Source of the DNA: Arenicellales bacterium | Lineage (GTDB): Bacteria; Pseudomonadota; Gammaproteobacteria; Arenicellales; Poriferihabitantaceae | NCBI GenBank assembly: GCA_965116335.1 | Contig: OZ220677.1 | Coordinates: 228,131-292,130 of the forward strand | Reading direction: 5' to 3' | DNA length: 64,000 nucleotides | In this document: piece after piece, positions 1 to 64,000 of the stretch | Numbering within the stretch: position 1 is the first letter of the stretch | Layout of the letters: every line of letters begins with the position of its first letter | Translations under genes and position numbers: made by a program | Notes under the pieces: generated by a model | What the model saw: the letters and a program-made list of their open reading frames with translations, nothing else | What the model was told of the DNA's origin: nothing | The model's database searches: none

Positions 1-360
1 AACGGGGTTCTCCCGGATGTCCATGCCGAGCGCGATGTTCTCGAACACGGTCAGGGAATCGAACAGCGAGAAATGCTGGAACACCATGGCAATTCCCAGT
101 CTGCGGGCACAGGCGGGCGTGTTGATTGAGACCCGCTGACCTTTCCAGGCAATATGCCCGGCATCGGGCTTCAGTACGCCGTAGATCATTTTCACCAGAG
201 TGGATTTGCCAGCGCCGTTCTCGCCGAGCAGAGCATGGATCTCTCCTGAGTTGAGCGTGAGATGCACGTCATCATTGGCGAGTACGCCGGGGAACGACCG
301 CGTCATGCCACGCAACGCAAGCAGGCAGTCAGGCGATAATTCCTCTTTGGTTCCGGTCAT
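1..360 (-). CDS. ABC transporter ATP-binding protein, N-terminal 120 codons (gene continues past the left edge; open-ended, so absent from the ORF track)
   Basis: Hand reverse-complement translation from ATG at 360-358: MTGTKEELSPDCLLALRGMTRSFPGVLANDDVHLTLNSGEIHALLGENGAGKSTLVKMIYGVLKPDAGHIAWKGQRVSINTPACARRLGIAMVFQHFSLFDSLTVFENIALGMDIRENPV. Walker A is GENGAGKST. The N-terminal layout fits the duplicated-ATPase sugar/nucleoside importers that usually accompany BMP-family binding proteins (one is at 17840). Confidence 0.85.
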   Translation of the reverse strand, partial: MTGTKEELSPDCLLALRGMTRSFPGVLANDDVHLTLNSGEIHALLGENGAGKSTLVKMIYGVLKPDAGHIAWKGQRVSINTPACARRLGIAMVFQHFSLFDSLTVFENIALGMDIRENPV

Positions 361-380
361 CAGGTATAATTGCAAAAAAG

Positions 381-396
381 CTGATTAAATAGTCAG
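381..396. promoter_or_regulatory. Candidate operator: near-perfect 16-bp palindrome CTGATTAAATAGTCAG, 10 nt downstream of a perfect TATAAT (365-370)
   Basis: The arms CTGATTA and TAGTCAG have one mismatch. A perfect version, CTGACTAAATAGTCAG, sits in the equivalent position upstream of xdhA (10909-10924). This copy lies in the divergent region between the ABC ATPase and the amidohydrolase gene. Confidence 0.4.
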
Positions 397-444
397 GATA
401 TTGACAGTATAGATAAATTCCGGTAATTTTGCCAGTTTCTAATC

Positions 445-1806
445 ATGCAATCGTCACCCCGCCGAATCTGGATACGAAATCCGCTCTCGATATTTTCAGA
501 CCTCCCTGCAAGCGGGGGTATTGTGACCGAAGGCGCGGTCATTGCCGAGGTACTGGATTGTGGTGAGGCTCCCGCAAAACCCGTAGACGAAACCATTGAC
601 GCATCACAATCGGTCGTACTGCCCGGTTTGATCAACACGCACCACCACTATTACCAGACCCTGACCCGGGCTTGCCCTGTAGCATTGGATAAGGCGCTGT
701 TTCCGTGGTTGAAGAGCCTCTATCCGGTCTGGGCCGGGCTGGATCTGGAGATGGTCGAGGTAGCTACTGAACTTGCGTCCGTGGAACTCCTGCTATCAGG
801 TTGCACCACCAGCTCAGACCACCATTACCTCTTTCCTGCGGGTGCCGCATCCGCTATTGATGCCCAGGTGACGGCGTTGCGGCGCACCGGCCAACGCGCA
901 GTACTCACCCGCGGCTCCATGAGTCTGGGCGCGAATCAGGGAGGGCTGCCGCCGCAATCGGTGGTGCAGGGCCGGGACGAGATCCTGTCGGACTCGGCGC
1001 GACTGATCGACCAGTACCACGATCCTTTGCCCGGCGCCATGTTGCAGATTGCGCTGGCTCCCTGCTCGCCGTTCAGTGTGTCGCGGGAACTGATGATCGA
1101 GACGGCGGTGCTGGCCCGGGAGCAAGGCGTCCGGCTGCATACCCATTTGGCAGAAACAGAAGATGAGAACGCTTTTTGTCAACGCCAGTACGGTATGCGG
1201 CCATTGCATTATCTGGAATCTGTAGGATGGCTGGCGGATGATGTCTGGTTGGCTCATGGTATCCATTTCACGGAGACGGAGATCAATCGGTTGGGCAAGA
1301 CGGGTACAGGGATCACTCATTGTCCGAGCTCGAATATGATGCTGGGCTCAGGACAGTGTCGCGCCCTCGACCTGGAGAGCGCAGGGTGTCCGCTGGGTCT
1401 GGGTGTGGATGGCTCTGCTTCCAACGACAGTTCCAATTTAATCCAGGAAGTCAGGCAGGCGTTTTTGTTGCAGAGATTGCATTATGGCGCGTCGTCGGTG
1501 AGCCACAGAGATGCATTACGCTGGGCGACTGCCGGTTCTGCCGCTTGTCTGGGCAGGGCTGACATCGGCGCGATTGCGCCGGGTATGCAGGCGGACCTGG
1601 CGTTGTTTCGATTGGATGAGCCGAATTTTTCCGGTGCCGGGGAGCCGTTGGCGGCGCTGCTCCTGTGCGGAGCCTGGCGCGCCAATGATGTGATGGTGGC
1701 GGGTCGGTGGCGGGTGCGGGATAGCGAAATCCCCGATCTTGATCTGGGTGCACTGAAGGCACGGCACGGGGAGTTGGCACGCAACCTGCAGGGCATGTCC
1801 GGCTGA
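445..1806 (+). CDS. Metal-dependent amidohydrolase, 8-oxoguanine deaminase-like
   Basis: 453-aa track ORF with amidohydrolase motifs LPGLINTHHHYYQTLTRA, RLHTHLAET, HCPSSNMMLGSG and GLGVDGSASND. The full-length pattern (RIWIRNPL, LFPWLKSLYPVW, LTRGSMSLG, IALAPCSPFSV) matches my memory of the 8-oxoguanine deaminase subgroup. Purine-gene context supports the call. Confidence 0.8.
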   Translation: MQSSPRRIWIRNPLSIFSDLPASGGIVTEGAVIAEVLDCGEAPAKPVDETIDASQSVVLPGLINTHHHYYQTLTRACPVALDKALFPWLKSLYPVWAGLDLEMVEVATELASVELLLSGCTTSSDHHYLFPAGAASAIDAQVTALRRTGQRAVLTRGSMSLGANQGGLPPQSVVQGRDEILSDSARLIDQYHDPLPGAMLQIALAPCSPFSVSRELMIETAVLAREQGVRLHTHLAETEDENAFCQRQYGMRPLHYLESVGWLADDVWLAHGIHFTETEINRLGKTGTGITHCPSSNMMLGSGQCRALDLESAGCPLGLGVDGSASNDSSNLIQEVRQAFLLQRLHYGASSVSHRDALRWATAGSAACLGRADIGAIAPGMQADLALFRLDEPNFSGAGEPLAALLLCGAWRANDVMVAGRWRVRDSEIPDLDLGALKARHGELARNLQGMSG

Positions 1807-1935
1807 AAACCTGTCTCAAAAACCCACTTGACAAGGGATGCCCCCTCAAAGTACATTCATACTCTCAATATCCGGTAAAAAGCAGGCTAATGCAATGAAA
1901 AAAATAGAAATAAGTTCAATTAAGTCCTTGATTTA

Positions 1936-1944
1936 TGGTATAAT
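1936..1944 (+). promoter_or_regulatory. Perfect extended -10 promoter element TGGTATAAT (putative)
   Basis: Exact TGnTATAAT consensus in an AT-rich patch of an otherwise GC-rich region, and identical in the second leader (36843-36851). It ends 3 nt before the first CCGGATTA unit. There is no experimental support. Confidence 0.4.
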
Positions 1945-1947
1945 TGA

Positions 1948-2051
1948 CCGGATTACCGGATTACCGGATTACCGGATTACCGGATTACCGGATTACCGGA
2001 TTACCGGATTACCGGATTACCGGATTACCGGATTACCGGATTACCGGATTA
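1948..2051. repeat. Octanucleotide tandem repeat (CCGGATTA) x 13, perfect
   Basis: Counted directly: 104 nt from c1948 to a2051, all units identical. Confidence 0.97.
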
Positions 2052-2135
2052 CGCTTTGGCGCGTCGGCCATGAGCGCGTTCGCGTGGCTGCGCCGTTGCC
2101 TGGGTCCGTCCTCCCGGCCTGAATCTTTACCATCT

Positions 2136-2630
2136 GTCATTCCCCCCACCCGCTCTCCGGCGGGCTTCGCCCTTGTATCGCGGACTCCCCCTCAAGGGGG
2201 GAGTAATACCAACCCGACAATCATTCCCCCCTTGAGGGGGAATCCAATCCGCAAGCGGATTGGATGGGGGGACAACAACCCGTCAACGTATGATCCACCC
2301 GTCTTTCCCGCGAAGGCGGGAATCCACAACGATATGGAGGTTGTGGTTACCCCTCATGGGTGCCCGGTATCGTTGGTTCCTGTTCCAACGGTTGCGGGAG
2401 GGTACAAGACCCTCCCCTACGATAACGGTCGGGAATCATTCCAACGACATCATGTCGAAGCGGGAATCCGCGAGCGGATGCGGGAGGGCACGGAGACCCT
2501 CCCCTACGATAACGGGTTGGCGCGTCAGATGGCGATTGTGCCCCCCATCACACCCGCTTCGCGCGATGTGATTCCCCCTCAAGGGGGGAATGATGTGATA
2601 ACGGGTTGGGGGGCGGGAATCCACCTCGCC
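2136..2630. repeat. Cluster of REP/BIME-like palindromic units in the 5' region of the adhesin gene
   Basis: Contains cattccccccttgagggggaatccaatccgcaagcggattggatgggggg (type A), tttcccgcgaaggcgggaatccac (type C) and two copies of gcgggagggtacaagaccctcccctacgataacgg (type B). The same units recur at 10023-10900, 19396-19560, 32884-32925, 33640-33880 and 36985-37031. Confidence 0.7.
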
Positions 2631-5600
2631 CGCCGTCTGCGGTCGGGCCTGTCCCGCTTCCTGCTCGCCCTGCCACTGCTGACAATGTTTGCCACCGGAG
2701 CGCAGGCCCAGGTTGAGTGCTCCGGTGGCGGCCCGTATGAGGTGCCGCATGACTGGACCCTGAAACCCTCCGGTGTTTCCTCCGGTGACAATTTTCGTTT
2801 GCTGTTCCTGACCTCGGCGACACGCAATGCGAGTGCGACTGGTATCGGAACCTACAATACGTTCGTGCAGACCCGCGCCAAAGCCGGTCACAGCGCGATC
2901 ACCGACAGTTGCGGCGACGAGTTCAAGGTCGTCGGCTCGACCAGTGCGGTTGATGCCCGGGACAATACCTCGACCACCGGAGCGGGTCAGGCGATCTACT
3001 GGCTGACCGGCGCCAAGGTCGCCGACAACTATGCCGATTTCTATGACGGAAGCTGGGATAGCTATGCGAAGAAGACGGAGGCAGGAACAAACTACACAGG
3101 CAGTGCCTTCGTTTGGACAGGCACTAATCAGGACGGTACAAAATCTTCCCAGCCACTGGGCAACAGTGTAGTTACGACTGGCAACCCGGTATCTACTGGA
3201 AACCCTCTTGGTGGGACTGTAGGTAGCGGAGCTAACAGCCTCTCCTTCTACGCCCTCTCCCCCGTCTTCACAGTAGGGGCGGAACCCATAACCGTATCCA
3301 TCAGCGCCCCCACCGATGCGAACGAGGGCAATTCCGGCACGACGAACAAGCTCTTCACGGTGACCCTGTCGTCGGCCCATACGGCGGGTGTCTCAGTGCG
3401 GGTCTGCTACTCCGGCACCGCGACCCGAGGCGCATCCGCCGACTACCAGTCGCGTTTCAGCACGGCCATCTCTACTAACTCGTGCGCGACTCGCCTGATA
3501 GCCACTGGCAGTACTGGAACCAACGCTTACGGCATACAGATACGGGGCGACACCACTGTCGAGCCCGATGAGACAGTCATTGCAACGCTGTCCCTGGTCA
3601 ACCCGCCCGCCGGCGTGACCCTGGGCACGTCCACCGCCACCTACACCATCCTCGACGATGATGATACGACTGCTCCGGGCGTAACCTCGATCGAGCGCCA
3701 CTCGCCGACTGACCACTTCACCAATGCCGACAGCCTGACCTGGCGGGTGACCTTCAGCGAGGCCGTGCGCAATGTGGACACGACGGATTTCTCCCTCGTG
3801 ATCGCCCACACCTCCGTTGCGTTCCCCGGAACCACCACCCTGGCCGTCTCGTCGGTCTCGACCAGCGTCTACGACATCACCGCCTCCGGTAGTGGAATTG
3901 AGAATGTCCTCGACAACAGCATCCAACTGGTCTTTGCGAGCGGCCACAACATCGAGGACCTGTCCGGCAACGCACTGCCCGCATCGCCCACCCCCACCGG
4001 CACGGATGACAACTCCTTCACTTTGGACAACACCGCGCCGACCGTGACCTCAATCGAGCGCCAGTCTCCGACCACCGCCATGACCGATGAAGACAGTCTG
4101 ACCTGGCGGGTGACGTTCGATGATACCAGCGGCGAAGCAGTAGTGAACGTAGACACCACCGACTTCTCTGTCACCGGCACCACCGCCACGATTACCTCGG
4201 TATCGGAACACGCGACCAATACCTTCGACGTCACCGCCTCCGGTGGTGATCTGGACAGCCTCACCGGCACCGTAACCTTAAGCTTCGCCAACACCCACGA
4301 CATCACGGACGATGTTGGCAACGCACTGCCCGCATCGCCCACCCCCACCTCGGGCACCAATGACAATACCTTCGAGGTACAAAATGCGGAAGTCACCTTA
4401 TCAATCAGCGGCCCTGCCGACGCTAACGAGGGCAACTCCGGCACCAGAGACCTCGACTACACGGTGAGTTTATCACAGGCGCTTACGGGGTCAGACTATG
4501 TTGGATTTCAAATCTGCTTCACCGGCACCGCTACGATAGATTTAACAGAAGCTGCGACCATTCCCGCGAGTGCCGATTATCAGACGGTTTCAAATACCAA
4601 TCCCCTGAATACAAATTGCTCGCCACTTGGTAGTTTCCTCCCAAGCGCATCCCTTACAAAACGCGGTGCAATTATCCGTATCAAGGGCGACACCGACGCT
4701 GAATCCGATGAGACCGTGATCGCGACGTTGTCTATCACCAGCCAAAGCGGCGGTATCACCCTCGGCACCTCCACCCATACCCATACCATCCTCGACGATG
4801 ATGATACGACTGCTCCGGGCGTCACCTCGATTACGCGCCACTCGCCGACCGCGCTACATACCAATGCCGACAGCCTGACTTGGCAAGTGACCTTCAGCGA
4901 GGCCGTGCGCAACGTGGACACGACGGATTTCTCCCTGGTGGTCGCCACCACCTCCGTTGCGTACCCCGGAACCACCGCCCTGGCCGTCTCGCAGGTCTCG
5001 ACCAGCGTCTACGACATCACCGCCTCCGGCAGTGGAATTGAGAATTCCGATAATCCGGTCCAACTGAAATTCGACAGCAGCCACGACATCGAGGACCTGT
5101 CCAGCAACGCGCTGCCCGCATCGCCCACGATCAGCGGTGTGAATCACGCCTTCTTACTCGACAACACCGCGCCGACCGTGACCTCAATCGAGCGCCAGTC
5201 ACCGACCACATCCATGACCGATGAAGACAGCCTGACCTGGCGGGTGACGTTCGCTGACAGCGGCGGAACGATAGCGAACGTGGACACGGCTGACTTCCAG
5301 GTCACCGGCACGACTGCCACGATTACCTCCGTATCGGAACACGCGACCAATGTCTTCGACGTCACCGCCTCCGGCGGCGACCTGGACAGCCTCACCGGCA
5401 CGGTAACGCTGAGCTTCGCCAACACCCACGACATCACGGACGAAGCCGGCAACGCACTGACCGACACCACCCCCACCTCCGGCACCAATGACAACACCTT
5501 CGAGTTACAGAATGTCATTGACCCCGACGCCCCGAAAGTAGTCTCCATCCATCGCTATGAACAGCCGGTTCAGGGTCTGGGCACCAGTCTGGTCTGGCGG

Positions 5601-8600
5601 GTGCGTTTCAACAAACATCTGCCCAATGTGTACGCCTCGGACTTTACCCTGACCGGCACCACGGCCGGACTGGATGTACGCCATGATCTGAGTAATTATG
5701 ATCCGACCACCTACAAAACGATTGTTCACGTGTACGCGCAAGGCGGCGATCTGGACACCGTATCCGGCGCTGTCACCCTGAACTTCGCCAGCAATCACAA
5801 CATCCGGGATTACGAAGGCAGAAGACTGGCCTCCACCACGCCCTCCGGCGCCAACCAGAAGACGTTCACGCTGGATCCCAATCAAACGCTGATCTACTTC
5901 ACGCAACCGGAGTACTACGTCAACGAAGGCGAGGATGCCGTGCTCACTGTCAAGCTCTCGCGCCTGCAGGAGACCAAGACCACGATCCGTCTCTCCGCCA
6001 CTCCGCTCACCGCCACCGGCAATGGCATCGACTATGGTGGCCAGACCTACGAAGTCATCATCCCGCGCAGGCGCAGCAGTGGCACCTTCAATATCGAAAT
6101 AACGGATAAAGGCGGAAGGGAAGAAGAAGAAAATTTCCGAGTAGACATTCACACGTTCGACCTGACCGGCTTTGCCACGGCCCCTGCCCGGGGCAGCTCT
6201 ACGCTCAACGCCGGCACCTACATTCATATTCTCGACAAGGAAACCGCCGACTATCATGCCAACAGAAAACCCGGCTTACTATTTGACACCCCCTCCATGC
6301 AATGGAACGAAGCCGATGGCTGCACCAGCAAAAGCGATGGCACCGGACCCGGACCGAGCTATCAGGTCAAACTGGAGAAACAACCCTTAGGTCCGGTAGA
6401 AGTCTGGATCAAAGACCCCGATGACGACTATCGCAGTGACCCGGTCGCTACAGGTCGCCTGTATGTCGCCAACAGACGATTCCTGAGCCGATACCTGAAC
6501 GAGGAGAATGACCAAGTGCAAAAGTGGAAGGACGATACCCACACCGTCCTGCACTTCACCCCCGACAACTGGAATACCTACCAACGGGTTCAGGTCAGGA
6601 TTCGATGCGCCGACCATTACACCGCACAGATTCCCATTGTGCATCGTCTGTATACCAACTACACCGACGACAAGGGCAAACTCAGTCATGCCTATCCCGG
6701 CTATACCGGGGTGGTCAATCAGACCTGGAGCGTCCAGGTTCGGGTACACGACTCTGATCCACCGATTGTAGTGAAAGGTCTGCCCCCAGAAGGCCAGTCC
6801 ATTGCCATAGACGAAGACGGACATCAAGACTTTCAGATGACCTTGAGTCCATCGGCCTTTGCGCATGAAAGTTCACTGACGGTCTATCTGTCCGCCCGGG
6901 GCGGCAAGGCCGCCGGAGTCAAACGCAGGGATGGCGATGCCCAATCCTGTGGGGGTCCACTGGATGACTGTTTGATCTTCACGCCGTCCAATCGCACACA
7001 ATGGGTGCGGGTTTTTGCCATCAATCCCGGTCTGGATCAACTGAAAGTAGAGATTCCGCAACTGCAATGGGGAGACCTCTATCATGTACGCGATTGGGAG
7101 ATGACCTGGCCGATACAGGTATTGCAAGGACAGAATGCGCCACAGAATGCGCCGGCAGAAAGTGAACAAGCCAGCTATCAGCCGGTGACTTGTGTATCAG
7201 ATGCCCTGCTATCCGATGTTACGGACTATTCGAACGAGACCTGGCGAAGTTCGGTCGATCATGTCGAGCGCTGGAGCCGGGTACTGGCGGCCTTTGGCGT
7301 GGATAATGCCTACAGCAATCATCCGATGACCATTGCCGAGGCGCAAGCGCAGGCAGACCGTGGCCTTCAACGTTGGCTGCCGATTGTTCCTGCCCTGCAA
7401 TGTCTGGAGAACCCGCCACAGGAACAGCCACAAGTGGAAGAAGAAACCATACCACCCCCCACTATACCTGAAATCAGTCTGTCCTCTGGTTCTGCCATAG
7501 ATGAGGGGGGTACTGCCACCTTCACCGTCACCGCAGATAGCGCGCCGCAATCTGATCTGACGATTGGCTATACAGTGAGTCAAAGCGGAGACTATCTCGA
7601 TGCGCCGGGTAGTGGAGCAAGAACCGTGACTCTGGTGGCCGGAGCGACCACTGTTTCGGTCGCTATCGGTACAGTAGATGATGCGGCGGACGAGGTGGAT
7701 GGTGCGGTGAGTGTTACAGTAGACACCGGCAACGGCTATACCCTAGCCACCAACCAGGACAGCGCATCGGTCCCGGTGCGTGACAATGACGAACCGGTCG
7801 TGCGGATTAGTGCAGGCAGTGGTATCACAGAAGGAGATTCCGCCACCTTTACCGTAACCGCCCATCCGGTGCCTGCCGTGCCACTCGATATGACTGTCAC
7901 TGTGGCCCAGAACGGAGAGTTTGCGACCAGTGGAGAGACCGGCTCGCGAACTCTTACCCTCCCGGTCACCGGCAGCGCCACCTTCACGGTCGCTACACTG
8001 GATGACGCGGTAGACGAACCGGATGGTTCCATTAGCGCTACGATAAATACCGGTGCTGGCTACATAGTGGCGGAAGCGCCGAACCACACGGCAAGCGTTA
8101 CTGTATCTGATAACGATGTCACACTATCCTCCGGCCCCACCCTCTCAATCGGTGATGCCACTTTGCATGAGAACCAGCGTACCGGGTACTTCACCATCAC
8201 CTTGAGTGAAGCCATGCAATGGCCGGTCACCTTCTACTATGCCACGCAGGATTCCAACCCGGTATCGGCAAGGGCAGGGGAAGACTATATCGCCTGGCAA
8301 CGCGCCTGGAAGTTACGCAGTACCATCAATCCCGGTCAAACCGAAAAGAAAATCTATGTGCGGCTGTATAACGACAATCATGATGAAGACCCGGAAACCT
8401 TCCAGATGGTGATATACGATGCCGGAGTCAGTGGAGCGGATGCAACGGTAGCCATAGCCGACAGTACCGCAACCGGCACCATCATCAATGATGATCCGAT
8501 GCCGCAAGCCTGGCTGACCCGATTCGGTCGCACGATAGCCCAACAAGCCATTGATGGACTATCTGATCGCATCGCAGACAGCCGCACCGCAGGCACACAA

Positions 8601-10022
8601 GGCACGGTAGCCGGACAAGCCTTTACGCTGGGTACATCCAGCCAATCAGAATCCGTCCTGTCTCATTCCAGTATCCATTCGATGGATGATGACTTCGCTT
8701 ACTCCACCGATGCGGTACATGACCGGCATTACTTCGGCGGCACACAGAGCCAGTCTTATGATATGACAGTACGGGAAGCCTTACTCAACAGTTCCTTTAC
8801 CGCCACTGGTGAGAAAGATGCGACAGGCGGCAGTGTATCCTTCTGGGGACGGGCCACACAAGGTCACTTCGATGGACGGGAAGGCGCTTTCTCATTAGAC
8901 GGAGAGACCACCACTGCATTATTGGGTACAGACTATGCCAAAGACAACTGGCTGGTTGGACTGACTCTGATACAAAGTGATGGAGAAGGCCGTTATACCG
9001 ATACCGAACCTGACACCCGCACGCATTCACAACTGTGTACTCAGCAGATGTCCGCACAGGAAAGAAGTGTTCTGTGTGAAGGTGCGGTACGCGAAGGCGA
9101 TGGCGAAGTCGAAGCCTCGCTGACCGCGATTACGCCGTATGCCTCCATTCAAGCCTCTGATTCAATCCGTCTGTGGGGTACGCTTGGACAGGGTAGTGGA
9201 GAAGTCACCCTGCAACCGGAATTGGGCGATGCCATCCCTTCTGATATGAGCTGGAGCATGGCAGCGATGGGAATGCGAGGGGATTTGTTACAACAAGAAC
9301 AGGGACTCTCTCTGGCGCTGACTGCCGATGCCTTATGGTCGCGTACCGAGTCAGACCAGACTCATGCACTGGCGGCCTCCAATGCCAGCACAACCCGTAT
9401 TCGGGCTGGACTGGAGAGTAGCTGGAAGAAGAATCTTGCAAACGGTCAAGTTACGCCCCGTCTGGAAGTCGGTATCAGGCAGGATGGCGGCGATGCAGAG
9501 ACCGGAACGGGGTTAGAGATCGGCGGTGGTATTGCCTGGCAGGATACAAACCTCGGACTCTCTCTTGATCTGTCGGGGCGTACTCTGGTCTCGCATGATT
9601 CAGATGATCTTGAAGATCGGGGAGTTGCTGCATCGTTTATCTTTGATCCAGAACCACAAAGCCAACAGGGACTGTCCCTGACCGTCAATCAGGATTGGGG
9701 GGGACAGTCTACTGGCGGACTGGATGCCTTGTTTGCAGAGCAATCCATCAGTGAACGTACCGGCAGTGCATCAGAGAGTCGCTGGAATGCCCAGGCGGCG
9801 TATGGTTTCCCGGTATTATCGGGACGATTCACGGGCAGTCCGTATATCGGTACGGGGATAACGAATAGTACGCAGGAATATACGCTGGGTTGGAGATTGA
9901 CTCCGGTTCATACCACCGGCAAGGCATTGAACTTTACGATGGATGTCAAGGCGACGCATCGGGAGACTGATGATGATGAACCTACGCAGTTTGTTGGGGT
10001 TGAGGTTGGGGTGCGGTGGTGA
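2595..10022 (+). CDS. Large type Va autotransporter adhesin with Calx-beta-like and Ig-like repeats (about 2,475 aa; start uncertain)
   Basis: The track ORF is 1944..10022, but its first ~217 codons read through the VNTR and REP hairpins. The first credible start is GTG 2595, preceded by AAGGGGGG (2581-2588). That start gives the signal peptide VITGWGAGIHLARRLRSGLSRFLLALPLLTMFATGAQA/QVE. The body is a unique N-terminal domain, then 2 x (Calx-beta-like plus two Ig-like 'TAP.VTSI.R.SPT..D.LTWRVTF' modules), then more Calx-beta-like modules. The C-terminal ~500 aa start at NDDPMPQAWLTRFGRT (about 8494) and end ..VGVEVGVRW with a terminal aromatic residue, as in autotransporter beta-barrels. Confidence 0.85.
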   Translation: MITGWGAGIHLARRLRSGLSRFLLALPLLTMFATGAQAQVECSGGGPYEVPHDWTLKPSGVSSGDNFRLLFLTSATRNASATGIGTYNTFVQTRAKAGHSAITDSCGDEFKVVGSTSAVDARDNTSTTGAGQAIYWLTGAKVADNYADFYDGSWDSYAKKTEAGTNYTGSAFVWTGTNQDGTKSSQPLGNSVVTTGNPVSTGNPLGGTVGSGANSLSFYALSPVFTVGAEPITVSISAPTDANEGNSGTTNKLFTVTLSSAHTAGVSVRVCYSGTATRGASADYQSRFSTAISTNSCATRLIATGSTGTNAYGIQIRGDTTVEPDETVIATLSLVNPPAGVTLGTSTATYTILDDDDTTAPGVTSIERHSPTDHFTNADSLTWRVTFSEAVRNVDTTDFSLVIAHTSVAFPGTTTLAVSSVSTSVYDITASGSGIENVLDNSIQLVFASGHNIEDLSGNALPASPTPTGTDDNSFTLDNTAPTVTSIERQSPTTAMTDEDSLTWRVTFDDTSGEAVVNVDTTDFSVTGTTATITSVSEHATNTFDVTASGGDLDSLTGTVTLSFANTHDITDDVGNALPASPTPTSGTNDNTFEVQNAEVTLSISGPADANEGNSGTRDLDYTVSLSQALTGSDYVGFQICFTGTATIDLTEAATIPASADYQTVSNTNPLNTNCSPLGSFLPSASLTKRGAIIRIKGDTDAESDETVIATLSITSQSGGITLGTSTHTHTILDDDDTTAPGVTSITRHSPTALHTNADSLTWQVTFSEAVRNVDTTDFSLVVATTSVAYPGTTALAVSQVSTSVYDITASGSGIENSDNPVQLKFDSSHDIEDLSSNALPASPTISGVNHAFLLDNTAPTVTSIERQSPTTSMTDEDSLTWRVTFADSGGTIANVDTADFQVTGTTATITSVSEHATNVFDVTASGGDLDSLTGTVTLSFANTHDITDEAGNALTDTTPTSGTNDNTFELQNVIDPDAPKVVSIHRYEQPVQGLGTSLVWRVRFNKHLPNVYASDFTLTGTTAGLDVRHDLSNYDPTTYKTIVHVYAQGGDLDTVSGAVTLNFASNHNIRDYEGRRLASTTPSGANQKTFTLDPNQTLIYFTQPEYYVNEGEDAVLTVKLSRLQETKTTIRLSATPLTATGNGIDYGGQTYEVIIPRRRSSGTFNIEITDKGGREEEENFRVDIHTFDLTGFATAPARGSSTLNAGTYIHILDKETADYHANRKPGLLFDTPSMQWNEADGCTSKSDGTGPGPSYQVKLEKQPLGPVEVWIKDPDDDYRSDPVATGRLYVANRRFLSRYLNEENDQVQKWKDDTHTVLHFTPDNWNTYQRVQVRIRCADHYTAQIPIVHRLYTNYTDDKGKLSHAYPGYTGVVNQTWSVQVRVHDSDPPIVVKGLPPEGQSIAIDEDGHQDFQMTLSPSAFAHESSLTVYLSARGGKAAGVKRRDGDAQSCGGPLDDCLIFTPSNRTQWVRVFAINPGLDQLKVEIPQLQWGDLYHVRDWEMTWPIQVLQGQNAPQNAPAESEQASYQPVTCVSDALLSDVTDYSNETWRSSVDHVERWSRVLAAFGVDNAYSNHPMTIAEAQAQADRGLQRWLPIVPALQCLENPPQEQPQVEEETIPPPTIPEISLSSGSAIDEGGTATFTVTADSAPQSDLTIGYTVSQSGDYLDAPGSGARTVTLVAGATTVSVAIGTVDDAADEVDGAVSVTVDTGNGYTLATNQDSASVPVRDNDEPVVRISAGSGITEGDSATFTVTAHPVPAVPLDMTVTVAQNGEFATSGETGSRTLTLPVTGSATFTVATLDDAVDEPDGSISATINTGAGYIVAEAPNHTASVTVSDNDVTLSSGPTLSIGDATLHENQRTGYFTITLSEAMQWPVTFYYATQDSNPVSARAGEDYIAWQRAWKLRSTINPGQTEKKIYVRLYNDNHDEDPETFQMVIYDAGVSGADATVAIADSTATGTIINDDPMPQAWLTRFGRTIAQQAIDGLSDRIADSRTAGTQGTVAGQAFTLGTSSQSESVLSHSSIHSMDDDFAYSTDAVHDRHYFGGTQSQSYDMTVREALLNSSFTATGEKDATGGSVSFWGRATQGHFDGREGAFSLDGETTTALLGTDYAKDNWLVGLTLIQSDGEGRYTDTEPDTRTHSQLCTQQMSAQERSVLCEGAVREGDGEVEASLTAITPYASIQASDSIRLWGTLGQGSGEVTLQPELGDAIPSDMSWSMAAMGMRGDLLQQEQGLSLALTADALWSRTESDQTHALAASNASTTRIRAGLESSWKKNLANGQVTPRLEVGIRQDGGDAETGTGLEIGGGIAWQDTNLGLSLDLSGRTLVSHDSDDLEDRGVAASFIFDPEPQSQQGLSLTVNQDWGGQSTGGLDALFAEQSISERTGSASESRWNAQAAYGFPVLSGRFTGSPYIGTGITNSTQEYTLGWRLTPVHTTGKALNFTMDVKATHRETDDDEPTQFVGVEVGVRW
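3283..5515 (+). repeat. Two diverged in-frame copies of a ~1.1-kb coding module (Calx-beta-like + 2 Ig-like) inside the autotransporter gene
   Basis: atcctcgacgatgatgatacgactgctccgggcgt occurs at 3648 and 4788 (offset 1140 bp = 380 codons). aacgagggcaa occurs at 3321 and 4425 (offset 1104 bp, i.e. a 36-bp indel between copies). The protein segments are ILDDDDTTAPGVTSIERHSPTDHFTNADSLTWRVTFSEAVRNVDTTDFSLV and ILDDDDTTAPGVTSITRHSPTALHTNADSLTWQVTFSEAVRNVDTTDFSLV. Confidence 0.8.
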
Positions 10023-10900
10023 GTGCCTGATCCTTATGGTTGTGGATTCCCGCCTGCGCGGGAATGACGGGTTGGGGCGTCGGATGGCGGTTGTTGTCCC
10101 CCCATCCAATCCGTTTGGCGGATTGGATTCCCCCTCAAGAGCCTGTCCCCGGCTTGATCGGGGAGGGGAATGATGATGTTGGTGCAAGGTCGAAATGATG
10201 TCGTAGGGGAGGGTCTTGTACCCTCCCGCAGATGTCGGGCGGATATCAACGATACCGGGCACCCACAGAGGGGCGCCCCTACGATGACATCAGGCGCGCA
10301 TCCATATCATTGTGGATTCCCGCATTTGCGGGAAAGACGGGTGGTTGGTGCGTGGGATGGCGGTTGTGGATTCCCGCCTGCGCGGGAAAGACGGGTTGGG
10401 GCGTCGGATGGCGGTTTTGTGCCCCCATCCAATCCGCTTGCGGATTGGATTCCCCCTCAAGGGGGAATGATGTTGATACATGGATCGAAATGATGTCGTA
10501 GGGGAGGGTCTTGTACCCTCCCGCAGATGTCGGGCGGATATCAACGATAGCGGGCACCCACAGAGGGGCGCCCCTACGATGACATCAGGCGCGCATCCAT
10601 ATCATTGTGGATTCCCGTTTGCACGGGAAAGACGGGTTGGGGCGTGGGATGACGATTGTGCCCCCCATCCAATCCGTTTGCGGATTGGATTCCCCCTCAA
10701 GGGGGGAATGATATTCGTCTGGGCACCCATACGATGAACGCGATGTGATTCCCCGGTCTGCGGGGGGATGATGCGATGACGGGTGGTTGGGGCGTCGGAT
10801 GATGGTTGTGGATTCCCGCATTTGCGGGAATGACGGGCTGTTTCATGCGATGACGGTTGTGCCCCCAGGGAGCAGGCTTGCATACCACGCCCGGGATTTG
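10023..10900. repeat. ~880-bp array made only of REP/BIME-like palindromic units (three families, mosaic order)
   Basis: Type A is ccccccatccaatccg(n3-4)gcggattggattccccctcaagggg. Type B is tcgtaggggagggtcttgtaccctcccgcagatgtcgggcggatatcaacgata(c/g)cgggcacccacagaggggcgcccctacgatgac. Type C is gtggattcccgc(n4)gcgggaa(a/t)gacgggttggggcgt. Type B starts at 10201 and 10496, so a ~295-bp composite unit occurs twice in tandem. Many overlapping stop-free ORFs on both strands here are artefacts. Confidence 0.8.
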
Positions 10901-10908
10901 CTAGAATC

Positions 10909-10924
10909 CTGACTAAATAGTCAG
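10909..10924. promoter_or_regulatory. Candidate operator: perfect 16-bp palindrome CTGACTAAATAGTCAG, just downstream of TGCTAGAAT (10899-10907)
   Basis: The 7-bp arms CTGACTA/TAGTCAG are exact reverse complements, and the site ends 11 nt before the xdhA ATG. A one-mismatch copy is at 381-396. Confidence 0.4.
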
Positions 10925-10935
10925 ATTCTTGTAAA

Positions 10936-12411
10936 ATGATCCGGTTTTTGCTCAACACTCAGGAGATCACGCTTTCCGACCTTGAGGCGCAGACCACCGT
11001 GCTGGACTGGCTCAGGCAGGAACGTGGTCTGTGCGGCACCAAGGAGGGGTGCGCCTCCGGTGACTGTGGTGCTTGCACTGTAGTCGTGGCGGAACCGGCG
11101 GAGGAGGGCCTGGTGTACCACTCGCTGAATAGCTGTATTACCTTCCTCGGCGCCCTGCATGGTCGGCAATTGATTGTCGTGGAGCATCTCGCGGACGGTG
11201 ACAGCCTGCACCCTGTACAGCAGGCTATGGTGGATCATCATGGTTCCCAGTGCGGTTTTTGTACGCCGGGGTTCGTGATGTCTCTGTTTGCGCTGGGCAA
11301 GCAGCCTGCCCACTCTGGCGAGAAGGAGAGGCGGCAGGCTATTCATGAGCATCTTGGCGGTAACTTGTGTCGCTGCACCGGATACCGTCCGATTATGGAT
11401 GCCGCGATGGCATTGACTGCGGCCGAAACACCGGATCGGTTTGATCGCGAATCCGGTACAATCTGTGAGCGCCTGGAGCGGATTCGGTTACAAGACGGTA
11501 ATTTGGTCAATAACGGCGACAGGACTGGCCTTGCGGGATTTCTGATTCCCCGTAACGTTGCCGAACTCTCCCGGGCATACCTCGACTGCCCGGATGCAAG
11601 GTTGCTGGGTGGCGGTACTGACCTCGCGCTCGAAGTGACCCAGCAACTGAAAACCCTGGATCGGATCATTCTTCTTGAGCGGGTCACAGAGCTTCTGCAG
11701 GTGACGAAAAGCGACGGCTGGCTGACCGTAGGAGCGGCAGTGTCCCTGAGCCGTTGTCTGGAATTGTTCGCTACCCATTACCCGGTAGTTACTGACCTTC
11801 TTCTGCGATTCGGTTCGCGCCAGATACGCAACTCTGGCACTGTGGGCGGGAATATCGCCAATGCCTCACCGATTGGTGACTTGCCACCCGTTCTGCTGGC
11901 GCTTGGGGCCAGGCTTATCCTGCAACGCGGGGACGACCAAAGGTCGCTATCGCTGGATGATTTTTTCCGCAGTTACCGTGTGACCGCCCTTGCACAAGGA
12001 GAATTTATTCATAGCGTGTCCCTGCCGTTGCCGACATCCGGGCAGTTTTTCCGCGTCTACAAGGTAGCCAAGCGGATGGACGATGATATTTCCGCAGTCT
12101 GTCTTGCGGTGAATCTGACGCTGGCAGGAGAAGGACACGATGCCATGATCCGCCGCGCGAGAATCGGGGTTGGCGGAATGGCGGCTATTCCCGCCCGTGC
12201 GCTGGCCTGTGAAGCGGTGATGGTCGACAAACCGTTCAACGAGACTACGGTGACCTTGGCCGCCGATGCCATTGCCGGGGAATTCCATCCCATCGACGAT
12301 GCTCGCGCCAGCGCCGCTTACCGCACGCAACTGGCGCAAAACCTGTTGCGCCGCTGCTTGCTGGAGTTTGGTGGAGCCGAATTTCCCTTGCGAGTGACCG
12401 ATGTCCATTGA
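10936..12411 (+). CDS. xdhA: Xanthine dehydrogenase small subunit (2Fe-2S + FAD-binding)
   Basis: 491-aa ORF. Two [2Fe-2S] motifs (CGTKEGCASGDCGACTV and CGFCTPGFVMS...CRCTGYRPI) are followed by an FAD-binding domain (LLGGGTDL, GTVGGNIANASPIGD). It overlaps xdhB by 11 nt. Confidence 0.9.
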   Translation: MIRFLLNTQEITLSDLEAQTTVLDWLRQERGLCGTKEGCASGDCGACTVVVAEPAEEGLVYHSLNSCITFLGALHGRQLIVVEHLADGDSLHPVQQAMVDHHGSQCGFCTPGFVMSLFALGKQPAHSGEKERRQAIHEHLGGNLCRCTGYRPIMDAAMALTAAETPDRFDRESGTICERLERIRLQDGNLVNNGDRTGLAGFLIPRNVAELSRAYLDCPDARLLGGGTDLALEVTQQLKTLDRIILLERVTELLQVTKSDGWLTVGAAVSLSRCLELFATHYPVVTDLLLRFGSRQIRNSGTVGGNIANASPIGDLPPVLLALGARLILQRGDDQRSLSLDDFFRSYRVTALAQGEFIHSVSLPLPTSGQFFRVYKVAKRMDDDISAVCLAVNLTLAGEGHDAMIRRARIGVGGMAAIPARALACEAVMVDKPFNETTVTLAADAIAGEFHPIDDARASAAYRTQLAQNLLRRCLLEFGGAEFPLRVTDVH

Positions 12412-14710
12412 GAGACCCCGCCAGGTCGGGCAGTCCCTGAGCCATGACAGCGCACGTGGTCATGTTACCGGCGCGGCGATTTATGTGGACGATCGGGTGC
12501 CCCGGCAGGGTCAACTGTATGCCTGTGTAGGGGGCAGCGCGATCACCCGTGGCCGTGTCAAATCCATGAGTCTGGATGCGGTGCGCGCGGCTCCCGGCGT
12601 GGTCGACGTAATCACCGCGGCGGAAGTGCCCGGACAGCTGGATATTGGCCCGGTATTCCCCGGTGACCCGTTGTTGGTGGCTGAGGAGATCGAATATCAT
12701 GGGCAGCCACTGTTCGCTGTTCTGGCGAGCAGTCATGATCTTGCGCGCCGCGCCCTTGCCCTTGCCGAAATTGAATATGAGGAGATGGAGCCGGTACTGG
12801 AACTGGAGCAGGCTATTGCTGATGCGTATTATGTGCGGCCTGCCTACCGGATGCGGCGAGGAGACGCCAGCGCCGTGTTGGGAAAGGCGTCCGGGCGATT
12901 CCAGGGCGAGCTTCGGGTGGGTGGGCAGGAACATTTCTACCTGGAGGGACAGGTTTCGCTGGCGATACCGGAGGAGGAGGGTGGCATGACCCTGTACACT
13001 TCCTCGCAGAATCCTACCGAGGCCCAGAAACTGGTGGCGAAGGTACTGGGCATCCCCATGCACAAGGTCAACGTCATCACCCGGCGGATGGGTGGAGGAT
13101 TTGGCGGCAAGGAAACCCACGGCTCCCCCTGGTCCTGTATCGCCGCGGTCTTCGCAAGTCGCAACGGCTGTGCTGTCTCCTGCAGGTTGTCACGCCGGGA
13201 TGATATGGTCATGACCGGCAAGCGGCACAATTTCCTGAATCATTATGATGTCTGTCACGATAAGCAAGGTCGGTTGGAGGCCATACAGTACCGTCTTGCC
13301 GGGCAATGCGGCAACTCACCGGATCTGTCGGACGCTATCGTGGATCGGGCAATGTTCCATTGCGACAATGCCTATTACATCCCGGATGTCCTGATTGACG
13401 GGTTGCGTTGCAAGACTCACACGGTTTCTGCCACAGCCTTCCGGGGTTTCGGCGGTCCCCAGGGGATGATCACCGTAGAGGCGATCATGGATGAAATTGC
13501 TTTTCGTACCGCTCGGGACCCGCTGGATGTGCGGCGGACGAATCTCTACAATACCACAGACCGTAACGTCACCCCCTATCACCAGCGGATCACTGACTTT
13601 TCGGTTCCGCGTATTCTGCAGCAACTGGAAGTGGAGTCTGATTACCGGGTTCGCCGCGAGGCAATCCGCGCATTCAACTGCCAAAGCCCGGTGCTGAAGA
13701 AGGGTATCGCGCTGACTCCGGTAAAGTTCGGTATTTCTTTCACCGTGCTCCATCTCAATCAGGCGGGTGCCCTGATCCATGTCTATACGGACGGTAGCAT
13801 CCACTTGAACCACGGCGGAACCGAAATGGGACAGGGCCTGATGACCCGGGTACAGCAGGTTGTAGCAGAGGAGTTCCAGGTCAATCCGGCGCGTATCGTA
13901 ATTTCTGCCACCCGTACCGACAAGGTGCCCAATACCTCGCCCACTGCGGCCTCATCCGGTGCCGACATCAACGGCATGGCGGCATTGAACGCGGCGCGTA
14001 CTATTCGTCGGCGGATGACTTCTTTTCTGGCGGAGAAATACGGTGTCGACGAGTCGCAAGTCGTGTTCCGGGACGAGCGGGTGTATATGGGCGATCACGT
14101 GCTTGAGTTCGGGCAGGCGGCAAAGGAGTCCTGGATGGGCCGGGTCTCCCTGTCCGCTACAGGTTTCTATCGGACTCCCGAGATCCATTACGACCGGGCG
14201 CAAGCCTGCGGACGCCCGTTCTTCTACTACGCCAATGGCGCCGCCGTGTCAGAAGTGGTGATTGACACGCTCACCGGGGAATCCCGGTTGCTACGAGTCG
14301 ACATCCTGCACGATGTCGGGCGTTCCCTCAACCCGGCCATCGACATCGGCCAGATTGAGGGCGGCTTTATCCAGGGCTTCGGCTGGCTTACCTGCGAGGA
14401 ATTGAAATGGGACCAGGCGGGTCGGCTGCTGACCGATTCTCCGGCCACCTACAAAATTCCAGCCATATCTGACATGCCGCCGGTCTTTAATACCCGACTG
14501 CTGGCCGATGCAGATAACAGCGAACCGACCATCTTCCGCTCCAAAGCGGTTGGCGAACCGCCGCTGATGCTGGCTATTTCCGCCTGGTGCGCGATTCGTG
14601 ATGCGGTGGCGGCAGTCGGTGAGTACCGGGTTTTCCCGGAGTTGCATGCGCCAGCCACGCCGGAGGAGATCCTGCGCTCGGTGAACGGTGTGCGGGAGCG
14701 GTCTTTATGA
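12401..14710 (+). CDS. xdhB: Xanthine dehydrogenase molybdopterin-binding large subunit
   Basis: 769-aa ORF with typical XDH/aldehyde oxidase motifs (GGGFGGKE, AFRGFGGPQG, GTEMGQGL, the FRSKAVGEPPL motif carrying the catalytic Glu). It follows xdhA, and its stop overlaps the xdhC start as ATGA (14707-14710). Confidence 0.92.
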   Translation: MSIERPRQVGQSLSHDSARGHVTGAAIYVDDRVPRQGQLYACVGGSAITRGRVKSMSLDAVRAAPGVVDVITAAEVPGQLDIGPVFPGDPLLVAEEIEYHGQPLFAVLASSHDLARRALALAEIEYEEMEPVLELEQAIADAYYVRPAYRMRRGDASAVLGKASGRFQGELRVGGQEHFYLEGQVSLAIPEEEGGMTLYTSSQNPTEAQKLVAKVLGIPMHKVNVITRRMGGGFGGKETHGSPWSCIAAVFASRNGCAVSCRLSRRDDMVMTGKRHNFLNHYDVCHDKQGRLEAIQYRLAGQCGNSPDLSDAIVDRAMFHCDNAYYIPDVLIDGLRCKTHTVSATAFRGFGGPQGMITVEAIMDEIAFRTARDPLDVRRTNLYNTTDRNVTPYHQRITDFSVPRILQQLEVESDYRVRREAIRAFNCQSPVLKKGIALTPVKFGISFTVLHLNQAGALIHVYTDGSIHLNHGGTEMGQGLMTRVQQVVAEEFQVNPARIVISATRTDKVPNTSPTAASSGADINGMAALNAARTIRRRMTSFLAEKYGVDESQVVFRDERVYMGDHVLEFGQAAKESWMGRVSLSATGFYRTPEIHYDRAQACGRPFFYYANGAAVSEVVIDTLTGESRLLRVDILHDVGRSLNPAIDIGQIEGGFIQGFGWLTCEELKWDQAGRLLTDSPATYKIPAISDMPPVFNTRLLADADNSEPTIFRSKAVGEPPLMLAISAWCAIRDAVAAVGEYRVFPELHAPATPEEILRSVNGVRERSL

Positions 14711-15495
14711 ACTGGCTCCATGCCGCCGCCCGGTTGTCCGCAGACAACCAGGGTTTCGTGATGGTCACCGTGCTGGAGACGCGCGGTTCTACCCCCAGAG
14801 ATCAACAATCCAGGATGGTGGTTACGGCAAACACGAGCTATGATTCCATCGGTGGCGGTAATCTCGAATTTTGCGCTATGAAACACGCAAGAGAATTGCT
14901 TTCACAGGGACGTTCTGGCAATGAACGCCAGCATTACACGCTGGGAAAAGACGTTCTACAGTGTTGCGGGGGGCAGGTGGAACTCCTCTACGAATGCTTC
15001 CCTGCCTGTGGCTTCCAGGTCGCTCTTTTCGGCGCGGGTCATGTCGGCAAGGCACTGGTGCGGATTCTGGCGGACTTGCCCTGCCGGGTTACCTGGCTCG
15101 ATAACCGTGAGGATGTCCTGACCGCTTCGGTTGAGGAATCCGGCGCGCCGGCCAATGTTACTCCCCGATGGGTGGATAATCCGCCGCTTGCGGTGGAGCA
15201 ACTGCCGCCCGATGTCTGGTATCTGGTCATGACTCACAGCCATGCGATTGACTTCGAGCTTGTGGAGGCCATACTGACACGCGGCGACTTCCCCTATTGT
15301 GGCCTGATTGGTTCCCGCTCCAAGTCTGCTAAATTCCGCAAGAGATTATCGCGCATGGGTTTCTCGGATGCTGAGCTTGAGCGGCTGGTATCTCCTGTTG
15401 GTATGGACCTGGGTGGCGGTAAAACGCCCATGGAAGTGGCTGTGTCGGTAGCTGCCCAGCTGCTCAGCCAATATCGGGCGAAGAGCCGCGAGTGA
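14707..15495 (+). CDS. xdhC: XdhC/CoxI-family xanthine dehydrogenase maturation factor
   Basis: 262-aa ORF. The N-terminal XdhC_CoxI pattern (VMVTVLETRGSTPRD) and Rossmann-like GAGHVGKALV fit the family, as does its position after xdhAB. The 3' end overlaps the convergent guaD by 32 nt. Confidence 0.85.
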   Translation: MNWLHAAARLSADNQGFVMVTVLETRGSTPRDQQSRMVVTANTSYDSIGGGNLEFCAMKHARELLSQGRSGNERQHYTLGKDVLQCCGGQVELLYECFPACGFQVALFGAGHVGKALVRILADLPCRVTWLDNREDVLTASVEESGAPANVTPRWVDNPPLAVEQLPPDVWYLVMTHSHAIDFELVEAILTRGDFPYCGLIGSRSKSAKFRKRLSRMGFSDAELERLVSPVGMDLGGGKTPMEVAVSVAAQLLSQYRAKSRE

Positions 15496-16813
15496 CGGGC
15501 GTTCCGTCATCTGCCCAATCGCGCCGGTGGGCAATCTCTCCCAATATCCGGGTTTCCCGGATGGCGCGGTCATCACCGAGCATCTGTAGCGCGAACAATC
15601 GTTCCATCAGATTATTGCAGCGCTGTATGCGCCGCTTGATCAATGGAGTGGCGCGGTAGTCAAGCACGACGAAATCAGCCTCCTTGCCGGGCTCGAAATT
15701 GCCGATATACCGATCCAGGTCCAGCATTTTGGCTCCGCCCAGAGTGGCCAGGTAAAGTGACTGGAACGGCGACAGATTATAGTCCTGAAGCTGTTGTACC
15801 TTGTAGGCTTCGTTGATCACCCGGAGCAGGGAAAAACTGTCGCCGCCACCAACGTCCGTGCCGAGACCGGTATGGACGCGATGTTCGAGCGCGGCGCGAT
15901 AGTCGAACAGACCGCTGCCGATGAACAGGTTTGACAGTGGACAGTGGGCGATACCGGAGCCGGAATCCGCGAGTCGTTGCCATTCGCTGTCGTGCAGATG
16001 GATGCCGTGAGCGAAAACCGACCGCCGACCGAGCAAGCCGTGCTGGTCGTAAACATCCAGATATCCGCTGGCCTCAGGAAACAATTCCGCTACCCAGCGA
16101 CATTCTCCGGCGTTTTCCGCAAGGTGGGTATGCAGGTGCACTCCAGGATGCTCGGTAAGCAACTGGCTCGCCATGTCGAGTTGTTGCGGGCTGGAAGTGA
16201 CCGCGAAACGGGGAGTTACCGCATATCCCAGACGGCCCACATTGTGCCAGCGTTTGATCAGTGATTTGCTGTCCTGATAGCTGGTCTTTGCCGTATCGCA
16301 AAGATATTCCGGGGCATTGCGATCCATCATAACCTTGCCACAGATCATACGCAGGTTACGCTGATGAGCCTGTGAGAAAAAGGCCTCGACAGATTGAGGA
16401 TGTACCGTGCCGAAAACCAGGGCAGTTGTGGTGCCGTTGCGTAGCAGTTCGTCGAGGAAGAACGAGGTCACACTGTTGGCATGATCCATGTCTCCGAACT
16501 TCCGTTCTGCCGGGAAAGTATGGGTTTGTAACCAATCCAGCAGTTGGGTGCCATAAGCCGCGATAATGTCACATTGCGGGTAGTGGATATGGGTATCTAC
16601 AAACCCCGGCGTTATCAGGGCATCCGGATGGTGCAGGATGGTTGTGTCCGGGGAAATCCTGGTCCGCAGACTGTCGAAAGGCCCCGCATCTACCACCAGT
16701 CCATCCTCGATGAGTAGCAGGCCATCGGGGAAATGTATGATCGCCTCTTGTCCGAACAGGGCGGGGTTGTCGAGGAAGTATAGGATTTCCCCGCGATGAG
16801 CAGTCATTGTCAT
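15464..16813 (-). CDS. guaD: Guanine deaminase
   Basis: Strong full-length resemblance to E. coli GuaD from memory (PGFVDTHIHYPQ, RNGTTTALVFGTVHPQSV, GKVMMDRNAPEYL, AVTPRFAVTSSPQQL, HTHLAEN, LGTDVGGG, PGKEADFVVLD). The start is set to ATG 16813 (MTMTAHRGEILYF); the track start at 16849 is a TTG lying inside the promoter palindrome. Confidence 0.9.
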   Translation of the reverse strand: MTMTAHRGEILYFLDNPALFGQEAIIHFPDGLLLIEDGLVVDAGPFDSLRTRISPDTTILHHPDALITPGFVDTHIHYPQCDIIAAYGTQLLDWLQTHTFPAERKFGDMDHANSVTSFFLDELLRNGTTTALVFGTVHPQSVEAFFSQAHQRNLRMICGKVMMDRNAPEYLCDTAKTSYQDSKSLIKRWHNVGRLGYAVTPRFAVTSSPQQLDMASQLLTEHPGVHLHTHLAENAGECRWVAELFPEASGYLDVYDQHGLLGRRSVFAHGIHLHDSEWQRLADSGSGIAHCPLSNLFIGSGLFDYRAALEHRVHTGLGTDVGGGDSFSLLRVINEAYKVQQLQDYNLSPFQSLYLATLGGAKMLDLDRYIGNFEPGKEADFVVLDYRATPLIKRRIQRCNNLMERLFALQMLGDDRAIRETRILGEIAHRRDWADDGTPVTRGSSPDIG

Positions 16814-16820
16814 ACCATTG

Positions 16821-16863
16821 ATTATAGAAAAAATTGACCAAATGGCCAAATTTTTTCTATAAT
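16821..16863. promoter_or_regulatory. Perfect 15-bp inverted repeat ATTATAGAAAAAATT-N13-AATTTTTTCTATAAT carrying one TATAAT box facing each way
   Basis: The arms at 16821-16835 and 16849-16863 are exact reverse complements. Each outer end reads TATAAT toward the adjacent gene, guaD on the - strand and uraD on the + strand. This is the AT-rich divergent intergenic region. Confidence 0.5.
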
Positions 16864-16889
16864 AATCGGATTGCAGCCGGATATGATCA

Positions 16890-17414
16890 ATGGATATCGA
16901 AACTTTTAACTTTCTCGGGCCTTTTCAGGCGAAGGAGGTTATGCGATACTGTTGCACTGCATCACGCTGGGTGGATCAGGTGGTGGACGGCAGGCCCTAC
17001 TCAGGAGTTGCACAACTGCTGGCACAGGCACAAGAACACTGGTCAACCATGGTGGAGACCGACTGGCTTGAGGCATTTGACGGGCACCCCCGGATTGGCG
17101 ACCCCGAATCTCTCAAGGCGAAGTACCGGGCTACTCTGGCCACTGCGAGCAGGGAGCAGTCGGGAGTCCGCCAGGCAGACGAGCAAACGCTTAACGGTCT
17201 GATTGAGGGCAATCAGGCTTATTTTGATCGTTTTGGTTTTATTTTTATCATTTTTGCCAGTGCAAAGAGCGCCCCGGAAATGTTGGCGCAACTGAGAGGT
17301 CGGCTGGACAATAACCGCCAGACAGAATTGACTATTGCGGCGGGCGAGCAGTGGAAGATTACCCGGCGGCGGTTGGACGATGTGTTCGCCGCTACCTGCA
17401 GCCGTGCCGCATGA
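16890..17414 (+). CDS. uraD: OHCU decarboxylase (2-oxo-4-hydroxy-4-carboxy-5-ureidoimidazoline decarboxylase)
   Basis: 174-aa ORF with the family pattern ..EAFDGHPRIGD.., ..SREQSGV.., ..NQAYFDRFGFIFIIFASAKSAPEML... It is adjacent to the HIU hydrolase gene. Confidence 0.85.
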   Translation: MDIETFNFLGPFQAKEVMRYCCTASRWVDQVVDGRPYSGVAQLLAQAQEHWSTMVETDWLEAFDGHPRIGDPESLKAKYRATLATASREQSGVRQADEQTLNGLIEGNQAYFDRFGFIFIIFASAKSAPEMLAQLRGRLDNNRQTELTIAAGEQWKITRRRLDDVFAATCSRAA

Positions 17415-17433
17415 ACGTATTGCCGGACTCATA

Positions 17434-17772
17434 ATGAGCCAGATCACTACACATATACTGGACCTGTCCTGCGGGATGCCTGCACGGGGAGTGGCGGCAA
17501 CACTCTGGCGGGGTGCCGGGACGGACCGGGTCGAGCTTGCGCGGGGTGTGACCGATGCCGACGGACGCATATCAGGCTGGCTCGGTGGCGAGGCGCTGCC
17601 CGGCGGCGCCTACAGTATTACTTTCGCTTCTGGCCGCTATTTTGCGGAGCGGAGCGTAGACACGTTTTATCCACATGTGGAGATTTTCTTCGATGTGGCA
17701 GAGGGCGGGGCACATTATCATGTTCCCTTGCTAATCAGTCCGTGGGGCTACTCCACGTACCGCGGCAGCTGA
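17434..17772 (+). CDS. hiuH: 5-hydroxyisourate hydrolase (transthyretin-like)
   Basis: From ATG 17434: MSQITTHILDLSCGMPARGV...YHVPLLISPWGYSTYRGS. The C-terminal YRGS tetrapeptide and HILD motif are hallmarks of HIUases. The track start 17335 would overlap uraD by 80 nt and adds non-homologous residues. Confidence 0.9.
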   Translation: MSQITTHILDLSCGMPARGVAATLWRGAGTDRVELARGVTDADGRISGWLGGEALPGGAYSITFASGRYFAERSVDTFYPHVEIFFDVAEGGAHYHVPLLISPWGYSTYRGS

Positions 17773-17839
17773 TTGAACAGGTAAACCGGAGAATTGTAAA
17801 AAGATCCAAACTGTCAACCGATACCCGGAGGTATTCACT

Positions 17840-18913
17840 ATGCACAAAAGAACACTGATCAAGGCTCTCGCGGGAGTCACACTATCCGCTTCACTAGGCT
17901 TAAGCGTCGCTCAGGCCGAGGACATCAAGGCAGGGTTTGTCTATGTCGGTCCAGTGGGGGATCATGGCTGGACTTACCGCCACGACAAGGGTCGATTGCA
18001 GTTGGAAGAGGAACTCGGCATCAAGACCTCGTTTGTGGAAAGCGTGGCCGAGGGCGCGGACGCGGAACGGGTTATCCGCAAGCTCGCATCGAGTGGCCAC
18101 GACATCATCTTCACGACCTCATTCGGCTATATGAATCCGACCCTGAAGGTGGCTGAGCAGTTCCCCGATGTGAAGTTCGAACATGCCACCGGGTACAAGC
18201 GCAGTGATAATCTCAGTACCTATTCCGCTCGTTTCTATGAAGGCCGCTCGGTTATTGGCGCGATTGCCGGTCATGTAACCCAAACCGGAGTAATCGGATA
18301 TATCGCATCCTTCCCGATTCCCGAAGTCATTCGCGGCATCAACGCGTTCACATTAGCCATGCGTAAGGTGAACCCGGATGCGGTGGTGAAAGTGGTATGG
18401 GTCAACTCCTGGTATGATCCGGGCAAGGAGGGGGATGCCGCCAAGGCGCTGATTGATCAGGGGGCTGACATCATTGCCCAGCATACGGATTCTCCAGCGC
18501 CGTTGCAGGTGGCGGAACAACGTGGAGTCCACGCCTTCGGGCAGGCTTCCGACATGAAGGCGTTTGCGCCGACTGCCCAGCTGACCGCCATTGTCAACGA
18601 CTGGGGGCCGTATTATGTGAGCCGGGTCAAGGCACTGATGGACGGCACCTGGGAGAGTATAGATACCTGGGATGGCATTGATCCCGGCATGGTGGTCATC
18701 GCGCCTTACGGTGATGCGGTGTCAGAAGATGCGCGCGCCGCTGCCGACCAGGTCATTGCCGGTATCCGCGATGGCAGTTTGCATCCGTTCCAGGGACCCA
18801 TCCGCAATCAGGCAGGCGAGCCGGTAATCGGTGAGGGCGAAGTGCTGGACGATGGGGCTCTGCTCGGTATGAGCTACTATGTCGAAGGTGTGCAGGGCGA
18901 AATTCCACAGTAA
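17840..18913 (+). CDS. BMP-family (PnrA-like) ABC transporter substrate-binding lipoprotein/periplasmic protein, probable purine/nucleoside binding
   Basis: 357-aa ORF with signal peptide MHKRTLIKALAGVTLSASLGLSVAQA. The BMP-family pattern is present (GFVYVGPVGDHGWTY, FTTSFGYM, YSARFYEGR, GYIASFPIPEV, WYDPGKE). It sits in purine catabolic context. Confidence 0.85.
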   Translation: MHKRTLIKALAGVTLSASLGLSVAQAEDIKAGFVYVGPVGDHGWTYRHDKGRLQLEEELGIKTSFVESVAEGADAERVIRKLASSGHDIIFTTSFGYMNPTLKVAEQFPDVKFEHATGYKRSDNLSTYSARFYEGRSVIGAIAGHVTQTGVIGYIASFPIPEVIRGINAFTLAMRKVNPDAVVKVVWVNSWYDPGKEGDAAKALIDQGADIIAQHTDSPAPLQVAEQRGVHAFGQASDMKAFAPTAQLTAIVNDWGPYYVSRVKALMDGTWESIDTWDGIDPGMVVIAPYGDAVSEDARAAADQVIAGIRDGSLHPFQGPIRNQAGEPVIGEGEVLDDGALLGMSYYVEGVQGEIPQ

Positions 18914-18934
18914 CTTTCCACCTGATCGCACAAC

Positions 18935-18967
18935 AGGAAAGCCTCTGGATGAGGCTTTCCTGTTTTT
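18935..18967 (+). terminator. Rho-independent terminator after the BMP gene
   Basis: A perfect 11-bp stem (aggaaagcctc-tggat-gaggctttcct) is followed by gTTTTT. Confidence 0.7.
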
Positions 18968-19065
18968 ATGAGCCGGACTGAAAAATTTATGTTGGCGAAG
19001 GCTTGATTAACGGCTGGTTTCACCTCATATTTGCATCATTCAAATAATCTGCAAGATAAACTACC

Positions 19066-19395
19066 ATGTCTAAAAATATTGTACACGTAAGCGATGAATC
19101 ATTTGAACAGGAAGTCCTCAATGCCACCGAGCCGGTGCTGATTGATTATTGGGCGGAATGGTGCGGGCCGTGCAAAATGATCGCTCCAATCCTCGACGAA
19201 CTGGCGCAGGAGTACGGAGAAAAAATCAAGATCGCCAAACTCAACATTGATGAAAATCCGCAAACCCCTCCCAGGTACGGAATCCGCGGAATCCCGACTC
19301 TGATGCTGTTCAGGAACGGCAATGTCGAGGCAACCAAAGTAGGGGCAGTTTCCAAATCCCAACTCGCGGCATTTATCGACAGCAATCTGGAATAA
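19066..19395 (+). CDS. trxA: Thioredoxin
   Basis: 109 aa with the WCGPC active site. It is collinear with E. coli TrxA ([19 protein letters not shown]..., [12 protein letters not shown]). Confidence 0.93.
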
Positions 19396-19560
19396 TTGTC
19401 GTAGGGGGGCAGGCTCTACGAGGACGTTAGGTGCAGATTCCGTATGGTTGTGGGTTCCTGCTTGCGCGGGAAAGACGGATGGTTGGGGCGTGGGATGGTG
19501 GTTGTGTCCCCCCATCCAATCCGCAGGCGGATTGGATTCCCCCTCAAGGGGGGAATGATT
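19396..19560. repeat. REP/BIME-like units (types C and A) between convergent trxA and the SulP gene
   Basis: Contains ttcctgcttgcgcgggaaagacgg....ccccccatccaatccgcaggcggattggattccccctcaagggggg. The last codons and stop of the SulP ORF lie inside the type A unit. Confidence 0.6.
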
Positions 19561-21709
19561 GCTGCAAGCGTCCGGCCAGCAGGTATCGGTACAGGGTGAG
19601 GGCCAGTTTTTCCTCGCTCCGTTCCAGCTGATCCTGGATTGCCGGTGTCAGCATCATCGTCCGGCAGTCTTCTTCGGCAACCACCGAAGTGGTCTCATCG
19701 TCCTTGTGAATGGTCGGCCAGACCGCATCGCCGGGTGCGTACTGATGGATACGGGCACCGCTGGAATCGCAGGCGGAAGCCCGACCGGAAATCAATAATT
19801 GCAGATTCTGGCGCGAAGCACCCGGCGTAAGGAGTGCCTCGCCAGTGGCGTAGCGGCAGGGAGTCAGCCAGTTGTGCAGCGATTCCATCAGATCCTCGAA
19901 CTGAATCTGCCGTTCCAGATGTTGTTCCAGGTCGTCCGAGATGTGTTCCAGCAAGGATGCGCGTTGTTCACCGGATGCGCTCGCCTCTTTTCTCCAGGAC
20001 TGGATGACTGCCTCCTCACAGCACTCCAGGGCACGCGCGGTGTCCGGCTCGATCTGGAGCGCGTCAAATTTTGCGGGCGGAAGATTGCGTTGTAACCCGT
20101 TCTTCAACGGTTCCGGTAATGCACAAAGGACTAACTGTACCCCGGCTGCATTAGCTGTCTGCAGGAACCTGCAAAGAACATTCACCGCCGAAAAGTCGGA
20201 GCCGTAAATGGCACCAAAATCCAGTATCAGGCAGTCTGGACGGGAAGCGTCTTTCAGGAGTTGCTTCAGGCGGTCGGCCAATGGACAGACGCTGCCGAAA
20301 AACAGGTATCCGCGCAACTGATAGACATGTATCCGGTCGCCCCTCTCCATCAGGATAGCGCGGTCGGGGACAGGACGCACCTTGCCGCTTCTGTGATTGC
20401 GTGCGGTAAACCACGATTTGATCACATCCGTGCGGCTCAAGTGCACGGCGAAGAATACGAGGGCCGCCGCCATGCCGGTGACTACGCCCTTGAACAGTCC
20501 AAAAACGATGATCGCGAAGAAGATGAGTACGATGATGCTGTATTCTGTCCACGGCAAGCGTTTGCGGCTTCTTATCAGCCCCTCATCCATCATGCCAAGA
20601 CCAGCAAAAATCAGGATGCCGCCGACCAGCGGAACCGGAACCAGTTCCAGTATCCCGTCTCCGAGCAGTAACGCGCCACCGATGACCAGTGCTGCGACAA
20701 CGCCGGTCAGGCGGGAGGTAGCACCGAACAGTTTGCTGCGAAGTGAGGCAGGTACGACCAGGGTGGCTACTGTGCAGCCACCAACACCGGAAACCACGCT
20801 CGCAAGTCCCGTAGTCTTGAACTCGTGATTCCAGTCCAACTCCTGATCGGTGGCCATTTCGAGGCCCGCGAAATTCATGACGACGCAGATGAGCGCGATC
20901 AGCACCAGCATCGAAATAGCTGGCAACTGCATGATCATCGCGCTCCAGTCTACGTGTATCAGGTCGGACGGCCACAAGGCCGGCCACAGGTTGCCCTGCG
21001 CCGTGCTCGTCAGCAACAGCCCCGCATCCCTCGCTTGTGCGCCGGAGATTTCCAGAACGTATAGCGCAAAATGCCAGCCACCGACGGCCAGCGCGACGCT
21101 CACCGGCAGAATGAGCGGGTTGCGCCATCGCCGCATCGCCAGATACAGGGCAATCCCGTACACCGCTTCGGGACTCCAGTTCCAGAATATCGGGGATTCT
21201 ACAAGCGCCGAAAGCGTCCGCCAGTCGGGTTGCGCCCCCATCAGGGACATGGCCGCCAGGCACACCGTCCCCCCGATTCCGGCCACGAATCCGCCAGACA
21301 CAGGATAAGGGATGAATCGCACCAGATTAGAGAGCCGAAAATAGCCGATCACAAGACAACACAATCCGGTTATGACGGCACCTATCATCAGCGCCACTAC
21401 CGTGGTGACGAACAGGGTTTCTCCTTCGGCGTTCATTGTGAATCCGACCGTAGCCATTACGATGACCAGCGCGGGAGACAACCCGGCAATGGCGCCGCGC
21501 CAGCCGCCCAGCAGGGCGATGATCAGGCAGGTGGCAAAGTTGCCGAACAGTATCAGACCGATGCCCTGGGAGGAATATTGGGACAATGGCCCGGAAAATA
21601 TGAAGCTGCCGAAGGAAATCTGGGCAACCAGCAGGCCAAGACCGGAGGTGAATCCGACCGACAGCGCCGGGACGGTTTCCCCGGCGAATATCTTTACCGA
21701 TGATGGCAT
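19544..21709 (-). CDS. SulP/SLC26-family anion transporter with C-terminal STAS and cNMP-binding-like domains
   Basis: The membrane domain is typical of SulP (..RFIPYPVSGGFVAGIGG..). A STAS-like segment follows (IHVYQLRGYLFFGSV...LILDFGAIYGSDFSAVNVL). A C-terminal beta-roll-like segment (GEALLTPGASRQNLQLLISGRA...YAPGDAVWP) lacks a clear phosphate-binding cassette. The start is set to ATG 21709 (MPSSVKIF); GTG 21745 is the alternative. Confidence 0.8.
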   Translation of the reverse strand: MPSSVKIFAGETVPALSVGFTSGLGLLVAQISFGSFIFSGPLSQYSSQGIGLILFGNFATCLIIALLGGWRGAIAGLSPALVIVMATVGFTMNAEGETLFVTTVVALMIGAVITGLCCLVIGYFRLSNLVRFIPYPVSGGFVAGIGGTVCLAAMSLMGAQPDWRTLSALVESPIFWNWSPEAVYGIALYLAMRRWRNPLILPVSVALAVGGWHFALYVLEISGAQARDAGLLLTSTAQGNLWPALWPSDLIHVDWSAMIMQLPAISMLVLIALICVVMNFAGLEMATDQELDWNHEFKTTGLASVVSGVGGCTVATLVVPASLRSKLFGATSRLTGVVAALVIGGALLLGDGILELVPVPLVGGILIFAGLGMMDEGLIRSRKRLPWTEYSIIVLIFFAIIVFGLFKGVVTGMAAALVFFAVHLSRTDVIKSWFTARNHRSGKVRPVPDRAILMERGDRIHVYQLRGYLFFGSVCPLADRLKQLLKDASRPDCLILDFGAIYGSDFSAVNVLCRFLQTANAAGVQLVLCALPEPLKNGLQRNLPPAKFDALQIEPDTARALECCEEAVIQSWRKEASASGEQRASLLEHISDDLEQHLERQIQFEDLMESLHNWLTPCRYATGEALLTPGASRQNLQLLISGRASACDSSGARIHQYAPGDAVWPTIHKDDETTSVVAEEDCRTMMLTPAIQDQLERSEEKLALTLYRYLLAGRLQQSFPP

Positions 21710-21754
21710 ACCCTGATCATAAACCACGGTAAGCCAGCGCTGCACGAAAAAGGT

Positions 21755-22795
21755 TCAGTAACCCAGGTCGGGATTGACCCGGTTGTGTAATGGTTCGCCA
21801 GCCAGATAGCGTTTCATGTTCTCAAAAAATACCGACAGGGTCATAGGAACATAAGCGTTGCCGTCATCTGCGGAAATATGGGGGGTGACAATCAGGTTGG
21901 GTATGTTCCAGTAAGGGGAGTCCGGCGGCAGAGGTTCCTGATCGAATACATCCAGGATTGCGCCTGACAGGGAGCCGTCTTTCAGCTTTTCGGTCAGCGC
22001 CGGATAGTCGACCACTGCGGCACGTCCGATATTAACCAGCCCGGCACCGGGTTTCAGCAGGTCCAGTCGGCGCCGGTCGAGCAGATTTCTGGTCTCGTCT
22101 GTCAACGGAGTGACGACAAATACAAAATCAGCCAGCGGCAATACCTCATCGAGTTGCTCTACAGATACCATTCGATCCACTTGATCAACCGGTTGCCCAT
22201 GGCGGGAAACACCAATCACCCGGATGCCAATGGCTCTGGCGTGAGCGGCCACGGACTTGCCGATGCTGCCAACCCCGATCAGAACCAGAGTCTTGCCCGC
22301 GATCGGTGTTGAATAAATGGAATCGTACAGCGCGGTGCGCTGATTGTGGACAATCGCTGGCATGACGTTATGCAGCATCAGAATCGACATCAGCCCAAAC
22401 TCTCCTCCCTTGGCTGAATGTACGCCCTTGTTATTGGTCAGTTGTACCCCGTCGGGCAGCCAGTTCATCGGAGTCAGATGTTCAACTCCGGCACCAATAA
22501 TGTGAATCCATTTCAGTTCGGGTGCTATGTCAGAGAGATTTTCGGTTGGCAGGTCCCAGGCGACCAACACTTCCGCATCGGCCATAGAGGTTGTGAAATT
22601 GTCTGTATCCCAGTCGATAAAAACATCCAGTTGTCGGGCAATATCGGGATAATCGCTGGCACTGCGCTGGTATCTCTGCCGGGTGATGGTGAAGACGGCT
22701 TCACCTTCCGGGGTATTCGGGAAGGTATCGGCGGAGAAATGATTGTTCTTGATGTGAACCCTGGTTTTGCGTGAATTGGTCACGAGCGGAGTCAT
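21755..22795 (-). CDS. D-isomer-specific 2-hydroxyacid dehydrogenase family protein (NAD-binding)
   Basis: 346-aa ORF with the Rossmann motif GKTLVLIGVGSIGKSVA and the catalytic region ..LVNIGRAAVVD...TPHISA. Confidence 0.8.
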   Translation of the reverse strand: MTPLVTNSRKTRVHIKNNHFSADTFPNTPEGEAVFTITRQRYQRSASDYPDIARQLDVFIDWDTDNFTTSMADAEVLVAWDLPTENLSDIAPELKWIHIIGAGVEHLTPMNWLPDGVQLTNNKGVHSAKGGEFGLMSILMLHNVMPAIVHNQRTALYDSIYSTPIAGKTLVLIGVGSIGKSVAAHARAIGIRVIGVSRHGQPVDQVDRMVSVEQLDEVLPLADFVFVVTPLTDETRNLLDRRRLDLLKPGAGLVNIGRAAVVDYPALTEKLKDGSLSGAILDVFDQEPLPPDSPYWNIPNLIVTPHISADDGNAYVPMTLSVFFENMKRYLAGEPLHNRVNPDLGY

Positions 22796-22823
22796 TATGG
22801 GTGAATTAAAATAGAGGTTGCGG

Positions 22824-24200
22824 TCAGGTGGTGGAGGTGGTGGCCGTTGCTGCGGATTCTGTCAGTTCACCGATGATGAAATCGTCCCGCGCCTGGCCGC
22901 TATATTGGTCTCCCCGGAAGATGACTCCCATGACTTGATCGTTTATCCGCCGTAGCTGCTCGCTGTCGTCTGGTGCTCCGGCGGCGGGAGCATGGACCAC
23001 CGTATCGCTGCCATAAGTCGCAACCGGCCCCGTCTGGAGATCGGCGGGCTGGGGCGGTGGCTGGCCCTTGGCCAGGTCGCGGGCCAGTCGCCGCAAGCGT
23101 CGCCGATAGAGAATGACGCCACGGTCTGCGGCAACCAGATGCTCTCTGGAATGTTCAGAAATAGTACCCATCCCCTCGACCGCTTCCACGTCACCCGGGC
23201 TGATTTGTTTCTCTTCGTAAGTGCGCTCCATGACCTCGCCCTGTTCGATTCGCTCGATGCCCTCTCGGTTATTAAATTCCGGTGGGTCGCCACGCGGCCC
23301 GAAGTTGGCCCAGGCATAAGCGATGCAGCACTCGTCATCGACCGGCACTACCCAGCGCGTAAAGGCGCTTCGACCGAAGTATTTCAGCTCGGTTCCATCG
23401 GTCGAGAAAGCGGCCCCCGACTGGGTAAAGTTCGGCAGGATCAGTTCGTTCACCCGCACCCAGGCATTCTCATTGACCCGCCGTGTCGCTGTACCCAGAA
23501 AGCGGATACGGTCACGCTCATAAAACTGATATTCCCCGACCACGCCAAACCCTTCGGTGAACTGGCTCTGGTGTAAAAATGCGGTGTGTACCGGGTCCAC
23601 GATCGCGTCCAGCACCTGAATCCAGTTGCAGTTGAACACCGCCGAATAGGGAGTCATGATCATGTCGGGCAGATCATAAACATCGTAGTGGGGAAACAGG
23701 GGCTTTTCCTGCGGCGGCCCCAGATAGGCGAAGATCAAGCCCCGGAACTCAGTCACCGGATAGGCGCCGAGGCGTCTGGATTGCCGGATGCTGGCCGCCC
23801 CGTCAGAATCTTCGGGTTGTCCGGGGATTTCGAGTATGGAGCCATCGACATCGAATAACCAGCCGTGATAACAGCAGCGAATCCCTCTCTCTTCACAATG
23901 GCCGAATTCCAGCGAGGCCCTGCGATGCGGGCAGTTTTTATGAACCAGTCCGATACGGCCACTGCGGTCACGAAACAGTACCAGCTCCTCGCCCATCACC
24001 CGGATGCGCTTCGGATGGTCTTGCAGTTCTGCGGTTAGTGCTACTGGATGCCAGTAGCGGCGCATCAGTTCACCCATCACGGAACCAGGGCCAGTCTCGG
24101 CCAACTCACGGTCATGGTCACCCGCAAAGCTCTGATGGTAACCGCAATAAGACTGGAAGTTTTCTTTATCCCGTAGCATATCGACAACCTGATGCTTCAT
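22824..24200 (-). CDS. Rieske [2Fe-2S] non-heme-iron oxygenase, alpha-subunit-like
   Basis: Rieske motif CPHRRASL...CCYHGWLF, and a C-terminal catalytic domain with a DPVHTAFLH-type iron site. The start is set to ATG 24200 (MKHQVV), which forms an ATGA overlap with the stop of the upstream ferredoxin gene (tcat at 24197-24200). Confidence 0.8.
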   Translation of the reverse strand: MKHQVVDMLRDKENFQSYCGYHQSFAGDHDRELAETGPGSVMGELMRRYWHPVALTAELQDHPKRIRVMGEELVLFRDRSGRIGLVHKNCPHRRASLEFGHCEERGIRCCYHGWLFDVDGSILEIPGQPEDSDGAASIRQSRRLGAYPVTEFRGLIFAYLGPPQEKPLFPHYDVYDLPDMIMTPYSAVFNCNWIQVLDAIVDPVHTAFLHQSQFTEGFGVVGEYQFYERDRIRFLGTATRRVNENAWVRVNELILPNFTQSGAAFSTDGTELKYFGRSAFTRWVVPVDDECCIAYAWANFGPRGDPPEFNNREGIERIEQGEVMERTYEEKQISPGDVEAVEGMGTISEHSREHLVAADRGVILYRRRLRRLARDLAKGQPPPQPADLQTGPVATYGSDTVVHAPAAGAPDDSEQLRRINDQVMGVIFRGDQYSGQARDDFIIGELTESAATATTSTT

Positions 24201-24541
24201 ACGCCGACCCAAACCATACCTTCTTCGATCTTTACCGGATACACCGCCAGGTCAATGACCGCCGGCAGGGTGAGTGCCTTGCCGGTTCGTATATCGAATA
24301 AAGCCTGATGCAACGGGCACTCAATGCAGCCATCCTCGATAATTCCGTCTGAAAGCCAGGCATGCTCATGAGTACAGAGATCATTCACGGCAAAAGCCTG
24401 GTCGCCCAGCTTGCAAAGGGCGATCCAGTGATCATCGATCTTGACCTGGGTAGGCTCTTCGTCATCCAGTTGTGAAAATGGCACAGTCTGATGCCATTGA
24501 AGTGATTGGGTCATTGTGCTGTAAACCGATACTTGAAACAT
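24197..24541 (-). CDS. Rieske-type ferredoxin component
   Basis: 114 aa with the motif CTHEHAWL...CPLHQALFD. It is translationally coupled to the oxygenase gene. Confidence 0.8.
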   Translation of the reverse strand: MFQVSVYSTMTQSLQWHQTVPFSQLDDEEPTQVKIDDHWIALCKLGDQAFAVNDLCTHEHAWLSDGIIEDGCIECPLHQALFDIRTGKALTLPAVIDLAVYPVKIEEGMVWVGV

Positions 24542-24678
24542 TCGGGAAGCTACTCCATCTTTTGTGCAGGGTCAAGATTTTTTATGCGATTTTTTATGCG
24601 TGAAAGTGTAATTGTTCCCGGAGCGGGTTCGGGGTATACTCCGGCGTTCTTTTCCCAGGAACCTCTTTTAATGCCATC

Positions 24679-25848
24679 ATGAATATCCATGAGTACCAGG
24701 CCAAGGCTCTGTTGTCTGACTTTGGTGTTGCTGTCCCCAAAGGCAGGATTGCGTTTACTGTTGAGCAGGCGATCAGTGCAGCGCAGGAGTTGGGCGGCCC
24801 GGTCTGGGTGGTCAAGGCCCAGATTCATGCCGGCGGTCGCGGCAAGGGTGGCGGTGTCAAGGTGGTTTCCTCGATGGAAGACCTGCGTAGCGCGGCCAGT
24901 GATATTCTCGGTATGCAGCTGGTTACTCACCAGACCGGCGCCGAGGGTCAATTGGTCAAGCGGATTTATATTGAACAGGGCTGTGACATTGCTCGGGAAC
25001 TCTATCTGGGTATGCTGGTGGATCGGGGGACGAGCCGAATCACGGTGATTGCCTCTACCGAAGGCGGTATGGATATTGAGGAGGTGGCCGCCAATACTCC
25101 GGAGAGAATCATCACGGTGGTGGTGGACCCGGCTACCGGCCTGCAACCCTTCCATGCCCGTAAACTGGCTTATGGCCTGAATCTGGAGGCCGGGCAGGTG
25201 CGCTCTGCGGTGCGCTTCCTGCAGGCAATGTATCAGGCATTTACAGAACTCGATGCCAGTATGGTCGAGATCAACCCGTTGGTAGTGACGGGCGATGGAG
25301 AGCTGCTCGCGCTGGACGCGAAAATGAATTTCGACAGCAACGCATTGTATCGCCAACCCGGTATTGTCGAGCTACGGGATGAAGATGAGGAAGATCCGGC
25401 AGAGGCGAAAGCCAGCGAATATGATCTGAACTATATCAAGCTCGACGGAGACATCGGTTGTATGGTCAATGGTGCCGGATTAGCCATGGCTACCATGGAT
25501 ATTATTCAGTTGTATGGAAGCTCACCGGCGAACTTCCTGGATGTGGGCGGCGGCGCCACCACCGAGCGGGTTACTGAAGCATTCAAGATCATCCTGTCTG
25601 ACGATAACGTCAAGGGCATTCTGGTTAATATCTTCGGTGGTATCATGCGCTGCGACGTGATTGCCGAGGGCATTGTCGCCGGTGCCCGGGAGGCGAAACT
25701 CGATGTGCCGCTGGTGGTGCGTCTTGAAGGCACGAACGTGGATCAGGGCAAACGTATTCTGGCCGAGTCGCAGTTGCCGGTTGTGCTGGCCGACGACCTG
25801 GACGATGCGGCCCGGAAAGTAGTTCAGGTCGTCAATGGAGATGGATAG
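24679..25848 (+). CDS. sucC: Succinate--CoA ligase (ADP-forming) beta subunit
   Basis: 389 aa, collinear with E. coli SucC ([62 protein letters not shown]). Confidence 0.88.
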
Positions 25849-26721
25849 ATGTCCGTATTGGTAAACCGCAACACAAAAGTCATTTGCCAGGGTTTTACCG
25901 GCTCCCAGGCTACATTCCATAGTGAGCAGGCGATTTGCTATGGTACGGGCATGGTTGGCGGCGTGACGCCGGGCAAAGGCGGAATGGTTCATCTGGGCTT
26001 GCCGGTTTTTAATACGGTGGAAGAAGCCGTGAGCGTTACTGGCGCAGATGCATCCGTTATCTATGTGCCTCCGGCTTTCGCGGCGGACGCCATTCTCGAA
26101 GCGATTGATGCCGGAGTTGCGCTGGTAGTGTGTATCACCGAGGGGGTTCCGGTACTGGACATGATCCGGATCAAACGCGCACTTGAAAACTCGAACACCC
26201 GATTGGTCGGTCCGAACTGCCCCGGCGTGATCACCCCGGATGAATGTAAAATTGGCATCATGCCCGGTCATATCCATAAGAAGGGCAGCGTTGGTATTGT
26301 TTCCCGGTCTGGAACATTGACTTATGAAGCCGTAGCCCAGACTACTGCCGAGGGCCTGGGGCAAAGCACCTGTATCGGAATCGGTGGCGACCCGGTGAAT
26401 GGCACCAGTTTTGTCGATTGTCTGGAGATGTTTCTGGCAGACTCGCAAACCGAATCCATTGTCATGATCGGTGAGATCGGTGGTACTGCGGAGGAGGATG
26501 CGGCTGACTTCATCCGCCAGAGCAAAACCAGGAAGCCGGTGTGCGGTTTTATAGCGGGCGTCACGGCACCGCCCGGACGGAGAATGGGTCATGCCGGCGC
26601 CATCATTGCCGGTGGCAAGGGTAGCGCATCAGACAAAATCGAAGCCCTGAAAAGCGCCGGTATTGCGGTAGCCGATTCTCCCGCTTCGCTGGGGCGCACC
26701 CTGAAACAGATCATCGGTTAG
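25849..26721 (+). CDS. sucD: Succinate--CoA ligase alpha subunit
   Basis: 290 aa, very close to E. coli SucD by eye ([42 protein letters not shown], and MGHAGAII with the phospho-His). The ATG directly abuts the sucC stop. Confidence 0.92.
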
Positions 26722-26732
26722 TGTTACCTACC

Positions 26733-28409
26733 ATGCGTCGTCATCCAGGCCGCGGCAAAGGCAAAGCGGGCACTCACCCGAAAGGCCGACAGGTTGATCC
26801 GGTTGCATTACAGGAAATCCAGTCCCTGATTCAGGACTTGCCGAGCAGACGTGATTTGCTGATTGAGTACCTGCATCGGATACAGGATAAATATGGGCAC
26901 CTGTCGAGCGCTCATCTGGCGGCATTGGCATCCATCATGAATCTGGCTCAGACCGAAGTCTATGAAGTCGCCACTTTTTACGCGCATTTTGATGTGGTCA
27001 AGGAAGGGCAGACTGCGCCACCACCACTGACAATCCGGGTCTGTGACAGTATTTCCTGCCAGTTGGCCGGGGCGCAGGCGTTGCTCGGGGAATTGGAGCG
27101 CCAAGCCCCGCAGGATACGGTACGTGTTCTCCCGGCACCGTGCATGGGACGTTGTGAAATGGCGCCGGTCGCAGAGGTCGGGCATCATCATATCGGTCAT
27201 GCGAATGCCGAAAAACTGTTGGTCGCCGCATCCGCCGGACAGATTCACCCGCAAGTGCCGGATTATACTGACTACCATCAATATGTCGATGACGGCGGTT
27301 ACCGGCTGCTGCGCGAATGTCTGGCCGGCAGCCGCAGTCGTGAGGATATTATCGACAGCCTGAGTGAATCGGGATTGAAAGGTCTGGGCGGAGCCGGGTT
27401 CCCAGCCGGACGCAAGTGGAACATTGTTCGCGGTTTCGACGCCCCCAGACTGATGGCGGTCAATGCCGATGAGGGTGAGCCGGGCACCTTTAAGGACCGT
27501 TACTATCTGGAAACGGACCCCCATCGTTTTATCGAAGGCATGCTGATTGCAGCCTGGGCAGTGGGTATAGAGACCAGCTATATTTATATTCGGGACGAAT
27601 ATCCGGCCATCATCGCATTGTTGAGGACAGAAATCCACAAGGTGGAGAGTGCCGGTCTCGCGGATCATGTCGGGCTTGAGATTCGCCGTGGAGCGGGCGC
27701 CTATATCTGTGGAGAAGAGTCCGCGATGATCGAATCCATTGAAGGCAAACGTGGGCTACCCAGAAACCGCCCGCCTTATGTGGCGGAGCTTGGCCTGTTC
27801 GGGAGACCTACCCTGGAACATAATGTCGAGACCCTGTTCTGGGTCCGGGATATTGTCGAGAAGGGCGCACAGTGGTTTGCCGGAGCCGGAGTGAATGGAG
27901 CGACCGGCTGGCGCAGCTATTCGGTTTCCGGGCGGGTCAATAATCCAGGGGTCAAGCTGGCTCCGGCCGGAGTGACGATCAGGCAGTTGATTGATGACTA
28001 TTGCGGCGGCATGATGGAGGGGCATACCTTCAAGGGATATTTGCCGGGAGGCGCATCAGGCGGTATCCTGCCTGCCTCGGTGAGTGAGGCACCGCTCGAT
28101 TTTGGGACGCTTCAGGAGTACGGTTGTTTCATCGGGTCGGCTGCGGTTGTGGTGTTCAGTGAGCATGATAATATGAAGGATGTCGCGTTGAACCTGATGC
28201 GGTTCTTTCAGGATGAGAGTTGCGGGCAGTGTACGCCTTGCAGGGTCGGCACCGAAAAGGCGGTCAAGGTGATGCAGCAGCCACAATGGGATGTCGATTT
28301 GTTGAACGATTTGAGCGCAGTGATGACCGATGCCTCGATATGCGGTCTTGGGCAGGCCGCGGGCAATCCCATCAACTGTGTGCTGAAATACTTCCCGGAG
28401 GATCTGTGA
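26733..28409 (+). CDS. NAD-dependent formate dehydrogenase diaphorase subunit, fused NuoE-like (2Fe-2S) + NuoF-like (FMN/NAD, 4Fe-4S) protein
   Basis: The N-terminal part has a thioredoxin-like [2Fe-2S] pattern (VCDSISC...PCMGRCEMAP). The NuoF-like core shows GLGGAGFPAGRKW, NADEGEPGTFKDR, ICGEESAMIESIEG and ESCGQCTPCRVG. The ATG 26733 start is preferred over the track's GTG 26721. The stop overlaps the next start (TGATG, 28407-28411). Confidence 0.85.
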   Translation: MRRHPGRGKGKAGTHPKGRQVDPVALQEIQSLIQDLPSRRDLLIEYLHRIQDKYGHLSSAHLAALASIMNLAQTEVYEVATFYAHFDVVKEGQTAPPPLTIRVCDSISCQLAGAQALLGELERQAPQDTVRVLPAPCMGRCEMAPVAEVGHHHIGHANAEKLLVAASAGQIHPQVPDYTDYHQYVDDGGYRLLRECLAGSRSREDIIDSLSESGLKGLGGAGFPAGRKWNIVRGFDAPRLMAVNADEGEPGTFKDRYYLETDPHRFIEGMLIAAWAVGIETSYIYIRDEYPAIIALLRTEIHKVESAGLADHVGLEIRRGAGAYICGEESAMIESIEGKRGLPRNRPPYVAELGLFGRPTLEHNVETLFWVRDIVEKGAQWFAGAGVNGATGWRSYSVSGRVNNPGVKLAPAGVTIRQLIDDYCGGMMEGHTFKGYLPGGASGGILPASVSEAPLDFGTLQEYGCFIGSAAVVVFSEHDNMKDVALNLMRFFQDESCGQCTPCRVGTEKAVKVMQQPQWDVDLLNDLSAVMTDASICGLGQAAGNPINCVLKYFPEDL

Positions 28410-31162
28410 TGTCTGTATCTACGGCAGTGGATTTCATGCTGGACGGGCAGGCCGTCCAGGCCGATGCCGATGAGACGATCTGGCAGGTGGCAAAACGCCA
28501 GGGCACGGAAATCCCGCATTTATGCTATTCGCCAAAACCTGATTACCGCCCGGACGGGAATTGCCGGGCCTGTATGGTCGAGATTGAGAGTGAGCGGGTG
28601 CTGGCCGCTTCCTGCTTGCGTAAACCGAGCGCAGGCATGGTGGTCAGAACCAATACCGACAAGGCGGTGCGGTCGCAGACCCTGGTTATGGAGTTGCTGG
28701 TCGCCGACCAGCCCCCCCGCGAAGTGGCTCACCAGCAGGATTCGCATCTGTGGCAGTGGGCCGACCAGCTGAATGTCAGGAGCAGCCGTTTCCCGCAAAG
28801 AGAGGCGCCACCAGCTGATTCCAGCCATCCGGCCATGCGTGTAGCGCTGGATGCCTGTATCCAGTGCAATCTGTGTGTACGTGCCTGTCGTGAGGTGCAG
28901 GTCAACGATGTGATCGGCATGGCATTGCGCGGCCATCAGGCGAAGATTGTTTTTGATTTCGACGACCCGATGGGTGAGAGTACCTGTGTGGCTTGCGGTG
29001 AATGTGTGCAGGCCTGTCCCACCGGTGCCTTGATGGAGGCGACCATGGTGGATGAAAAGGGTATCGGGAAAACCGACTCTCTGGATGAGACTCACAGTGT
29101 ATGTCCGTATTGCGGCGTTGGATGCCAGATTACCTATCAGACTCGCGATAACGAGATCGTCGCGGTTCAGGGACGGGAAGGCCCGGCCAACCGGAATCGA
29201 TTGTGTGTCAAGGGCCGGTTCGGTTTCGATTACGTCAAGCATCCCCACCGTCTGACCCGGCCATTAATCCGGCTCGATGGAGTCCCCAAGACGGCTGATG
29301 ATGACCTGGACCCGGCCAATCCACTGACCCACTTCCGGGAGGCTGACTGGGAGGAGGCGCTGGATCATGCCGCTCGCGGGCTGTCCAGAATCCAGCAGCG
29401 GCAAGGTGGCAATGCGCTCGCCGGATTCGGTTCGGCAAAATGCAGTAATGAGGAGGCTTACCTGTTCCAGAAGCTGATCCGTGCAGGATTCGGCACCAAT
29501 AACGTAGATCACTGTACCCGGCTCTGCCATGCTTCTTCGGTAGCGGCGTTGCTCGAAGGGATTGGCTCCGGTGCGGTTTCCGCGCCATTCAATGCGGTTG
29601 AGGATGCCGATTGTGTGGTCGTCATCGGCGCCAACCCGATCAGCAACCACCCGGTGGCGGCGACCTTTTTCAAGCAGGCCGCGAAAAACGGCACTTTGAT
29701 TGTGATGGACCCCAGAGGAACACAACTCCAGCGTCACGCGACCTGGACGCTACAGTTCAATCCGGGTACGGATGTGGCGATGCTGAACGGCATTCTGCAT
29801 ACGATTATTGATGAGGAATTGTATGACCGGGAATATGTTGAGCGACATACCGAAGGATTCGAGAACCTGAAGGCGCATATCCAGGATTTCTCCCCGGAGC
29901 GAATGGCAATCATCTGTGGTATCGAGGCCACCGTGTTGCGTACTGTGGCACGGACTTTCGCGACTGCCAAAGCGTCCATCATTTTCTGGGGGATGGGGGT
30001 ATCCCAGCATGTTCACGGCACCGATAACGCACGTTGTCTGATTGCGCTTTCGCTGATCACCGGCCAGATTGGCAGGCCGGGAACCGGATTGCATCCATTG
30101 CGCGGCCAGAATAATGTCCAGGGGGCTTCTGATGCCGGTTTGATTCCGATGATGTTGCCCGACTACCAGCTGGTCGAGAGTGAGAATATACGCGCCCGCT
30201 TCGAGGATGCCTGGAAAACTCCGCTGGACCCCCGTAAAGGGCTGACCGTGGTGGAGGTGATGGATGCCATTCATGCAGGTGACATTACGGGTATGTATAT
30301 CATGGGTGAAAATCCGGCCATGTCAGACCCGGACCTCACTCATGTGCGCGAAGCACTGGCCAGACTGGAGCATCTGGTGGTGCAGGATCTATTCCTGACC
30401 GAGACCGCGTTTTATGCGGATGTGATCCTGCCCGCTTCCGCCTGGCCGGAAAAGGACGGCACGGTGACCAATACCAATCGCCAGGTACAAATGGGCAGAA
30501 CGGCGTTGAAGATGCCTGGAGAGGCCCGCCAGGACTGGTGGATTATCCACCAGCTTGGCAAACGAATCGGGATGGACTGGCACTATGGCGGCCCCGGCGA
30601 TGTGTTCGCGGAAATGGCCGGTATGATGCCGTCGCTCGACAACATATCCTGGCAGCGGGTGATGGATGAGAGTTCAGTGACCTACCCGTGTGCAGCGCCG
30701 GACCGGAAGGGTGACGAGATTGTCTTTGTCGATGACTTCCCGACGATGAGCGGGAAGGCTTCGCTGGTTCCCGCTGACATCATTCCGCCCGACGAAATGC
30801 CGGATGACGAGTATCCGATGATCCTGACCACCGGACGCCAGCTGGAACACTGGCATACCGGCACTATGACCCGGCGCTCCAATGTGCTGGATCAGATCGA
30901 GCCCGAAGCCGTCGCTACACTGTCGCCGGCCGCATTGCAAAAAGCGAAGGCCCGCGTCGGCGGCAAGGTAGTGGTTTCCACGCGGCGCGGCACTATCGAG
31001 CTAAAAGCTCGTGTGGATGCTTCACTGCCCGATGACATGATCTTTATTCCGTTCTGCTTCGCCGAGGCGCCCGCGAATATCCTGACCAACCCGGCCCTGG
31101 ACCCGGTAGGCAAGATACCCGAATTCAAGTTTTGCGCGGCCCGCGTAGAAGCATCCGGTTAG
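28409..31162 (+). CDS. Formate dehydrogenase alpha subunit (Mo/W-bisPGD, NAD-linked FdsA/FdhA type), Cys-type
   Basis: From ATG 28409: MSVSTAVDFMLDGQAVQADADETIW... The N-terminal 2Fe-2S and 4Fe-4S cluster motifs are present (CRACMVE, CIQCNLCVRACRE, CVACGECVQACPTGAL, CPYCGVGC). The MopB core has DHCTRLCHASS, i.e. Cys where seleno-enzymes have Sec, and there is no in-frame TGA. The track start 28220 adds 63 residues overlapping the previous gene. Confidence 0.9.
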   Translation: MSVSTAVDFMLDGQAVQADADETIWQVAKRQGTEIPHLCYSPKPDYRPDGNCRACMVEIESERVLAASCLRKPSAGMVVRTNTDKAVRSQTLVMELLVADQPPREVAHQQDSHLWQWADQLNVRSSRFPQREAPPADSSHPAMRVALDACIQCNLCVRACREVQVNDVIGMALRGHQAKIVFDFDDPMGESTCVACGECVQACPTGALMEATMVDEKGIGKTDSLDETHSVCPYCGVGCQITYQTRDNEIVAVQGREGPANRNRLCVKGRFGFDYVKHPHRLTRPLIRLDGVPKTADDDLDPANPLTHFREADWEEALDHAARGLSRIQQRQGGNALAGFGSAKCSNEEAYLFQKLIRAGFGTNNVDHCTRLCHASSVAALLEGIGSGAVSAPFNAVEDADCVVVIGANPISNHPVAATFFKQAAKNGTLIVMDPRGTQLQRHATWTLQFNPGTDVAMLNGILHTIIDEELYDREYVERHTEGFENLKAHIQDFSPERMAIICGIEATVLRTVARTFATAKASIIFWGMGVSQHVHGTDNARCLIALSLITGQIGRPGTGLHPLRGQNNVQGASDAGLIPMMLPDYQLVESENIRARFEDAWKTPLDPRKGLTVVEVMDAIHAGDITGMYIMGENPAMSDPDLTHVREALARLEHLVVQDLFLTETAFYADVILPASAWPEKDGTVTNTNRQVQMGRTALKMPGEARQDWWIIHQLGKRIGMDWHYGGPGDVFAEMAGMMPSLDNISWQRVMDESSVTYPCAAPDRKGDEIVFVDDFPTMSGKASLVPADIIPPDEMPDDEYPMILTTGRQLEHWHTGTMTRRSNVLDQIEPEAVATLSPAALQKAKARVGGKVVVSTRRGTIELKARVDASLPDDMIFIPFCFAEAPANILTNPALDPVGKIPEFKFCAARVEASG

Positions 31163-31214
31163 CCACCCGTTATCAATAATAACCCCTTAACAACTTAAAA
31201 CCCGGTTACATCCA

Positions 31215-32882
31215 ATGAGTGATATAGAAATTGCCCGTGCGGCAGCGATCAAGCCTGTTTCGGAAATTGCGGACAGGATTGGCATACCCGGCGAGGCGCT
31301 GTCGCCTTTCGGCCATACCAAGGCGAAAGTCAGCCTGGATTACATTGATTCACTGAAAGACAGGCCGGACGCGAAACTGATCCTGGTCACGGCGATCACC
31401 CCGACCCCCGCCGGTGAAGGCAAGACCACCACTTCGGTTGGCCTGACCGACGGCATGAACAAGATCGGAAAAAATACTATGGTTTGCCTGCGTGAACCTT
31501 CGCTTGGCCCCTGTTTCGGAATGAAAGGGGGGGCTGCCGGCGGGGGCTACGCGCAGGTCATCCCGATGGAGGACATCAATCTTCACTTTACCGGTGATTT
31601 TCACGCGATCACATCGGCGCACAGCCTGCTTTCCGCGCTGATCGACAATCACATTTACTGGGGGAACGAAGCGGGGATAGATACGCGCCGGGTGGGATGG
31701 CGCCGGGTCGTGGACATGAACGACCGTGCCTTGCGGCAGATTACCAATTCGCTCGGTGGTATCGCCAACGGTTACCCACGCGAGGACGGATTCGACATTA
31801 CCGTCGCGTCTGAAGTCATGGCCATTTTCTGTCTGTCCAGAAACCTGGAAGACCTGCAGGAGCGACTCGGACGTATCGTGATTGGCTATACTCGTGAGCG
31901 TAAGCCGGTACTGGCCTCGGCGGTGATGGGTCCTGGCCCGATGACGGTGCTGCTGAAAGACGCGCTCGCGCCCAATCTGGTGCAGACTCTGGAACACAAC
32001 CCCGCGTTTGTACACGGCGGGCCATTCGCCAATATCGCGCATGGCTGCAACTCCGTGATCGCGACCCGCGCGGCAATGAAAATGGCGGATTATGTGGTGA
32101 CAGAGGCAGGCTTCGGAGCCGACCTCGGCGCGGAAAAGTTCTTCGACATCAAATGCCGTCAGGCCGGACTCGAACCGGATGCCGTAGTACTGGTCGCCAC
32201 CGTGCGGGCGCTCAAGATGCACGGCGGTGTCGGCAAGGACGACCTTACGAAAGAAAATGTCCAGGCGGTCCGGGACGGCTGTGTCAATCTGGCGCGACAT
32301 ATTGAAAACATCAAATCATTCGGCTTGCCGGTGGTGGTCGCGATCAATCAGTTCAGCGCTGATACCCCGGCGGAACTGGCCGCGGTGCGGGAAGTCACGC
32401 AAGGATACGGCGTCCGAGCGATTGACGCCAACCACTGGGCCGAAGGCGGCAACGGCACCACCGAACTGGCTCAGGCCGTAGCGGATATGGCGGACAGCGG
32501 CGAAGCCCGGTTCACCACCACCTATCCCGATGACATGCCGTTATGGGAAAAAATCGAAGCCGTCGCCACCAGAATTTACCGCGCCGATGGTATCACCGCG
32601 GATCAGAAAACCAGGAATCAGATCGCTGATTTGCAGGCCGGCGGTTATGGCAACCTGCCCGTTTGCATCGCCAAGACGCAATACAGCTTCTCGACTGACC
32701 CCAACCGGAAAGGCGCGCCCACCGGACATACCCTGACCGTGCGTGAAGTGCGGTTGTCCGCCGGCGCCGGTTTCGTAGTGGTGGTATGCGGAGACATCAT
32801 GACCATGCCCGGATTGCCCAGAGAGCCAGCCGCCAATCGCATCCGCATCAACGACCAGGGAGTCGTAGAAGGACTGTTCTAA
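31215..32882 (+). CDS. fhs: Formate--tetrahydrofolate ligase
   Basis: 555 aa with the canonical motifs [35 protein letters not shown] and [10 protein letters not shown]. Confidence 0.93.
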
Positions 32883-32984
32883 CATCATTCCCCCCTTGAG
32901 GGGGAATCCAATCCGCAAACGGTCCCCACACTCCAACCCTACTTCTGCTATAATCCGCAATCGCTACCCGTAAGGAATGTCAAA

Positions 32985-33626
32985 ATGACCACCGCCACCG
33001 CACCCACTCCAGACGAAATCTGGGCAATCCTGAGAGAAGTCTCCGCCAGCCTGGATAAAACCGCCGCTGCCCAGAAAAAAGGCAGACAGGAAATGGCAGA
33101 ATTTCGCGCCAGACAGAAAGAAATCGCCGCCAGGCAGGACGCTGACCATGAAAAGCTCATGCAGGAAATTAAGGAAACCAGCAAACAGATCAAAAAGACT
33201 GATGCACTGTTTAACACCCAATGGGGACGGTTAATGGAAAGTCTGGTAGATGGTGATTTGGTTCCGCTCTTGAATCAACGAGGCATTCCGGTTGATTATA
33301 CGGTGACCAATGCGAAGAAAAGAGGGCGGGATGATAATTATGAATACGACATTATTGCAGTAAACGGCAAAGAAATAGTTGTAGTTGAAGTCAAGACCAC
33401 CTTGCGCGTGCAGGATGTCAAGGATTTTCTGGAGAGTTTAGGTAAGGTTGCGACTCGAATGCCGCGTTTCAAGGATAACACCATCTACGGAGCGATGGCT
33501 TGGTTGCGTGTAGATTCGGAAGCGGATGTTTATGCAGAGCGGCAGGGATTATTCGTCATCAGAGCCACGGGTAGCAGTGCCAGCATCCTCAATAAGGAAG
33601 ATTTCAAACCACAGATTTTCTCCTGA
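32985..33626 (+). CDS. Hypothetical protein: N-terminal coiled coil + C-terminal PD-(D/E)XK nuclease-like fold (DUF3782-like)
   Basis: 213 aa. The first ~75 residues are charged heptad-like (AAQKKGRQEMAEFRARQKEIAARQDADHEKLMQEIKETSKQIKK). The C-terminal part has YEYDIIAVNGKEIVVVEVKTTL, a D..(E)VK arrangement typical of restriction-endonuclease-like folds. The RBS aaggaa lies upstream. The family assignment is from memory only. Confidence 0.5.
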   Translation: MTTATAPTPDEIWAILREVSASLDKTAAAQKKGRQEMAEFRARQKEIAARQDADHEKLMQEIKETSKQIKKTDALFNTQWGRLMESLVDGDLVPLLNQRGIPVDYTVTNAKKRGRDDNYEYDIIAVNGKEIVVVEVKTTLRVQDVKDFLESLGKVATRMPRFKDNTIYGAMAWLRVDSEADVYAERQGLFVIRATGSSASILNKEDFKPQIFS

Positions 33627-33639
33627 CCACGCCCCACTG

Positions 33640-33880
33640 CAACCCATCACTCCCTCCTTGAGGGGGAGTCAAATCTGCGGAGCAGATTTGGTGGGGGCAC
33701 AGCCGTCATTCCACGCCCCAACCCGTCTTTCCCGTGAAAACGGGAATCCACAGCAATATGGAACCTGCAATTACCGATGCGTAGGGGCGCTCCTTGTGGG
33801 TGCCCGGTATCGTTGATACCCGTTCCGGCATTCGCGGGAGGGTACAAGACCCTCCCCTACGATGATGGTTTCGACCACGC
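33640..33880. repeat. REP/BIME-like units (variant A, C, B in reverse orientation)
   Basis: Contains ctccttgagggggagtcaaatctgcggagcagatttggtggggg; ccgtctttcccgtgaaaacgggaatccac; gcgggagggtacaagaccctcccctacgatgatgg. Confidence 0.6.
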
Positions 33881-33891
33881 GCCAAAATCAC

Positions 33892-35329
33892 CTAAAGTCT
33901 CCCCATTTTTCAGTTATGTACTATATAAGCGTTTGAAAAGGTTGTAGAAAGGTTGGTTATTTTGTGGGATCAGAGTTCTGCTTTTGGTACAATGGTTTTA
34001 TCGTAAACTACTGAAACCAAAAGAGAACTCTGATGACGAATGATAGCCGGGAACGTAATAAATGGAAAGTCCGAATTACCGATTGTGTGAATCAATCGAG
34101 TGAAGTAATCAGTCAGCCGGTAGCCAAGCTGATGGCGGAGGTTATGGTGGGTATATTAAGCAGTGGGAGTTTGCAGTTATCGATGATTGGGCGGAGTTTG
34201 AAAGAGCCGACTCGTCTGCATCACACGATGAAGCGGTTATCGCGGATGTTGGGGAAACATGGTGAGATTGCATGGGCTGCGGAAGATTGTTTACTGGAGC
34301 AGATGTCGGGTCGGGTAACGGACGATATGGTGATAGCGATTGATGCGGGAGATTTGAACCGGGAGGGCAGTCGCGCCAGCGAAGGGTTATGCCGGGTACG
34401 GGATGGAGACCAAGGAGATATTGTGAATGGTTATCCGTTATTGAGTGTCGTTGCACGCTGTTTGGATAGTGGCCGGACATTTCCGTTGTTGACTCGCTTG
34501 CTGTCGTCGAATCGGGGTTCATACAAGAGCGAGAATCGGGATATTGTGAATGTCATGGAGCGGGTGCAGGGGAGTTTGGAGAGTCGTCCGTTATGGGTGA
34601 TAGACCGGGGTGGAGACCGGGGTGGAGACCGGGGGGTGTTATGGGATTTCTGGTTGCGGGGAGATTGGAGGATATTGGTACGGTCAGCCAATCTTCGTCA
34701 CTGGTTGTGGAGGGGTTCGAAGGAGACGGCCCAACAGATTGCGTGTCAGTTGCCCTTGAAGCACCGGGGCAAGTTGAGGAAACAGGCACGGGAGTCGGTT
34801 CGTTTTGGTATTACGACTGTATTCTTGAAAGAACATCCCGATACGCCGTTGTCGATGATTGTGGTGCGTCATGGCAAGCGACAACCGATGGTATTGGTCA
34901 GTACTGAGCGGATACGGGGTCGGTTGCAAGGGGAGCGTCTGATTCAATCGTACATTCATCGTTGGGCTTGTGAGGAAGGGTATCGGTTCAGTAAGCAGGG
35001 ATTTGGATTGGAGCGGGTACAGGCGAGGAAATTATCCACCTTGCAGAATCTGGTTGCATTGGCGACCTTGGCCTGGGGATTGCTGGCCTGTCACCAGAAT
35101 CAGGGGAATCGGTTGATAGACAAAGCCAAGCGGCAAAAGAGTCACCAACCCCTGATTTTCCCGTTCTACACGCTGTTATCCGGTTGGCAGGCGTTATTTG
35201 CCGATGCCAAAACCCTGTTCTATGACTGGTGGAGAAAACCCAAACGTCCCCCACCCAGACAGACCGACCTGTTCATCAATAATGGACGGCTAACCCCAAT
35301 ACTCTCATGAAAAAATGGGGAGAGTTCAG
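33892..35329 (+). mobile_element. IS4-family insertion sequence (1,438 bp) with 9-bp target-site duplication
   Basis: The terminal inverted repeats are ctaaagtctccccattttt (33892-) and the reverse complement of the right end, ctgaactctccccattttt (17/19 match). The element is flanked by direct repeats CAAAATCAC at 33883-33891 and 35330-35338. It has a single DDE transposase ORF. Confidence 0.8.
34033..35310 (+). CDS. IS4-family DDE transposase
   Basis: 425 aa. Candidate catalytic residues are in AIDAGD and VIDRGGD, and YIHRWACEEGYRFSK matches the IS4 Y-(2)-R-(3)-E-(6)-K signature exactly. A 12-bp unit is repeated 2.7x next to the second Asp (DRGGDRGGDRG). Confidence 0.85.
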   Translation: MTNDSRERNKWKVRITDCVNQSSEVISQPVAKLMAEVMVGILSSGSLQLSMIGRSLKEPTRLHHTMKRLSRMLGKHGEIAWAAEDCLLEQMSGRVTDDMVIAIDAGDLNREGSRASEGLCRVRDGDQGDIVNGYPLLSVVARCLDSGRTFPLLTRLLSSNRGSYKSENRDIVNVMERVQGSLESRPLWVIDRGGDRGGDRGVLWDFWLRGDWRILVRSANLRHWLWRGSKETAQQIACQLPLKHRGKLRKQARESVRFGITTVFLKEHPDTPLSMIVVRHGKRQPMVLVSTERIRGRLQGERLIQSYIHRWACEEGYRFSKQGFGLERVQARKLSTLQNLVALATLAWGLLACHQNQGNRLIDKAKRQKSHQPLIFPFYTLLSGWQALFADAKTLFYDWWRKPKRPPPRQTDLFINNGRLTPILS

Positions 35330-35341
35330 CAAAATCACCAC

Positions 35342-36718
35342 TGTTAAGAGCAAATAGACTTGTCCGGTTTTATAGCAAATGAATTGTCCGCTTTTATGAT
35401 ACCTTGATTCTTGCTCCGGGTTAACCCGGAGCAAGAATCAAACCGAACGTGCGCGGCGGACCGGACGCGGCTGTTCGGATGCAAATTCATAGTAATCGCC
35501 CCCTGGCATCGTATCGAGCCAGTTCTCTGGGACCGTGATGAACCGCCAGACCCTGATCCAGATAATCCAGCACCTGGACGCGGGCTTTGACGTAATGGCA
35601 ACGATGCCGGTCTGCCGGTATCTGTAACACCTTGCGCCGATAGCGCACACAGTTGTCTGCACCCACCATTCGCTCATGGCGCTCACACAGAATATCAGAA
35701 AGTACCGACAGGTCGCGGCAAGCGACAAAGGCGCTACCTGCCTCTCTCGCCGGTTTGCTGAACTGGGCATTGTAAGCCGGCAGGTACTCCTTTTGGAGAT
35801 AGCGGTTGGCCGTGTCCATGTCGGTGATGCCTGCACTGGCCAGTTCCTTCACCAGACGATCCTGGTGGGTTCTAAAGACCCGCTCACAGCGCCCCCGCGC
35901 CTGCGGCGAGTAAGCCGGGATCATCTCAATGCCCAACTGCTTCATGGCACGCCCAAATTGAGTCGGATTCTTCTTGCCCACTTTGCCTCCCGCCTCCGGC
36001 GTATGCCAGTAATGACTGCCCCGATCCGTGTACAGCGAACAGAATAGTCCCTTCGACTCAATCACTTCGCGCACCCCCCGGAAACTGCTGCGAGTGCCTT
36101 CTTCTTCACAGAAAAACATCGAGTAATGCTCATTGGTCGCGTCGTCCATCGTCACAATCAAATCCCAACGCTGACCCACCACCCATTCATGCGTACTGCC
36201 GTCCTGATGCAACATCATCCCCGGCCACGGCGCCGCCTCCCGTCTCTTGCGGTGCGCCCCGCGCTTCGCGTACCGCTTCACCACACCCGCTCCCTGCAAC
36301 TGGTTCTTCACCCACGTATAGCTCCTCTGCCCTCCATCCCGCCGATACCAGGAATGAAAATGACGAACGTTCCATCCCCGGTGATGAGCTCGATAACGTT
36401 CCACCAACCTCATCACTTCGTCTACCGGCGCACGACGATGCGACACTTCGCACATACGCTTGTCCAGCAACCCGTCCAGTCCTTCCTCCTCGTAACGATC
36501 TACATAACGACGGAATGTGCGACTACACACCCCCAACAAATTCGCCGCTTCTTCCTGCGTCAATCGACTCTTGTTCCACCCTTCATACGCTTCTTCAAAT
36601 CTCATCTGTCTGGTCTCCTGTAACCACTGCGCCCGGATCATCAAACACCTCTTTCATTGTGTGTCAAAACCGGACAGTTTATGTGCTACTCAACCGGACA
36701 ACTCATTTGCTCGCTACA
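35342..36718 (-). mobile_element. ISNCY-like (IS1202-group-like) insertion sequence, 1,377 bp, with 17-bp target-site duplication
   Basis: The ends are TGTTAAGAGCAAAT... and ...ATTTGCTCGCTACA (TGT/ACA termini). Subterminal TTGTCCGG motifs occur twice at each end. The element is flanked by the identical 17-mer TTCAGCAAAATCACCAC at 35325-35341 and 36719-36735. The family call rests on my memory of the transposase sequence pattern. Confidence 0.7.
35487..36644 (-). CDS. Integrase-core (rve/DDE) transposase with N-terminal HTH, ISNCY-family-like
   Basis: 385 aa with the HTH LTQEEAANLLGVCSRTFRRYVDRYEEEGLDGL. The catalytic pattern is HQDGSTHEW...YTDRGSHY...SPQARGRCER. Confidence 0.85.
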   Translation of the reverse strand: MMIRAQWLQETRQMRFEEAYEGWNKSRLTQEEAANLLGVCSRTFRRYVDRYEEEGLDGLLDKRMCEVSHRRAPVDEVMRLVERYRAHHRGWNVRHFHSWYRRDGGQRSYTWVKNQLQGAGVVKRYAKRGAHRKRREAAPWPGMMLHQDGSTHEWVVGQRWDLIVTMDDATNEHYSMFFCEEEGTRSSFRGVREVIESKGLFCSLYTDRGSHYWHTPEAGGKVGKKNPTQFGRAMKQLGIEMIPAYSPQARGRCERVFRTHQDRLVKELASAGITDMDTANRYLQKEYLPAYNAQFSKPAREAGSAFVACRDLSVLSDILCERHERMVGADNCVRYRRKVLQIPADRHRCHYVKARVQVLDYLDQGLAVHHGPRELARYDARGRLL

Positions 36719-36842
36719 TTCAGCAAAATCACCACTTGACAGGCGATGACGCTTACAGCAAACTTACCCCCTCAATATCCGGTAAAAAGCAGGCTAATGC
36801 AATGAAAAAAATAGAAATAAATTCAATTAAGTCCTTGATTTA

Positions 36843-36851
36843 TGGTATAAT
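36843..36851 (+). promoter_or_regulatory. Perfect extended -10 element TGGTATAAT (putative), copy 2
   Basis: Identical sequence and identical position relative to the VNTR as at 1936-1944. Confidence 0.4.
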
Positions 36852-36854
36852 TGA

Positions 36855-36886
36855 CCGGATTACCGGATTACCGGATTACCGGATTA
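36855..36886. repeat. Octanucleotide tandem repeat (CCGGATTA) x 4
   Basis: Counted directly: 32 nt, all units perfect. Confidence 0.97.
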
Positions 36887-37239
36887 CGCTTGGCGCGTCG
36901 GCGTGACGGCCATGAGCGCGTTCGCGTGGCTGCGCCGTTGTCGGGGTTGGTTCTCCCGGCCTGAATCTTTACCATCTGTCATTCCCCCCTTGAGGGGGAA
37001 TCCAATCCGCGAAACGGATTGGATGGGGGGGGCGCAGTGTCGAAATTAATATCAAAATTGCATTGCATTACCGAGCGTTTTAGATACAATCACGGTTCCT
37101 GTCGGATGCCCTGTTGGCCCGTTTGTTAATGTTACGTGTACCAGTCTAAAGAGCCAACTCAGGAACCGAACCCCCAAGTACGAACCAAAATGCAACAAGA
37201 AAGCAGACTGATAAAGAAGAGCGGGGAAATTCCCGTTCA

Positions 37240-37261
37240 CCCCCCCCCCCCCCCCCCCCCC
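37240..37261. repeat. Homopolymeric tract C22 (G22 on the - strand)
   Basis: Counted directly (c37240 to c37261). It lies 265 nt upstream of the proposed start of the giant gene. All three + frames hit a stop between the tract and 37527. Confidence 0.97.
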
Positions 37262-37526
37262 TCGATTCTGATTTCGAGACCTTCCGTGCCTTCCGTGAAG
37301 GAAGGGGCGGTGTTCTGCCATTTCGTAATCGCGCATGACCTCCCATGTGCATGACCGCCCCATTTTCGTCTCGGGTCTTTCCTGTTGCCCGTCCGTATTT
37401 TCCGGCATTCCGGTAGCCGGTGTGGTACATGACCTTTCGGTATCGGCTGTAGGGGGAGGTTCTCCAGCCCGGCGAAGCGGTAGCGAAAGTGGTGCCGGGG
37501 GTGGGCTGAATGGGCGGCTTCTGGTG

Positions 37527-40500
37527 ATGCAGCTTCTTCTCGTGTCTGTGGCCATGCTGTTTCTGTTATCCGTTGCCGAGGCCAGTTTAGCGGCAACCGT
37601 GGAGGTGCAGGACGACGATGATGACAAGCCGGGCGTGGTGGTGTCTGAATCCAGCCTGGCACTGACCGAGTTGGGCGCATCCAGCACGGTCGCGAAGACC
37701 TATACCCTGGCGCTGGCAACCGATCCGGGGGCGGATGTTGGAGTGACAGTGACATCGGGCGACCCGACGGCGGTTGTGGTGGACACGGACAGCGTCAGGA
37801 CGGGTAACCAGAACACGCTGACGTTCACCCACGGCAATTCGGGCAACTGGAAAACCGCGCAGACAGTGACGGTGCGCGCGTTGAACGACGGCAATGCGAC
37901 GGGCGAGACGGTGGCCATATCCCATGCTGCCGCGGTGTCCTCGGACCCTGGCAACCCCTATCATCAGGTTCCGGTTGACAAAGTATCGGTGAGCGTTACG
38001 GACGCTGGCCACGGCGTAACGGTTTCGGATTCTGCCCTGTCGGTGCACGCAGGTGACGAAACGGCCACTTATACAATCGTGCTCAAGAGTGCGCCGGGCG
38101 GTACGCTGGAGGTCACGCCGACTTCAAGTGATTCTGCGAAGGCTGTTGTCAGCGCGGCGTTGAGTTTTAATGACAGCAACTGGGATGAGCCGCAGACGGT
38201 GACAGTGACCGGCAAGGGTGCCGGTTCGGTGACAATCACCCACAGCGTGACGGGGGCGACGACGGACTATCCGACCAGCACGACGATTCCCTCGATGGCG
38301 GTCACGGTCATGGCCGCCCGCCCGACGGTTGGAATTGGCCCCGTGTACGTCGAGGTCACTGAAGGCGATGATACCGAAGTCACCGTGACCGTGACGTTGT
38401 CCGCCGCGCTCACCAGCGATATCGTGATTCCACTGTCTACACAACACTTCGAGAGGGGCGCAACTGCCGGATCCGACTATACCGTGCCCAGCCCGTTCAG
38501 CGTCACGATCAGCACCGGCGCGACCAACAAGACGCTCACCATCCCGATCATCGACGATGAGATTGCCGAAGACAATGAACTGTTCAATGTCGTGCTCGAC
38601 ACGGCAAGCCTGCCGCCTGCGGTGCGGGCAGGCCCGAACGTGTCGGTGGCTGTGATTATCAAAGACATTGACGAAGCGGTACTCGTCTCGATCTCCCCTG
38701 AGAGCACGGAGGTCAAAGAGGGCGGATCCGTGGAAGTGACGGCCCGACTCGCAGAAGCGATTCAAGCCGATGCAACAATCGGAGTTTCACTGAGACAGGT
38801 TCGTTTTGCACAGGCGGGTAGGGACTACACGGATCCAGCCCCAGGCTCGACAGTTGACTTTAGTCTGAGCATTCCTGCGGGCAAGACCCGCGCCAGCGCG
38901 ACCATCACGACGATCGACAATGGCGAGAGCCTCCTGAATACCGATGAGCTGAAAGGCAACTCGGAGATCCATGCCGCTCTGCTTGCTGACGGTCTGATCG
39001 AACATGGACTCAGGATTGATGGGGAAAACGCCTCTACACACATCACAATCCTGGAGAACGACGCCGTAATTGTGACCGAGACCGATTCCGCAACTGTGGT
39101 GTCCGAGCCGTCTGGAACGGACACCTACCAGATTCGCCTGGCGGGCGTGCCGGAGAAGGGAACCGTTTCGATTGAGGCGCGTGCGGGAGATGGCCTGCAG
39201 GTGAGCAGCGGAGGCGGTGTGGCAGCGAGCTCGGTCACGCTCGACTTCAACACTACGACCTGGGACACCCCGCAGACTGTAACCGTCAGTGCGGTGGATG
39301 ATGACATCGACAATCCCGGCGGAAGGCGCATGGCGAAGATTGTTCACACGGTCACATCAACAATGGATGCTCCGCAATACGCCGGAATGATCGTCGAGGA
39401 CATCGCCGTCGCCATTATCGACGACGACATGGCTGCAAGCGATATTGCGGTGACGTTGTCGGCTGAGTCGGGCGATCTGGCTGAGGACGGTAGTGACAAG
39501 GTCGTGACGGTGGAGTTGAGCCGTTTGCCAGCGGACGGTGAGAGCCTGGAGGTGCCCCTGACGTTCGGTGGCACGGCGCAGCGCGGCGTGGATTATGCGG
39601 TCAGCGCCGTTGTATCGGAAGTGACCGTCATCTCCGAGGACGGCGTCGGAGTGAAGCAGGCTGCGAACGGCGTGACTTACGCCAATCTGGCCTCCGGTTC
39701 GGCCTCGGTGACGTTTACTGGCGGGTCGGGGAATGCGGTCAGCGCGTCGTTTAGAATCGAGACGATTGCAGACGCGGTAGACGAGGACACGTCGGAGACG
39801 GTGACGGTCGAGCTTGGCGACTTGGGCGAAGGCGCGACCGGGTCGGGTTCATTGAGTTTTGTGATTACCGACGACGACACGGCCGGGGTTGCGGTGGGTG
39901 CGGCATCGGCTTCGGTTGCAGTGGGCGGAGAGACTTCGTATACGTTGCGTCTGACCAGCCAGCCGTTGGGTACGGTTGCGGTGACGCCGACCAGTGATGA
40001 TGCTACCGTGGTTGCGATTGCCTCGATTGCCGGCACCCGTGCCAAATGGGCGGTATTCGATGCCGACAACTGGAATGAGGCGCAGACGGTGACGCTTTCG
40101 GGAGTCGCCACTGGCGGCCCGGTAAATGTGAGCCATGCGGTGACGTATGCGGCGGGCGGCGGTTACGGCACGGATCTTTCGATTGACCCGCTTGCGGTGA
40201 CCGTGACGGCGGCGCCGGTGCCGGTCAAGCCGGTGCTGAACCTTGCGCTGTCCAAAGATACGATGGTCGAAGGCGAATCGACTGAGCTTACCCTGAGCGT
40301 GACTGGTGCGACTCAGGCTGTGACGGTGGCTACGGCCGATCTGCTGTCGGTGACGGGCGTGGCTGCGTCTGACTACCTGTTGCCCGATTTGCCAGCGCAG
40401 CTCACGTTCCGTGCGCCTGACTATGTGCAGACCTTCGGGCTGCTTGCGTTGTATGACGAGGCTGATGAGTCCAACGAGGCGTTGACGGTTGGCTTTGGCA

Positions 40501-43500
40501 GCGGCTTCCCGGCTACGTTTGACCAGGGCACGGAGGCGAGCGTGACGATCATTGACGCGAATCCGACAAAAGTGACTGTGCTCGCTGGTGAAGACGATAT
40601 GGTCGATCTGGTCGAGGGCGACGAGACCGGTGTGACGGTCACTCTGAGCCGTGCACTGGCCGCTGGCGAGACGGTCACCGTGCCGCTGACAGTAGCCGGT
40701 ACGGACGTCGACGCCAGCGACTACACACTTACGCTGGATTCCGGTGCTGTCAACCCCGGCGTATCGCTGAACACATCGGCACCGTACAGCGCCGCGCAGC
40801 CTGCCGTAGTATTTACCGGCTCGGACGATGCGGGGGTGACCACGGCTGCGCTTTCTTTCGCGGTGGTCGATGACGGCGTGGCGGAAGGCCGCGAAGTGCT
40901 CACTCTGTGGATGGGTACACTGGACAGCAATCTGGATCGCGCGAGCGGTACGGGTGCGGATGGCACGGTCGCTGGTGGCACCCCGGTACTCATCCGGGTA
41001 CGTGACCTGGCAGTATCCGCCACTGCTCCTGCGGTGAAGGTCAGTCCGAGCTACCTGGAAGTGACAGAGAACGGTACGCCGGGTCTCTACTACGTGTGGC
41101 TGGCCAGCGACCCGGGGCAGGCGGTGACGGTGAACCTCACCTCCGGCGATGCGACCAGAGTGCGGGTTGAACCTTCGCAACTCACCTTCACATCAAGCGG
41201 AGAGACGATCTGGAGCCAGCCGCAGGCGGTTCGGGTCACCGCCCGCCCGGACGCGGATGTCATTCAGGGCAATAACGTTACCATCACCCATACGGTGAGC
41301 GGCTATACGGGCGTTTCATCGGTGAGCGATGTGATCGTCAGACTGCGTGATGCCGGGCACGGGGTGATAGCATCGAGCCGCACGCTTGACGTATCCGAAG
41401 GCGGTACGGCCGAGTACAAACTGCGTCTCAAGAGCCAGCCGACCCATGCGGTGACGATTACGCCACGGGTTTCTGATAGCGGTCAGGTACTCAAAGCGGG
41501 TGCGGCGGTGACCTTCCAGCCCAATGAATGGAATACAGACAAGGCGATTGCGCTATCCGGGCTGTCGCCGGGGCGTGCGACCGTGCTGCACGAGGTCTCT
41601 TCAACGGACACAAATTACGACGATATGAGTGGTATCGTGCGCATCGGCGTGACGGTTGCAGCGGCACCTTCGCGCATCAGCGGCGCGAGTTTCACGATTG
41701 TGCCGGTGGCAACCCGTGTGCCCGGTGGTACGGCTGCAGCCTTTACCGTGAGTGCCGCCAATGCGCTCACCGGCGAGGTAGCGGTTGAGGTAGTAATCGG
41801 TGATGTCGGCGGTGTAGTGGCTGCCGGTGAGTTCCTCAGCCGCAAGCTGATTGTGCCGGCGGGCGGCAGTGCGACATTCAATGTCAAGACCCGCTCCTTC
41901 ACCGAGGATCGTCCAGACGGCGCCATCACTGCGACCCTGGCCAGTCGCTACGGCGGCGCCAGTGCCCGGATTGCGGTGGTTGACAATATCGCGACGGCGG
42001 TATCGCTGGTGCCGGGCAAGAAGTCAAGTCTGCTGGAGCAGACGCCGGCTGACAAGGCGCAGGTGACGGTGATGCTGGCGCGCGACCTGGTCGCCGGCGA
42101 GATTGTGGATGTGCCGCTGGTCTTTGCCACGACTGACGGCGTGGCCCTGCCGGGCGCGGCGCAACCACACATCGCGCTGAGTGCACGGGGTGTTGGCGTG
42201 ACGCTGCGCGATGAGACCACGGCCTCGCCGAAGTTGCGTTTCACCGGCGGTGCAGGTAACGAACGGGTTGCCACTGTCGAGATTTACGCGACCACCGAGG
42301 ACGATAGCAATTTGACCGATGATGCATTCACGGTCACGCTCGGTGATCTGGACGCGGCGACACTCGGCACCACGGTGTCGGGTGGTGCGGTGGCGGGTGC
42401 TGGAAGCAATCTGGCGACGTTAACCCTGGTCGACAACGATGCTTTTGTGACCGTCTCGGATGCTCAAGCGGCTGAGGGCGAAGCACTTGAGTTTATGGTG
42501 ACGCTACCCAATCCGGCACCGGCGGACGGTGTGACGGTGGGCTACACGCTGGCAGACGGCAGCGACGGGGCGGTGTATTCGCGGGCCACGACACCGGATG
42601 ATTTTGGGGGGCGCAGTGGCTCGCTGGAGATAGCACAAGGCGCATCGAGCGGCACGATTTCGGTGGCGACAGTGGATGACAATGTCTACGAGTCGGATCA
42701 CCATTTCGAGGTGCGCCTGACCTCGACCACACACGGGACGCTGCACAGCACGCACTATCGTGCGACCGGCACCATCGAAGATGATGCCGATACGCCGGTG
42801 TTCGGATTCTTGAGTGGGCTGCACCGGGTGACCGAGGGCAACCGTATTCTGGTCAGCGTTGCGCTCGGCGGCAGTACCACCTCGCTGGTGCCTGCGACGT
42901 TGCACTACGCACCGGCTGGTGATGGCGACACGGCTGCGGCTGGCGACTACGCCGGTGCAAGCGGTATGCTCACCTTTGCAGCGGGCGCGACCCGGCAACA
43001 GGTTACGGTGCGCGCCATCGACGACAGCGTCCATGACATCGACGAGCATTTCACGGTGGTTCTGACGGCCGGCGAGCACGCCAGAGTCAGCGACACGCAG
43101 GTTGCCCCGTTCGGACGCACGAAGATCGAGATTGCCGATAACGACCCGGTCAAGGTCGGCGTCGAGGCACCCGATGAGGTGCGTGAGGGCGAGACCGTGA
43201 CGTTTATGTTGCGCCCTGATATTACGGTGGAGAACGATCTCAACTTGAAGGTGCGGATCACGCAAGGCGGCGATTATGTGACCCCGACCGCGATCCGGCA
43301 GTACACGGTCGTGTTGCACGGTGGCACGAACAGCGTATCGCTGTCGATCAGCACCTCCGACATCGACAGCCATGAGAACGATGGCTGGGTGCGCGCCACG
43401 TTGTTGCCGGGCGCAGGCTACGGTATTGATGCCAGTCGCTTGCACGCGACGACCGTCATCGACGGGGCTGAGCCGAGCGTGAGCCTCCGTGCTGTGGCGG

Positions 43501-46500
43501 GCGAGGTAATCGAAGGCAACGATGCCGAATTCACCGTGAGCACTGACTTTGCGCCGGCGCGCGATCTGGATATTTCATTGAGGGTTGTGCAGGACGGCGA
43601 TTACGCGGCGAACGGACAGATCGGCAGCAAACAGGTCACCCTGAGCGCCGGGCAGACCGAGGCGACCTATGCAGTGCAGACCGATGACGATGCCGTAGAA
43701 GAAAGTCCCGGCTCGATCACCGTCAGCCTGGTGCAAGGCGCAGGCTATAAGGCAGACGCCGAGTCGCAGCCAGCGAGTATTGCGGTCATTGACGACGAGA
43801 CCCCCGAAGTGCGCATCGAGGCTTCTGATGCACAGGTCACCGAAGGCGACTCGGCGACCTTCACCGTGCGCTTGCTGGCCTCGATTGGCTCCCCGGTGAC
43901 GGTTGCCTACCAGGTGTCGGGCACCAGCGGCTATGTCACGGCTGCGACCGATACGGTCGTAGTGCCGACCAGTGGCAGCGCACAGATCACGGTGCCCACG
44001 GTCAATGTGCCGGGCGATACGCCGGATGGTGAACTGACGGTGGCGGCTACCACCGGCGCCGGCTATCGGCTGACGGAGGGCAGTACGCACACCATCGAGG
44101 TGGCTGACGATGAGCCGACTATCGTATCGATCCGCGGCAGCGGTTCGATGATCGAGGGCAATACGGCAAAAACCGCCGAGTTGACGGTGACCCTGTCGCG
44201 CAGCCTGGTCGAAGGCGAGAAGGTGACCGTGCCGTTGCGTTTTGCAACCAGGGAGAGAGACTTCCTGTCCGGTGCGCTCTCGCGCCGCGATGTGGTGGTG
44301 CACGCAGCCGGCGCCAACATTGCCAGGCTCACCGACACCCAGCAACTGGGCTCGGGTGTGCGTCTGTTCGGTCCGTCCAGTAAGCAACTGGCGGGCCAGC
44401 GCACGCCGCCGAACGCGGCCAACTATGCGGTCGAGTTCACGGGCGGTGCTGCGACCCCAACCACAGCTACGCTGAAGCTGACCGCAAGAGCCGAGCGCAC
44501 GCCCAATGACGAGAAGGATGCGAAGATCAATGTGAGCTTCCGCTCGTTCAGTTCGGCCGCGCTGACCAATGTCGGTGGCGGCATCCAGGCCAATAGAGGA
44601 CATAACAGCGCACTCTTTATCGTTGAAGACAAGGATAAGCCGGACACCACCGCGCCGCAGGTGAGCTCGATCACCAGGCAGTTGCCGACCACTACCCCGA
44701 CCCATGCCGACCAGTTGACCTGGCGGGTGACATTCAGCGAGCCGGTGGTCAATGTGGACGCGGCGGATTTTGTGGTGGCGGGCACGACCGCCTCGCTGAG
44801 CGTATCGCAGGTCTCATCGTCGGTTTACGATGTTAGAGCCTCAGGCGGCAACCTGGCCAGCCTGAATGACACGGTGACGCTGGGCTTTAACGCCAGCCAT
44901 AACATCGCCGACGCCAACGGCAACGCGCTGGCCGCGAACCCGACGCCCACCGGCAGCCATGACAATACCTTTGTGGTCGACAATACGGCACCGACGGTAA
45001 CGATTACAGTGCCCTCGACGAGTGGCGCGATTTCAGGGGCGGTGACGGCGACGTTCACCTTCGACGAGGCGGTGAGCGGGTTTGAAACCAGCGACATCGC
45101 GGTCACTAACGCCGCAGTATCGGGCTTTGCGCTCGACACTGCGGACACGATCTGGACGGCGACGATCACGCCGAACGTCAACGGCACGCCGGTGACGGTC
45201 GATGTGGCGGCCAACGCAGCCGATGATCGGGCCGGCAACGGCAGCGCCGCGGCGACGCAGGTTAGCGTGAACTACACCAAGACACTGGGTGCGCCGGTCA
45301 GCTTCACGGCGACCCCGGGCGACGGGCAGGTATCGCTTGCGTGGTCGGCGCCGACTGGCAGTGCTGGTACTGCGGCGGTGAGCAAGTACCAGTACCGCTA
45401 CCAGGCGGGCGCGAGCGTCACCTCGGCCACCTGGACCGATATTGCAGATGGCACCGATGCCGGCAACAGCGCAGGCGACGAGACCTCGGTGACGGTGACC
45501 GGGCTGATCAACGGCACCCAATACGCCTTCGAACTTCGAGCGGTCAATGCCGCAGGCGATGGCGATGCGGCAACCAACACGGCGACGCCGGTGCCTTCCG
45601 GCGATATTGCGGTGACGTTGTCGGCTGAGTCGGGCGATCTGGCTGAGGACGGCAGTGACAAGGTCGTGACGGTGGAGTTGAGCCGTTTGCCAGCGGACGG
45701 TGAGAGCCTGGAGGTGCCCCTGACGTTCGGTGGCACGGCGCAGCGCGGCGTGGATTATGCGGTCAGCGCCGTTGTATCGGAAGTGACCGTCATCTCCGAG
45801 GACGGCGTCGGAGTGAAGCAGGCTGCGAACGGCGTGACCTGGACTAATCTGGCCTCCGGTTCGGCTTCGGTGACGTTTACTGGCGGGTCGGGGAATGCGG
45901 TCAGCGCGTCGTTTAGAATCGAGACGATTGCAGACGCGGTAGACGAAGGGGCGTCGGAGACGGTGACGGTAGCACTTGGCGACTTGGGCGAAGGCGCGAC
46001 CGGTTCCGGTTCATTGAGTTTTGCCATCACCGACGACGACACGGCGGGTGTTGCGGTGGATGCGTCGTCGTTGTCTACGGTGATCTCAGTCGGCGGTGAG
46101 GCTTCGTATACGTTGCGTCTGACCAGCCAGCCGCTCGGTACGGTAGCGGTGACGCCGACCAGCGATGATGCTACCGTGGTTGCGATTGCCTCGATTGCCG
46201 GCACCCGTGACAAGTGGGCGGTATTCGATGCTGACAACTGGAATGAGGCGCAGACGGTGACGCTTTCGGGAGTCGCCACTGGCGGCCCGGTAAATGTGAG
46301 CCATGCGGTGACGTATGCGGCGGGCGGCGGTTACGGCACGGATCTTTCGATTGACGGGGTTGCGGTGACGGCGGTCAAGCCGGTGCTGAATCTTGCGCTG
46401 TCCCGGGATACGATGGCTGAAGGCGATTCGGCTGAGTTGAAGTTGAGCGTGACTGGTGCGACTCAGGCTGTGACGGTTGCTACGGCCAATTTGCTGTCGG

Positions 46501-49500
46501 TGACGGGCGTGGCTGCGGCAGACTACCGCCTGTTTGATTTACCGGCGCAGATCACGTTCCGTGCGCCTGACTATGTGCAGACCTTCGGGCTGCTTGCGCG
46601 GTATGACGAGGCCGATGAGTTCAACGAGGCACTGACGGTTGGCTTTGGCAGCGGCTTCCCGGCTACGTTTGACCAGGGCACGGAGGCGAGCGTGACGATC
46701 ATTGACGCGAATCCGACAAAAGTGACTGTGCTCGCTGGTGAAGACGATATGGTCGATCTGGTCGAGGGCGACGAGACCGGTGTGACGGTCACTCTGAGCC
46801 GTGCACTGGCCGCTGGCGAGACGGTCACCGTGCCGCTGACAGTAGCCGGTACGGACGTCGACGCCAGCGACTACACACTTACGCTGGATTCCGGTGCTGT
46901 CAACCCCGGCGTATCGCTGAACACATCGGCACCGTACAGCGCCGCGCAGCCTGCCGTAGTATTTACCGGCTCGGACGATGCGGGGGTGACCACGGCTGCG
47001 CTTTCTTTCGCGGTGGTCGATGACGGCGTGGCGGAAGGCCGCGAAGTGCTCACTCTGTGGATGGGTACACTGGACAGCAATCTGGATCGCGCGAGCGGTA
47101 CGGGTGCGGATGGCACGGTCGCTGGTGGCACCCCGGTACTCATCCGGGTACGTGACCTGGCAGTATCCGCCACTGCTCCTGCGGTGAAGGTCAGTCCGAG
47201 CTACCTGGAAGTGACAGAGAACGGTACGCCGGGTCTCTACTACGTGTGGCTGGCCAGCGACCCGGGGCAGGCGGTGACGGTGAACCTCACCTCCGGCGAT
47301 GCGACCAGAGTGCGGGTTGAACCTTCGCAACTCACCTTCACATCAAGCGGAGAGACGATCTGGAGCCAGCCGCAGGCGGTTCGGGTCACCGCCCGCCCGG
47401 ACGCGGATGTCATTCAGGGCAATAACGTTACCATCACCCATACGGTGAGCGGCTATACGGGCGTTTCATCGGTGAGCGATGTGATCGTCAGACTGCGTGA
47501 TGCCGGGCACGGGGTGATAGCATCGAGCCGCACGCTTGACGTATCCGAAGGCGGTACGGCCGAGTACAAACTGCGTCTCAAGAGCCAGCCGACCCATGCG
47601 GTGACGATTACGCCACGGGTTTCTGATAGCGGTCAGGTACTCAAAGCGGGTGCGGCGGTGACCTTCCAGCCCAATGAATGGAATACAGACAAGGCGATTG
47701 CGCTATCCGGGCTGTCGCCGGGGCGTGCGACCGTGCTGCACGAGGTCTCTTCAACGGACACAAATTACGACGATATGAGTGGTATCGTGCGCATCGGCGT
47801 GACGGTTGCAGCGGCACCTTCGCGCATCAGCGGCGCGAGTTTCACGATTGTGCCGGTGGCAACCCGTGTGCCCGGTGGTACGGCTGCAGCCTTTACCGTG
47901 AGTGCCGCCAATGCGCTCACCGGCGAGGTAGCGGTTGAGGTAGTAATCGGTGATGTCGGCGGTGTAGTGGCTGCCGGTGAGTTCCTCAGCCGCAAGCTGA
48001 TTGTGCCGGCGGGCGGCAGTGCGACATTCAATGTCAAGACCCGCTCCTTCACCGAGGATCGTCCAGACGGCGCCATCACTGCGACCCTGGCCAGTCGCTA
48101 CGGCGGCGCCAGTGCCCGGATTGCGGTGGTTGACAATATCGCGACGGCGGTATCGCTGGTGCCGGGCAAGAAGTCAAGTCTGCTTGAGCAGATGCCGGGC
48201 GACAAGGCGCAGGTGACGGTGATGCTGGCGCGCGACCTGGTCGCCGGCGAGGTAGTGGATGTGCCGCTGGTCTTTGCCACGACCGACGGCGTGGCCCTGC
48301 CGGGCGCGGCGCAACCACACATCGCGCTCTCTGCGAGCGGAACCGGCGTGACCCTGATGGATGCGACGACCGCCTCGCCGAAGTTGCGTTTCACCGGCGG
48401 TGCGGGAGACGAACGGGTTGCCACTGTCGAGATTTACGCGACCACCGAGGACGATAGCAATTTGACCGATGATGCATTCACGGTCACGCTCGGTGATCTG
48501 GACGCGGCGACACTCGGCACCACGGTATCGGGCGGCGCGGTAGCTGCTGCGGGCAGCAATCTGGCGACGTTAACCCTGGTTGACAACGATGCCTTTGTGA
48601 CCGTCTCGGGTGCTCAAGCGGCGGAGGGCAGCGACGTGGAGTTCGCGGTGACGCTACCCAATCCGGCACCGGCGGGCGGTGTGACGGTGGGCTACACGCT
48701 GGCAGACGGCACCGGCGGGGCGGTGTATTCGCGGGCCACGACACCGGATGATTTTGGGGGGCGCAGTGGCTCGCTGGAGATAGCACAAGGCGCATCGAGC
48801 GGCACGATTTCGGTGGCGACAGTGGATGACAATGTCTACGAGTCGGATCACCATTTCGAGGTGCGCCTGACCTCGACCACACACGGGACGCTGCACAGCA
48901 CGCACTATCGTGCGACCGGCACCATCGAAGATGATGCCGATACGCCGGTGTTCGGATTCTTGAGTGGGCTGCACCGGGTGACCGAGGGCGACCGTATTCT
49001 GGTCAGCGTTGCGCTCGGCGGCAGTACCACCTCGCTGGTGCCTGCGACGTTGCACTACGCACCGGCTGGTGATGGCGACACGGCTGCGGCTGGCGACTAC
49101 GCCGGTGCAAGCGGTATGCTCACCTTTGCAGCGGGCGCGACCCGGCAACAGGTTACGGTGCGCGCCATCGACGACAGCGTCCATGACATCGACGAGCATT
49201 TCACGGTGGTTCTGACGGCCGGCGAGCACGCCAGAGTCAGCGACACGCAGGTTGCCCCGTTCGGACGCACGAAGATCGAGATTGCCGATAACGACCCGGT
49301 CAAGGTCGGCGTCGAGGCACCCGATGAGGTGCGTGAGGGCGAGACCGTGACGTTTACGTTGCGCCCTGATATTACGGTGGAGAACGATCTCAACTTGAAG
49401 GTGCGGATCACGCAAGGCGGCGATTATGTGACCCCGACCGAGATCCGGCAGTACGACGTGGTATTGAAGGGCGGCACGGACAGCGTATCGCTGTCGATCA

Positions 49501-52500
49501 GCACCTCCGACATCGACAGCCATGAGACCGATGGCTGGGTGCGCGCCACGCTGTTGCCGGGCGCAGGCTACGGTATTGATGCCAGTCGCTCGCGCGCGAC
49601 GGTGGTCATCGACGGGGCTGAGCCGAGCGTGAGCCTCCGTGCTGTGGCGGGCGAGGTAATCGAAGGCAACGATGCCGAATTCACCGTGAGCACTGACTTT
49701 GCGCCGGCGCGCGATCTGGATATTTCATTGAGGGTTGTGCAGGACGGCGATTACGCGGCGAACGGACAGATCGGCAGCAAACAGGTCACCCTGAGCGCCG
49801 GGCAGACCGAGGCGACCTATGCAGTGCAGACCGATGACGATGCCGTAGAAGAAAGTCCCGGCTCGATCACCGTCAGCCTGGTGCAAGGCGCAGGCTATAA
49901 GGCAGACGCCGAGTCGCAGCCAGCGAGTATTGCGGTCATTGACGACGAGACCCCCGAAGTGCGCATCGAGGCTTCTGATGCACAGGTCACCGAAGGCGAC
50001 TCGGCGACCTTCACCGTGCGCTTGCTGGCCTCGATTGGCTCCCCGGTGACGGTTGCCTACCAGGTGTCGGGCACCAGCGGCTATGTCACGGCTGCGACCG
50101 ATACGGTCGTAGTGCCGACCAGTGGCAGCGCACAGATCACGGTGCCCACGGTCAATGTGCCGGGCGATACGCCGGATGGTGAACTGACGGTGGCGGCTAC
50201 CACCGGCGCCGGCTATCGGCTGACGGAGGGCAGTACGCACACCATCGAGGTGGCTGACGATGAGCCGACTATCGTATCGATCCGCGGCAGCGGTTCGATG
50301 ATCGAGGGCAATACGGCAAAAACCGCCGAGTTGACGGTGACCCTGTCGCGCAGCCTGGTCGAAGGCGAGAAGGTGACCGTGCCGTTGCGTTTTGCAACCA
50401 GGGAGAGAGACTTCCTGTCCGGTGCGCTCTCGCGCCGCGATGTGGTGGTGCACGCAGCCGGCGCCAACATTGCCAGGCTCACCGACACCCAGCAACTGGG
50501 CTCGGGTGTGCGTCTGTTCGGTCCGTCCAGTAAGCAACTGGCGGGCCAGCGCACGCCGCCGAACGCGGCCAACTATGCGGTCGAGTTCACGGGCGGTGCT
50601 GCGACCCCAACCACAGCTACGCTGAAGCTGACCGCAAGAGCCGAGCGCACGCCCAATGACGAGAAGGATGCGAAGATCAATGTGAGCTTCCGCTCGTTCA
50701 GTTCGGCCGCGCTGACCAATGTCGGTGGCGGCATCCAGGCCAATAGAGGACATAACAGCGCACTCTTTATCGTTGAAGACAAGGATAAGCCGGACACCAC
50801 CGCGCCGCAGGTGAGCTCGATCACCAGGCAGTTGCCGACCACTACCCCGACCCATGCCGACCAGTTGACCTGGCGGGTGACATTCAGCGAGCCGGTGGTC
50901 AATGTGGACGCGGCGGATTTTGTGGTGGCGGGCACGACCGCCTCGCTGAGCGTATCGCAGGTCTCATCGTCGGTTTACGATGTTAGAGCCTCAGGCGGCA
51001 ACCTGGCCAGCCTGAATGACACGGTGACGCTGGGCTTTAACGCCAGCCATAACATCGCCGACGCCAACGGCAACGCGCTGGCCGCGAACCCGACGCCCAC
51101 CGGCAGCCATGACAATACCTTTGTGGTCGACAATACGGCACCGACGGTAACGATTACAGTGCCCTCGACGAGTGGCGCGATTTCAGGGGCGGTGACGGCG
51201 ACGTTCACCTTCGACGAGGCGGTGAGCGGGTTTGAAACCAGCGACATCGCGGTCACTAACGCCGCAGTATCGGGCTTTGCGCTCGACACTGCGGACACGA
51301 TCTGGACGGCGACGATCACGCCGAACGTCAACGGCACGCCGGTGACGGTCGATGTGGCGGCCAACGCAGCCGATGATCGGGCCGGCAACGGCAGCGCCGC
51401 GGCGACGCAGGTTAGCGTGAACTACACCAAGACACTGGGTGCGCCGGTCAGCTTCACGGCGACCCCGGGCGACGGGCAGGTATCGCTTGCGTGGTCGGCG
51501 CCGACTGGCAGTGCTGGTACTGCGGCGGTGAGCAAGTACCAGTACCGCTACCAGGCGGGCGCGAGCGTCACCTCGGCCACCTGGACCGATATTGCAGATG
51601 GCACCGATGCCGGCAACAGCGCAGGCGACGAGACCTCGGTGACGGTGACCGGGCTGATCAACGGCACCCAATACGCCTTCGAACTTCGAGCGGTCAATGC
51701 CGCAGGCGATGGCGATGCGGCAACCAACACGGCGACGCCGGTGCCTTCCGGCGATATTGCGGTGACGTTGTCGGCTGAGTCGGGCGATCTGGCTGAGGAC
51801 GGCAGTGACAAGGTCGTGACGGTGGAGTTGAGCCGTTTGCCAGCGGACGGTGAGAGCCTGGAGGTGCCCCTGACGTTCGGTGGCACGGCGCAGCGCGGCG
51901 TGGATTATGCGGTCAGCGCCGTTGTATCGGAAGTGACCGTCATCTCCGAGGACGGCGTCGGAGTGAAGCAGGCTGCGAACGGCGTGACCTGGACTAATCT
52001 GGCCTCCGGTTCGGCTTCGGTGACGTTTACTGGCGGGTCGGGGAATGCGGTCAGCGCGTCGTTTAGAATCGAGACGATTGCAGACGCGGTAGACGAAGGG
52101 GCGTCGGAGACGGTGACGGTAGCACTTGGCGACTTGGGCGAAGGCGCGACCGGTTCCGGTTCATTGAGTTTTGCCATCACCGACGACGACACGGCGGGTG
52201 TTGCGGTGGATGCGTCGTCGTTGTCTACGGTGATCTCAGTCGGCGGTGAGGCTTCGTATACGTTGCGTCTGACCAGCCAGCCGCTCGGTACGGTAGCGGT
52301 GACGCCGACCAGCGATGATGCTACCGTGGTTGCGATTGCCTCGATTGCCGGCACCCGTGACAAGTGGGCGGTATTCGATGCTGACAACTGGAATGAGGCG
52401 CAGACGGTGACGCTTTCGGGAGTCGCCACTGGCGGCCCGGTAAATGTGAGCCATGCGGTGACGTATGCGGCGGGCGGCGGTTACGGCACGGATCTTTCGA

Positions 52501-55500
52501 TTGACGGGGTTGCGGTGACGGCGGTCAAGCCGGTGCTGAATCTTGCGCTGTCCCGGGATACGATGGCTGAAGGCGATTCGGCTGAGTTGAAGTTGAGCGT
52601 GACTGGTGCGACTCAGGCTGTGACGGTTGCTACGGCCAATTTGCTGTCGGTGACGGGCGTGGCTGCGGCAGACTACCGCCTGTTTGATTTACCGGCGCAG
52701 ATCACGTTCCGTGCGCCTGACTATGTGCAGACCTTCGGGCTGCTTGCGCGGTATGACGAGGCCGATGAGTTCAACGAGGCACTGACGGTTGGCTTTGGCA
52801 GCGGCTTCCCGGCTACGTTTGACCAGGGCACGGAGGCGAGCGTGACGATCATTGACGCGAATCCGACAAAAGTGACTGTGCTCGCTGGTGAAGACGATAT
52901 GGTCGATCTGGTCGAGGGCGACGAGACCGGTGTGACGGTCACTCTGAGCCGTGCACTGGCCGCTGGCGAGACGGTCACCGTGCCGCTGACAGTAGCCGGT
53001 ACGGACGTCGACGCCAGCGACTACACACTTACGCTGGATTCCGGTGCTGTCAACCCCGGCGTATCGCTGAACACATCGGCACCGTACAGCGCCGCGCAGC
53101 CTGCCGTAGTATTTACCGGCTCGGACGATGCGGGGGTGACCACGGCTGCGCTTTCTTTCGCGGTGGTCGATGACGGCGTGGCGGAAGGCCGCGAAGTGCT
53201 CACTCTGTGGATGGGTACACTGGACAGCAATCTGGATCGCGCGAGCGGTACGGGTGCGGATGGCACGGTCGCTGGTGGCACCCCGGTACTCATCCGGGTA
53301 CGTGACCTGGCAGTATCCGCCACTGCTCCTGCGGTGAAGGTCAGTCCGAGCTACCTGGAAGTGACAGAGAACGGTACGCCGGGTCTCTACTACGTGTGGC
53401 TGGCCAGCGACCCGGGGCAGGCGGTGACGGTGAACCTCACCTCCGGCGATGCGACCAGAGTGCGGGTTGAACCTTCGCAACTCACCTTCACATCAAGCGG
53501 AGAGACGATCTGGAGCCAGCCGCAGGCGGTTCGGGTCACCGCCCGCCCGGACGCGGATGTCATTCAGGGCAATAACGTTACCATCACCCATACGGTGAGC
53601 GGCTATACGGGCGTTTCATCGGTGAGCGATGTGATCGTCAGACTGCGTGATGCCGGGCACGGGGTGATAGCATCGAGCCGCACGCTTGACGTATCCGAAG
53701 GCGGTACGGCCGAGTACAAACTGCGTCTCAAGAGCCAGCCGACCCATGCGGTGACGATTACGCCACGGGTTTCTGATAGCGGTCAGGTACTCAAAGCGGG
53801 TGCGGCGGTGACCTTCCAGCCCAATGAATGGAATACAGACAAGGCGATTGCGCTATCCGGGCTGTCGCCGGGGCGTGCGACCGTGCTGCACGAGGTCTCT
53901 TCAACGGACACAAATTACGACGATATGAGTGGTATCGTGCGCATCGGCGTGACGGTTGCAGCGGCACCTTCGCGCATCAGCGGCGCGAGTTTCACGATTG
54001 TGCCGGTGGCAACCCGTGTGCCCGGTGGTACGGCTGCAGCCTTTACCGTGAGTGCCGCCAATGCGCTCACCGGCGAGGTAGCGGTTGAGGTAGTAATCGG
54101 TGATGTCGGCGGTGTAGTGGCTGCCGGTGAGTTCCTCAGCCGCAAGCTGATTGTGCCGGCGGGCGGCAGTGCGACATTCAATGTCAAGACCCGCTCCTTC
54201 ACCGAGGATCGTCCAGACGGCGCCATCACTGCGACCCTGGCCAGTCGCTACGGCGGCGCCAGTGCCCGGATTGCGGTGGTTGACAATATCGCGACGGCGG
54301 TATCGCTGGTGCCGGGCAAGAAGTCAAGTCTGCTTGAGCAGATGCCGGGCGACAAGGCGCAGGTGACGGTGATGCTGGCGCGCGACCTGGTCGCCGGCGA
54401 GGTAGTGGATGTGCCGCTGGTCTTTGCCACGACCGACGGCGTGGCCCTGCCGGGCGCGGCGCAACCACACATCGCGCTCTCTGCGAGCGGAACCGGCGTG
54501 ACCCTGATGGATGCGACGACCGCCTCGCCGAAGTTGCGTTTCACCGGCGGTGCGGGAGACGAACGGGTTGCCACTGTCGAGATTTACGCGACCACCGAGG
54601 ACGATAGCAATTTGACCGATGATGCATTCACGGTCACGCTCGGTGATCTGGACGCGGCGACACTCGGCACCACGGTATCGGGCGGCGCGGTAGCTGCTGC
54701 GGGCAGCAATCTGGCGACGTTAACCCTGGTTGACAACGATGCCTTTGTGACCGTCTCGGGTGCTCAAGCGGCGGAGGGCAGCGACGTGGAGTTCGCGGTG
54801 ACGCTACCCAATCCGGCACCGGCGGGCGGTGTGACGGTGGGCTACACGCTGGCAGACGGCACCGGCGGGGCGGTGTATTCGCGGGCCACGACACCGGATG
54901 ATTTTGGGGGGCGCAGTGGCTCGCTGGAGATAGCACAAGGCGCATCGAGCGGCACGATTTCGGTGGCGACAGTGGATGACAATGTCTACGAGTCGGATCA
55001 CCATTTCGAGGTGCGCCTGACCTCGACCACACACGGGACGCTGCACAGCACGCACTATCGTGCGACCGGCACCATCGAAGATGATGCCGATACGCCGGTG
55101 TTCGGATTCTTGAGTGGGCTGCACCGGGTGACCGAGGGCGACCGTATTCTGGTCAGCGTTGCGCTCGGCGGCAGTACCACCTCGCTGGTGCCTGCGACGT
55201 TGCACTACGCACCGGCTGGTGATGGCGACACGGCTGCGGCTGGCGACTACGCCGGTGCAAGCGGTATGCTCACCTTTGCAGCGGGCGCGACCCGGCAACA
55301 GGTTACGGTGCGCGCCATCGACGACAGCGTCCATGACATCGACGAGCATTTCACGGTGGTTCTGACGGCCGGCGAGCACGCCAGAGTCAGCGACACGCAG
55401 GTTGCCCCGTTCGGACGCACGAAGATCGAGATTGCCGATAACGACCCGGTCAAGGTCGGCGTCGAGGCACCCGATGAGGTGCGTGAGGGCGAGACCGTGA

Positions 55501-58500
55501 CGTTTACGTTGCGCCCTGATATTACGGTGGAGAACGATCTCAACTTGAAGGTGCGGATCACGCAAGGCGGCGATTATGTGACCCCGACCGAGATCCGGCA
55601 GTACGACGTGGTATTGAAGGGCGGCACGGACAGCGTATCGCTGTCGATCAGCACCTCCGACATCGACAGCCATGAGACCGATGGCTGGGTGCGCGCCACG
55701 CTGTTGCCGGGCGCAGGCTACGGTATTGATGCCAGTCGCTCGCGCGCGACGGTGGTCATCGACGGGGCTGAGCCGAGCGTGAGCCTCCGTGCTGTGGCGG
55801 GCGAGGTAATCGAAGGCAACGATGCCGAATTCACCGTGAGCACTGACTTTGCGCCGGCGCGCGATCTGGATATTTCATTGAGGGTTGTGCAGGACGGCGA
55901 TTACGCGGCGAACGGACAGATCGGCAGCAAACAGGTCACCCTGAGCGCCGGGCAGACCGAGGCGACCTATGCAGTGCAGACCGATGACGATGCCGTAGAA
56001 GAAAGTCCCGGCTCGATCACCGTCAGCCTGGTGCAAGGCGCAGGCTATAAGGCAGACGCCGAGTCGCAGCCAGCGAGTATTGCGGTCATTGACGACGAGA
56101 CCCCCGAAGTGCGCATCGAGGCTTCTGATGCACAGGTCACCGAAGGCGACTCGGCGACCTTCACCGTGCGCTTGCTGGCCTCGATTGGCTCCCCGGTGAC
56201 GGTTGCCTACCAGGTGTCGGGCACCAGCGGCTATGTCACGGCGAACACCGCTACGGTCACGGTGCCGACCAGTGGCAGCGCACAGATCACGGTGCCGACT
56301 CGCGCTGTGTCAGGCGATACGCCGGATGGCGAACTGACGGTGGCGGCTACCACCGGCACCGGCTATCGGCTGACGGAGGGCAGTACGAGTACCATCGAGG
56401 TGGCTGACGATGAGCCGACTATCGTATCGATCCGCGGCAGCGGTTCGATGATCGAGGGCAATACGGCAAAAACCGCCGAGTTGACGGTGACCCTGTCGCG
56501 CAGCCTGGTCGAAGGCGAGAAGGTGACCGTGCCGTTGCGTTTTGCAACCAGGGAGAGAGACTTCCTGTCCGGTGCGCTCTCGCGCCGCGATGTGGTGGTG
56601 CACGCAGCCGGCGCCAACATTGCCAGGCTCACCGACACCCAGAACCTGGGCTCGGGTGTGCGTCTGTTCGGTCCGTCCAGTAAGCAACTGGCGGGCCAGC
56701 GCACGCCGCCGAATGCAGCCAACTATGCGGTCGAGTTCACGGGCGGTGCTGCGACCCCAACCACAGCTACGCTGAAGCTGACCGCAAGAGCCGAGCGCAC
56801 GCCCAATGACGAGAAGGATGCGAAGATCAATGTGAGCTTCCGGTCGTTCAGTCCGCCCGCGCTGACCAATGTCGGTGGCGGCATCCAGGCCAATAGAGGA
56901 CATAACAGCGCAAGGTTCATCGTGGTCGACATAGATCGGTCATCCCCGGCGGCGATGATGCTGACCGTGGATGCGGATACGGGGACGGCTGGCGAGCAGG
57001 ACTCGGTGGCCGAGGACGGCGTGGCCAGGACAGTTCGGGTGACGGCGACGATTGACGGCCAGGCGCGTTTCAGTTCGGACCAGTCGGTGACGGTAAAGGT
57101 CGGTGAATCCGGCGACAGTGCCACCAAAGGAACGGACTACACGAACATTGGCGACCAGACCATCCCTATCAGTGCCGGCAACGCGAGCGGTTATGTGGAC
57201 TTTGTGCTGACGCCGACCGTAGACGTGCTGGATGAGCCGGCAGAGCGGATCAGTCTCAAAGGCACGCTGAGCGGTGTGACGTTTGCCAACACCGGCATCA
57301 CGATCACTGACAACGATGCGACGACGGTGACACTGGCCGGTGACCCTGGCGATCTGACCGAGGGAGCGAGCAAGGATCTGCGCGTGACGCTGGGGCGCGG
57401 ACTGGTCGCAGGCGAAATCCTGGAAGTGCCCCTGACGTTCGGCGGCACAGCGACCCGCGGCACCGACTACACGCTGACCGGCACCGCCGCAGCCGGAGTT
57501 GCCTACAGCAATCTGAACAGCGGCACGGCAACGGTGACCTTCACCGGCGCGGGCAGCGGCGCGACAGCGACCGTGGCCACCCTCACCTTGACGGCGCAGA
57601 CAGACGGCGTTGTCGGGAACACTACCGAGACCGTCGATATTAGGTTGGGCACACTCAACGCTTCCGGCCTGGACGGTGGCACAAGCGAAACTGACAGTCT
57701 CGCCGAGTTCGATATTCTGGATTCTGGCACAGGCGTAACGGTGTCTGAAACCAGCCTGGTGCTCACCGAGCTGGGCGTATCCAGTGCGGTTGAGAAGACC
57801 TATACGTTGGTGCTGGCAAAAGATCCCGGGGCTAACGTGGAGGTGACGATCACTTCGGGCGACCCGACGGCGGTTTTGGTGGACGCCGATGCGGACCAGG
57901 TGGGCGATCAGGGTACGTTTACCTTCACCCACGGCAATTCGGGCAACTGGAACGATCCGCAGACGGTGACGGTGCGCGCGGTGAACGATGGCGATGCGAC
58001 GGGCGAGACGGTGGCGATATCGCATGTCGCTGCGGTGTCTTCGGACAGAGGCAATCCCTATCATCAGATTCCGGTAAGAGACGTGTCGGTGACCGTTACT
58101 GACGCTGGACGCGGGGTGACGGTTTCGGCTGCCAGCCTGTCGGTATTCGAAGGTGGCGGTGCTGCCAGCTACACTCTGGCGCTGATAAGCGATCCGGGAG
58201 GCACGCTGGAAGTGACGCCGGCGAGCGATGCGACCAATGCTGTGGTCAGCGGCGCACTGACCTTCAATTCAAGTGACTGGCGCAGCCCGAAAATAGTGAC
58301 GGTGACCGGCAAGCAGGCAGGCTCGGCCACCATCTCGCACACCGTTACCACGCCCACTACGGCCTACCCGGCGAACACGATGATCGATCCGGTGACGGTC
58401 TCTGTAATCGCCGATGGTGCGGCTCCCCGTCACGGCATCACCTTCATCGAAACCGACGGCGAAACCACTGTCGCAGAACATAACGGGCCGGATGCGCAGG

Positions 58501-61500
58501 ACCGCTACCGAATCGTTCTGAACACCAGGCCGACTCATGATGTGACGGTGACGGTGACTGCGGGCGCGGGTCTTCGGGTGGCTGCCGCAGGCAGTGCCGC
58601 GTTCGGTAACACGGTGACACTCACCTTTACGCCCGGTGGCAGGAACCTGTGGAGCATCCCGCAAACCGTCCGGGTGTCGGTGCCGAACGACCTGATCGAC
58701 AACGAGATCACCCGGCGCACTATTGATCTCACCCATGCGTCAAGCTCCGCTGACAGCAACTACCAGCAGGCCGATGCCGGCACCTTGAGCGTCACGGTCA
58801 TCGATAATCTCACCGCCGGAGTGAAGATATCCCCGACCCGGCGCACGGTGGGTGAGGACGGCGGCACTGCCACCTACACCGTGGAACTTGCCTCCAGGCC
58901 TTTGTCCGACGTGGTGGTCACCGTCACCTCCGATGACGACACCGTGGTGAAGCTCGACGGACCGGATGCGGCGACTGCCTATACCGGCGCCGAGAATCTT
59001 ACCTTTACGCCGTCGAACTGGAACAGGCAGCAAACCGTCACCCTCGAAGGCCAGGACGACGAAGCCGTCAATTATATCGCCCGTACTGCCACCATCACCC
59101 ACAAGATCAGCTCTGCGGCCAACGGCGACGGCAGCCGCTATACTCCGGGCACCGCAATACACGACGTACATGTGACTCTCGCCGATGACGAAGCCAGCGA
59201 CGTGTATGTGTCGATCGTCCGCACCAGCGAACCGCGCATCACCGAGTGCACGCCCGGCGGTTATGAGGAGCGTTGCGAGATAGCCTTCACGGTGAGCCTG
59301 TCGCGGCCGCTGGTCAAGGGTGAGCGTGCCGACATCGAACTGGCACTTGCCGGTGAAGGCATCAAGGCGGGCGATTTCAGTGATTTGACGCTGGCCGCCG
59401 GTGCGGGCCTGAACACCGGAGTTCGGTTGCAGCGCGCAGGCACTTTACGGCCCACGGTGATCTTCTCAGGCTCCGGCGCCCGGGTCGCAACCCTGAAATT
59501 CGATGCGACCGACAGGCAGCTTGAAACGCCTGTCGAGGAGACGCTGACCGTGGCAATCGCAGATGCGGCTACGCTGGCGGCCGATCCCAACACCAACCTG
59601 GGCGAGACACTCAGGCCGTCACCCGACCACGGCGAATTCGACGTGACCGTGATCGACGATGAGCATCTGCTGACGTTTTCGAAGAGCGTCTATACCGTGT
59701 CGGAGGGCGCGGGCGCAGCGACGGTCACCCTTGATCTTTCACGCGCCCTGGAGTGGGACGTAAATGTCAAGCTCGGTTTCGAGGATGGCACCGCGATAGC
59801 CGGGCAGGATTACGAGCAGGCCTGGGTCTTTCCGCAAGTCGCCACCATTGCCAGGGGGCAGACGCAAATCGAACTGGAATTCCCGATTGTGGATGACAGC
59901 CTTGTCGAAAATACCGAAGTCCTGACCGTGTACGTTCAGCAGCACGCTCTGCCCGCAGGCTACGCGCAGGACAGTGCGACGGTGCGCATCACCGATAACG
60001 AACCCACGGTGAGTGTCAGCGCCGATGCGCCGTCGGTGTTCGAGGGTGAAGGCGCCGGATTCACGATCGTGCGCAACGCGGTAACGGCCAGTGCCCTTGC
60101 GGTGAACGTGAACGTGGCCGAGGCGGATGCGACCGACACAATCGCCGCCGGCGACGAAGGCAGCCGCTCGGTGGTGATCGCCGCGAACCAGGCGTCTGCG
60201 ACGCTGACCATCCCAACCCTGGACAACAGTGCCATGGCGAGCGGCGGCGGTGTCACGGTGACGCTCGGCGATGCCACTGTCGCAGGTGCCTACTTCAAGG
60301 CCGATCCGGATTTCGCCACCGTAGCGGTGGAGGACAACGATACTGCGGGCATCACCATTACGCCCGTGCGTGTCAGACTGCGCGAGGCGGATGATCCGAA
60401 TACGGTTGCAGTGCAGGAGCACAAGGCCACCTACCAGGTACGCCTTAATGCTCCGCCGGACAGCGCGGTGACGGTCACACCAAACGGCGACGCCAGCATG
60501 GTTACGGTAAGCCCGGCGAGCCTTGAGTTTACGTCATCGGACTGGAAAAATGCCCGCACCGTCACTGTGACCGGCGTGCCGGATGCTGGCGAGAATCCAG
60601 GCCAGCGGCGTACCGCCATTGTCACTCATGCAGTGAATGCGAGTGGCAACTACTCAGGGGTCACGGCGGACCGCGTTACGGTGGACGTGGTCGATCGCGA
60701 GCCGGTGCTGTCGATGACAGGCGCACAGATTGATGAGGGTGACAGTGGCACGGCCGATCTGGTTTTCACCGTGACGCTCAGTCCCGAGAGTCTGCGCACG
60801 GTGACGGTGCGTGCCGACGTGTCGCACGCCGATGGCGACACCGATAGTGCCGACTGCGTGTGCACCGGAATCGCTACGATCACCTTCGCACCGGGCGAGA
60901 CGAGCAAGCGCCTTACGATACCTGTGGTTGGAGACATCCTCGTCGAAGGTGACGAGGCTCTGGCGCTGAAACTGCTGGATCCGGTCAATGCAGTCTTCGA
61001 GGATGGCGGTGACAGCCTGATCGCTACGGGCGTGATCAGGAACGACGACGACCCACGGCCGGTGCTGTCGATGACCGGCGGGCAGGTCGATGAGGGTGAC
61101 AGCGGCACGGCCGGGCTGACCTTCACCGTTAATCTGAGTGCTGCCAGCGGCGACACGATTACCGTTGACTACGGGGGTTCGGTCGGCGACGGTACTGCCA
61201 CGCGCGGGGCTGACTACGCAGCCGTGACCGACGGCACCCTCACCTTCGAGCCGGGCGTGATCAGCAAGACGCTGATGGTGAAGGTGATCGGCGACCTCGA
61301 TGCCGAGAGCGATGAGACGGTGGCGCTGTTCCTGTCCGATCCCGCGGGCGCGGTGTTCGCCGATGCGAAGAGCAGAATCGTAGCCACGGGCGTGATCAAC
61401 GACAACGACACCGGCAAACCGGTACTTTCGGTGACTGGCGCAAATGTTGCCGAGGGTGATAGCGGCAGGCCCGAACTGACCTTCACCGTGACGCTCAGTG

Positions 61501-64000
61501 CTGCGGCCGCCGACCCGGTGACGGTCAATTACGCAAGCTCGGACGACGACGACACTGCCACGTCCGGAACTGACTACGTGGCCTTGCCTGTCGGCACGCT
61601 CACCTTCGCGCCGGGGCAGACCGTAAGGACTTTGGCGGTTGACGTGATCGCCGACAATCTTGCCGAGGACGACGAAACGGTGGCACTGGTCCTGTCCGAG
61701 CCCGTGGGCGCGGTCTTTTCGACGGGCAGCAATACGCTGGTCGCAAGGGGTACGATCGTGGACGACGACTACGACGTCGAGGTGTCGATCCACCGTACCG
61801 GCGCGGCTACCATCGAAGAGGGCACGAGTTACAATGACATCGAAGGCGGCAAGATCGAGTTCACCGTTTCCCTGAGCCGGGCACTCGGAGCCGCCGAACG
61901 TGTCGACGTGCCGCTGGCGATTTCCGGTACGGGGGTGGAGGCCGACGACTTCGCGGCGCTCGCATTGGCAGACGGCGAAACGTTGAATACCGGCGTGCGG
62001 CTTAAGGACAGGCAAACGCTCAGCCCCACCGTGGTCTTTGCCGGCGCCGGGGCGCGCACCGCGACGCTCGAACTGAAACCGGATGATCGCCGGCTCGAAG
62101 AGTCGGAGAGCGAGACGGTCACCGTCGCCGTGGGCAACAATGCCGCGCTGGCCGCGCAACGCCGCACCACCGTGACCGATCTGGCCCGGCATCCGACCGA
62201 CAACCGCTTCGACGTCACCGTGTTTGATGACGAGCACCTGATGAGCTTTGCCGTCGCCAACGACCGCCTGTATGTACCCGAGGGGGCACACAGCGTCAAG
62301 CTTCAGGTCAACCAGTCGCGGGCACTGCGGCGCGACTCGACATTCAGGCTGTTCTACTACGACGATATCCGCCTGACAGCTATCGGTCCTGACACGGTGG
62401 GGTCTCCCGGAAACACGACTTCGGGAGATGATTACAGGCCCGCTTTCGAGTGGCCTGAATATGCGACCATCGAGGCGGGCGAAACCTCGACAACAGTCGC
62501 TTTCGAACTGGTTGACGATACGGACAGGGAAAATGTCGAACGGGTGCGAATTCAGCTCAGACCGTACCACGAGCCGGAGGGTTTTCTGCCCTATGAGGTG
62601 AGGGATGTGGTGGATGTCTACATCGTCGATAACGACAACCATCAGGACGGCGACGGCGTGACGTTCTCGACGGGCAGCCTGAGTGTCACCGAAGGCGGTG
62701 TGGCCGGTACTTACACCGTCGCGCTCAATACCAACCCGGTTGAGGACGTGACGGTGACGGTAGATGTGCCTGCCGCGCATCAGGATGTCTTGACCGTGCA
62801 GGCGCCGGGCGGTACGGCAGGTGCCAGTGCCACGCTCACCTTTACCGGCTCCGGCTCCGGCATCTGGAGTACAGCACAGACCGTGACCGTGACCGCCCTG
62901 GAAGATGCGGACACGGTGAGCGAAAGCGTGAGCCTGATGCACAGCGCCAGCGTCACCGACACCGGCAATCCCTACCACGGCATCACGATCGATCCGATGA
63001 CCGTGACCGTGACCGACAACGATACCACGGCCGGTGCCGGTGTCAGCATCGTGGAGTCCGGTGGTGGCACCGCGGTCGGCGAGGATGGTACCACCGACAC
63101 CTACACCCTGGTACTGAACACCCGGCCAGCCAGCGATGTGACAGTCACGGTGACAGCTGGCGCCGGTGCCGAGGTGAACAAGTCCGGCGGCACTGCCGGG
63201 TCTGCCCAGACACTGACCTTCAGCCCGGCCGGGGCTAACCTTTGGAGTACGGCGCAAACCGTCACGGTCTCAGGCGTCGATGACGACATCGACAATGCGG
63301 GAGACGAGCGCGCCGTGGTGATCAGTCACGCGGCGAGTTCCAGCGACAACAGCTACACCATTGCCAACGCCGGCAAGCTATCGGTGACCGTCAGCGACGA
63401 TGATACCGCCGCAGTGGCTGTGTCGGAAACCTCGCGCACAGTGGCGGAGAACGGCGGCACCGCCACCTACACGGTGCAGCTCGAATCCGAGCCGCTGTCC
63501 GATGTGGTCGTCACCGTCACTTCTGACGATAACACGGCAGTAACGCTTGACGGGCCGGACCAGGCGACCACCTATACCGACTCCGAGAGCCTGACTTTCA
63601 CGCCGGTGAACTGGAGCGTGCCGCAAACCATCACGCTCAAGGGCGAGGACGACAATTTCCCGAGCCCCGGCGGGCGAACGGCCACCATCAGCCACGAGAT
63701 CAGGACCGGAAAGGGTGACGGCAGCCGCTACACGTCGGATACTCCGTCGATCGCCTCTGTGACGGTCACAGTCGCTGACGATGACACGCCTTCGGGAAGC
63801 ATTCAGGTCATGCAGTCGGGCGGCGCCACTTCTGTGAGCGAGGACGGGAGCACTACCGACAGCTACGATATCCGGCTGTGGAGCGCGCCCGCCCACAACG
63901 TGACCGTTACGGTGAGCGCCGAACCGGGGGTTTTGGTGAACAAGGCCGGGGGCAGCGCCAGTGCCAGTGCAACACTCACCTTTACCCCAAGTGGCGCCGG
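37527..64000 (+). CDS. Giant repetitive surface protein (Calx-beta-like / Ig-like / FN3 modules), 5' part only: at least 8,824 codons, no stop in the window
   Basis: Not in the ORF track. The frame with codon starts divisible by 3 is open from TAA 37326-37328 to the window end. I hand-translated 37.5-46 kb and 56.9-64 kb continuously, and the rest is covered by the in-frame repeat structure. No + strand track ORF uses this frame in the region. The N-terminus from ATG 37527 is MQLLLVSVAMLFLLSVAEA/SLAATVEVQDDDDD (signal-peptide-like); GTG 37524 or ATG 37335 are alternatives. The last codons are ..SASATLTFTPSGAG. Canonical Calx-beta modules include PVLSMTGGQVDEGDSGTAGLTFTVNLSAASGDTITVDY...GTATRGADYAAVTDGTLTFEPGVISKTLMVKVIGDLDAESDETVALFL. 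An FN3 domain is PVSFTATPGDGQVSLAWSAP...YQYRY...TVTGLINGTQYAFELRAVNAAGDG. Confidence 0.85.
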   Translation, partial: MQLLLVSVAMLFLLSVAEASLAATVEVQDDDDDKPGVVVSESSLALTELGASSTVAKTYTLALATDPGADVGVTVTSGDPTAVVVDTDSVRTGNQNTLTFTHGNSGNWKTAQTVTVRALNDGNATGETVAISHAAAVSSDPGNPYHQVPVDKVSVSVTDAGHGVTVSDSALSVHAGDETATYTIVLKSAPGGTLEVTPTSSDSAKAVVSAALSFNDSNWDEPQTVTVTGKGAGSVTITHSVTGATTDYPTSTTIPSMAVTVMAARPTVGIGPVYVEVTEGDDTEVTVTVTLSAALTSDIVIPLSTQHFERGATAGSDYTVPSPFSVTISTGATNKTLTIPIIDDEIAEDNELFNVVLDTASLPPAVRAGPNVSVAVIIKDIDEAVLVSISPESTEVKEGGSVEVTARLAEAIQADATIGVSLRQVRFAQAGRDYTDPAPGSTVDFSLSIPAGKTRASATITTIDNGESLLNTDELKGNSEIHAALLADGLIEHGLRIDGENASTHITILENDAVIVTETDSATVVSEPSGTDTYQIRLAGVPEKGTVSIEARAGDGLQVSSGGGVAASSVTLDFNTTTWDTPQTVTVSAVDDDIDNPGGRRMAKIVHTVTSTMDAPQYAGMIVEDIAVAIIDDDMAASDIAVTLSAESGDLAEDGSDKVVTVELSRLPADGESLEVPLTFGGTAQRGVDYAVSAVVSEVTVISEDGVGVKQAANGVTYANLASGSASVTFTGGSGNAVSASFRIETIADAVDEDTSETVTVELGDLGEGATGSGSLSFVITDDDTAGVAVGAASASVAVGGETSYTLRLTSQPLGTVAVTPTSDDATVVAIASIAGTRAKWAVFDADNWNEAQTVTLSGVATGGPVNVSHAVTYAAGGGYGTDLSIDPLAVTVTAAPVPVKPVLNLALSKDTMVEGESTELTLSVTGATQAVTVATADLLSVTGVAASDYLLPDLPAQLTFRAPDYVQTFGLLALYDEADESNEALTVGFGSGFPATFDQGTEASVTIIDANPTKVTVLAGEDDMVDLVEGDETGVTVTLSRALAAGETVTVPLTVAGTDVDASDYTLTLDSGAVNPGVSLNTSAPYSAAQPAVVFTGSDDAGVTTAALSFAVVDDGVAEGREVLTLWMGTLDSNLDRASGTGADGTVAGGTPVLIRVRDLAVSATAPAVKVSPSYLEVTENGTPGLYYVWLASDPGQAVTVNLTSGDATRVRVEPSQLTFTSSGETIWSQPQAVRVTARPDADVIQGNNVTITHTVSGYTGVSSVSDVIVRLRDAGHGVIASSRTLDVSEGGTAEYKLRLKSQPTHAVTITPRVSDSGQVLKAGAAVTFQPNEWNTDKAIALSGLSPGRATVLHEVSSTDTNYDDMSGIVRIGVTVAAAPSRISGASFTIVPVATRVPGGTAAAFTVSAANALTGEVAVEVVIGDVGGVVAAGEFLSRKLIVPAGGSATFNVKTRSFTEDRPDGAITATLASRYGGASARIAVVDNIATAVSLVPGKKSSLLEQTPADKAQVTVMLARDLVAGEIVDVPLVFATTDGVALPGAAQPHIALSARGVGVTLRDETTASPKLRFTGGAGNERVATVEIYATTEDDSNLTDDAFTVTLGDLDAATLGTTVSGGAVAGAGSNLATLTLVDNDAFVTVSDAQAAEGEALEFMVTLPNPAPADGVTVGYTLADGSDGAVYSRATTPDDFGGRSGSLEIAQGASSGTISVATVDDNVYESDHHFEVRLTSTTHGTLHSTHYRATGTIEDDADTPVFGFLSGLHRVTEGNRILVSVALGGSTTSLVPATLHYAPAGDGDTAAAGDYAGASGMLTFAAGATRQQVTVRAIDDSVHDIDEHFTVVLTAGEHARVSDTQVAPFGRTKIEIADNDPVKVGVEAPDEVREGETVTFMLRPDITVENDLNLKVRITQGGDYVTPTAIRQYTVVLHGGTNSVSLSISTSDIDSHENDGWVRATLLPGAGYGIDASRLHATTVIDGAEPSVSLRAVAGEVIEGNDAEFTVSTDFAPARDLDISLRVVQDGDYAANGQIGSKQVTLSAGQTEATYAVQTDDDAVEESPGSITVSLVQGAGYKADAESQPASIAVIDDETPEVRIEASDAQVTEGDSATFTVRLLASIGSPVTVAYQVSGTSGYVTAATDTVVVPTSGSAQITVPTVNVPGDTPDGELTVAATTGAGYRLTEGSTHTIEVADDEPTIVSIRGSGSMIEGNTAKTAELTVTLSRSLVEGEKVTVPLRFATRERDFLSGALSRRDVVVHAAGANIARLTDTQQLGSGVRLFGPSSKQLAGQRTPPNAANYAVEFTGGAATPTTATLKLTARAERTPNDEKDAKINVSFRSFSSAALTNVGGGIQANRGHNSALFIVEDKDKPDTTAPQVSSITRQLPTTTPTHADQLTWRVTFSEPVVNVDAADFVVAGTTASLSVSQVSSSVYDVRASGGNLASLNDTVTLGFNASHNIADANGNALAANPTPTGSHDNTFVVDNTAPTVTITVPSTSGAISGAVTATFTFDEAVSGFETSDIAVTNAAVSGFALDTADTIWTATITPNVNGTPVTVDVAANAADDRAGNGSAAATQVSVNYTKTLGAPVSFTATPGDGQVSLAWSAPTGSAGTAAVSKYQYRYQAGASVTSATWTDIADGTDAGNSAGDETSVTVTGLINGTQYAFELRAVNAAGDGDAATNTATPVPSGDIAVTLSAESGDLAEDGSDKVVTVELSRLPADGESLEVPLTFGGTAQRGVDYAVSAVVSEVTVISEDGVGVKQAANGVTWTNLASGSASVTFTGGSGNAVSASFRIETIADAVDEGASETVTVALGDLGEGATGSGSLSFAITDDDTAGVAVDASSLSTVISVGGEASYTLRLTSQPLGTVAVTPTSDDATVVAIASIAGTRDKWAVFDADNWNEAQTVTLSGVATGGPVNVSHAVTYAAGGGYGTDLSIDGVAVTAVKPVLNLALSRDTMAEGDSAELKLSVTGATQAVTVATANLLSVTGVAAADYRLFDLPAQITFRAPDYVQTFGLLARYDEADEFNEALTVGFGSGFPATFDQGTEASVTIIDANPTKVTVLAGEDDMVDLVEGDETGVTVTLSRALAAGETVTVPLTVAGTDVDASDYTLTLDSGAVNPGVSLNTSAPYSAAQPAVVFTGSDDAGVTTAALSFAVVDDGVAEGREVLTLWMGTLDSNLDRASGTGADGTVAGGTPVLIRVRDLAVSATAPAVKVSPSYLEVTENGTPGLYYVWLASDPGQAVTVNLTSGDATRVRVEPSQLTFTSSGETIWSQPQAVRVTARPDADVIQGNNVTITHTVSGYTGVSSVSDVIVRLRDAGHGVIASSRTLDVSEGGTAEYKLRLKSQPTHAVTITPRVSDSGQVLKAGAAVTFQPNEWNTDKAIALSGLSPGRATVLHEVSSTDTNYDDMSGIVRIGVTVAAAPSRISGASFTIVPVATRVPGGTAAAFTVSAANALTGEVAVEVVIGDVGGVVAAGEFLSRKLIVPAGGSATFNVKTRSFTEDRPDGAITATLASRYGGASARIAVVDNIATAVSLVPGKKSSLLEQMPGDKAQVTVMLARDLVAGEVVDVPLVFATTDGVALPGAAQPHIALSASGTGVTLMDATTASPKLRFTGGAGDERVATVEIYATTEDDSNLTDDAFTVTLGDLDAATLGTTVSGGAVAAAGSNLATLTLVDNDAFVTVSGAQAAEGSDVEFAVTLPNPAPAGGVTVGYTLADGTGGAVYSRATTPDDFGGRSGSLEIAQGASSGTISVATVDDNVYESDHHFEVRLTSTTHGTLHSTHYRATGTIEDDADTPVFGFLSGLHRVTEGDRILVSVALGGSTTSLVPATLHYAPAGDGDTAAAGDYAGASGMLTFAAGATRQQVTVRAIDDSVHDIDEHFTVVLTAGEHARVSDTQVAPFGRTKIEIADNDPVKVGVEAPDEVREGETVTFTLRPDITVENDLNLKVRITQGGDYVTPTEIRQYDVVLKGGTDSVSLSISTSDIDSHETDGWVRATLLPGAGYGIDASRSRATVVIDGAEPSVSLRAVAGEVIEGNDAEFTVSTDFAPARDLDISLRVVQDGDYAANGQIGSKQVTLSAGQTEATYAVQTDDDAVEESPGSITVSLVQGAGYKADAESQPASIAVIDDETPEVRIEASDAQVTEGDSATFTVRLLASIGSPVTVAYQVSGTSGYVTAATDTVVVPTSGSAQITVPTVNVPGDTPDGELTVAATTGAGYRLTEGSTHTIEVADDEPTIVSIRGSGSMIEGNTAKTAELTVTLSRSLVEGEKVTVPLRFATRERDFLSGALSRRDVVVHAAGANIARLTDTQQLGSGVRLFGPSSKQLAGQRTPPNAANYAVEFTGGAATPTTATLKLTARAERTPNDEKDAKINVSFRSFSSAALTNVGGGIQANRGHNSALFIVEDKDKPDTTAPQVSSITRQLPTTTPTHADQLTWRVTFSEPVVNVDAADFVVAGTTASLSVSQVSSSVYDVRASGGNLASLNDTVTLGFNASHNIADANGNALAANPTPTGSHDNTFVVDNTAPTVTITVPSTSGAISGAVTATFTFDEAVSGFETSDIAVTNAAVSGFALDTADTIWTATITPNVNGTPVTVDVAANAADDRAGNGSAAATQVSVNYTKTLGAPVSFTATPGDGQVSLAWSAPTGSAGTAAVSKYQYRYQAGASVTSATWTDIADGTDAGNSAGDETSVTVTGLINGTQYAFELRAVNAAGDGDAATNTATPVPSGDIAVTLSAESGDLAEDGSDKVVTVELSRLPADGESLEVPLTFGGTAQRGVDYAVSAVVSEVTVISEDGVGVKQAANGVTWTNLASGSASVTFTGGSGNAVSASFRIETIADAVDEGASETVTVALGDLGEGATGSGSLSFAITDDDTAGVAVDASSLSTVISVGGEASYTLRLTSQPLGTVAVTPTSDDATVVAIASIAGTRDKWAVFDADNWNEAQTVTLSGVATGGPVNVSHAVTYAAGGGYGTDLSIDGVAVTAVKPVLNLALSRDTMAEGDSAELKLSVTGATQAVTVATANLLSVTGVAAADYRLFDLPAQITFRAPDYVQTFGLLARYDEADEFNEALTVGFGSGFPATFDQGTEASVTIIDANPTKVTVLAGEDDMVDLVEGDETGVTVTLSRALAAGETVTVPLTVAGTDVDASDYTLTLDSGAVNPGVSLNTSAPYSAAQPAVVFTGSDDAGVTTAALSFAVVDDGVAEGREVLTLWMGTLDSNLDRASGTGADGTVAGGTPVLIRVRDLAVSATAPAVKVSPSYLEVTENGTPGLYYVWLASDPGQAVTVNLTSGDATRVRVEPSQLTFTSSGETIWSQPQAVRVTARPDADVIQGNNVTITHTVSGYTGVSSVSDVIVRLRDAGHGVIASSRTLDVSEGGTAEYKLRLKSQPTHAVTITPRVSDSGQVLKAGAAVTFQPNEWNTDKAIALSGLSPGRATVLHEVSSTDTNYDDMSGIVRIGVTVAAAPSRISGASFTIVPVATRVPGGTAAAFTVSAANALTGEVAVEVVIGDVGGVVAAGEFLSRKLIVPAGGSATFNVKTRSFTEDRPDGAITATLASRYGGASARIAVVDNIATAVSLVPGKKSSLLEQMPGDKAQVTVMLARDLVAGEVVDVPLVFATTDGVALPGAAQPHIALSASGTGVTLMDATTASPKLRFTGGAGDERVATVEIYATTEDDSNLTDDAFTVTLGDLDAATLGTTVSGGAVAAAGSNLATLTLVDNDAFVTVSGAQAAEGSDVEFAVTLPNPAPAGGVTVGYTLADGTGGAVYSRATTPDDFGGRSGSLEIAQGASSGTISVATVDDNVYESDHHFEVRLTSTTHGTLHSTHYRATGTIEDDADTPVFGFLSGLHRVTEGDRILVSVALGGSTTSLVPATLHYAPAGDGDTAAAGDYAGASGMLTFAAGATRQQVTVRAIDDSVHDIDEHFTVVLTAGEHARVSDTQVAPFGRTKIEIADNDPVKVGVEAPDEVREGETVTFTLRPDITVENDLNLKVRITQGGDYVTPTEIRQYDVVLKGGTDSVSLSISTSDIDSHETDGWVRATLLPGAGYGIDASRSRATVVIDGAEPSVSLRAVAGEVIEGNDAEFTVSTDFAPARDLDISLRVVQDGDYAANGQIGSKQVTLSAGQTEATYAVQTDDDAVEESPGSITVSLVQGAGYKADAESQPASIAVIDDETPEVRIEASDAQVTEGDSATFTVRLLASIGSPVTVAYQVSGTSGYVTANTATVTVPTSGSAQITVPTRAVSGDTPDGELTVAATTGTGYRLTEGSTSTIEVADDEPTIVSIRGSGSMIEGNTAKTAELTVTLSRSLVEGEKVTVPLRFATRERDFLSGALSRRDVVVHAAGANIARLTDTQNLGSGVRLFGPSSKQLAGQRTPPNAANYAVEFTGGAATPTTATLKLTARAERTPNDEKDAKINVSFRSFSPPALTNVGGGIQANRGHNSARFIVVDIDRSSPAAMMLTVDADTGTAGEQDSVAEDGVARTVRVTATIDGQARFSSDQSVTVKVGESGDSATKGTDYTNIGDQTIPISAGNASGYVDFVLTPTVDVLDEPAERISLKGTLSGVTFANTGITITDNDATTVTLAGDPGDLTEGASKDLRVTLGRGLVAGEILEVPLTFGGTATRGTDYTLTGTAAAGVAYSNLNSGTATVTFTGAGSGATATVATLTLTAQTDGVVGNTTETVDIRLGTLNASGLDGGTSETDSLAEFDILDSGTGVTVSETSLVLTELGVSSAVEKTYTLVLAKDPGANVEVTITSGDPTAVLVDADADQVGDQGTFTFTHGNSGNWNDPQTVTVRAVNDGDATGETVAISHVAAVSSDRGNPYHQIPVRDVSVTVTDAGRGVTVSAASLSVFEGGGAASYTLALISDPGGTLEVTPASDATNAVVSGALTFNSSDWRSPKIVTVTGKQAGSATISHTVTTPTTAYPANTMIDPVTVSVIADGAAPRHGITFIETDGETTVAEHNGPDAQDRYRIVLNTRPTHDVTVTVTAGAGLRVAAAGSAAFGNTVTLTFTPGGRNLWSIPQTVRVSVPNDLIDNEITRRTIDLTHASSSADSNYQQADAGTLSVTVIDNLTAGVKISPTRRTVGEDGGTATYTVELASRPLSDVVVTVTSDDDTVVKLDGPDAATAYTGAENLTFTPSNWNRQQTVTLEGQDDEAVNYIARTATITHKISSAANGDGSRYTPGTAIHDVHVTLADDEASDVYVSIVRTSEPRITECTPGGYEERCEIAFTVSLSRPLVKGERADIELALAGEGIKAGDFSDLTLAAGAGLNTGVRLQRAGTLRPTVIFSGSGARVATLKFDATDRQLETPVEETLTVAIADAATLAADPNTNLGETLRPSPDHGEFDVTVIDDEHLLTFSKSVYTVSEGAGAATVTLDLSRALEWDVNVKLGFEDGTAIAGQDYEQAWVFPQVATIARGQTQIELEFPIVDDSLVENTEVLTVYVQQHALPAGYAQDSATVRITDNEPTVSVSADAPSVFEGEGAGFTIVRNAVTASALAVNVNVAEADATDTIAAGDEGSRSVVIAANQASATLTIPTLDNSAMASGGGVTVTLGDATVAGAYFKADPDFATVAVEDNDTAGITITPVRVRLREADDPNTVAVQEHKATYQVRLNAPPDSAVTVTPNGDASMVTVSPASLEFTSSDWKNARTVTVTGVPDAGENPGQRRTAIVTHAVNASGNYSGVTADRVTVDVVDREPVLSMTGAQIDEGDSGTADLVFTVTLSPESLRTVTVRADVSHADGDTDSADCVCTGIATITFAPGETSKRLTIPVVGDILVEGDEALALKLLDPVNAVFEDGGDSLIATGVIRNDDDPRPVLSMTGGQVDEGDSGTAGLTFTVNLSAASGDTITVDYGGSVGDGTATRGADYAAVTDGTLTFEPGVISKTLMVKVIGDLDAESDETVALFLSDPAGAVFADAKSRIVATGVINDNDTGKPVLSVTGANVAEGDSGRPELTFTVTLSAAAADPVTVNYASSDDDDTATSGTDYVALPVGTLTFAPGQTVRTLAVDVIADNLAEDDETVALVLSEPVGAVFSTGSNTLVARGTIVDDDYDVEVSIHRTGAATIEEGTSYNDIEGGKIEFTVSLSRALGAAERVDVPLAISGTGVEADDFAALALADGETLNTGVRLKDRQTLSPTVVFAGAGARTATLELKPDDRRLEESESETVTVAVGNNAALAAQRRTTVTDLARHPTDNRFDVTVFDDEHLMSFAVANDRLYVPEGAHSVKLQVNQSRALRRDSTFRLFYYDDIRLTAIGPDTVGSPGNTTSGDDYRPAFEWPEYATIEAGETSTTVAFELVDDTDRENVERVRIQLRPYHEPEGFLPYEVRDVVDVYIVDNDNHQDGDGVTFSTGSLSVTEGGVAGTYTVALNTNPVEDVTVTVDVPAAHQDVLTVQAPGGTAGASATLTFTGSGSGIWSTAQTVTVTALEDADTVSESVSLMHSASVTDTGNPYHGITIDPMTVTVTDNDTTAGAGVSIVESGGGTAVGEDGTTDTYTLVLNTRPASDVTVTVTAGAGAEVNKSGGTAGSAQTLTFSPAGANLWSTAQTVTVSGVDDDIDNAGDERAVVISHAASSSDNSYTIANAGKLSVTVSDDDTAAVAVSETSRTVAENGGTATYTVQLESEPLSDVVVTVTSDDNTAVTLDGPDQATTYTDSESLTFTPVNWSVPQTITLKGEDDNFPSPGGRTATISHEIRTGKGDGSRYTSDTPSIASVTVTVADDDTPSGSIQVMQSGGATSVSEDGSTTDSYDIRLWSAPAHNVTVTVSAEPGVLVNKAGGSASASATLTFTPSGA
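39441..45602 (+). repeat. Giant-gene tandem unit 1 (6,162 bp = 2,054 codons)
   Basis: It starts gatattgcggtgacgttgtcggctgagtcgggcgatctggctgaggacgg, the same string as at 45603 and 51753. The offset to unit 2 is 6,162 bp at the start and 6,150 bp from about 40.4 kb onward (net 12-bp indel). Confidence 0.9.
45603..51752 (+). repeat. Giant-gene tandem unit 2 (6,150 bp = 2,050 codons)
   Basis: Antisense track ORFs recur with identical translations exactly 6,150 bp apart, e.g. 46539..47330 = 52689..53480, 48654..49523 = 54804..55673 and 45755..46279 = 51905..52429. Confidence 0.95.
51753..56912 (+). repeat. Giant-gene tandem unit 3 (truncated, ~5.16 kb)
   Basis: Indistinguishable from unit 2 by eye up to about 56,230, with scattered differences afterwards. 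Homology stops after ..ggacataacagcgca (56,912), where unit 2 continues ctctttatcgttgaagac and unit 3 continues aggttcatcgtggtcgac. The Ig-like/FN3 tail of the unit is missing. Confidence 0.9.
60693..61770 (+). repeat. Three consecutive, diverged canonical Calx-beta modules (~360-bp period) inside the giant gene
   Basis: The modules start REPVLSMTGAQIDEGDSGTADLVFTVTLS (60693), PRPVLSMTGGQVDEGDSGTAGLTFTVNLS (about 61050) and GKPVLSVTGANVAEGDSGRPELTFTVTLS (about 61410). Each ends ..ATGVI.NDD / ARGTIVDDD. Confidence 0.75.

Follow-up and report, generated by a model that had tools for sequence, protein, structure and literature searches.

What does a perfect octanucleotide array do when it lies beside a consensus -10 hexamer at the head of a giant adhesin gene? 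The question arises in a 64,000-nucleotide stretch of DNA (the window; all features given here by coordinate lie on the + strand) from a sponge-symbiont genome, a relative of Candidatus Poriferihabitaceae. Two near-identical cassettes, each with a TTGACA, a TGGTATAAT site and a perfect array, had been described from the sequence-only reading, and both were confirmed. At locus A the TTGACA is at 1828-1833, TGGTATAAT at 1936-1944 and (CCGGATTA)x13 at 1948-2051, while at locus B the array is (CCGGATTA)x4 at 36855-36886. TRF returned 13.2 copies of the 8-bp unit at 1947-2052 and 4.2 copies at 36854-36887, in both cases with 100% matches, in agreement with the perfect homogeneity noticed earlier. 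The flanks match at 93% (1845-1980 vs 36752-36887) and 91% (2052-2147 vs 36894-36989), and a search of the window for the 26-nt flank AAGTCCTTGATTTATGGTATAATTGA gave exactly two occurrences, against an expectation of 0.00 from 100 shuffles.

The stretch before the array is AT-rich, as had been claimed, with 29-30% G+C in the left module against 59% across the window. At locus A this module (1858-1947; 29% G+C) holds an SD-like AGCAGG (1881-1886), an ATG at 1895, which opens MKKIEISSIKSLIYGIID, and the TGGTATAAT site; its copy at locus B (36736-36854) holds a TTGACA (36736-36741), an ATG (36802) and TGGTATAAT (36843-36851). A promoter scan called a promoter-like site, P1, at 1828-1857 (TTGACA, 18 nt, TACATT; 10/12 match), the TTGACA of which forms the left edge of the repeated cassette. 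All cassette copies keep this hexamer, as do the loose ends of further genomic copies, and the -10 part of P1 differs from copy to copy. The left module is almost invariant among copies and across species (6/64 nt changed in L022, and similar in L023), with the SD-like AGCAGG not kept in L023.

Analysis of the reading frames placed the cassette at the start of the gene at locus A rather than ahead of it. Gene A is an autotransporter adhesin with an ORF of 2650 aa from a conserved ATG at 2070, 18 nt past the array end, to 10022, and its frame is already open from 1944. The segment at 2070-2147, earlier read as the GC-rich part of a 0.5-kb untranslated leader, encodes the conserved adhesin N-terminus (MSAFAWLRRC...), and the REP elements at 2148-2594, earlier read as leader hairpins, are in-frame insertions within gene A. 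Between orthologues the REP indels measure 87 and 18 nt, both multiples of three, and the adhesin frame has 0 stops in the ~181 codons separating array and signal peptide, vs 3 and 6 in the other two. A signal-peptide-like segment ending in AQA (2619-2708; RRLRSGLSRFLLALPLLTMFATGAQA) follows 183 residues after Met 2070, and no canonical start codon adjoining it is conserved. The proposed position of the cassette, 0.5-0.6 kb upstream of an adhesin, is right for the distance from the array to the signal-peptide regions (~0.55-0.64 kb) but not for the gene, given the frame open from 1944 at locus A. Further downstream are Calx-beta domains in the passenger (Pfam) and then a C-terminal Autotransporter beta-domain (PF03797; 28.5 bits, cut-off 26, E = 1.6e-6), and the protein ends in ...GVEVGVRW, with the aromatic end of a type Va autotransporter beta-barrel. 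The cassette at locus A represents this gene's predicted promoter together with its true 5' end, and gene A is one member of a large adhesin family in this genome. Two other candidates were rejected: GTG 2595 as the gene A start, which is not conserved in L024, and an ESPR-type extended signal peptide, for which N-terminal regions gave no Pfam match with the E limit relaxed to 10.

The copy at locus B had been taken for the leader of gene B, but it is a truncated gene start consisting of promoter, four repeat units and an adhesin N-terminus (MSAFAWLRRCRGWFSRPESLPS...) of 45 codons followed by a stop (36912-37049), with IS genes adjoining. All three frames hold stop codons between this remnant and giant gene B (37527-64000; >8800 aa), which runs off the window and encodes an N-terminal signal peptide and Calx-beta domains. 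As gene B has its own start codon (ATG), the cassette could at most donate transcription to it. Separately, the upstream region of gene B itself contains a poly-C tract of 22 C (37240-37261), a second variable simple repeat with 12 C in the orthologue L020, which was absent from the earlier description.

We searched the genome and its relatives for the cassette and tabulated repeat numbers, as had been suggested, and found that array length varies by strain, paralogue and species. At locus A there are 13 copies vs 7 in orthologue L024 (upstream flank 98.25% identical), at locus B 4 vs 6 in orthologue L020 (few SNPs across an 800-nt leader), and at paralogue C 15 (P0032, same genome) vs ~24 in L021, all read from assembled contigs, with assembled (Logan) contigs of sequencing runs, which are flat and DNA-like in depth, collapsing the array. 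Array length is unequal in 3/3 of these orthologous comparisons between near-identical strains, with flanks ~98-99% identical; as assembled, the array is hypervariable between near-identical strains. This bears out the earlier proposal of a simple-sequence repeat that is hypermutable and linked to genes for surface proteins, and three elements of a contingency locus are found together here: a perfect short repeat, a promoter/5' coding site in a surface-protein gene and strain-variable copy number. The cassette had been presented as common to the two adhesin genes; both do have it, but it also occurs elsewhere in the same 2.99-Mb genome (P0003, P0005, P0007, P0008 and P0032), and k-mer depth suggests tens of left-module copies per genome. 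The difference in copy number between paralogous loci likewise extends beyond 13 and 4, to 5, 8, 9, 12 and 15 at the other copies of this genome, with 16 units in L023 and 5 in L022. The right module is missing from L023.

A multi-copy left module would also suit a regulator or a CCGG-specific methyltransferase acting on CCGG blocks spaced by 8 bp beside the promoter, a mobile promoter, or a gene for a small protein or sRNA, and a CCGG core constant in all unit variants and small ORFs called on the cassette are consistent with these. We consider such explanations extremely unlikely, however, as no candidate regulator was identified, terminal inverted repeats and target duplications were not seen, blastn gave no match to the cassette in plasmids and phages, and an Rfam scan of 1700-2700 found no family, with nothing near the gathering score (e.g. 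aspC 28 bits vs 100). Moreover, every cassette with a known and intact context is attached to an adhesin gene, and the C-termini of the small ORFs change with the register. A stand-alone small protein was rejected because of this register-dependent C-terminus and the lack of the right module in L023, out-of-frame alleles being the better description, and a MITE or mobile promoter because of the missing terminal repeats and the known intact contexts. Flank patterns gave 0 matches in two JGI metagenome scans.

Our preferred reading, held tentatively, is a slipped-strand contingency locus, most likely operating as a translational register switch. Transcription would begin upstream, at or near the TTGACA-N18-TACATT of P1, and translation at ATG 1895 within the AT-rich module, after which ribosomes would pass through 18 codons (MKKIEISSIKSLIYGIID) into the octanucleotide array, whose sense frames are all free of stop codons. 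With a unit of 8 bp, every copy gained or lost by strand slippage would shift the reading register. When copy number (n) was simulated at locus A, ATG 1895 fused to the adhesin frame at n = 11, 14 and 17 and opened a 75-aa ORF at n = 13. In the former cases the ORF would continue into the MSAFAWLRR... N-terminus and give an ON product of ~2700 aa, ordered as N-terminus, REP-laden extension, signal peptide, passenger and beta-barrel; at n = 13, as assembled here, it would end after 75 codons at TGA 2120 and the gene would be OFF; and at n = 12 or 15 it would stop at a TGA overlapping ATG 2070, where reinitiation is possible. Both kinds of allele exist: the cassette ATG shares the adhesin register in P0032 (same genome, 2536 aa), P0034 and P0041/L023, and is out of frame at locus A of the window, L024, P0003, P0005, P0007, P0008 and P0086. 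We infer that slippage within populations alters the level of adhesin in this way, and that the array most likely lets the bacterium toggle its adhesins on and off at random, like some human pathogens. The original suggestion of slipped-strand variation through the promoter or leader therefore survives in part, as the repeat is hypervariable but the switch is predicted to be at least as likely translational as transcriptional.

Several points speak against a register switch. The in-frame share is ~3/10 among arrays of the AT-rich type, which is the chance expectation of one in three, ATG 2070 could be a register-independent start, and an in-frame product with 100-290 residues before the signal peptide would be unusual for Sec export. 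That L023 does not keep the SD-like AGCAGG counts in the same direction. In-frame alleles at chance frequency would suit a neutral VNTR, that is, a mutational hot spot without a role in expression that is carried along with a duplicated, recombining gene start. CCGGATTA arrays do occur in other contexts in unrelated genomes: a genome scan for (CCGGATTA)3 found 19 loci, with only L008 related and the rest, including a Rhodobacter MAG, Vibrio and actinomycetes, in unrelated contexts. We nevertheless judge neutrality very unlikely, because the array lies exactly between the start signals and the conserved coding region, and because 8-bp CCGGNNNN arrays hold the equivalent position in homologues of 47-70% identity even though the unit sequence varies by lineage. 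Every one of these arrays is internally homogeneous and the CCGG core is unchanged in all unit variants. At least 10 more-distant homologues have 8-aa repeats at the equivalent place (IAGSPDRR, equal to CCGGATCG, and VAGSPGRR, equal to CCGGGTCG), and the DNA of L025 (38 units) and L026 (10.8 units) confirms that 8-bp arrays stand behind the 8-aa repeats. One homologue has a 5-aa repeat, probably from a 5-bp unit, and neither 8 nor 5 is a multiple of three.

These homologues also bear on whether the array is translated. In about half of the family there is no start codon between array and signal peptide; the linker is conserved without a post-array Met (e.g. P0034, P0041, P0049, P0056, P0057, P0073, P0074 and P0086), and in some of these homologues Gln replaces Met at the aligned position. 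With no Met available between array and signal peptide in many homologues, the array must be translated there. L025 has a canonical GGAGG 7 nt ahead of its upstream ATG, and the 1815-aa ORF that follows reads across all 38 units. In the other half, approximately, the equivalent of ATG 2070 and its surrounding nucleotides are conserved after the array, and the equivalent of Met 2070 is the called start in 25/120 homologues.

This conserved Met is one of the observations that would fit a different mechanism, in which polymerase uses the TATAAT as an extended -10 (TGGTATAAT), starts at ~1951 in the first unit and makes the array the 5' leader of ATG 2070. Leader length, mRNA stability or promoter escape would then set a graded adhesin level, as in hmwA, the precedent with 7-bp and 8-bp repeats (PMC2424069, PMC3309571). 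If the TATAAT is a working promoter, ATG 1895 would be absent from the mRNA, which counts against the register switch. The -10-like box abutting the array, already pointed out in the sequence-only reading, proved to be conserved well beyond the window, as TATAAT adjoins the array in the window, in L020-L024 and even in the distant homologues L025 and L026. In the latter two, TTGACA lies exactly 23 nt upstream of TATAAT, with both hexamers perfect although the spacer has diverged, and 10/10 GC-type N-termini show LT, 6-7 variable residues and then I-I or I-M, which fits the same two hexamers. As the rare codons TTG-ACA and ATA-ATx are kept while the spacer residues vary, TTGACA and TATAAT are constrained as DNA. 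An A-rich UP-like tract (1892-1913) would also suit initiation here, as would, tentatively and from one sequence only, a predicted hairpin around ATG 2070 with 3 compensated pairs. However, a spacer of 23 nt cannot be reconciled with a canonical sigma-70 promoter, the TG of the extended -10 is missing in L025 and L026, the putative -35 (TTCAAT) differs among copies, and the site was not called by the promoter scan. Likewise, the members of the family without a start codon from array to signal peptide retain the TATAAT all the same. RNA folding of leaders with n = 1-20 showed no dependence of ATG 2070 accessibility on n, with start-region pairing constant at 0.61, which removes the simplest leader-structure mechanism, and start-codon occlusion was rejected. 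The right module gave an RNA structure z-score of ~ -1 and no covariation. Overall we regard a promoter-proximal or leader repeat as the main rival to the register switch, possible but rather doubtful, and the invariant TATAAT beside the array as conserved but unexplained.

A combination of the two mechanisms may also be considered, in which an upstream promoter would serve the coding array and its register switch, and the internal TATAAT would give shorter mRNAs in which the array leads ATG 2070; copy number would then set the on/off state plus a basal level. P1, the SD-like site and ATG 1895 do coexist at locus A with TGGTATAAT and ATG 2070, and the overlap of TGA with ATG 2070 at n = 12 or 15 would favour reinitiation. 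Dual use is more complex than either single model, though, and no data require it, and we consider it decidedly unlikely.

The register switch that we favour has counterparts among intragenic repeat switches, such as the CTCTT repeats in the signal-peptide region of Neisseria opa and the CAAT repeats in the 5' coding region of H. influenzae lic1. As in opa and lic1, the unit length is not divisible by three, the repeat lies few codons after a start codon, and in-frame and out-of-frame alleles are found within a surface-protein multigene family. Unlike these systems, the unit here is 8 bp, the array adjoins a consensus -10 hexamer and is followed by another conserved Met, with a lengthy N-terminal region ahead of the signal peptide, and switching is a prediction from sequence. 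In Moraxella catarrhalis uspA2, AGAT repeats lie in the 5' UTR of an adhesin gene, past the transcription start and ahead of the start codon, which would be the analogue if the array proved to be a 5' leader; the unit there is 4 bp, however, organism and adhesin class differ, and the transcription start here is only predicted. For the region downstream of the array, the likeness is to the Rickettsia palindromic elements, which are inserted in frame into genes: the REP-like palindromes lie within the ORF extension of gene A with orthologue indels in multiples of three, although the two repeat families are unrelated.

Among known cases hmwA comes nearest, and with it the concept is already known. 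In NTHi hmw1A/hmw2A, copy number of the upstream 7-bp ATCTTTC repeats correlates with transcript amount (PMC2424069), and in hmwA of Haemophilus influenzae biogroup aegyptius the octanucleotide GCATCATC is present in 12-15 copies, so that an 8-bp unit is documented there too (PMC3309571). As in hmwA, one genome has at least two paralogous large adhesin genes with the same short repeat just upstream of a conserved coding region, and copy numbers vary by locus and strain. By contrast, HMW adhesins belong to two-partner secretion, whereas these are type Va autotransporters with Calx-beta passengers, for which Pfam shows Autotransporter beta-domain and Calx-beta only and nothing of an HMW1/HMW2-type exoprotein. 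The unit sequence also differs, and the hosts here are uncultured sponge symbionts. The hmwA repeats have been described as promoter elements; here the frame of an upstream ATG crosses the array into the gene, so that a frame switch is possible. The locus is thus not a member of the hmwA family, though by analogy it may work alike.

The exact repeat was not found in the searchable literature, in line with the earlier impression that this particular cassette was undescribed, and full-text searches found no paper on phase-variable adhesins in sponge symbionts. Phase-variable adhesins are a hallmark of host-adapted pathogens, and sponge metagenomes yielded several different genomes that contain the adhesin family with a repeat at the gene start. 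Were the repeat to switch expression, these uncultured symbionts would vary their surface stochastically, which would bear on persistence in, or evasion of, a filter-feeding host that has innate immunity and phagocytes. A bolder proposal, which we rate as unlikely, is that TTGACA-N23-TATAAT with a CCGGNNNN array heads an adhesin family of several unrelated sponge-microbiome bacteria and acts as a three-state switch governed by copy number modulo three. The states would be a fused ORF, termination with reinitiation at the overlapping ATGA, and off, and a further, graded layer could come from an internal promoter with its start point within the repeat. In that case, whole sponge symbiont communities would share a common, previously unseen contingency system for host attachment, and the two hexamers, set at a non-canonical distance of 23 nt, would represent a novel type of control element. 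For annotation, the on/off state of adhesin-family genes should be read off the repeat number; at present, gene callers place the starts of these genes at four or more sites, some of which fall upstream of the array and others within the REP elements or the signal peptide.

Using Tandem Repeats Finder on the window, we detected a perfect 8-bp unit in 13.2 copies at 1947-2052 (locus A) and in 4.2 copies at 36854-36887 (locus B). The flanks of the two arrays are alike, with 93% identity on the left (1845-1980 versus 36752-36887) and 91% on the right (2052-2147 versus 36894-36989), and the window has just two occurrences of a 26-nt flank including TGGTATAAT, where chance would give none. TTGACA is present at 1828 in locus A and 36736 in locus B, the left module has a G+C content of 29-30% compared with 59% for the window, and the array has no stop codon in any sense frame. 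The sequence-only reading had described these cassettes and arrays accurately.

At locus A, an uninterrupted adhesin frame (gene A) extends from 1944 to 10022, and over the ~181 codons between array and signal peptide it has no stops, compared with three and six in the other frames. The GC-rich conserved segment codes for MSAFAWLRRCLGPSSRPESLPS..., with an ATG at 2070, 18 nt 3' of the array; among the 120 best-matching homologues in other genomes, 25 have the equivalent Met as their called start, and the motif M-S-x-x-A-W-L-R-R-x-x-R-P-S-S-P-P-E is kept at the protein level. REP hairpins (2148-2594) also lie inside the frame, and REP units gained or lost between orthologues and paralogues change the length by 87 and 18 nt, each divisible by three. 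Furthermore, the C-terminal 400 residues contain a Pfam Autotransporter beta-domain above cut-off, and the passenger contains Calx-beta domains. The locus A cassette therefore comprises the gene's promoter and 5' end and is not a distant leader, and the long untranslated leader proposed earlier is not supported, since its GC-rich segment encodes a conserved N-terminus and its hairpins are in the adhesin frame.

REP-like palindromes (e.g. CCCGCGAAGGCGGGAATCCAC, GGGGGAATCCAATCCGCNNGCGGATTGGATGGGGGG) were seen at 2148-2621, 10012-10866, 19481-19552 and 33721-33869, and reach k-mer depths of up to ~450x single-copy in metagenomes; gene callers often take an ATG within one of them as the start of the adhesin gene. 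RNAalifold predicted a tentative stem-loop around the conserved ATG (window 2058-2104 and the equivalents in L022, L025 and L026) in which GCCAUG pairs with CRUGGC, with three compensated pairs, all in L025, among few independent sequences. Between the window and its locus A orthologue L024, adhesin identity falls to ~78% directly after the signal peptide, and the first passenger modules differ (QVECSGGGPYEVPHDW... at window 2709-3900 versus QTLSISAPTDANEG... at L024 4290-4600), which points to probable mosaic recombination among family members.

At locus B, the copy of the adhesin N-terminus (36912-37049) reaches a stop after 45 codons, and stops occur in all three frames between this remnant and gene B, which has its own ATG at 37527 and an N-terminal signal peptide. 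This cassette is thus a truncated gene start, and the earlier view of the cassette as leader of both adhesin genes fails here. Directly 5' of it are two transposase-like genes (34033-35310, + strand; 35487-36644, - strand; DDE_Tnp_1 and HTH/IS481-like), while in the orthologous locus L020 a different sequence (CCACTTGACA) borders the cassette at the same point, which suggests that its left edge has been rearranged repeatedly. Gene B itself exceeds 8,800 codons and extends beyond the window; at 40386-56926 a 6,150-bp (2,050-codon) unit is repeated in tandem ~2.7 times, with 98.9% identity between copies.

Relatives were sought by an exact-pattern scan for the array in one genome per species, which found it, again flanked by 'ataattga', in a chromosome of Candidatus Poriferihabitaceae (OZ243941.1; L008/L023), a family within Arenicellales for which the literature searched contained one paper, a sponge genome note. 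Querying a protein collection with the small ORF through the array, and then with gene A, revealed further copies (P0003, P0005, P0007, P0008, P0032 and P0086) on the 2,987,679-bp contig to which the window belongs. Among the related loci, L024 is the true locus A orthologue from another sample, with amidohydrolase 5' and xanthine dehydrogenase genes 3' in both; L021 is a third paralogue, L022 a copy from an Ircinia variabilis metagenome, and L025 and L026 the two distant homologues with DNA. Logan contigs all end at window position 1854 in five of five runs, and k-mer depth summed over 1895-1938 was 27-41x single-copy depth across 27 contigs, which suggests that the metagenome contains tens of copies of the left module; for the right module, k-mer depth gave about five copies. 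The amidohydrolase 3' end (~60 nt) and the intergenic stretch are also duplicated 5' of the third paralogue (window 1747-1854; L021 3680-3790), so a segmental duplication copied the start of the adhesin gene and the flank upstream of it as one piece. The CA insertion of the L021 flank is likewise present on a contig of single-copy depth in run X1.

Comparison of matched loci demonstrates that the array is hypervariable. Locus A has 13 units in the window versus seven in L024, with 98.25% identity across 1.9 kb upstream, locus B has four versus six in L020, and paralogue C has 15 in the window's genome (P0032) versus ~24 in L021. Elsewhere there were 16 (L023) and five (L022) units, and further copies in the window's genome had 5, 8, 9 and 12, with every array internally homogeneous. 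Apart from unit number, the 800-nt locus B leader differs by a few SNPs, by a REP indel and in a poly-C tract (37240-37261, 266 nt 5' of the gene B ATG) of 22 C in the window versus 12 C with two substitutions in L020, a second variable simple repeat ahead of a giant surface-protein gene.

In 13 of 120 homologues, an 8-residue repeat close to the N-terminus is part of the ORF, and the DNA units differ: RITGLPDY corresponds to CCGGATTA, RLTGLPAY to CCGGCTTA, IAGSPDRR to CCGGATCG and VAGSPGRR to CCGGGTCG. At the same position, P0056 (residues 36-55; 290,737-bp contig) has the 5-residue repeat (SRAEP)n instead, which would imply a 5-bp or 15-bp unit. L025 and L026 contain 38 and 10.8 perfect 8-bp units, respectively, with a perfect TATAAT touching the array and ATG-AGx (Met-Ser) 3-27 nt after it. 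In both, TTGACA and TATAAT are perfect (L025 2609-2643; L026 2859-2893) and separated by a diverged spacer of exactly 23 nt, which exceeds that of a standard sigma-70 promoter. All ten GC-type N-termini have Leu-Thr, 6-7 variable residues and Ile-Ile or Ile-Met directly before the repeat, and in the two lineages with DNA (L025 and L026) they are encoded by rare codons, TTG-ACA and ATA-ATx; both hexamers are therefore constrained as DNA, and the -10 next to the repeat is genuine and conserved.

With copy number differing at every matched locus, the phase-variation idea holds, and some form of simple-sequence contingency locus is very probable here. As to mechanism, a switch of reading register is the leading candidate, at slightly under even chances. 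Translation from ATG 1895 (preceded by AGCAGG, in an AU-rich context) would give an 18-codon frame leading into the array; in simulations of locus A, 11, 14 or 17 units produced a single ORF of ~2700 aa, the observed 13 a 75 aa ORF, and 12 or 15 an end at a TGA overlapping ATG 2070. In-frame alleles occur in P0032 (same genome), P0034, P0041/L023 and P0145/L025, the last with a canonical GGAGG 7 nt 5' of the upstream ATG, and out-of-frame alleles are also present. Alternatively, the repeat could lie in a promoter-proximal 5' leader, with transcription from the invariant TATAAT starting within the first unit and translation at ATG 2070. In favour of this, the hexamers are conserved as DNA, and this Met is conserved along with its nucleotide context. 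Against it, many genes have no post-array Met, the hexamers are 23 nt apart, and in RNA folding unit number had no effect on the start region; we rate this main rival as less likely than the register switch. Also in favour of the register switch, about half of the family lacks a Met from array to signal peptide, with Gln at the aligned position in some, yet retains the conserved linker, so translation must begin 5' of the array in those genes; in ~20 more homologues the called start falls within the signal peptide, as would be expected of out-of-register alleles of the Met-less type. A hybrid using both register and leader is improbable, and a neutral VNTR or a DNA-binding or methylation array takes the small remainder. 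Neisseria opa repeats are an intragenic switch, and such systems would be the closest analogues if the register switch is true.

The cassette family has its nearest precedent in Haemophilus hmw1A/hmw2A, where large adhesin paralogues each have 7-bp repeats whose number varies by locus and strain and is negatively correlated with transcript level (PMC2424069); biogroup aegyptius has an octanucleotide unit, in 12-15 copies (PMC3309571). However, the present proteins are autotransporters and not HMW-type exoproteins, so hmw is an analogue and the cassette genes are not members of that family. The literature searched contained no two consecutive CCGGATTA units, and searches pairing sponge symbionts with phase variation or contingency loci gave nothing relevant; the system is of interest for its host setting, for a gene family that is large and widely spread, and for a hexamer-repeat module that is unexplained. 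Arrays of 3-7 CCGGATTA units were seen in unrelated genomes, namely an uncultured Rhodobacter MAG (L001, L004, L015 and L017), Vibrio UBA2441 (L012) and L003. Those in the Rhodobacter MAG look like a separate dispersed repeat family, lying directly 3' of an identical 28-nt sequence (ACTTGAAAACACAAATTGATCCAATATT) in two of four contigs, with a related sequence in a third, and followed by long degenerate 8-mer runs in two contigs.

Follow-up and report, generated by a model that had tools for sequence, protein, structure and literature searches.

The tandem array in the giant gene of this window (the whole 64,000-nucleotide stretch of DNA that was analysed) is probably genuine: a segmental amplification of very recent date within a gene for a giant secreted protein, prone to RecA-mediated change in in-frame steps of 2,050 codons. 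We put the probability of this reading at about three in four. The middle unit of the array matches unit 3 exactly along its initial 4.49 kb and unit 1 exactly along its final 2.15 kb. The gene comes from an uncultured gammaproteobacterium that stands near the sponge-associated Arenicellales.

The giant gene and its upstream neighbourhood comprise the following features.

34033–35310, + strand: transposase gene, IS4/IS701-like (NCBIfam match), just upstream
35487–36644, − strand: transposase gene, ISNCY-family (NCBIfam match), just upstream
37240–37261, + strand: homopolymer C22, outside the repeat, in the conserved leader that precedes the giant gene
37329–63998, + strand: giant open reading frame of 8,890 codons, running off the window end (last stop of frame 3 at 37326)
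37527–37583, + strand: Sec-type signal-like N-terminus MQLLLVSVAMLFLLSVAEA, judged by eye from the translation

Translation likely starts at the ATG at 37527. A nearly identical N-terminus, LLVMQLLLVSWVLPFPLSVAEAS, begins a different giant Calx-beta gene in a relative (L012). The encoded protein (>8,800 aa) appears to be secreted and to consist of a chain of dissimilar beta-sandwich domains (Calx-beta, Ig-like/Big_12 and FN3), and these domain types suggest an adhesin or a spacer. Pfam matches in the N-terminal 638 aa were only Calx-beta or Ig-like. The part of the protein inside the window, which stops short of the C-terminus, yielded neither a ligand-binding nor an anchor domain. Over the same 8,890 aa there were three scattered GGxGxD motifs, and a weak LapA-domain match (PF20579, E=0.0026) fell under the cut-off.

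The C22 tract, the sole homopolymer of at least nine within the 64 kb, is a candidate slipped-strand switch; the homologous leader position in L012 holds C14. The two transposase genes (34033–36644) lie at a synteny breakpoint: collinearity with the same-species contig L009 ends at 35329, and other genes occupy the giant-gene locus in L009. Within the leader (36600–37650) nothing came near any Rfam gathering score, a promoter scan gave 0 sites, and the window holds no tRNA genes. The 37 kb upstream contained no T1SS genes (ABC transporter, membrane fusion protein, TolC); in L012 an HlyD/AprE-type membrane fusion gene lies directly upstream of its giant gene.

The geometry of the array was established by exact matching and self-alignment. 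The 32-mer GATATTGCGGTGACGTTGTCGGCTGAGTCGGG was found at three positions on the + strand, 39441, 45603 and 51753, and nowhere else; 100 shuffles gave 0 occurrences. These are the starts given in an earlier note on this DNA, which had also described the copies as in frame; indeed, the offsets of 6162 and 6150 are both multiples of three and frame 3 is open throughout. The self-alignment that the note had proposed as a check was run with self-BLASTN and recovered the array, spanning 39439–56912 (17,472 bp or 17.5 kb, 2.84 units), with homology stopping at 56912 as the note had placed it. Segment 39439–50762 was 98.3% identical to 45601–56912, and 39439–44612 was 96.3% identical to 51751–56912. 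Tandem Repeats Finder did not detect the 6.15-kb array because its period limit is 500.

39441–45602, + strand: unit 1, 6,162 bp, with all 172 unit-1-private alignment columns, at 39491–43454
45603–51752, + strand: unit 2, 6,150 bp or 2,050 codons, an exact chimera with no private site
51753–56912, + strand: unit 3, 5,160 bp, truncated, without the Big_12/FN3 tail, with 28 private columns at 56243–56856
43455–56242, + strand: perfect period-6150 tandem, 12,788 bp, 2.08 copies with no mismatch, derived from the exact run 43455–50092

Unit 1 owes its extra 12 bp to a pair of in-frame indels: it lacks 6 bp after 39913 and has 18 additional bp at 40202–40219. The note's figure of about 4.4 kb for the identity of units 2 and 3 was correct, with 45603–50092 equal to 51753–56242 over 4,490 bp, but it understates the identity within the array. 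The final 2,148 bp of unit 1 are exactly those of unit 2, and the longest exact run at offset 6150 extends for 6,638 bp. Overall, the three copies are 96.8–100% alike, compared with at most 77% to any foreign copy.

Across the three-way alignment, unit 2 has 0 private columns, against 172 in unit 1 and 28 in unit 3, and 0 columns differ three ways. The final unit-1-private column (43454/49604/55754) and the earliest unit-3-private column (43943/50093/56243) delimit a putative exchange site.

49605–50092, + strand: inferred crossover interval in unit 2, 488 bp identical in all three units (counterparts 43455–43942 in unit 1 and 55755–56242 in unit 3)

Unequal exchange between two diverged direct repeats classically yields a hybrid middle copy that switches only once. 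Unit 2 is such a hybrid, switching once and free of private changes, and as read from the sequence it is the expected product of one unequal homologous crossover. The note had proposed that the repeats are strong substrates for RecA-mediated expansion and contraction; the exact chimera indicates that the copies did serve homologous recombination, and further change in copy number is predicted. Zero differences across 6,638 bp give a Poisson 95% upper bound of ~0.045% divergence, against a difference of 1.2–2% between the window and its same-species relative L009, and the last event is therefore much younger than the strain split.

A history in two steps would account for these patterns. An older in-frame tandem duplication would have given 1.84 copies of a ~6.16-kb block with its ends at domain borders, and gene conversion would then have homogenised most of both copies, sparing five diverged patches. 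The present repeat ends do coincide with domain borders, as judged from the junction peptides. One unequal homologous crossover, whose signature is visible in unit 2, would subsequently have joined the head of the distal copy to the tail of the proximal copy within the 488-bp stretch identical in both, yielding a third, exactly hybrid unit and the 12.8-kb perfect tandem.

Over-expansion during assembly is an unlikely alternative. The true array would then be the older 1.84 copies, with a repeat cycle traversed twice to produce the hybrid unit 2, or the true number would exceed 2.84. The cycle is assumed to run from the shared 488 bp through the unit 1 tail and the unit 3 head back to the shared 488 bp. 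The note's caution that the region is an assembly trap was legitimate, since one more walk around this cycle in the assembly graph gives exactly the same sequence: the unit 3 head followed by the unit 1 tail, with no private site. Sequence alone cannot tell a true third unit from such an extra cycle. The window is also alone among ten related giant-gene loci in carrying a repeat of >95% identity, which fits recency but also an artefact. However, the contig runs unbroken through several exact repeats of 1.5–6.6 kb, which implies that long reads were used, and the contig names of the relatives, taken as names only, suggest long-read metagenome assemblers. With multi-kb reads, the path from the unit 3 head to the unit 1 tail needs no more than ~490 bp to be spanned, so it would not be built in the absence of reads carrying it. 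Moreover, super-repeats of the same scale occur in independently assembled relatives.

These relatives are homologous giant Calx-beta/FN3 proteins of sponge-associated MAGs, from Arenicellales (OZ243952.1, L002) and Binatia (OZ243916.1, L001). The unit shares 63–69% identity with relatives; over the C-terminal 2,090 aa, identity with L002 is 79%. In MAGs of Arenicellales and Binatia, related giant genes have super-repeats of their own, 7.5–8.3 kb long and 86–94% identical, so duplications of this sort recur in the giant-gene family. By relative, the super-repeats measure 6.8 kb at 91% in L001, 7.6 kb at 94% in L005, and 3.5 and 2.2 kb at 86–92% in L002 and L006. The giant genes of L001 and L002 have two copies at 86–94%, whereas the window has three at 96–100%, including the perfect 12.8-kb tandem; period and unit content differ as well, and the Big_12/FN3 cassette lies inside the unit in the window only.

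Peptide-pattern scans with the unit retrieved only relatives at 63–69%, namely L001 and L002 among genome contigs and L011 among metagenome contigs. The related open reading frame of L011 ends in ...GFEINTRW, barrel-like by eye, and its C-terminus had no Pfam or PDB sequence match; a beta-barrel translocator of the outer membrane at the C-terminus is the hallmark of type V autotransporters. A further locus, L003, matched at 24% only and was discarded as unrelated. The exact 32-mer scan of metagenome contigs returned 0 matches, and the protein search with the unit returned no match above 75% identity. No listed match in that search was longer than ~3,600 aa and related loci carry called genes of 5,000–7,600 aa, which suggests that very long orthologues are missing from the searched protein collection. 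Protein, peptide-pattern and 32-mer searches retrieved no same-species copy of the giant gene, and none of the close relatives reached via homologues of the window's FTHFS had this particular giant gene within reach.

The perfect identity could also stem from ongoing gene conversion instead of one recent event, in which case the array would be an old, stable triplication of fixed copy number held identical by concerted evolution. A comparison of unit 1 with units 2/3 does reveal a mosaic of identical stretches and diverged patches, which points to conversion in the array. This mosaic is non-random, the longest identical block being 1,553 columns compared with at most 334 in 10,000 permutations. 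Five patches of 190–390 bp, 7–19% diverged, remain between the older pair of copies, whose mosaic fits gene conversion. Import of the patches by conversion from another module of the window is not supported, as no donors were found elsewhere in it. Furthermore, the Binatia super-repeat predates the L001/L005 split: L001_13787 is 91% identical to the L005 copies and 87% to its own partner, so such duplications can persist. Conversion alone, however, predicts several exchanged tracts and not one clean switch with zero private sites. Homology that permits conversion also permits unequal crossover, so the number could stay fixed only if selection opposed change. We consider a stable triplication quite improbable.

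Each unit contains ~19–20 different beta-sandwich domains, among them Calx-beta, Big_12, FN3 and unannotated ones. The earlier count of about 20 modules per unit agrees with an AlphaFold2 model of unit residues 1–1100, which is all-beta with about 83 strands (mean pLDDT 77; pTM 0.37, uninformative on overall shape).

48930–49295, + strand: best Calx-beta domain of unit 2 (unit residues 1110–1231; Pfam PF03160, 83 bits for the unit)
50763–51752, + strand: unit tail, in units 1 and 2 only (unit 1 copy 44613–45602), with Ig-like modules, Big_12 (51129–51416), FN3 (51450–51722) and the Pro-rich linker TPVPSG

PF03160 scored above its gathering score (27 bits) in the N-terminal part (48.5), the unit and the C-terminal part (128), and by sequence the unit 2 Calx-beta domain matched PDB entries for CBD domains of the Na/Ca exchanger. 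A Foldseek search of the PDB returned generic multi-Ig matches only, at TM-scores of 0.1–0.2. Full units had been said to end in Ig-like modules and one FN3 domain that unit 3 lacks. Consistent with this, Pfam placed Big_12 at unit residues 1843–1938 (E=9e-17) and fn3 at 1950–2040 (E=2.6e-9), at the ends of the full units, and both are absent beyond 56912. Whole-unit self-BLASTP gave the self-match only. High identity is confined to comparisons between whole 2,050-codon super-units, and the repeat is not a series of one similar module. The protein does consist of ~100-aa beta-sandwich modules in a row, as in a classical single-domain tandem array (Periscope/RTX-adhesin type) whose ~300-bp module repeats would yield the 6.15-kb period as a by-product, but such an array is hardly credible here and was rejected: modules within a unit share 26–48% protein identity (fragment-wise search) with no DNA-level similarity, Tandem Repeats Finder on 36–64 kb at periods of ≤500 found nothing but two trivial arrays, and self-BLASTN gave only the offsets 6150/6162 and 12312.

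Under the reading of a real and recent amplification, the 6.6 kb of perfect identity at the 6,150-bp offset would be a strong RecA substrate, and 2,050-codon units should come and go in the gene with the reading frame always kept. Each unit would add or remove ~19–20 folded domains, roughly 80–100 nm if the chain is extended, and adjoining domains would remain unlike throughout. Should the copy number prove both real and variable, the length of a surface protein would change in 2,050-residue steps through homology of a whole multi-domain block. This would extend the Periscope idea to Gram-negative symbiont giants and show how the requirement for dissimilar adjacent domains can be sidestepped. 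The 12.8-kb perfect tandem offers a benchmark case for long-read metagenome assembly, and private-site patterns across copies, the hybrid-unit test, a cheap reading of array history.

A broader proposal, that super-repeats of ~20 unlike domains are a selected length-switching device for giant surface proteins of bacteria living with sponges, recurring in the unrelated lineages Arenicellales and Binatia and avoiding misfolding, maybe with a poly-C switch, is tentative and on balance doubtful. If it were true, ~6 kb of perfect DNA homology would bring frequent RecA-driven gain and loss of a stalk of ~80–100 nm, the misfolding risk of adjacent identical domains would be avoided, unlike in single-domain Periscope proteins, and the poly-C tract (C22 here, C14 in the relative) may add an on/off switch upstream.

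Several known systems bear comparison. The giant T1SS RTX adhesins of Gram-negative bacteria (LapA, MpIBP, SiiE, FrhA) consist mostly of Ig-like/Calx-beta-type calcium-binding beta-sandwich domains; their hallmarks include an RTX nonapeptide block and T1SS signal at the C-terminus, with transporter genes alongside. The window protein is likewise very large and built mostly from such domains, but its N-terminus is Sec-like hydrophobic and not a retention module. Multi-domain super-repeats are a pattern known from titin, which serves here as a structural analogy; a literature search for super-repeats in bacterial adhesins gave nothing relevant. In contrast to a textbook tandem duplication, the event here is confined to a single reading frame and starts and finishes at domain borders, and its product would therefore be a longer but otherwise normal protein.

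Periscope proteins, including SasG, Rib/alpha C, Sgo_0707 and CdrA, are the closest known concept (Whelan et al. 2021, PMC8201768). In the mechanism proposed for them, intragenic homologous recombination moves whole folded units in or out in frame and so changes protein length. They are anchored cell-surface proteins in which a rod-like stalk bears a functional domain at its distal end, and strains differ in repeat number. Their repeat is one domain or an E-G5 pair, which makes adjacent domains near-identical and breaks the rule of <50% identity between neighbours (PMC8201768). The window protein resembles them in its apparent secreted/surface type and in having long tandem repeats that are nearly identical in DNA, here 2,050-aa units at 96–100%. 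Its unit, however, is neither a single domain nor a pair: it holds ~19–20 unlike domains with dissimilar neighbours, and only 2.84 units are present. The giant gene is a clear, well-explained example of a known length-change process and not a new kind of system; what is new here is a unit 2 that has no private sites and is an exact hybrid of its neighbours.

The earlier note proposed about 2.8 in-frame copies of a 6,150-bp unit within the giant gene. The 32-mer on which it relied occurred exactly three times (39441, 45603 and 51753), always on the + strand, with 0 matches in 100 shuffles, and the offsets of 6162 and 6150 are each divisible by three, preserving the reading frame as claimed. Frame 3 was also without a stop from 37329 to the window's final base (8,890 codons; regional G+C 60-64%), which places the array within a single giant gene extending past the window.

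The giant gene, its repeat units and its 5′ flank (window coordinates)
34033-35310, + strand: IS4/IS701-like transposase gene
35487-36644, - strand: ISNCY-family transposase gene
36854-36887: perfect tandem of 4.2 copies of ACCGGATT, in the gap separating the giant gene from the ISNCY transposase gene
36979-37421: 440-bp leader
37240-37261: C22 homopolymer
37527, + strand: ATG, probable start of the giant gene
39441-45602, + strand: unit 1
45603-51752, + strand: unit 2
51753-56912, + strand: unit 3, truncated

By self-BLASTN, 39439-50762 matched 45601-56912 at 98.3% identity and 39439-44612 matched 51751-56912 at 96.3%, an array extent of 17,472 bp or 2.84 units, with unit 3 homology ending at 56912 as first read. 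Two in-frame indels account for the 12 bp by which unit 1 exceeds unit 2: unit 1 lacks 6 bp after 39913 and has 18 additional bp at 40202-40219. The high identity of the copies was correctly noticed but understated: an exact run at offset 6150 extends 6,638 bp, from 43455 to 50092, making 43455-56242 a perfect tandem of 12,788 bp. The array was not detected by Tandem Repeats Finder because the longest period of that program is 500.

Each unit of 2,050 codons contained Calx-beta (83 bits), Big_12 and fn3 domains above the Pfam threshold, and PDB sequence searches matched it to calcium-binding domains of Na/Ca exchangers and to FN3 domains. Mutual identity of the modules within a unit was only 26-48% in fragment-wise BLASTP. 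For unit residues 1-1100, AlphaFold2 run with an alignment of 19 sequences gave an all-beta model with ~83 strands (mean pLDDT 77); its 10-11 predicted sandwich domains would correspond to ~19-20 per unit, consistent with the ~20 modules suggested from the sequence. The pTM of 0.37 is uninformative on overall shape, and Foldseek returned generic multi-Ig matches only. Both repeat ends were located at domain borders. The start is preceded by ...IIDDDMAAS or a Pro-rich linker, ...TPVPSG, and the end falls in the last strand of a domain, where ...RGHNSA is followed by LFIVEDKD in units 1 and 2 and by RFIVVDID in unit 3. Any copy number would therefore yield a protein of intact domains.

The history of the array was examined by aligning the three units and classifying every column as far as 56912. 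Unit 1 had 172 private columns, all within 39491-43454, and unit 3 had 28, all within 56243-56856, whereas unit 2 had none and no column differed three ways. Unit 2 is identical to unit 3 up to position 50092 and to unit 1 from 49605 onwards, and is thus an exact hybrid of units 3 and 1, with the switch inside a 488-bp stretch common to all units (43455-43942, 49605-50092 and 55755-56242). This direct signature backs the earlier suggestion that the copies are substrates for homologous recombination. An unequal homologous crossover is supported by the fit to the hybrid: a single such event acting on a two-copy array, with unit 1 ahead of the truncated unit 3, would yield unit 1, then a unit 3 head joined to a unit 1 tail, then unit 3. 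The 0 differences in 6,638 bp place an upper bound of ~0.045% on divergence (95% Poisson), compared with the 1.2-2% separating the window from the same-species relative L009; on that basis the last event would be much younger than the split of these strains, unless conversion keeps erasing differences.

An assembly artefact could leave the same pattern, since the 488-bp stretch closes a cycle in the assembly graph (shared stretch, unit 1 tail, unit 3 head, shared stretch) and one additional turn would print exactly unit 2, indistinguishably by sequence. However, the contig crosses exact repeats of 1.5-6.6 kb, implying that long reads were used, and such reads would need only ~490 bp of spanning sequence to confirm or exclude the hybrid path. 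Duplications of the same scale were also present in independently assembled relatives, and we consider the artefact quite unlikely. Were the count inflated, 1.84 units would be a more likely alternative than the single unit that the earlier note envisaged; the real copy number could also be higher than 2.84.

Beneath the proposed recent crossover, the older pair (unit 1 versus units 2/3) is a mosaic of identical blocks, the longest of 1,553 columns, and five interspersed diverged patches of 190-390 bp (7-19% divergence). When equally many differences were placed at random 10,000 times, no identical block was longer than 334. About half of the codon changes between units 1 and 2 in the diverged stretches were synonymous (47 synonymous, 49 non-synonymous), and no donor for the patches was found elsewhere in the window. 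The simplest reading is an older duplication since largely homogenised by gene conversion.

The closest retrievable homologues were L002 (Arenicellales MAG OZ243952.1) with its near-twin L006, and L001 (Binatia MAG OZ243916.1) with its relatives L004 and L005. At the unit level, protein identity to the window was 59-69%, and over its C-terminal 2,090 aa the window protein was 79% identical to L002.

Super-repeats in homologous giant genes (length, offset, identity)
L001: 6.8 kb, offset 7602, 91%
L005: 7.6 kb, offset 7596, 94%
L002 and L006, repeat a: 3.5 kb, offset ~8270, 86%
L002 and L006, repeat b: 2.2 kb, offset ~7520, 91-92%

Among themselves the three window copies were 96.8-100% identical, and their identity to foreign copies did not exceed 77%, indicating that the amplification arose, or was homogenised, in the window's own lineage; among the giant-gene loci compared, only the window had copies >95% identical. 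One L001 copy resembled the L005 copies (91%) more than its own partner (87%), so the Binatia duplication predates the split of those genomes. In this family, multi-kb intragenic duplication is recurrent and sometimes long-lived. Homologous giant-gene segments of L001/L005 and L002/L006, MAGs assigned to different phyla, shared 75-79% DNA identity. Both lineages are present in ENA metagenome assembly ERZ25070917. Horizontal transfer of giant-gene segments between co-resident symbionts is possible. In a related giant ORF of L011 (contig LXNI01001961.1), the final ~260 aa (14428-15207) are alternating strand-like segments with a terminal ...GFEINTRW; they had no match in Pfam or PDB sequence searches and by eye resemble an outer-membrane beta-barrel, as in an autotransporter.

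The region 3′ of FTHFS (window 32894-37421) was unlike the window in each close relative examined (L009, L010, L012 and L013), which places the giant gene in a variable region with insertion sequences at its flanks. In L009 (98-98.8% DNA identity) collinearity stops at window 35329 and recA-recX-alaS follows the IS4-like gene; L010 and L013 (84-88%) carry unrelated genes. L012 (95.9% in the flank) retains the 440-bp leader and has a 111-aa gene and, in the region 12852-21668, an HlyD/AprE-type membrane fusion gene directly 5′ of a different giant Calx-beta gene, which encodes 7,397 aa. Compared with L012, the window carries a 4.1-kb insertion with a 213-aa ORF and the two transposase genes. 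The N-terminus of the window protein (MQLLLVSVAMLFLLSVAEA), judged by eye to be a putative Sec-type signal peptide, is almost identical to that of the L012 giant protein (LLVMQLLLVSWVLPFPLSVAEAS), and giant-gene bodies seem to have been exchanged behind a common leader and N-terminus.

The C22 tract, ~265 bp 5′ of the likely start, is the sole homopolymer of at least 9 in the 64-kb window. The homologous position in the L012 leader, otherwise 91.5% identical, is C14 (12115-12128), and two other giant genes of the Arenicellales MAG are preceded, at a distance of less than 3 kb, by tracts of C9 or C10 (L008 9704-9712; L007 7356-7365). The tract is a candidate slipped-strand on/off switch, with homopolymer sequencing error as the alternative.

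The 37 kb upstream encode ordinary metabolic functions, namely purine catabolism, xanthine dehydrogenase, a succinyl-CoA-ligase-like pair, formate dehydrogenase and FTHFS, in addition to a second Calx-beta ORF and the two transposase genes adjoining the giant gene; no type I secretion genes were found there. Named FTHFS relatives were Gammaproteobacteria, including Candidatus Spongiihabitans (85%) and an Arenicellales MAG (83%), and identity reached 97-100% in further genomes. The second Calx-beta ORF has an internal direct repeat (3618-4386 versus 4758-5514, offset 1140, 86% identity). A ~220-bp intergenic element, 79-82% identical between copies, occurs in the window and two relatives and may be a small mobile or REP-like element.

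Second Calx-beta ORF and copies of the ~220-bp element
1944-10022: second Calx-beta ORF, 2,692 aa, TTG start as listed
Window 10496-10712: element
Window 33646-33862: element, inverted
Window 2220-2422: element
L009 12432-12676: element
L012 11705-11903: element

The giant protein may vary functionally in length and is a putative adhesin. That multi-domain super-repeats serve giant symbiont proteins as a selected length switch, perhaps with the upstream poly-C switch, is a tentative and on balance unlikely proposal. The protein is like the giant RTX adhesins in size and domain type, but those of their defining features that could be sought in the window, which ends before the C-terminus, were not found. 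Searching the literature on bacterial adhesins for super-repeats gave nothing relevant, which is weak evidence of absence. The closest known concept is the Periscope class of surface proteins, whose stalk length differs among strains through recombination of highly similar tandem repeats in the DNA (PMC8201768). Their detection rule, repeats of >50 aa at >=80% identity (PMC8201768), picks out the window gene, but their structural definition does not, as its unit is ~20 unlike domains rather than one domain. With such a unit, neighbouring domains stay <50% identical, the rule that Periscope proteins reportedly break.
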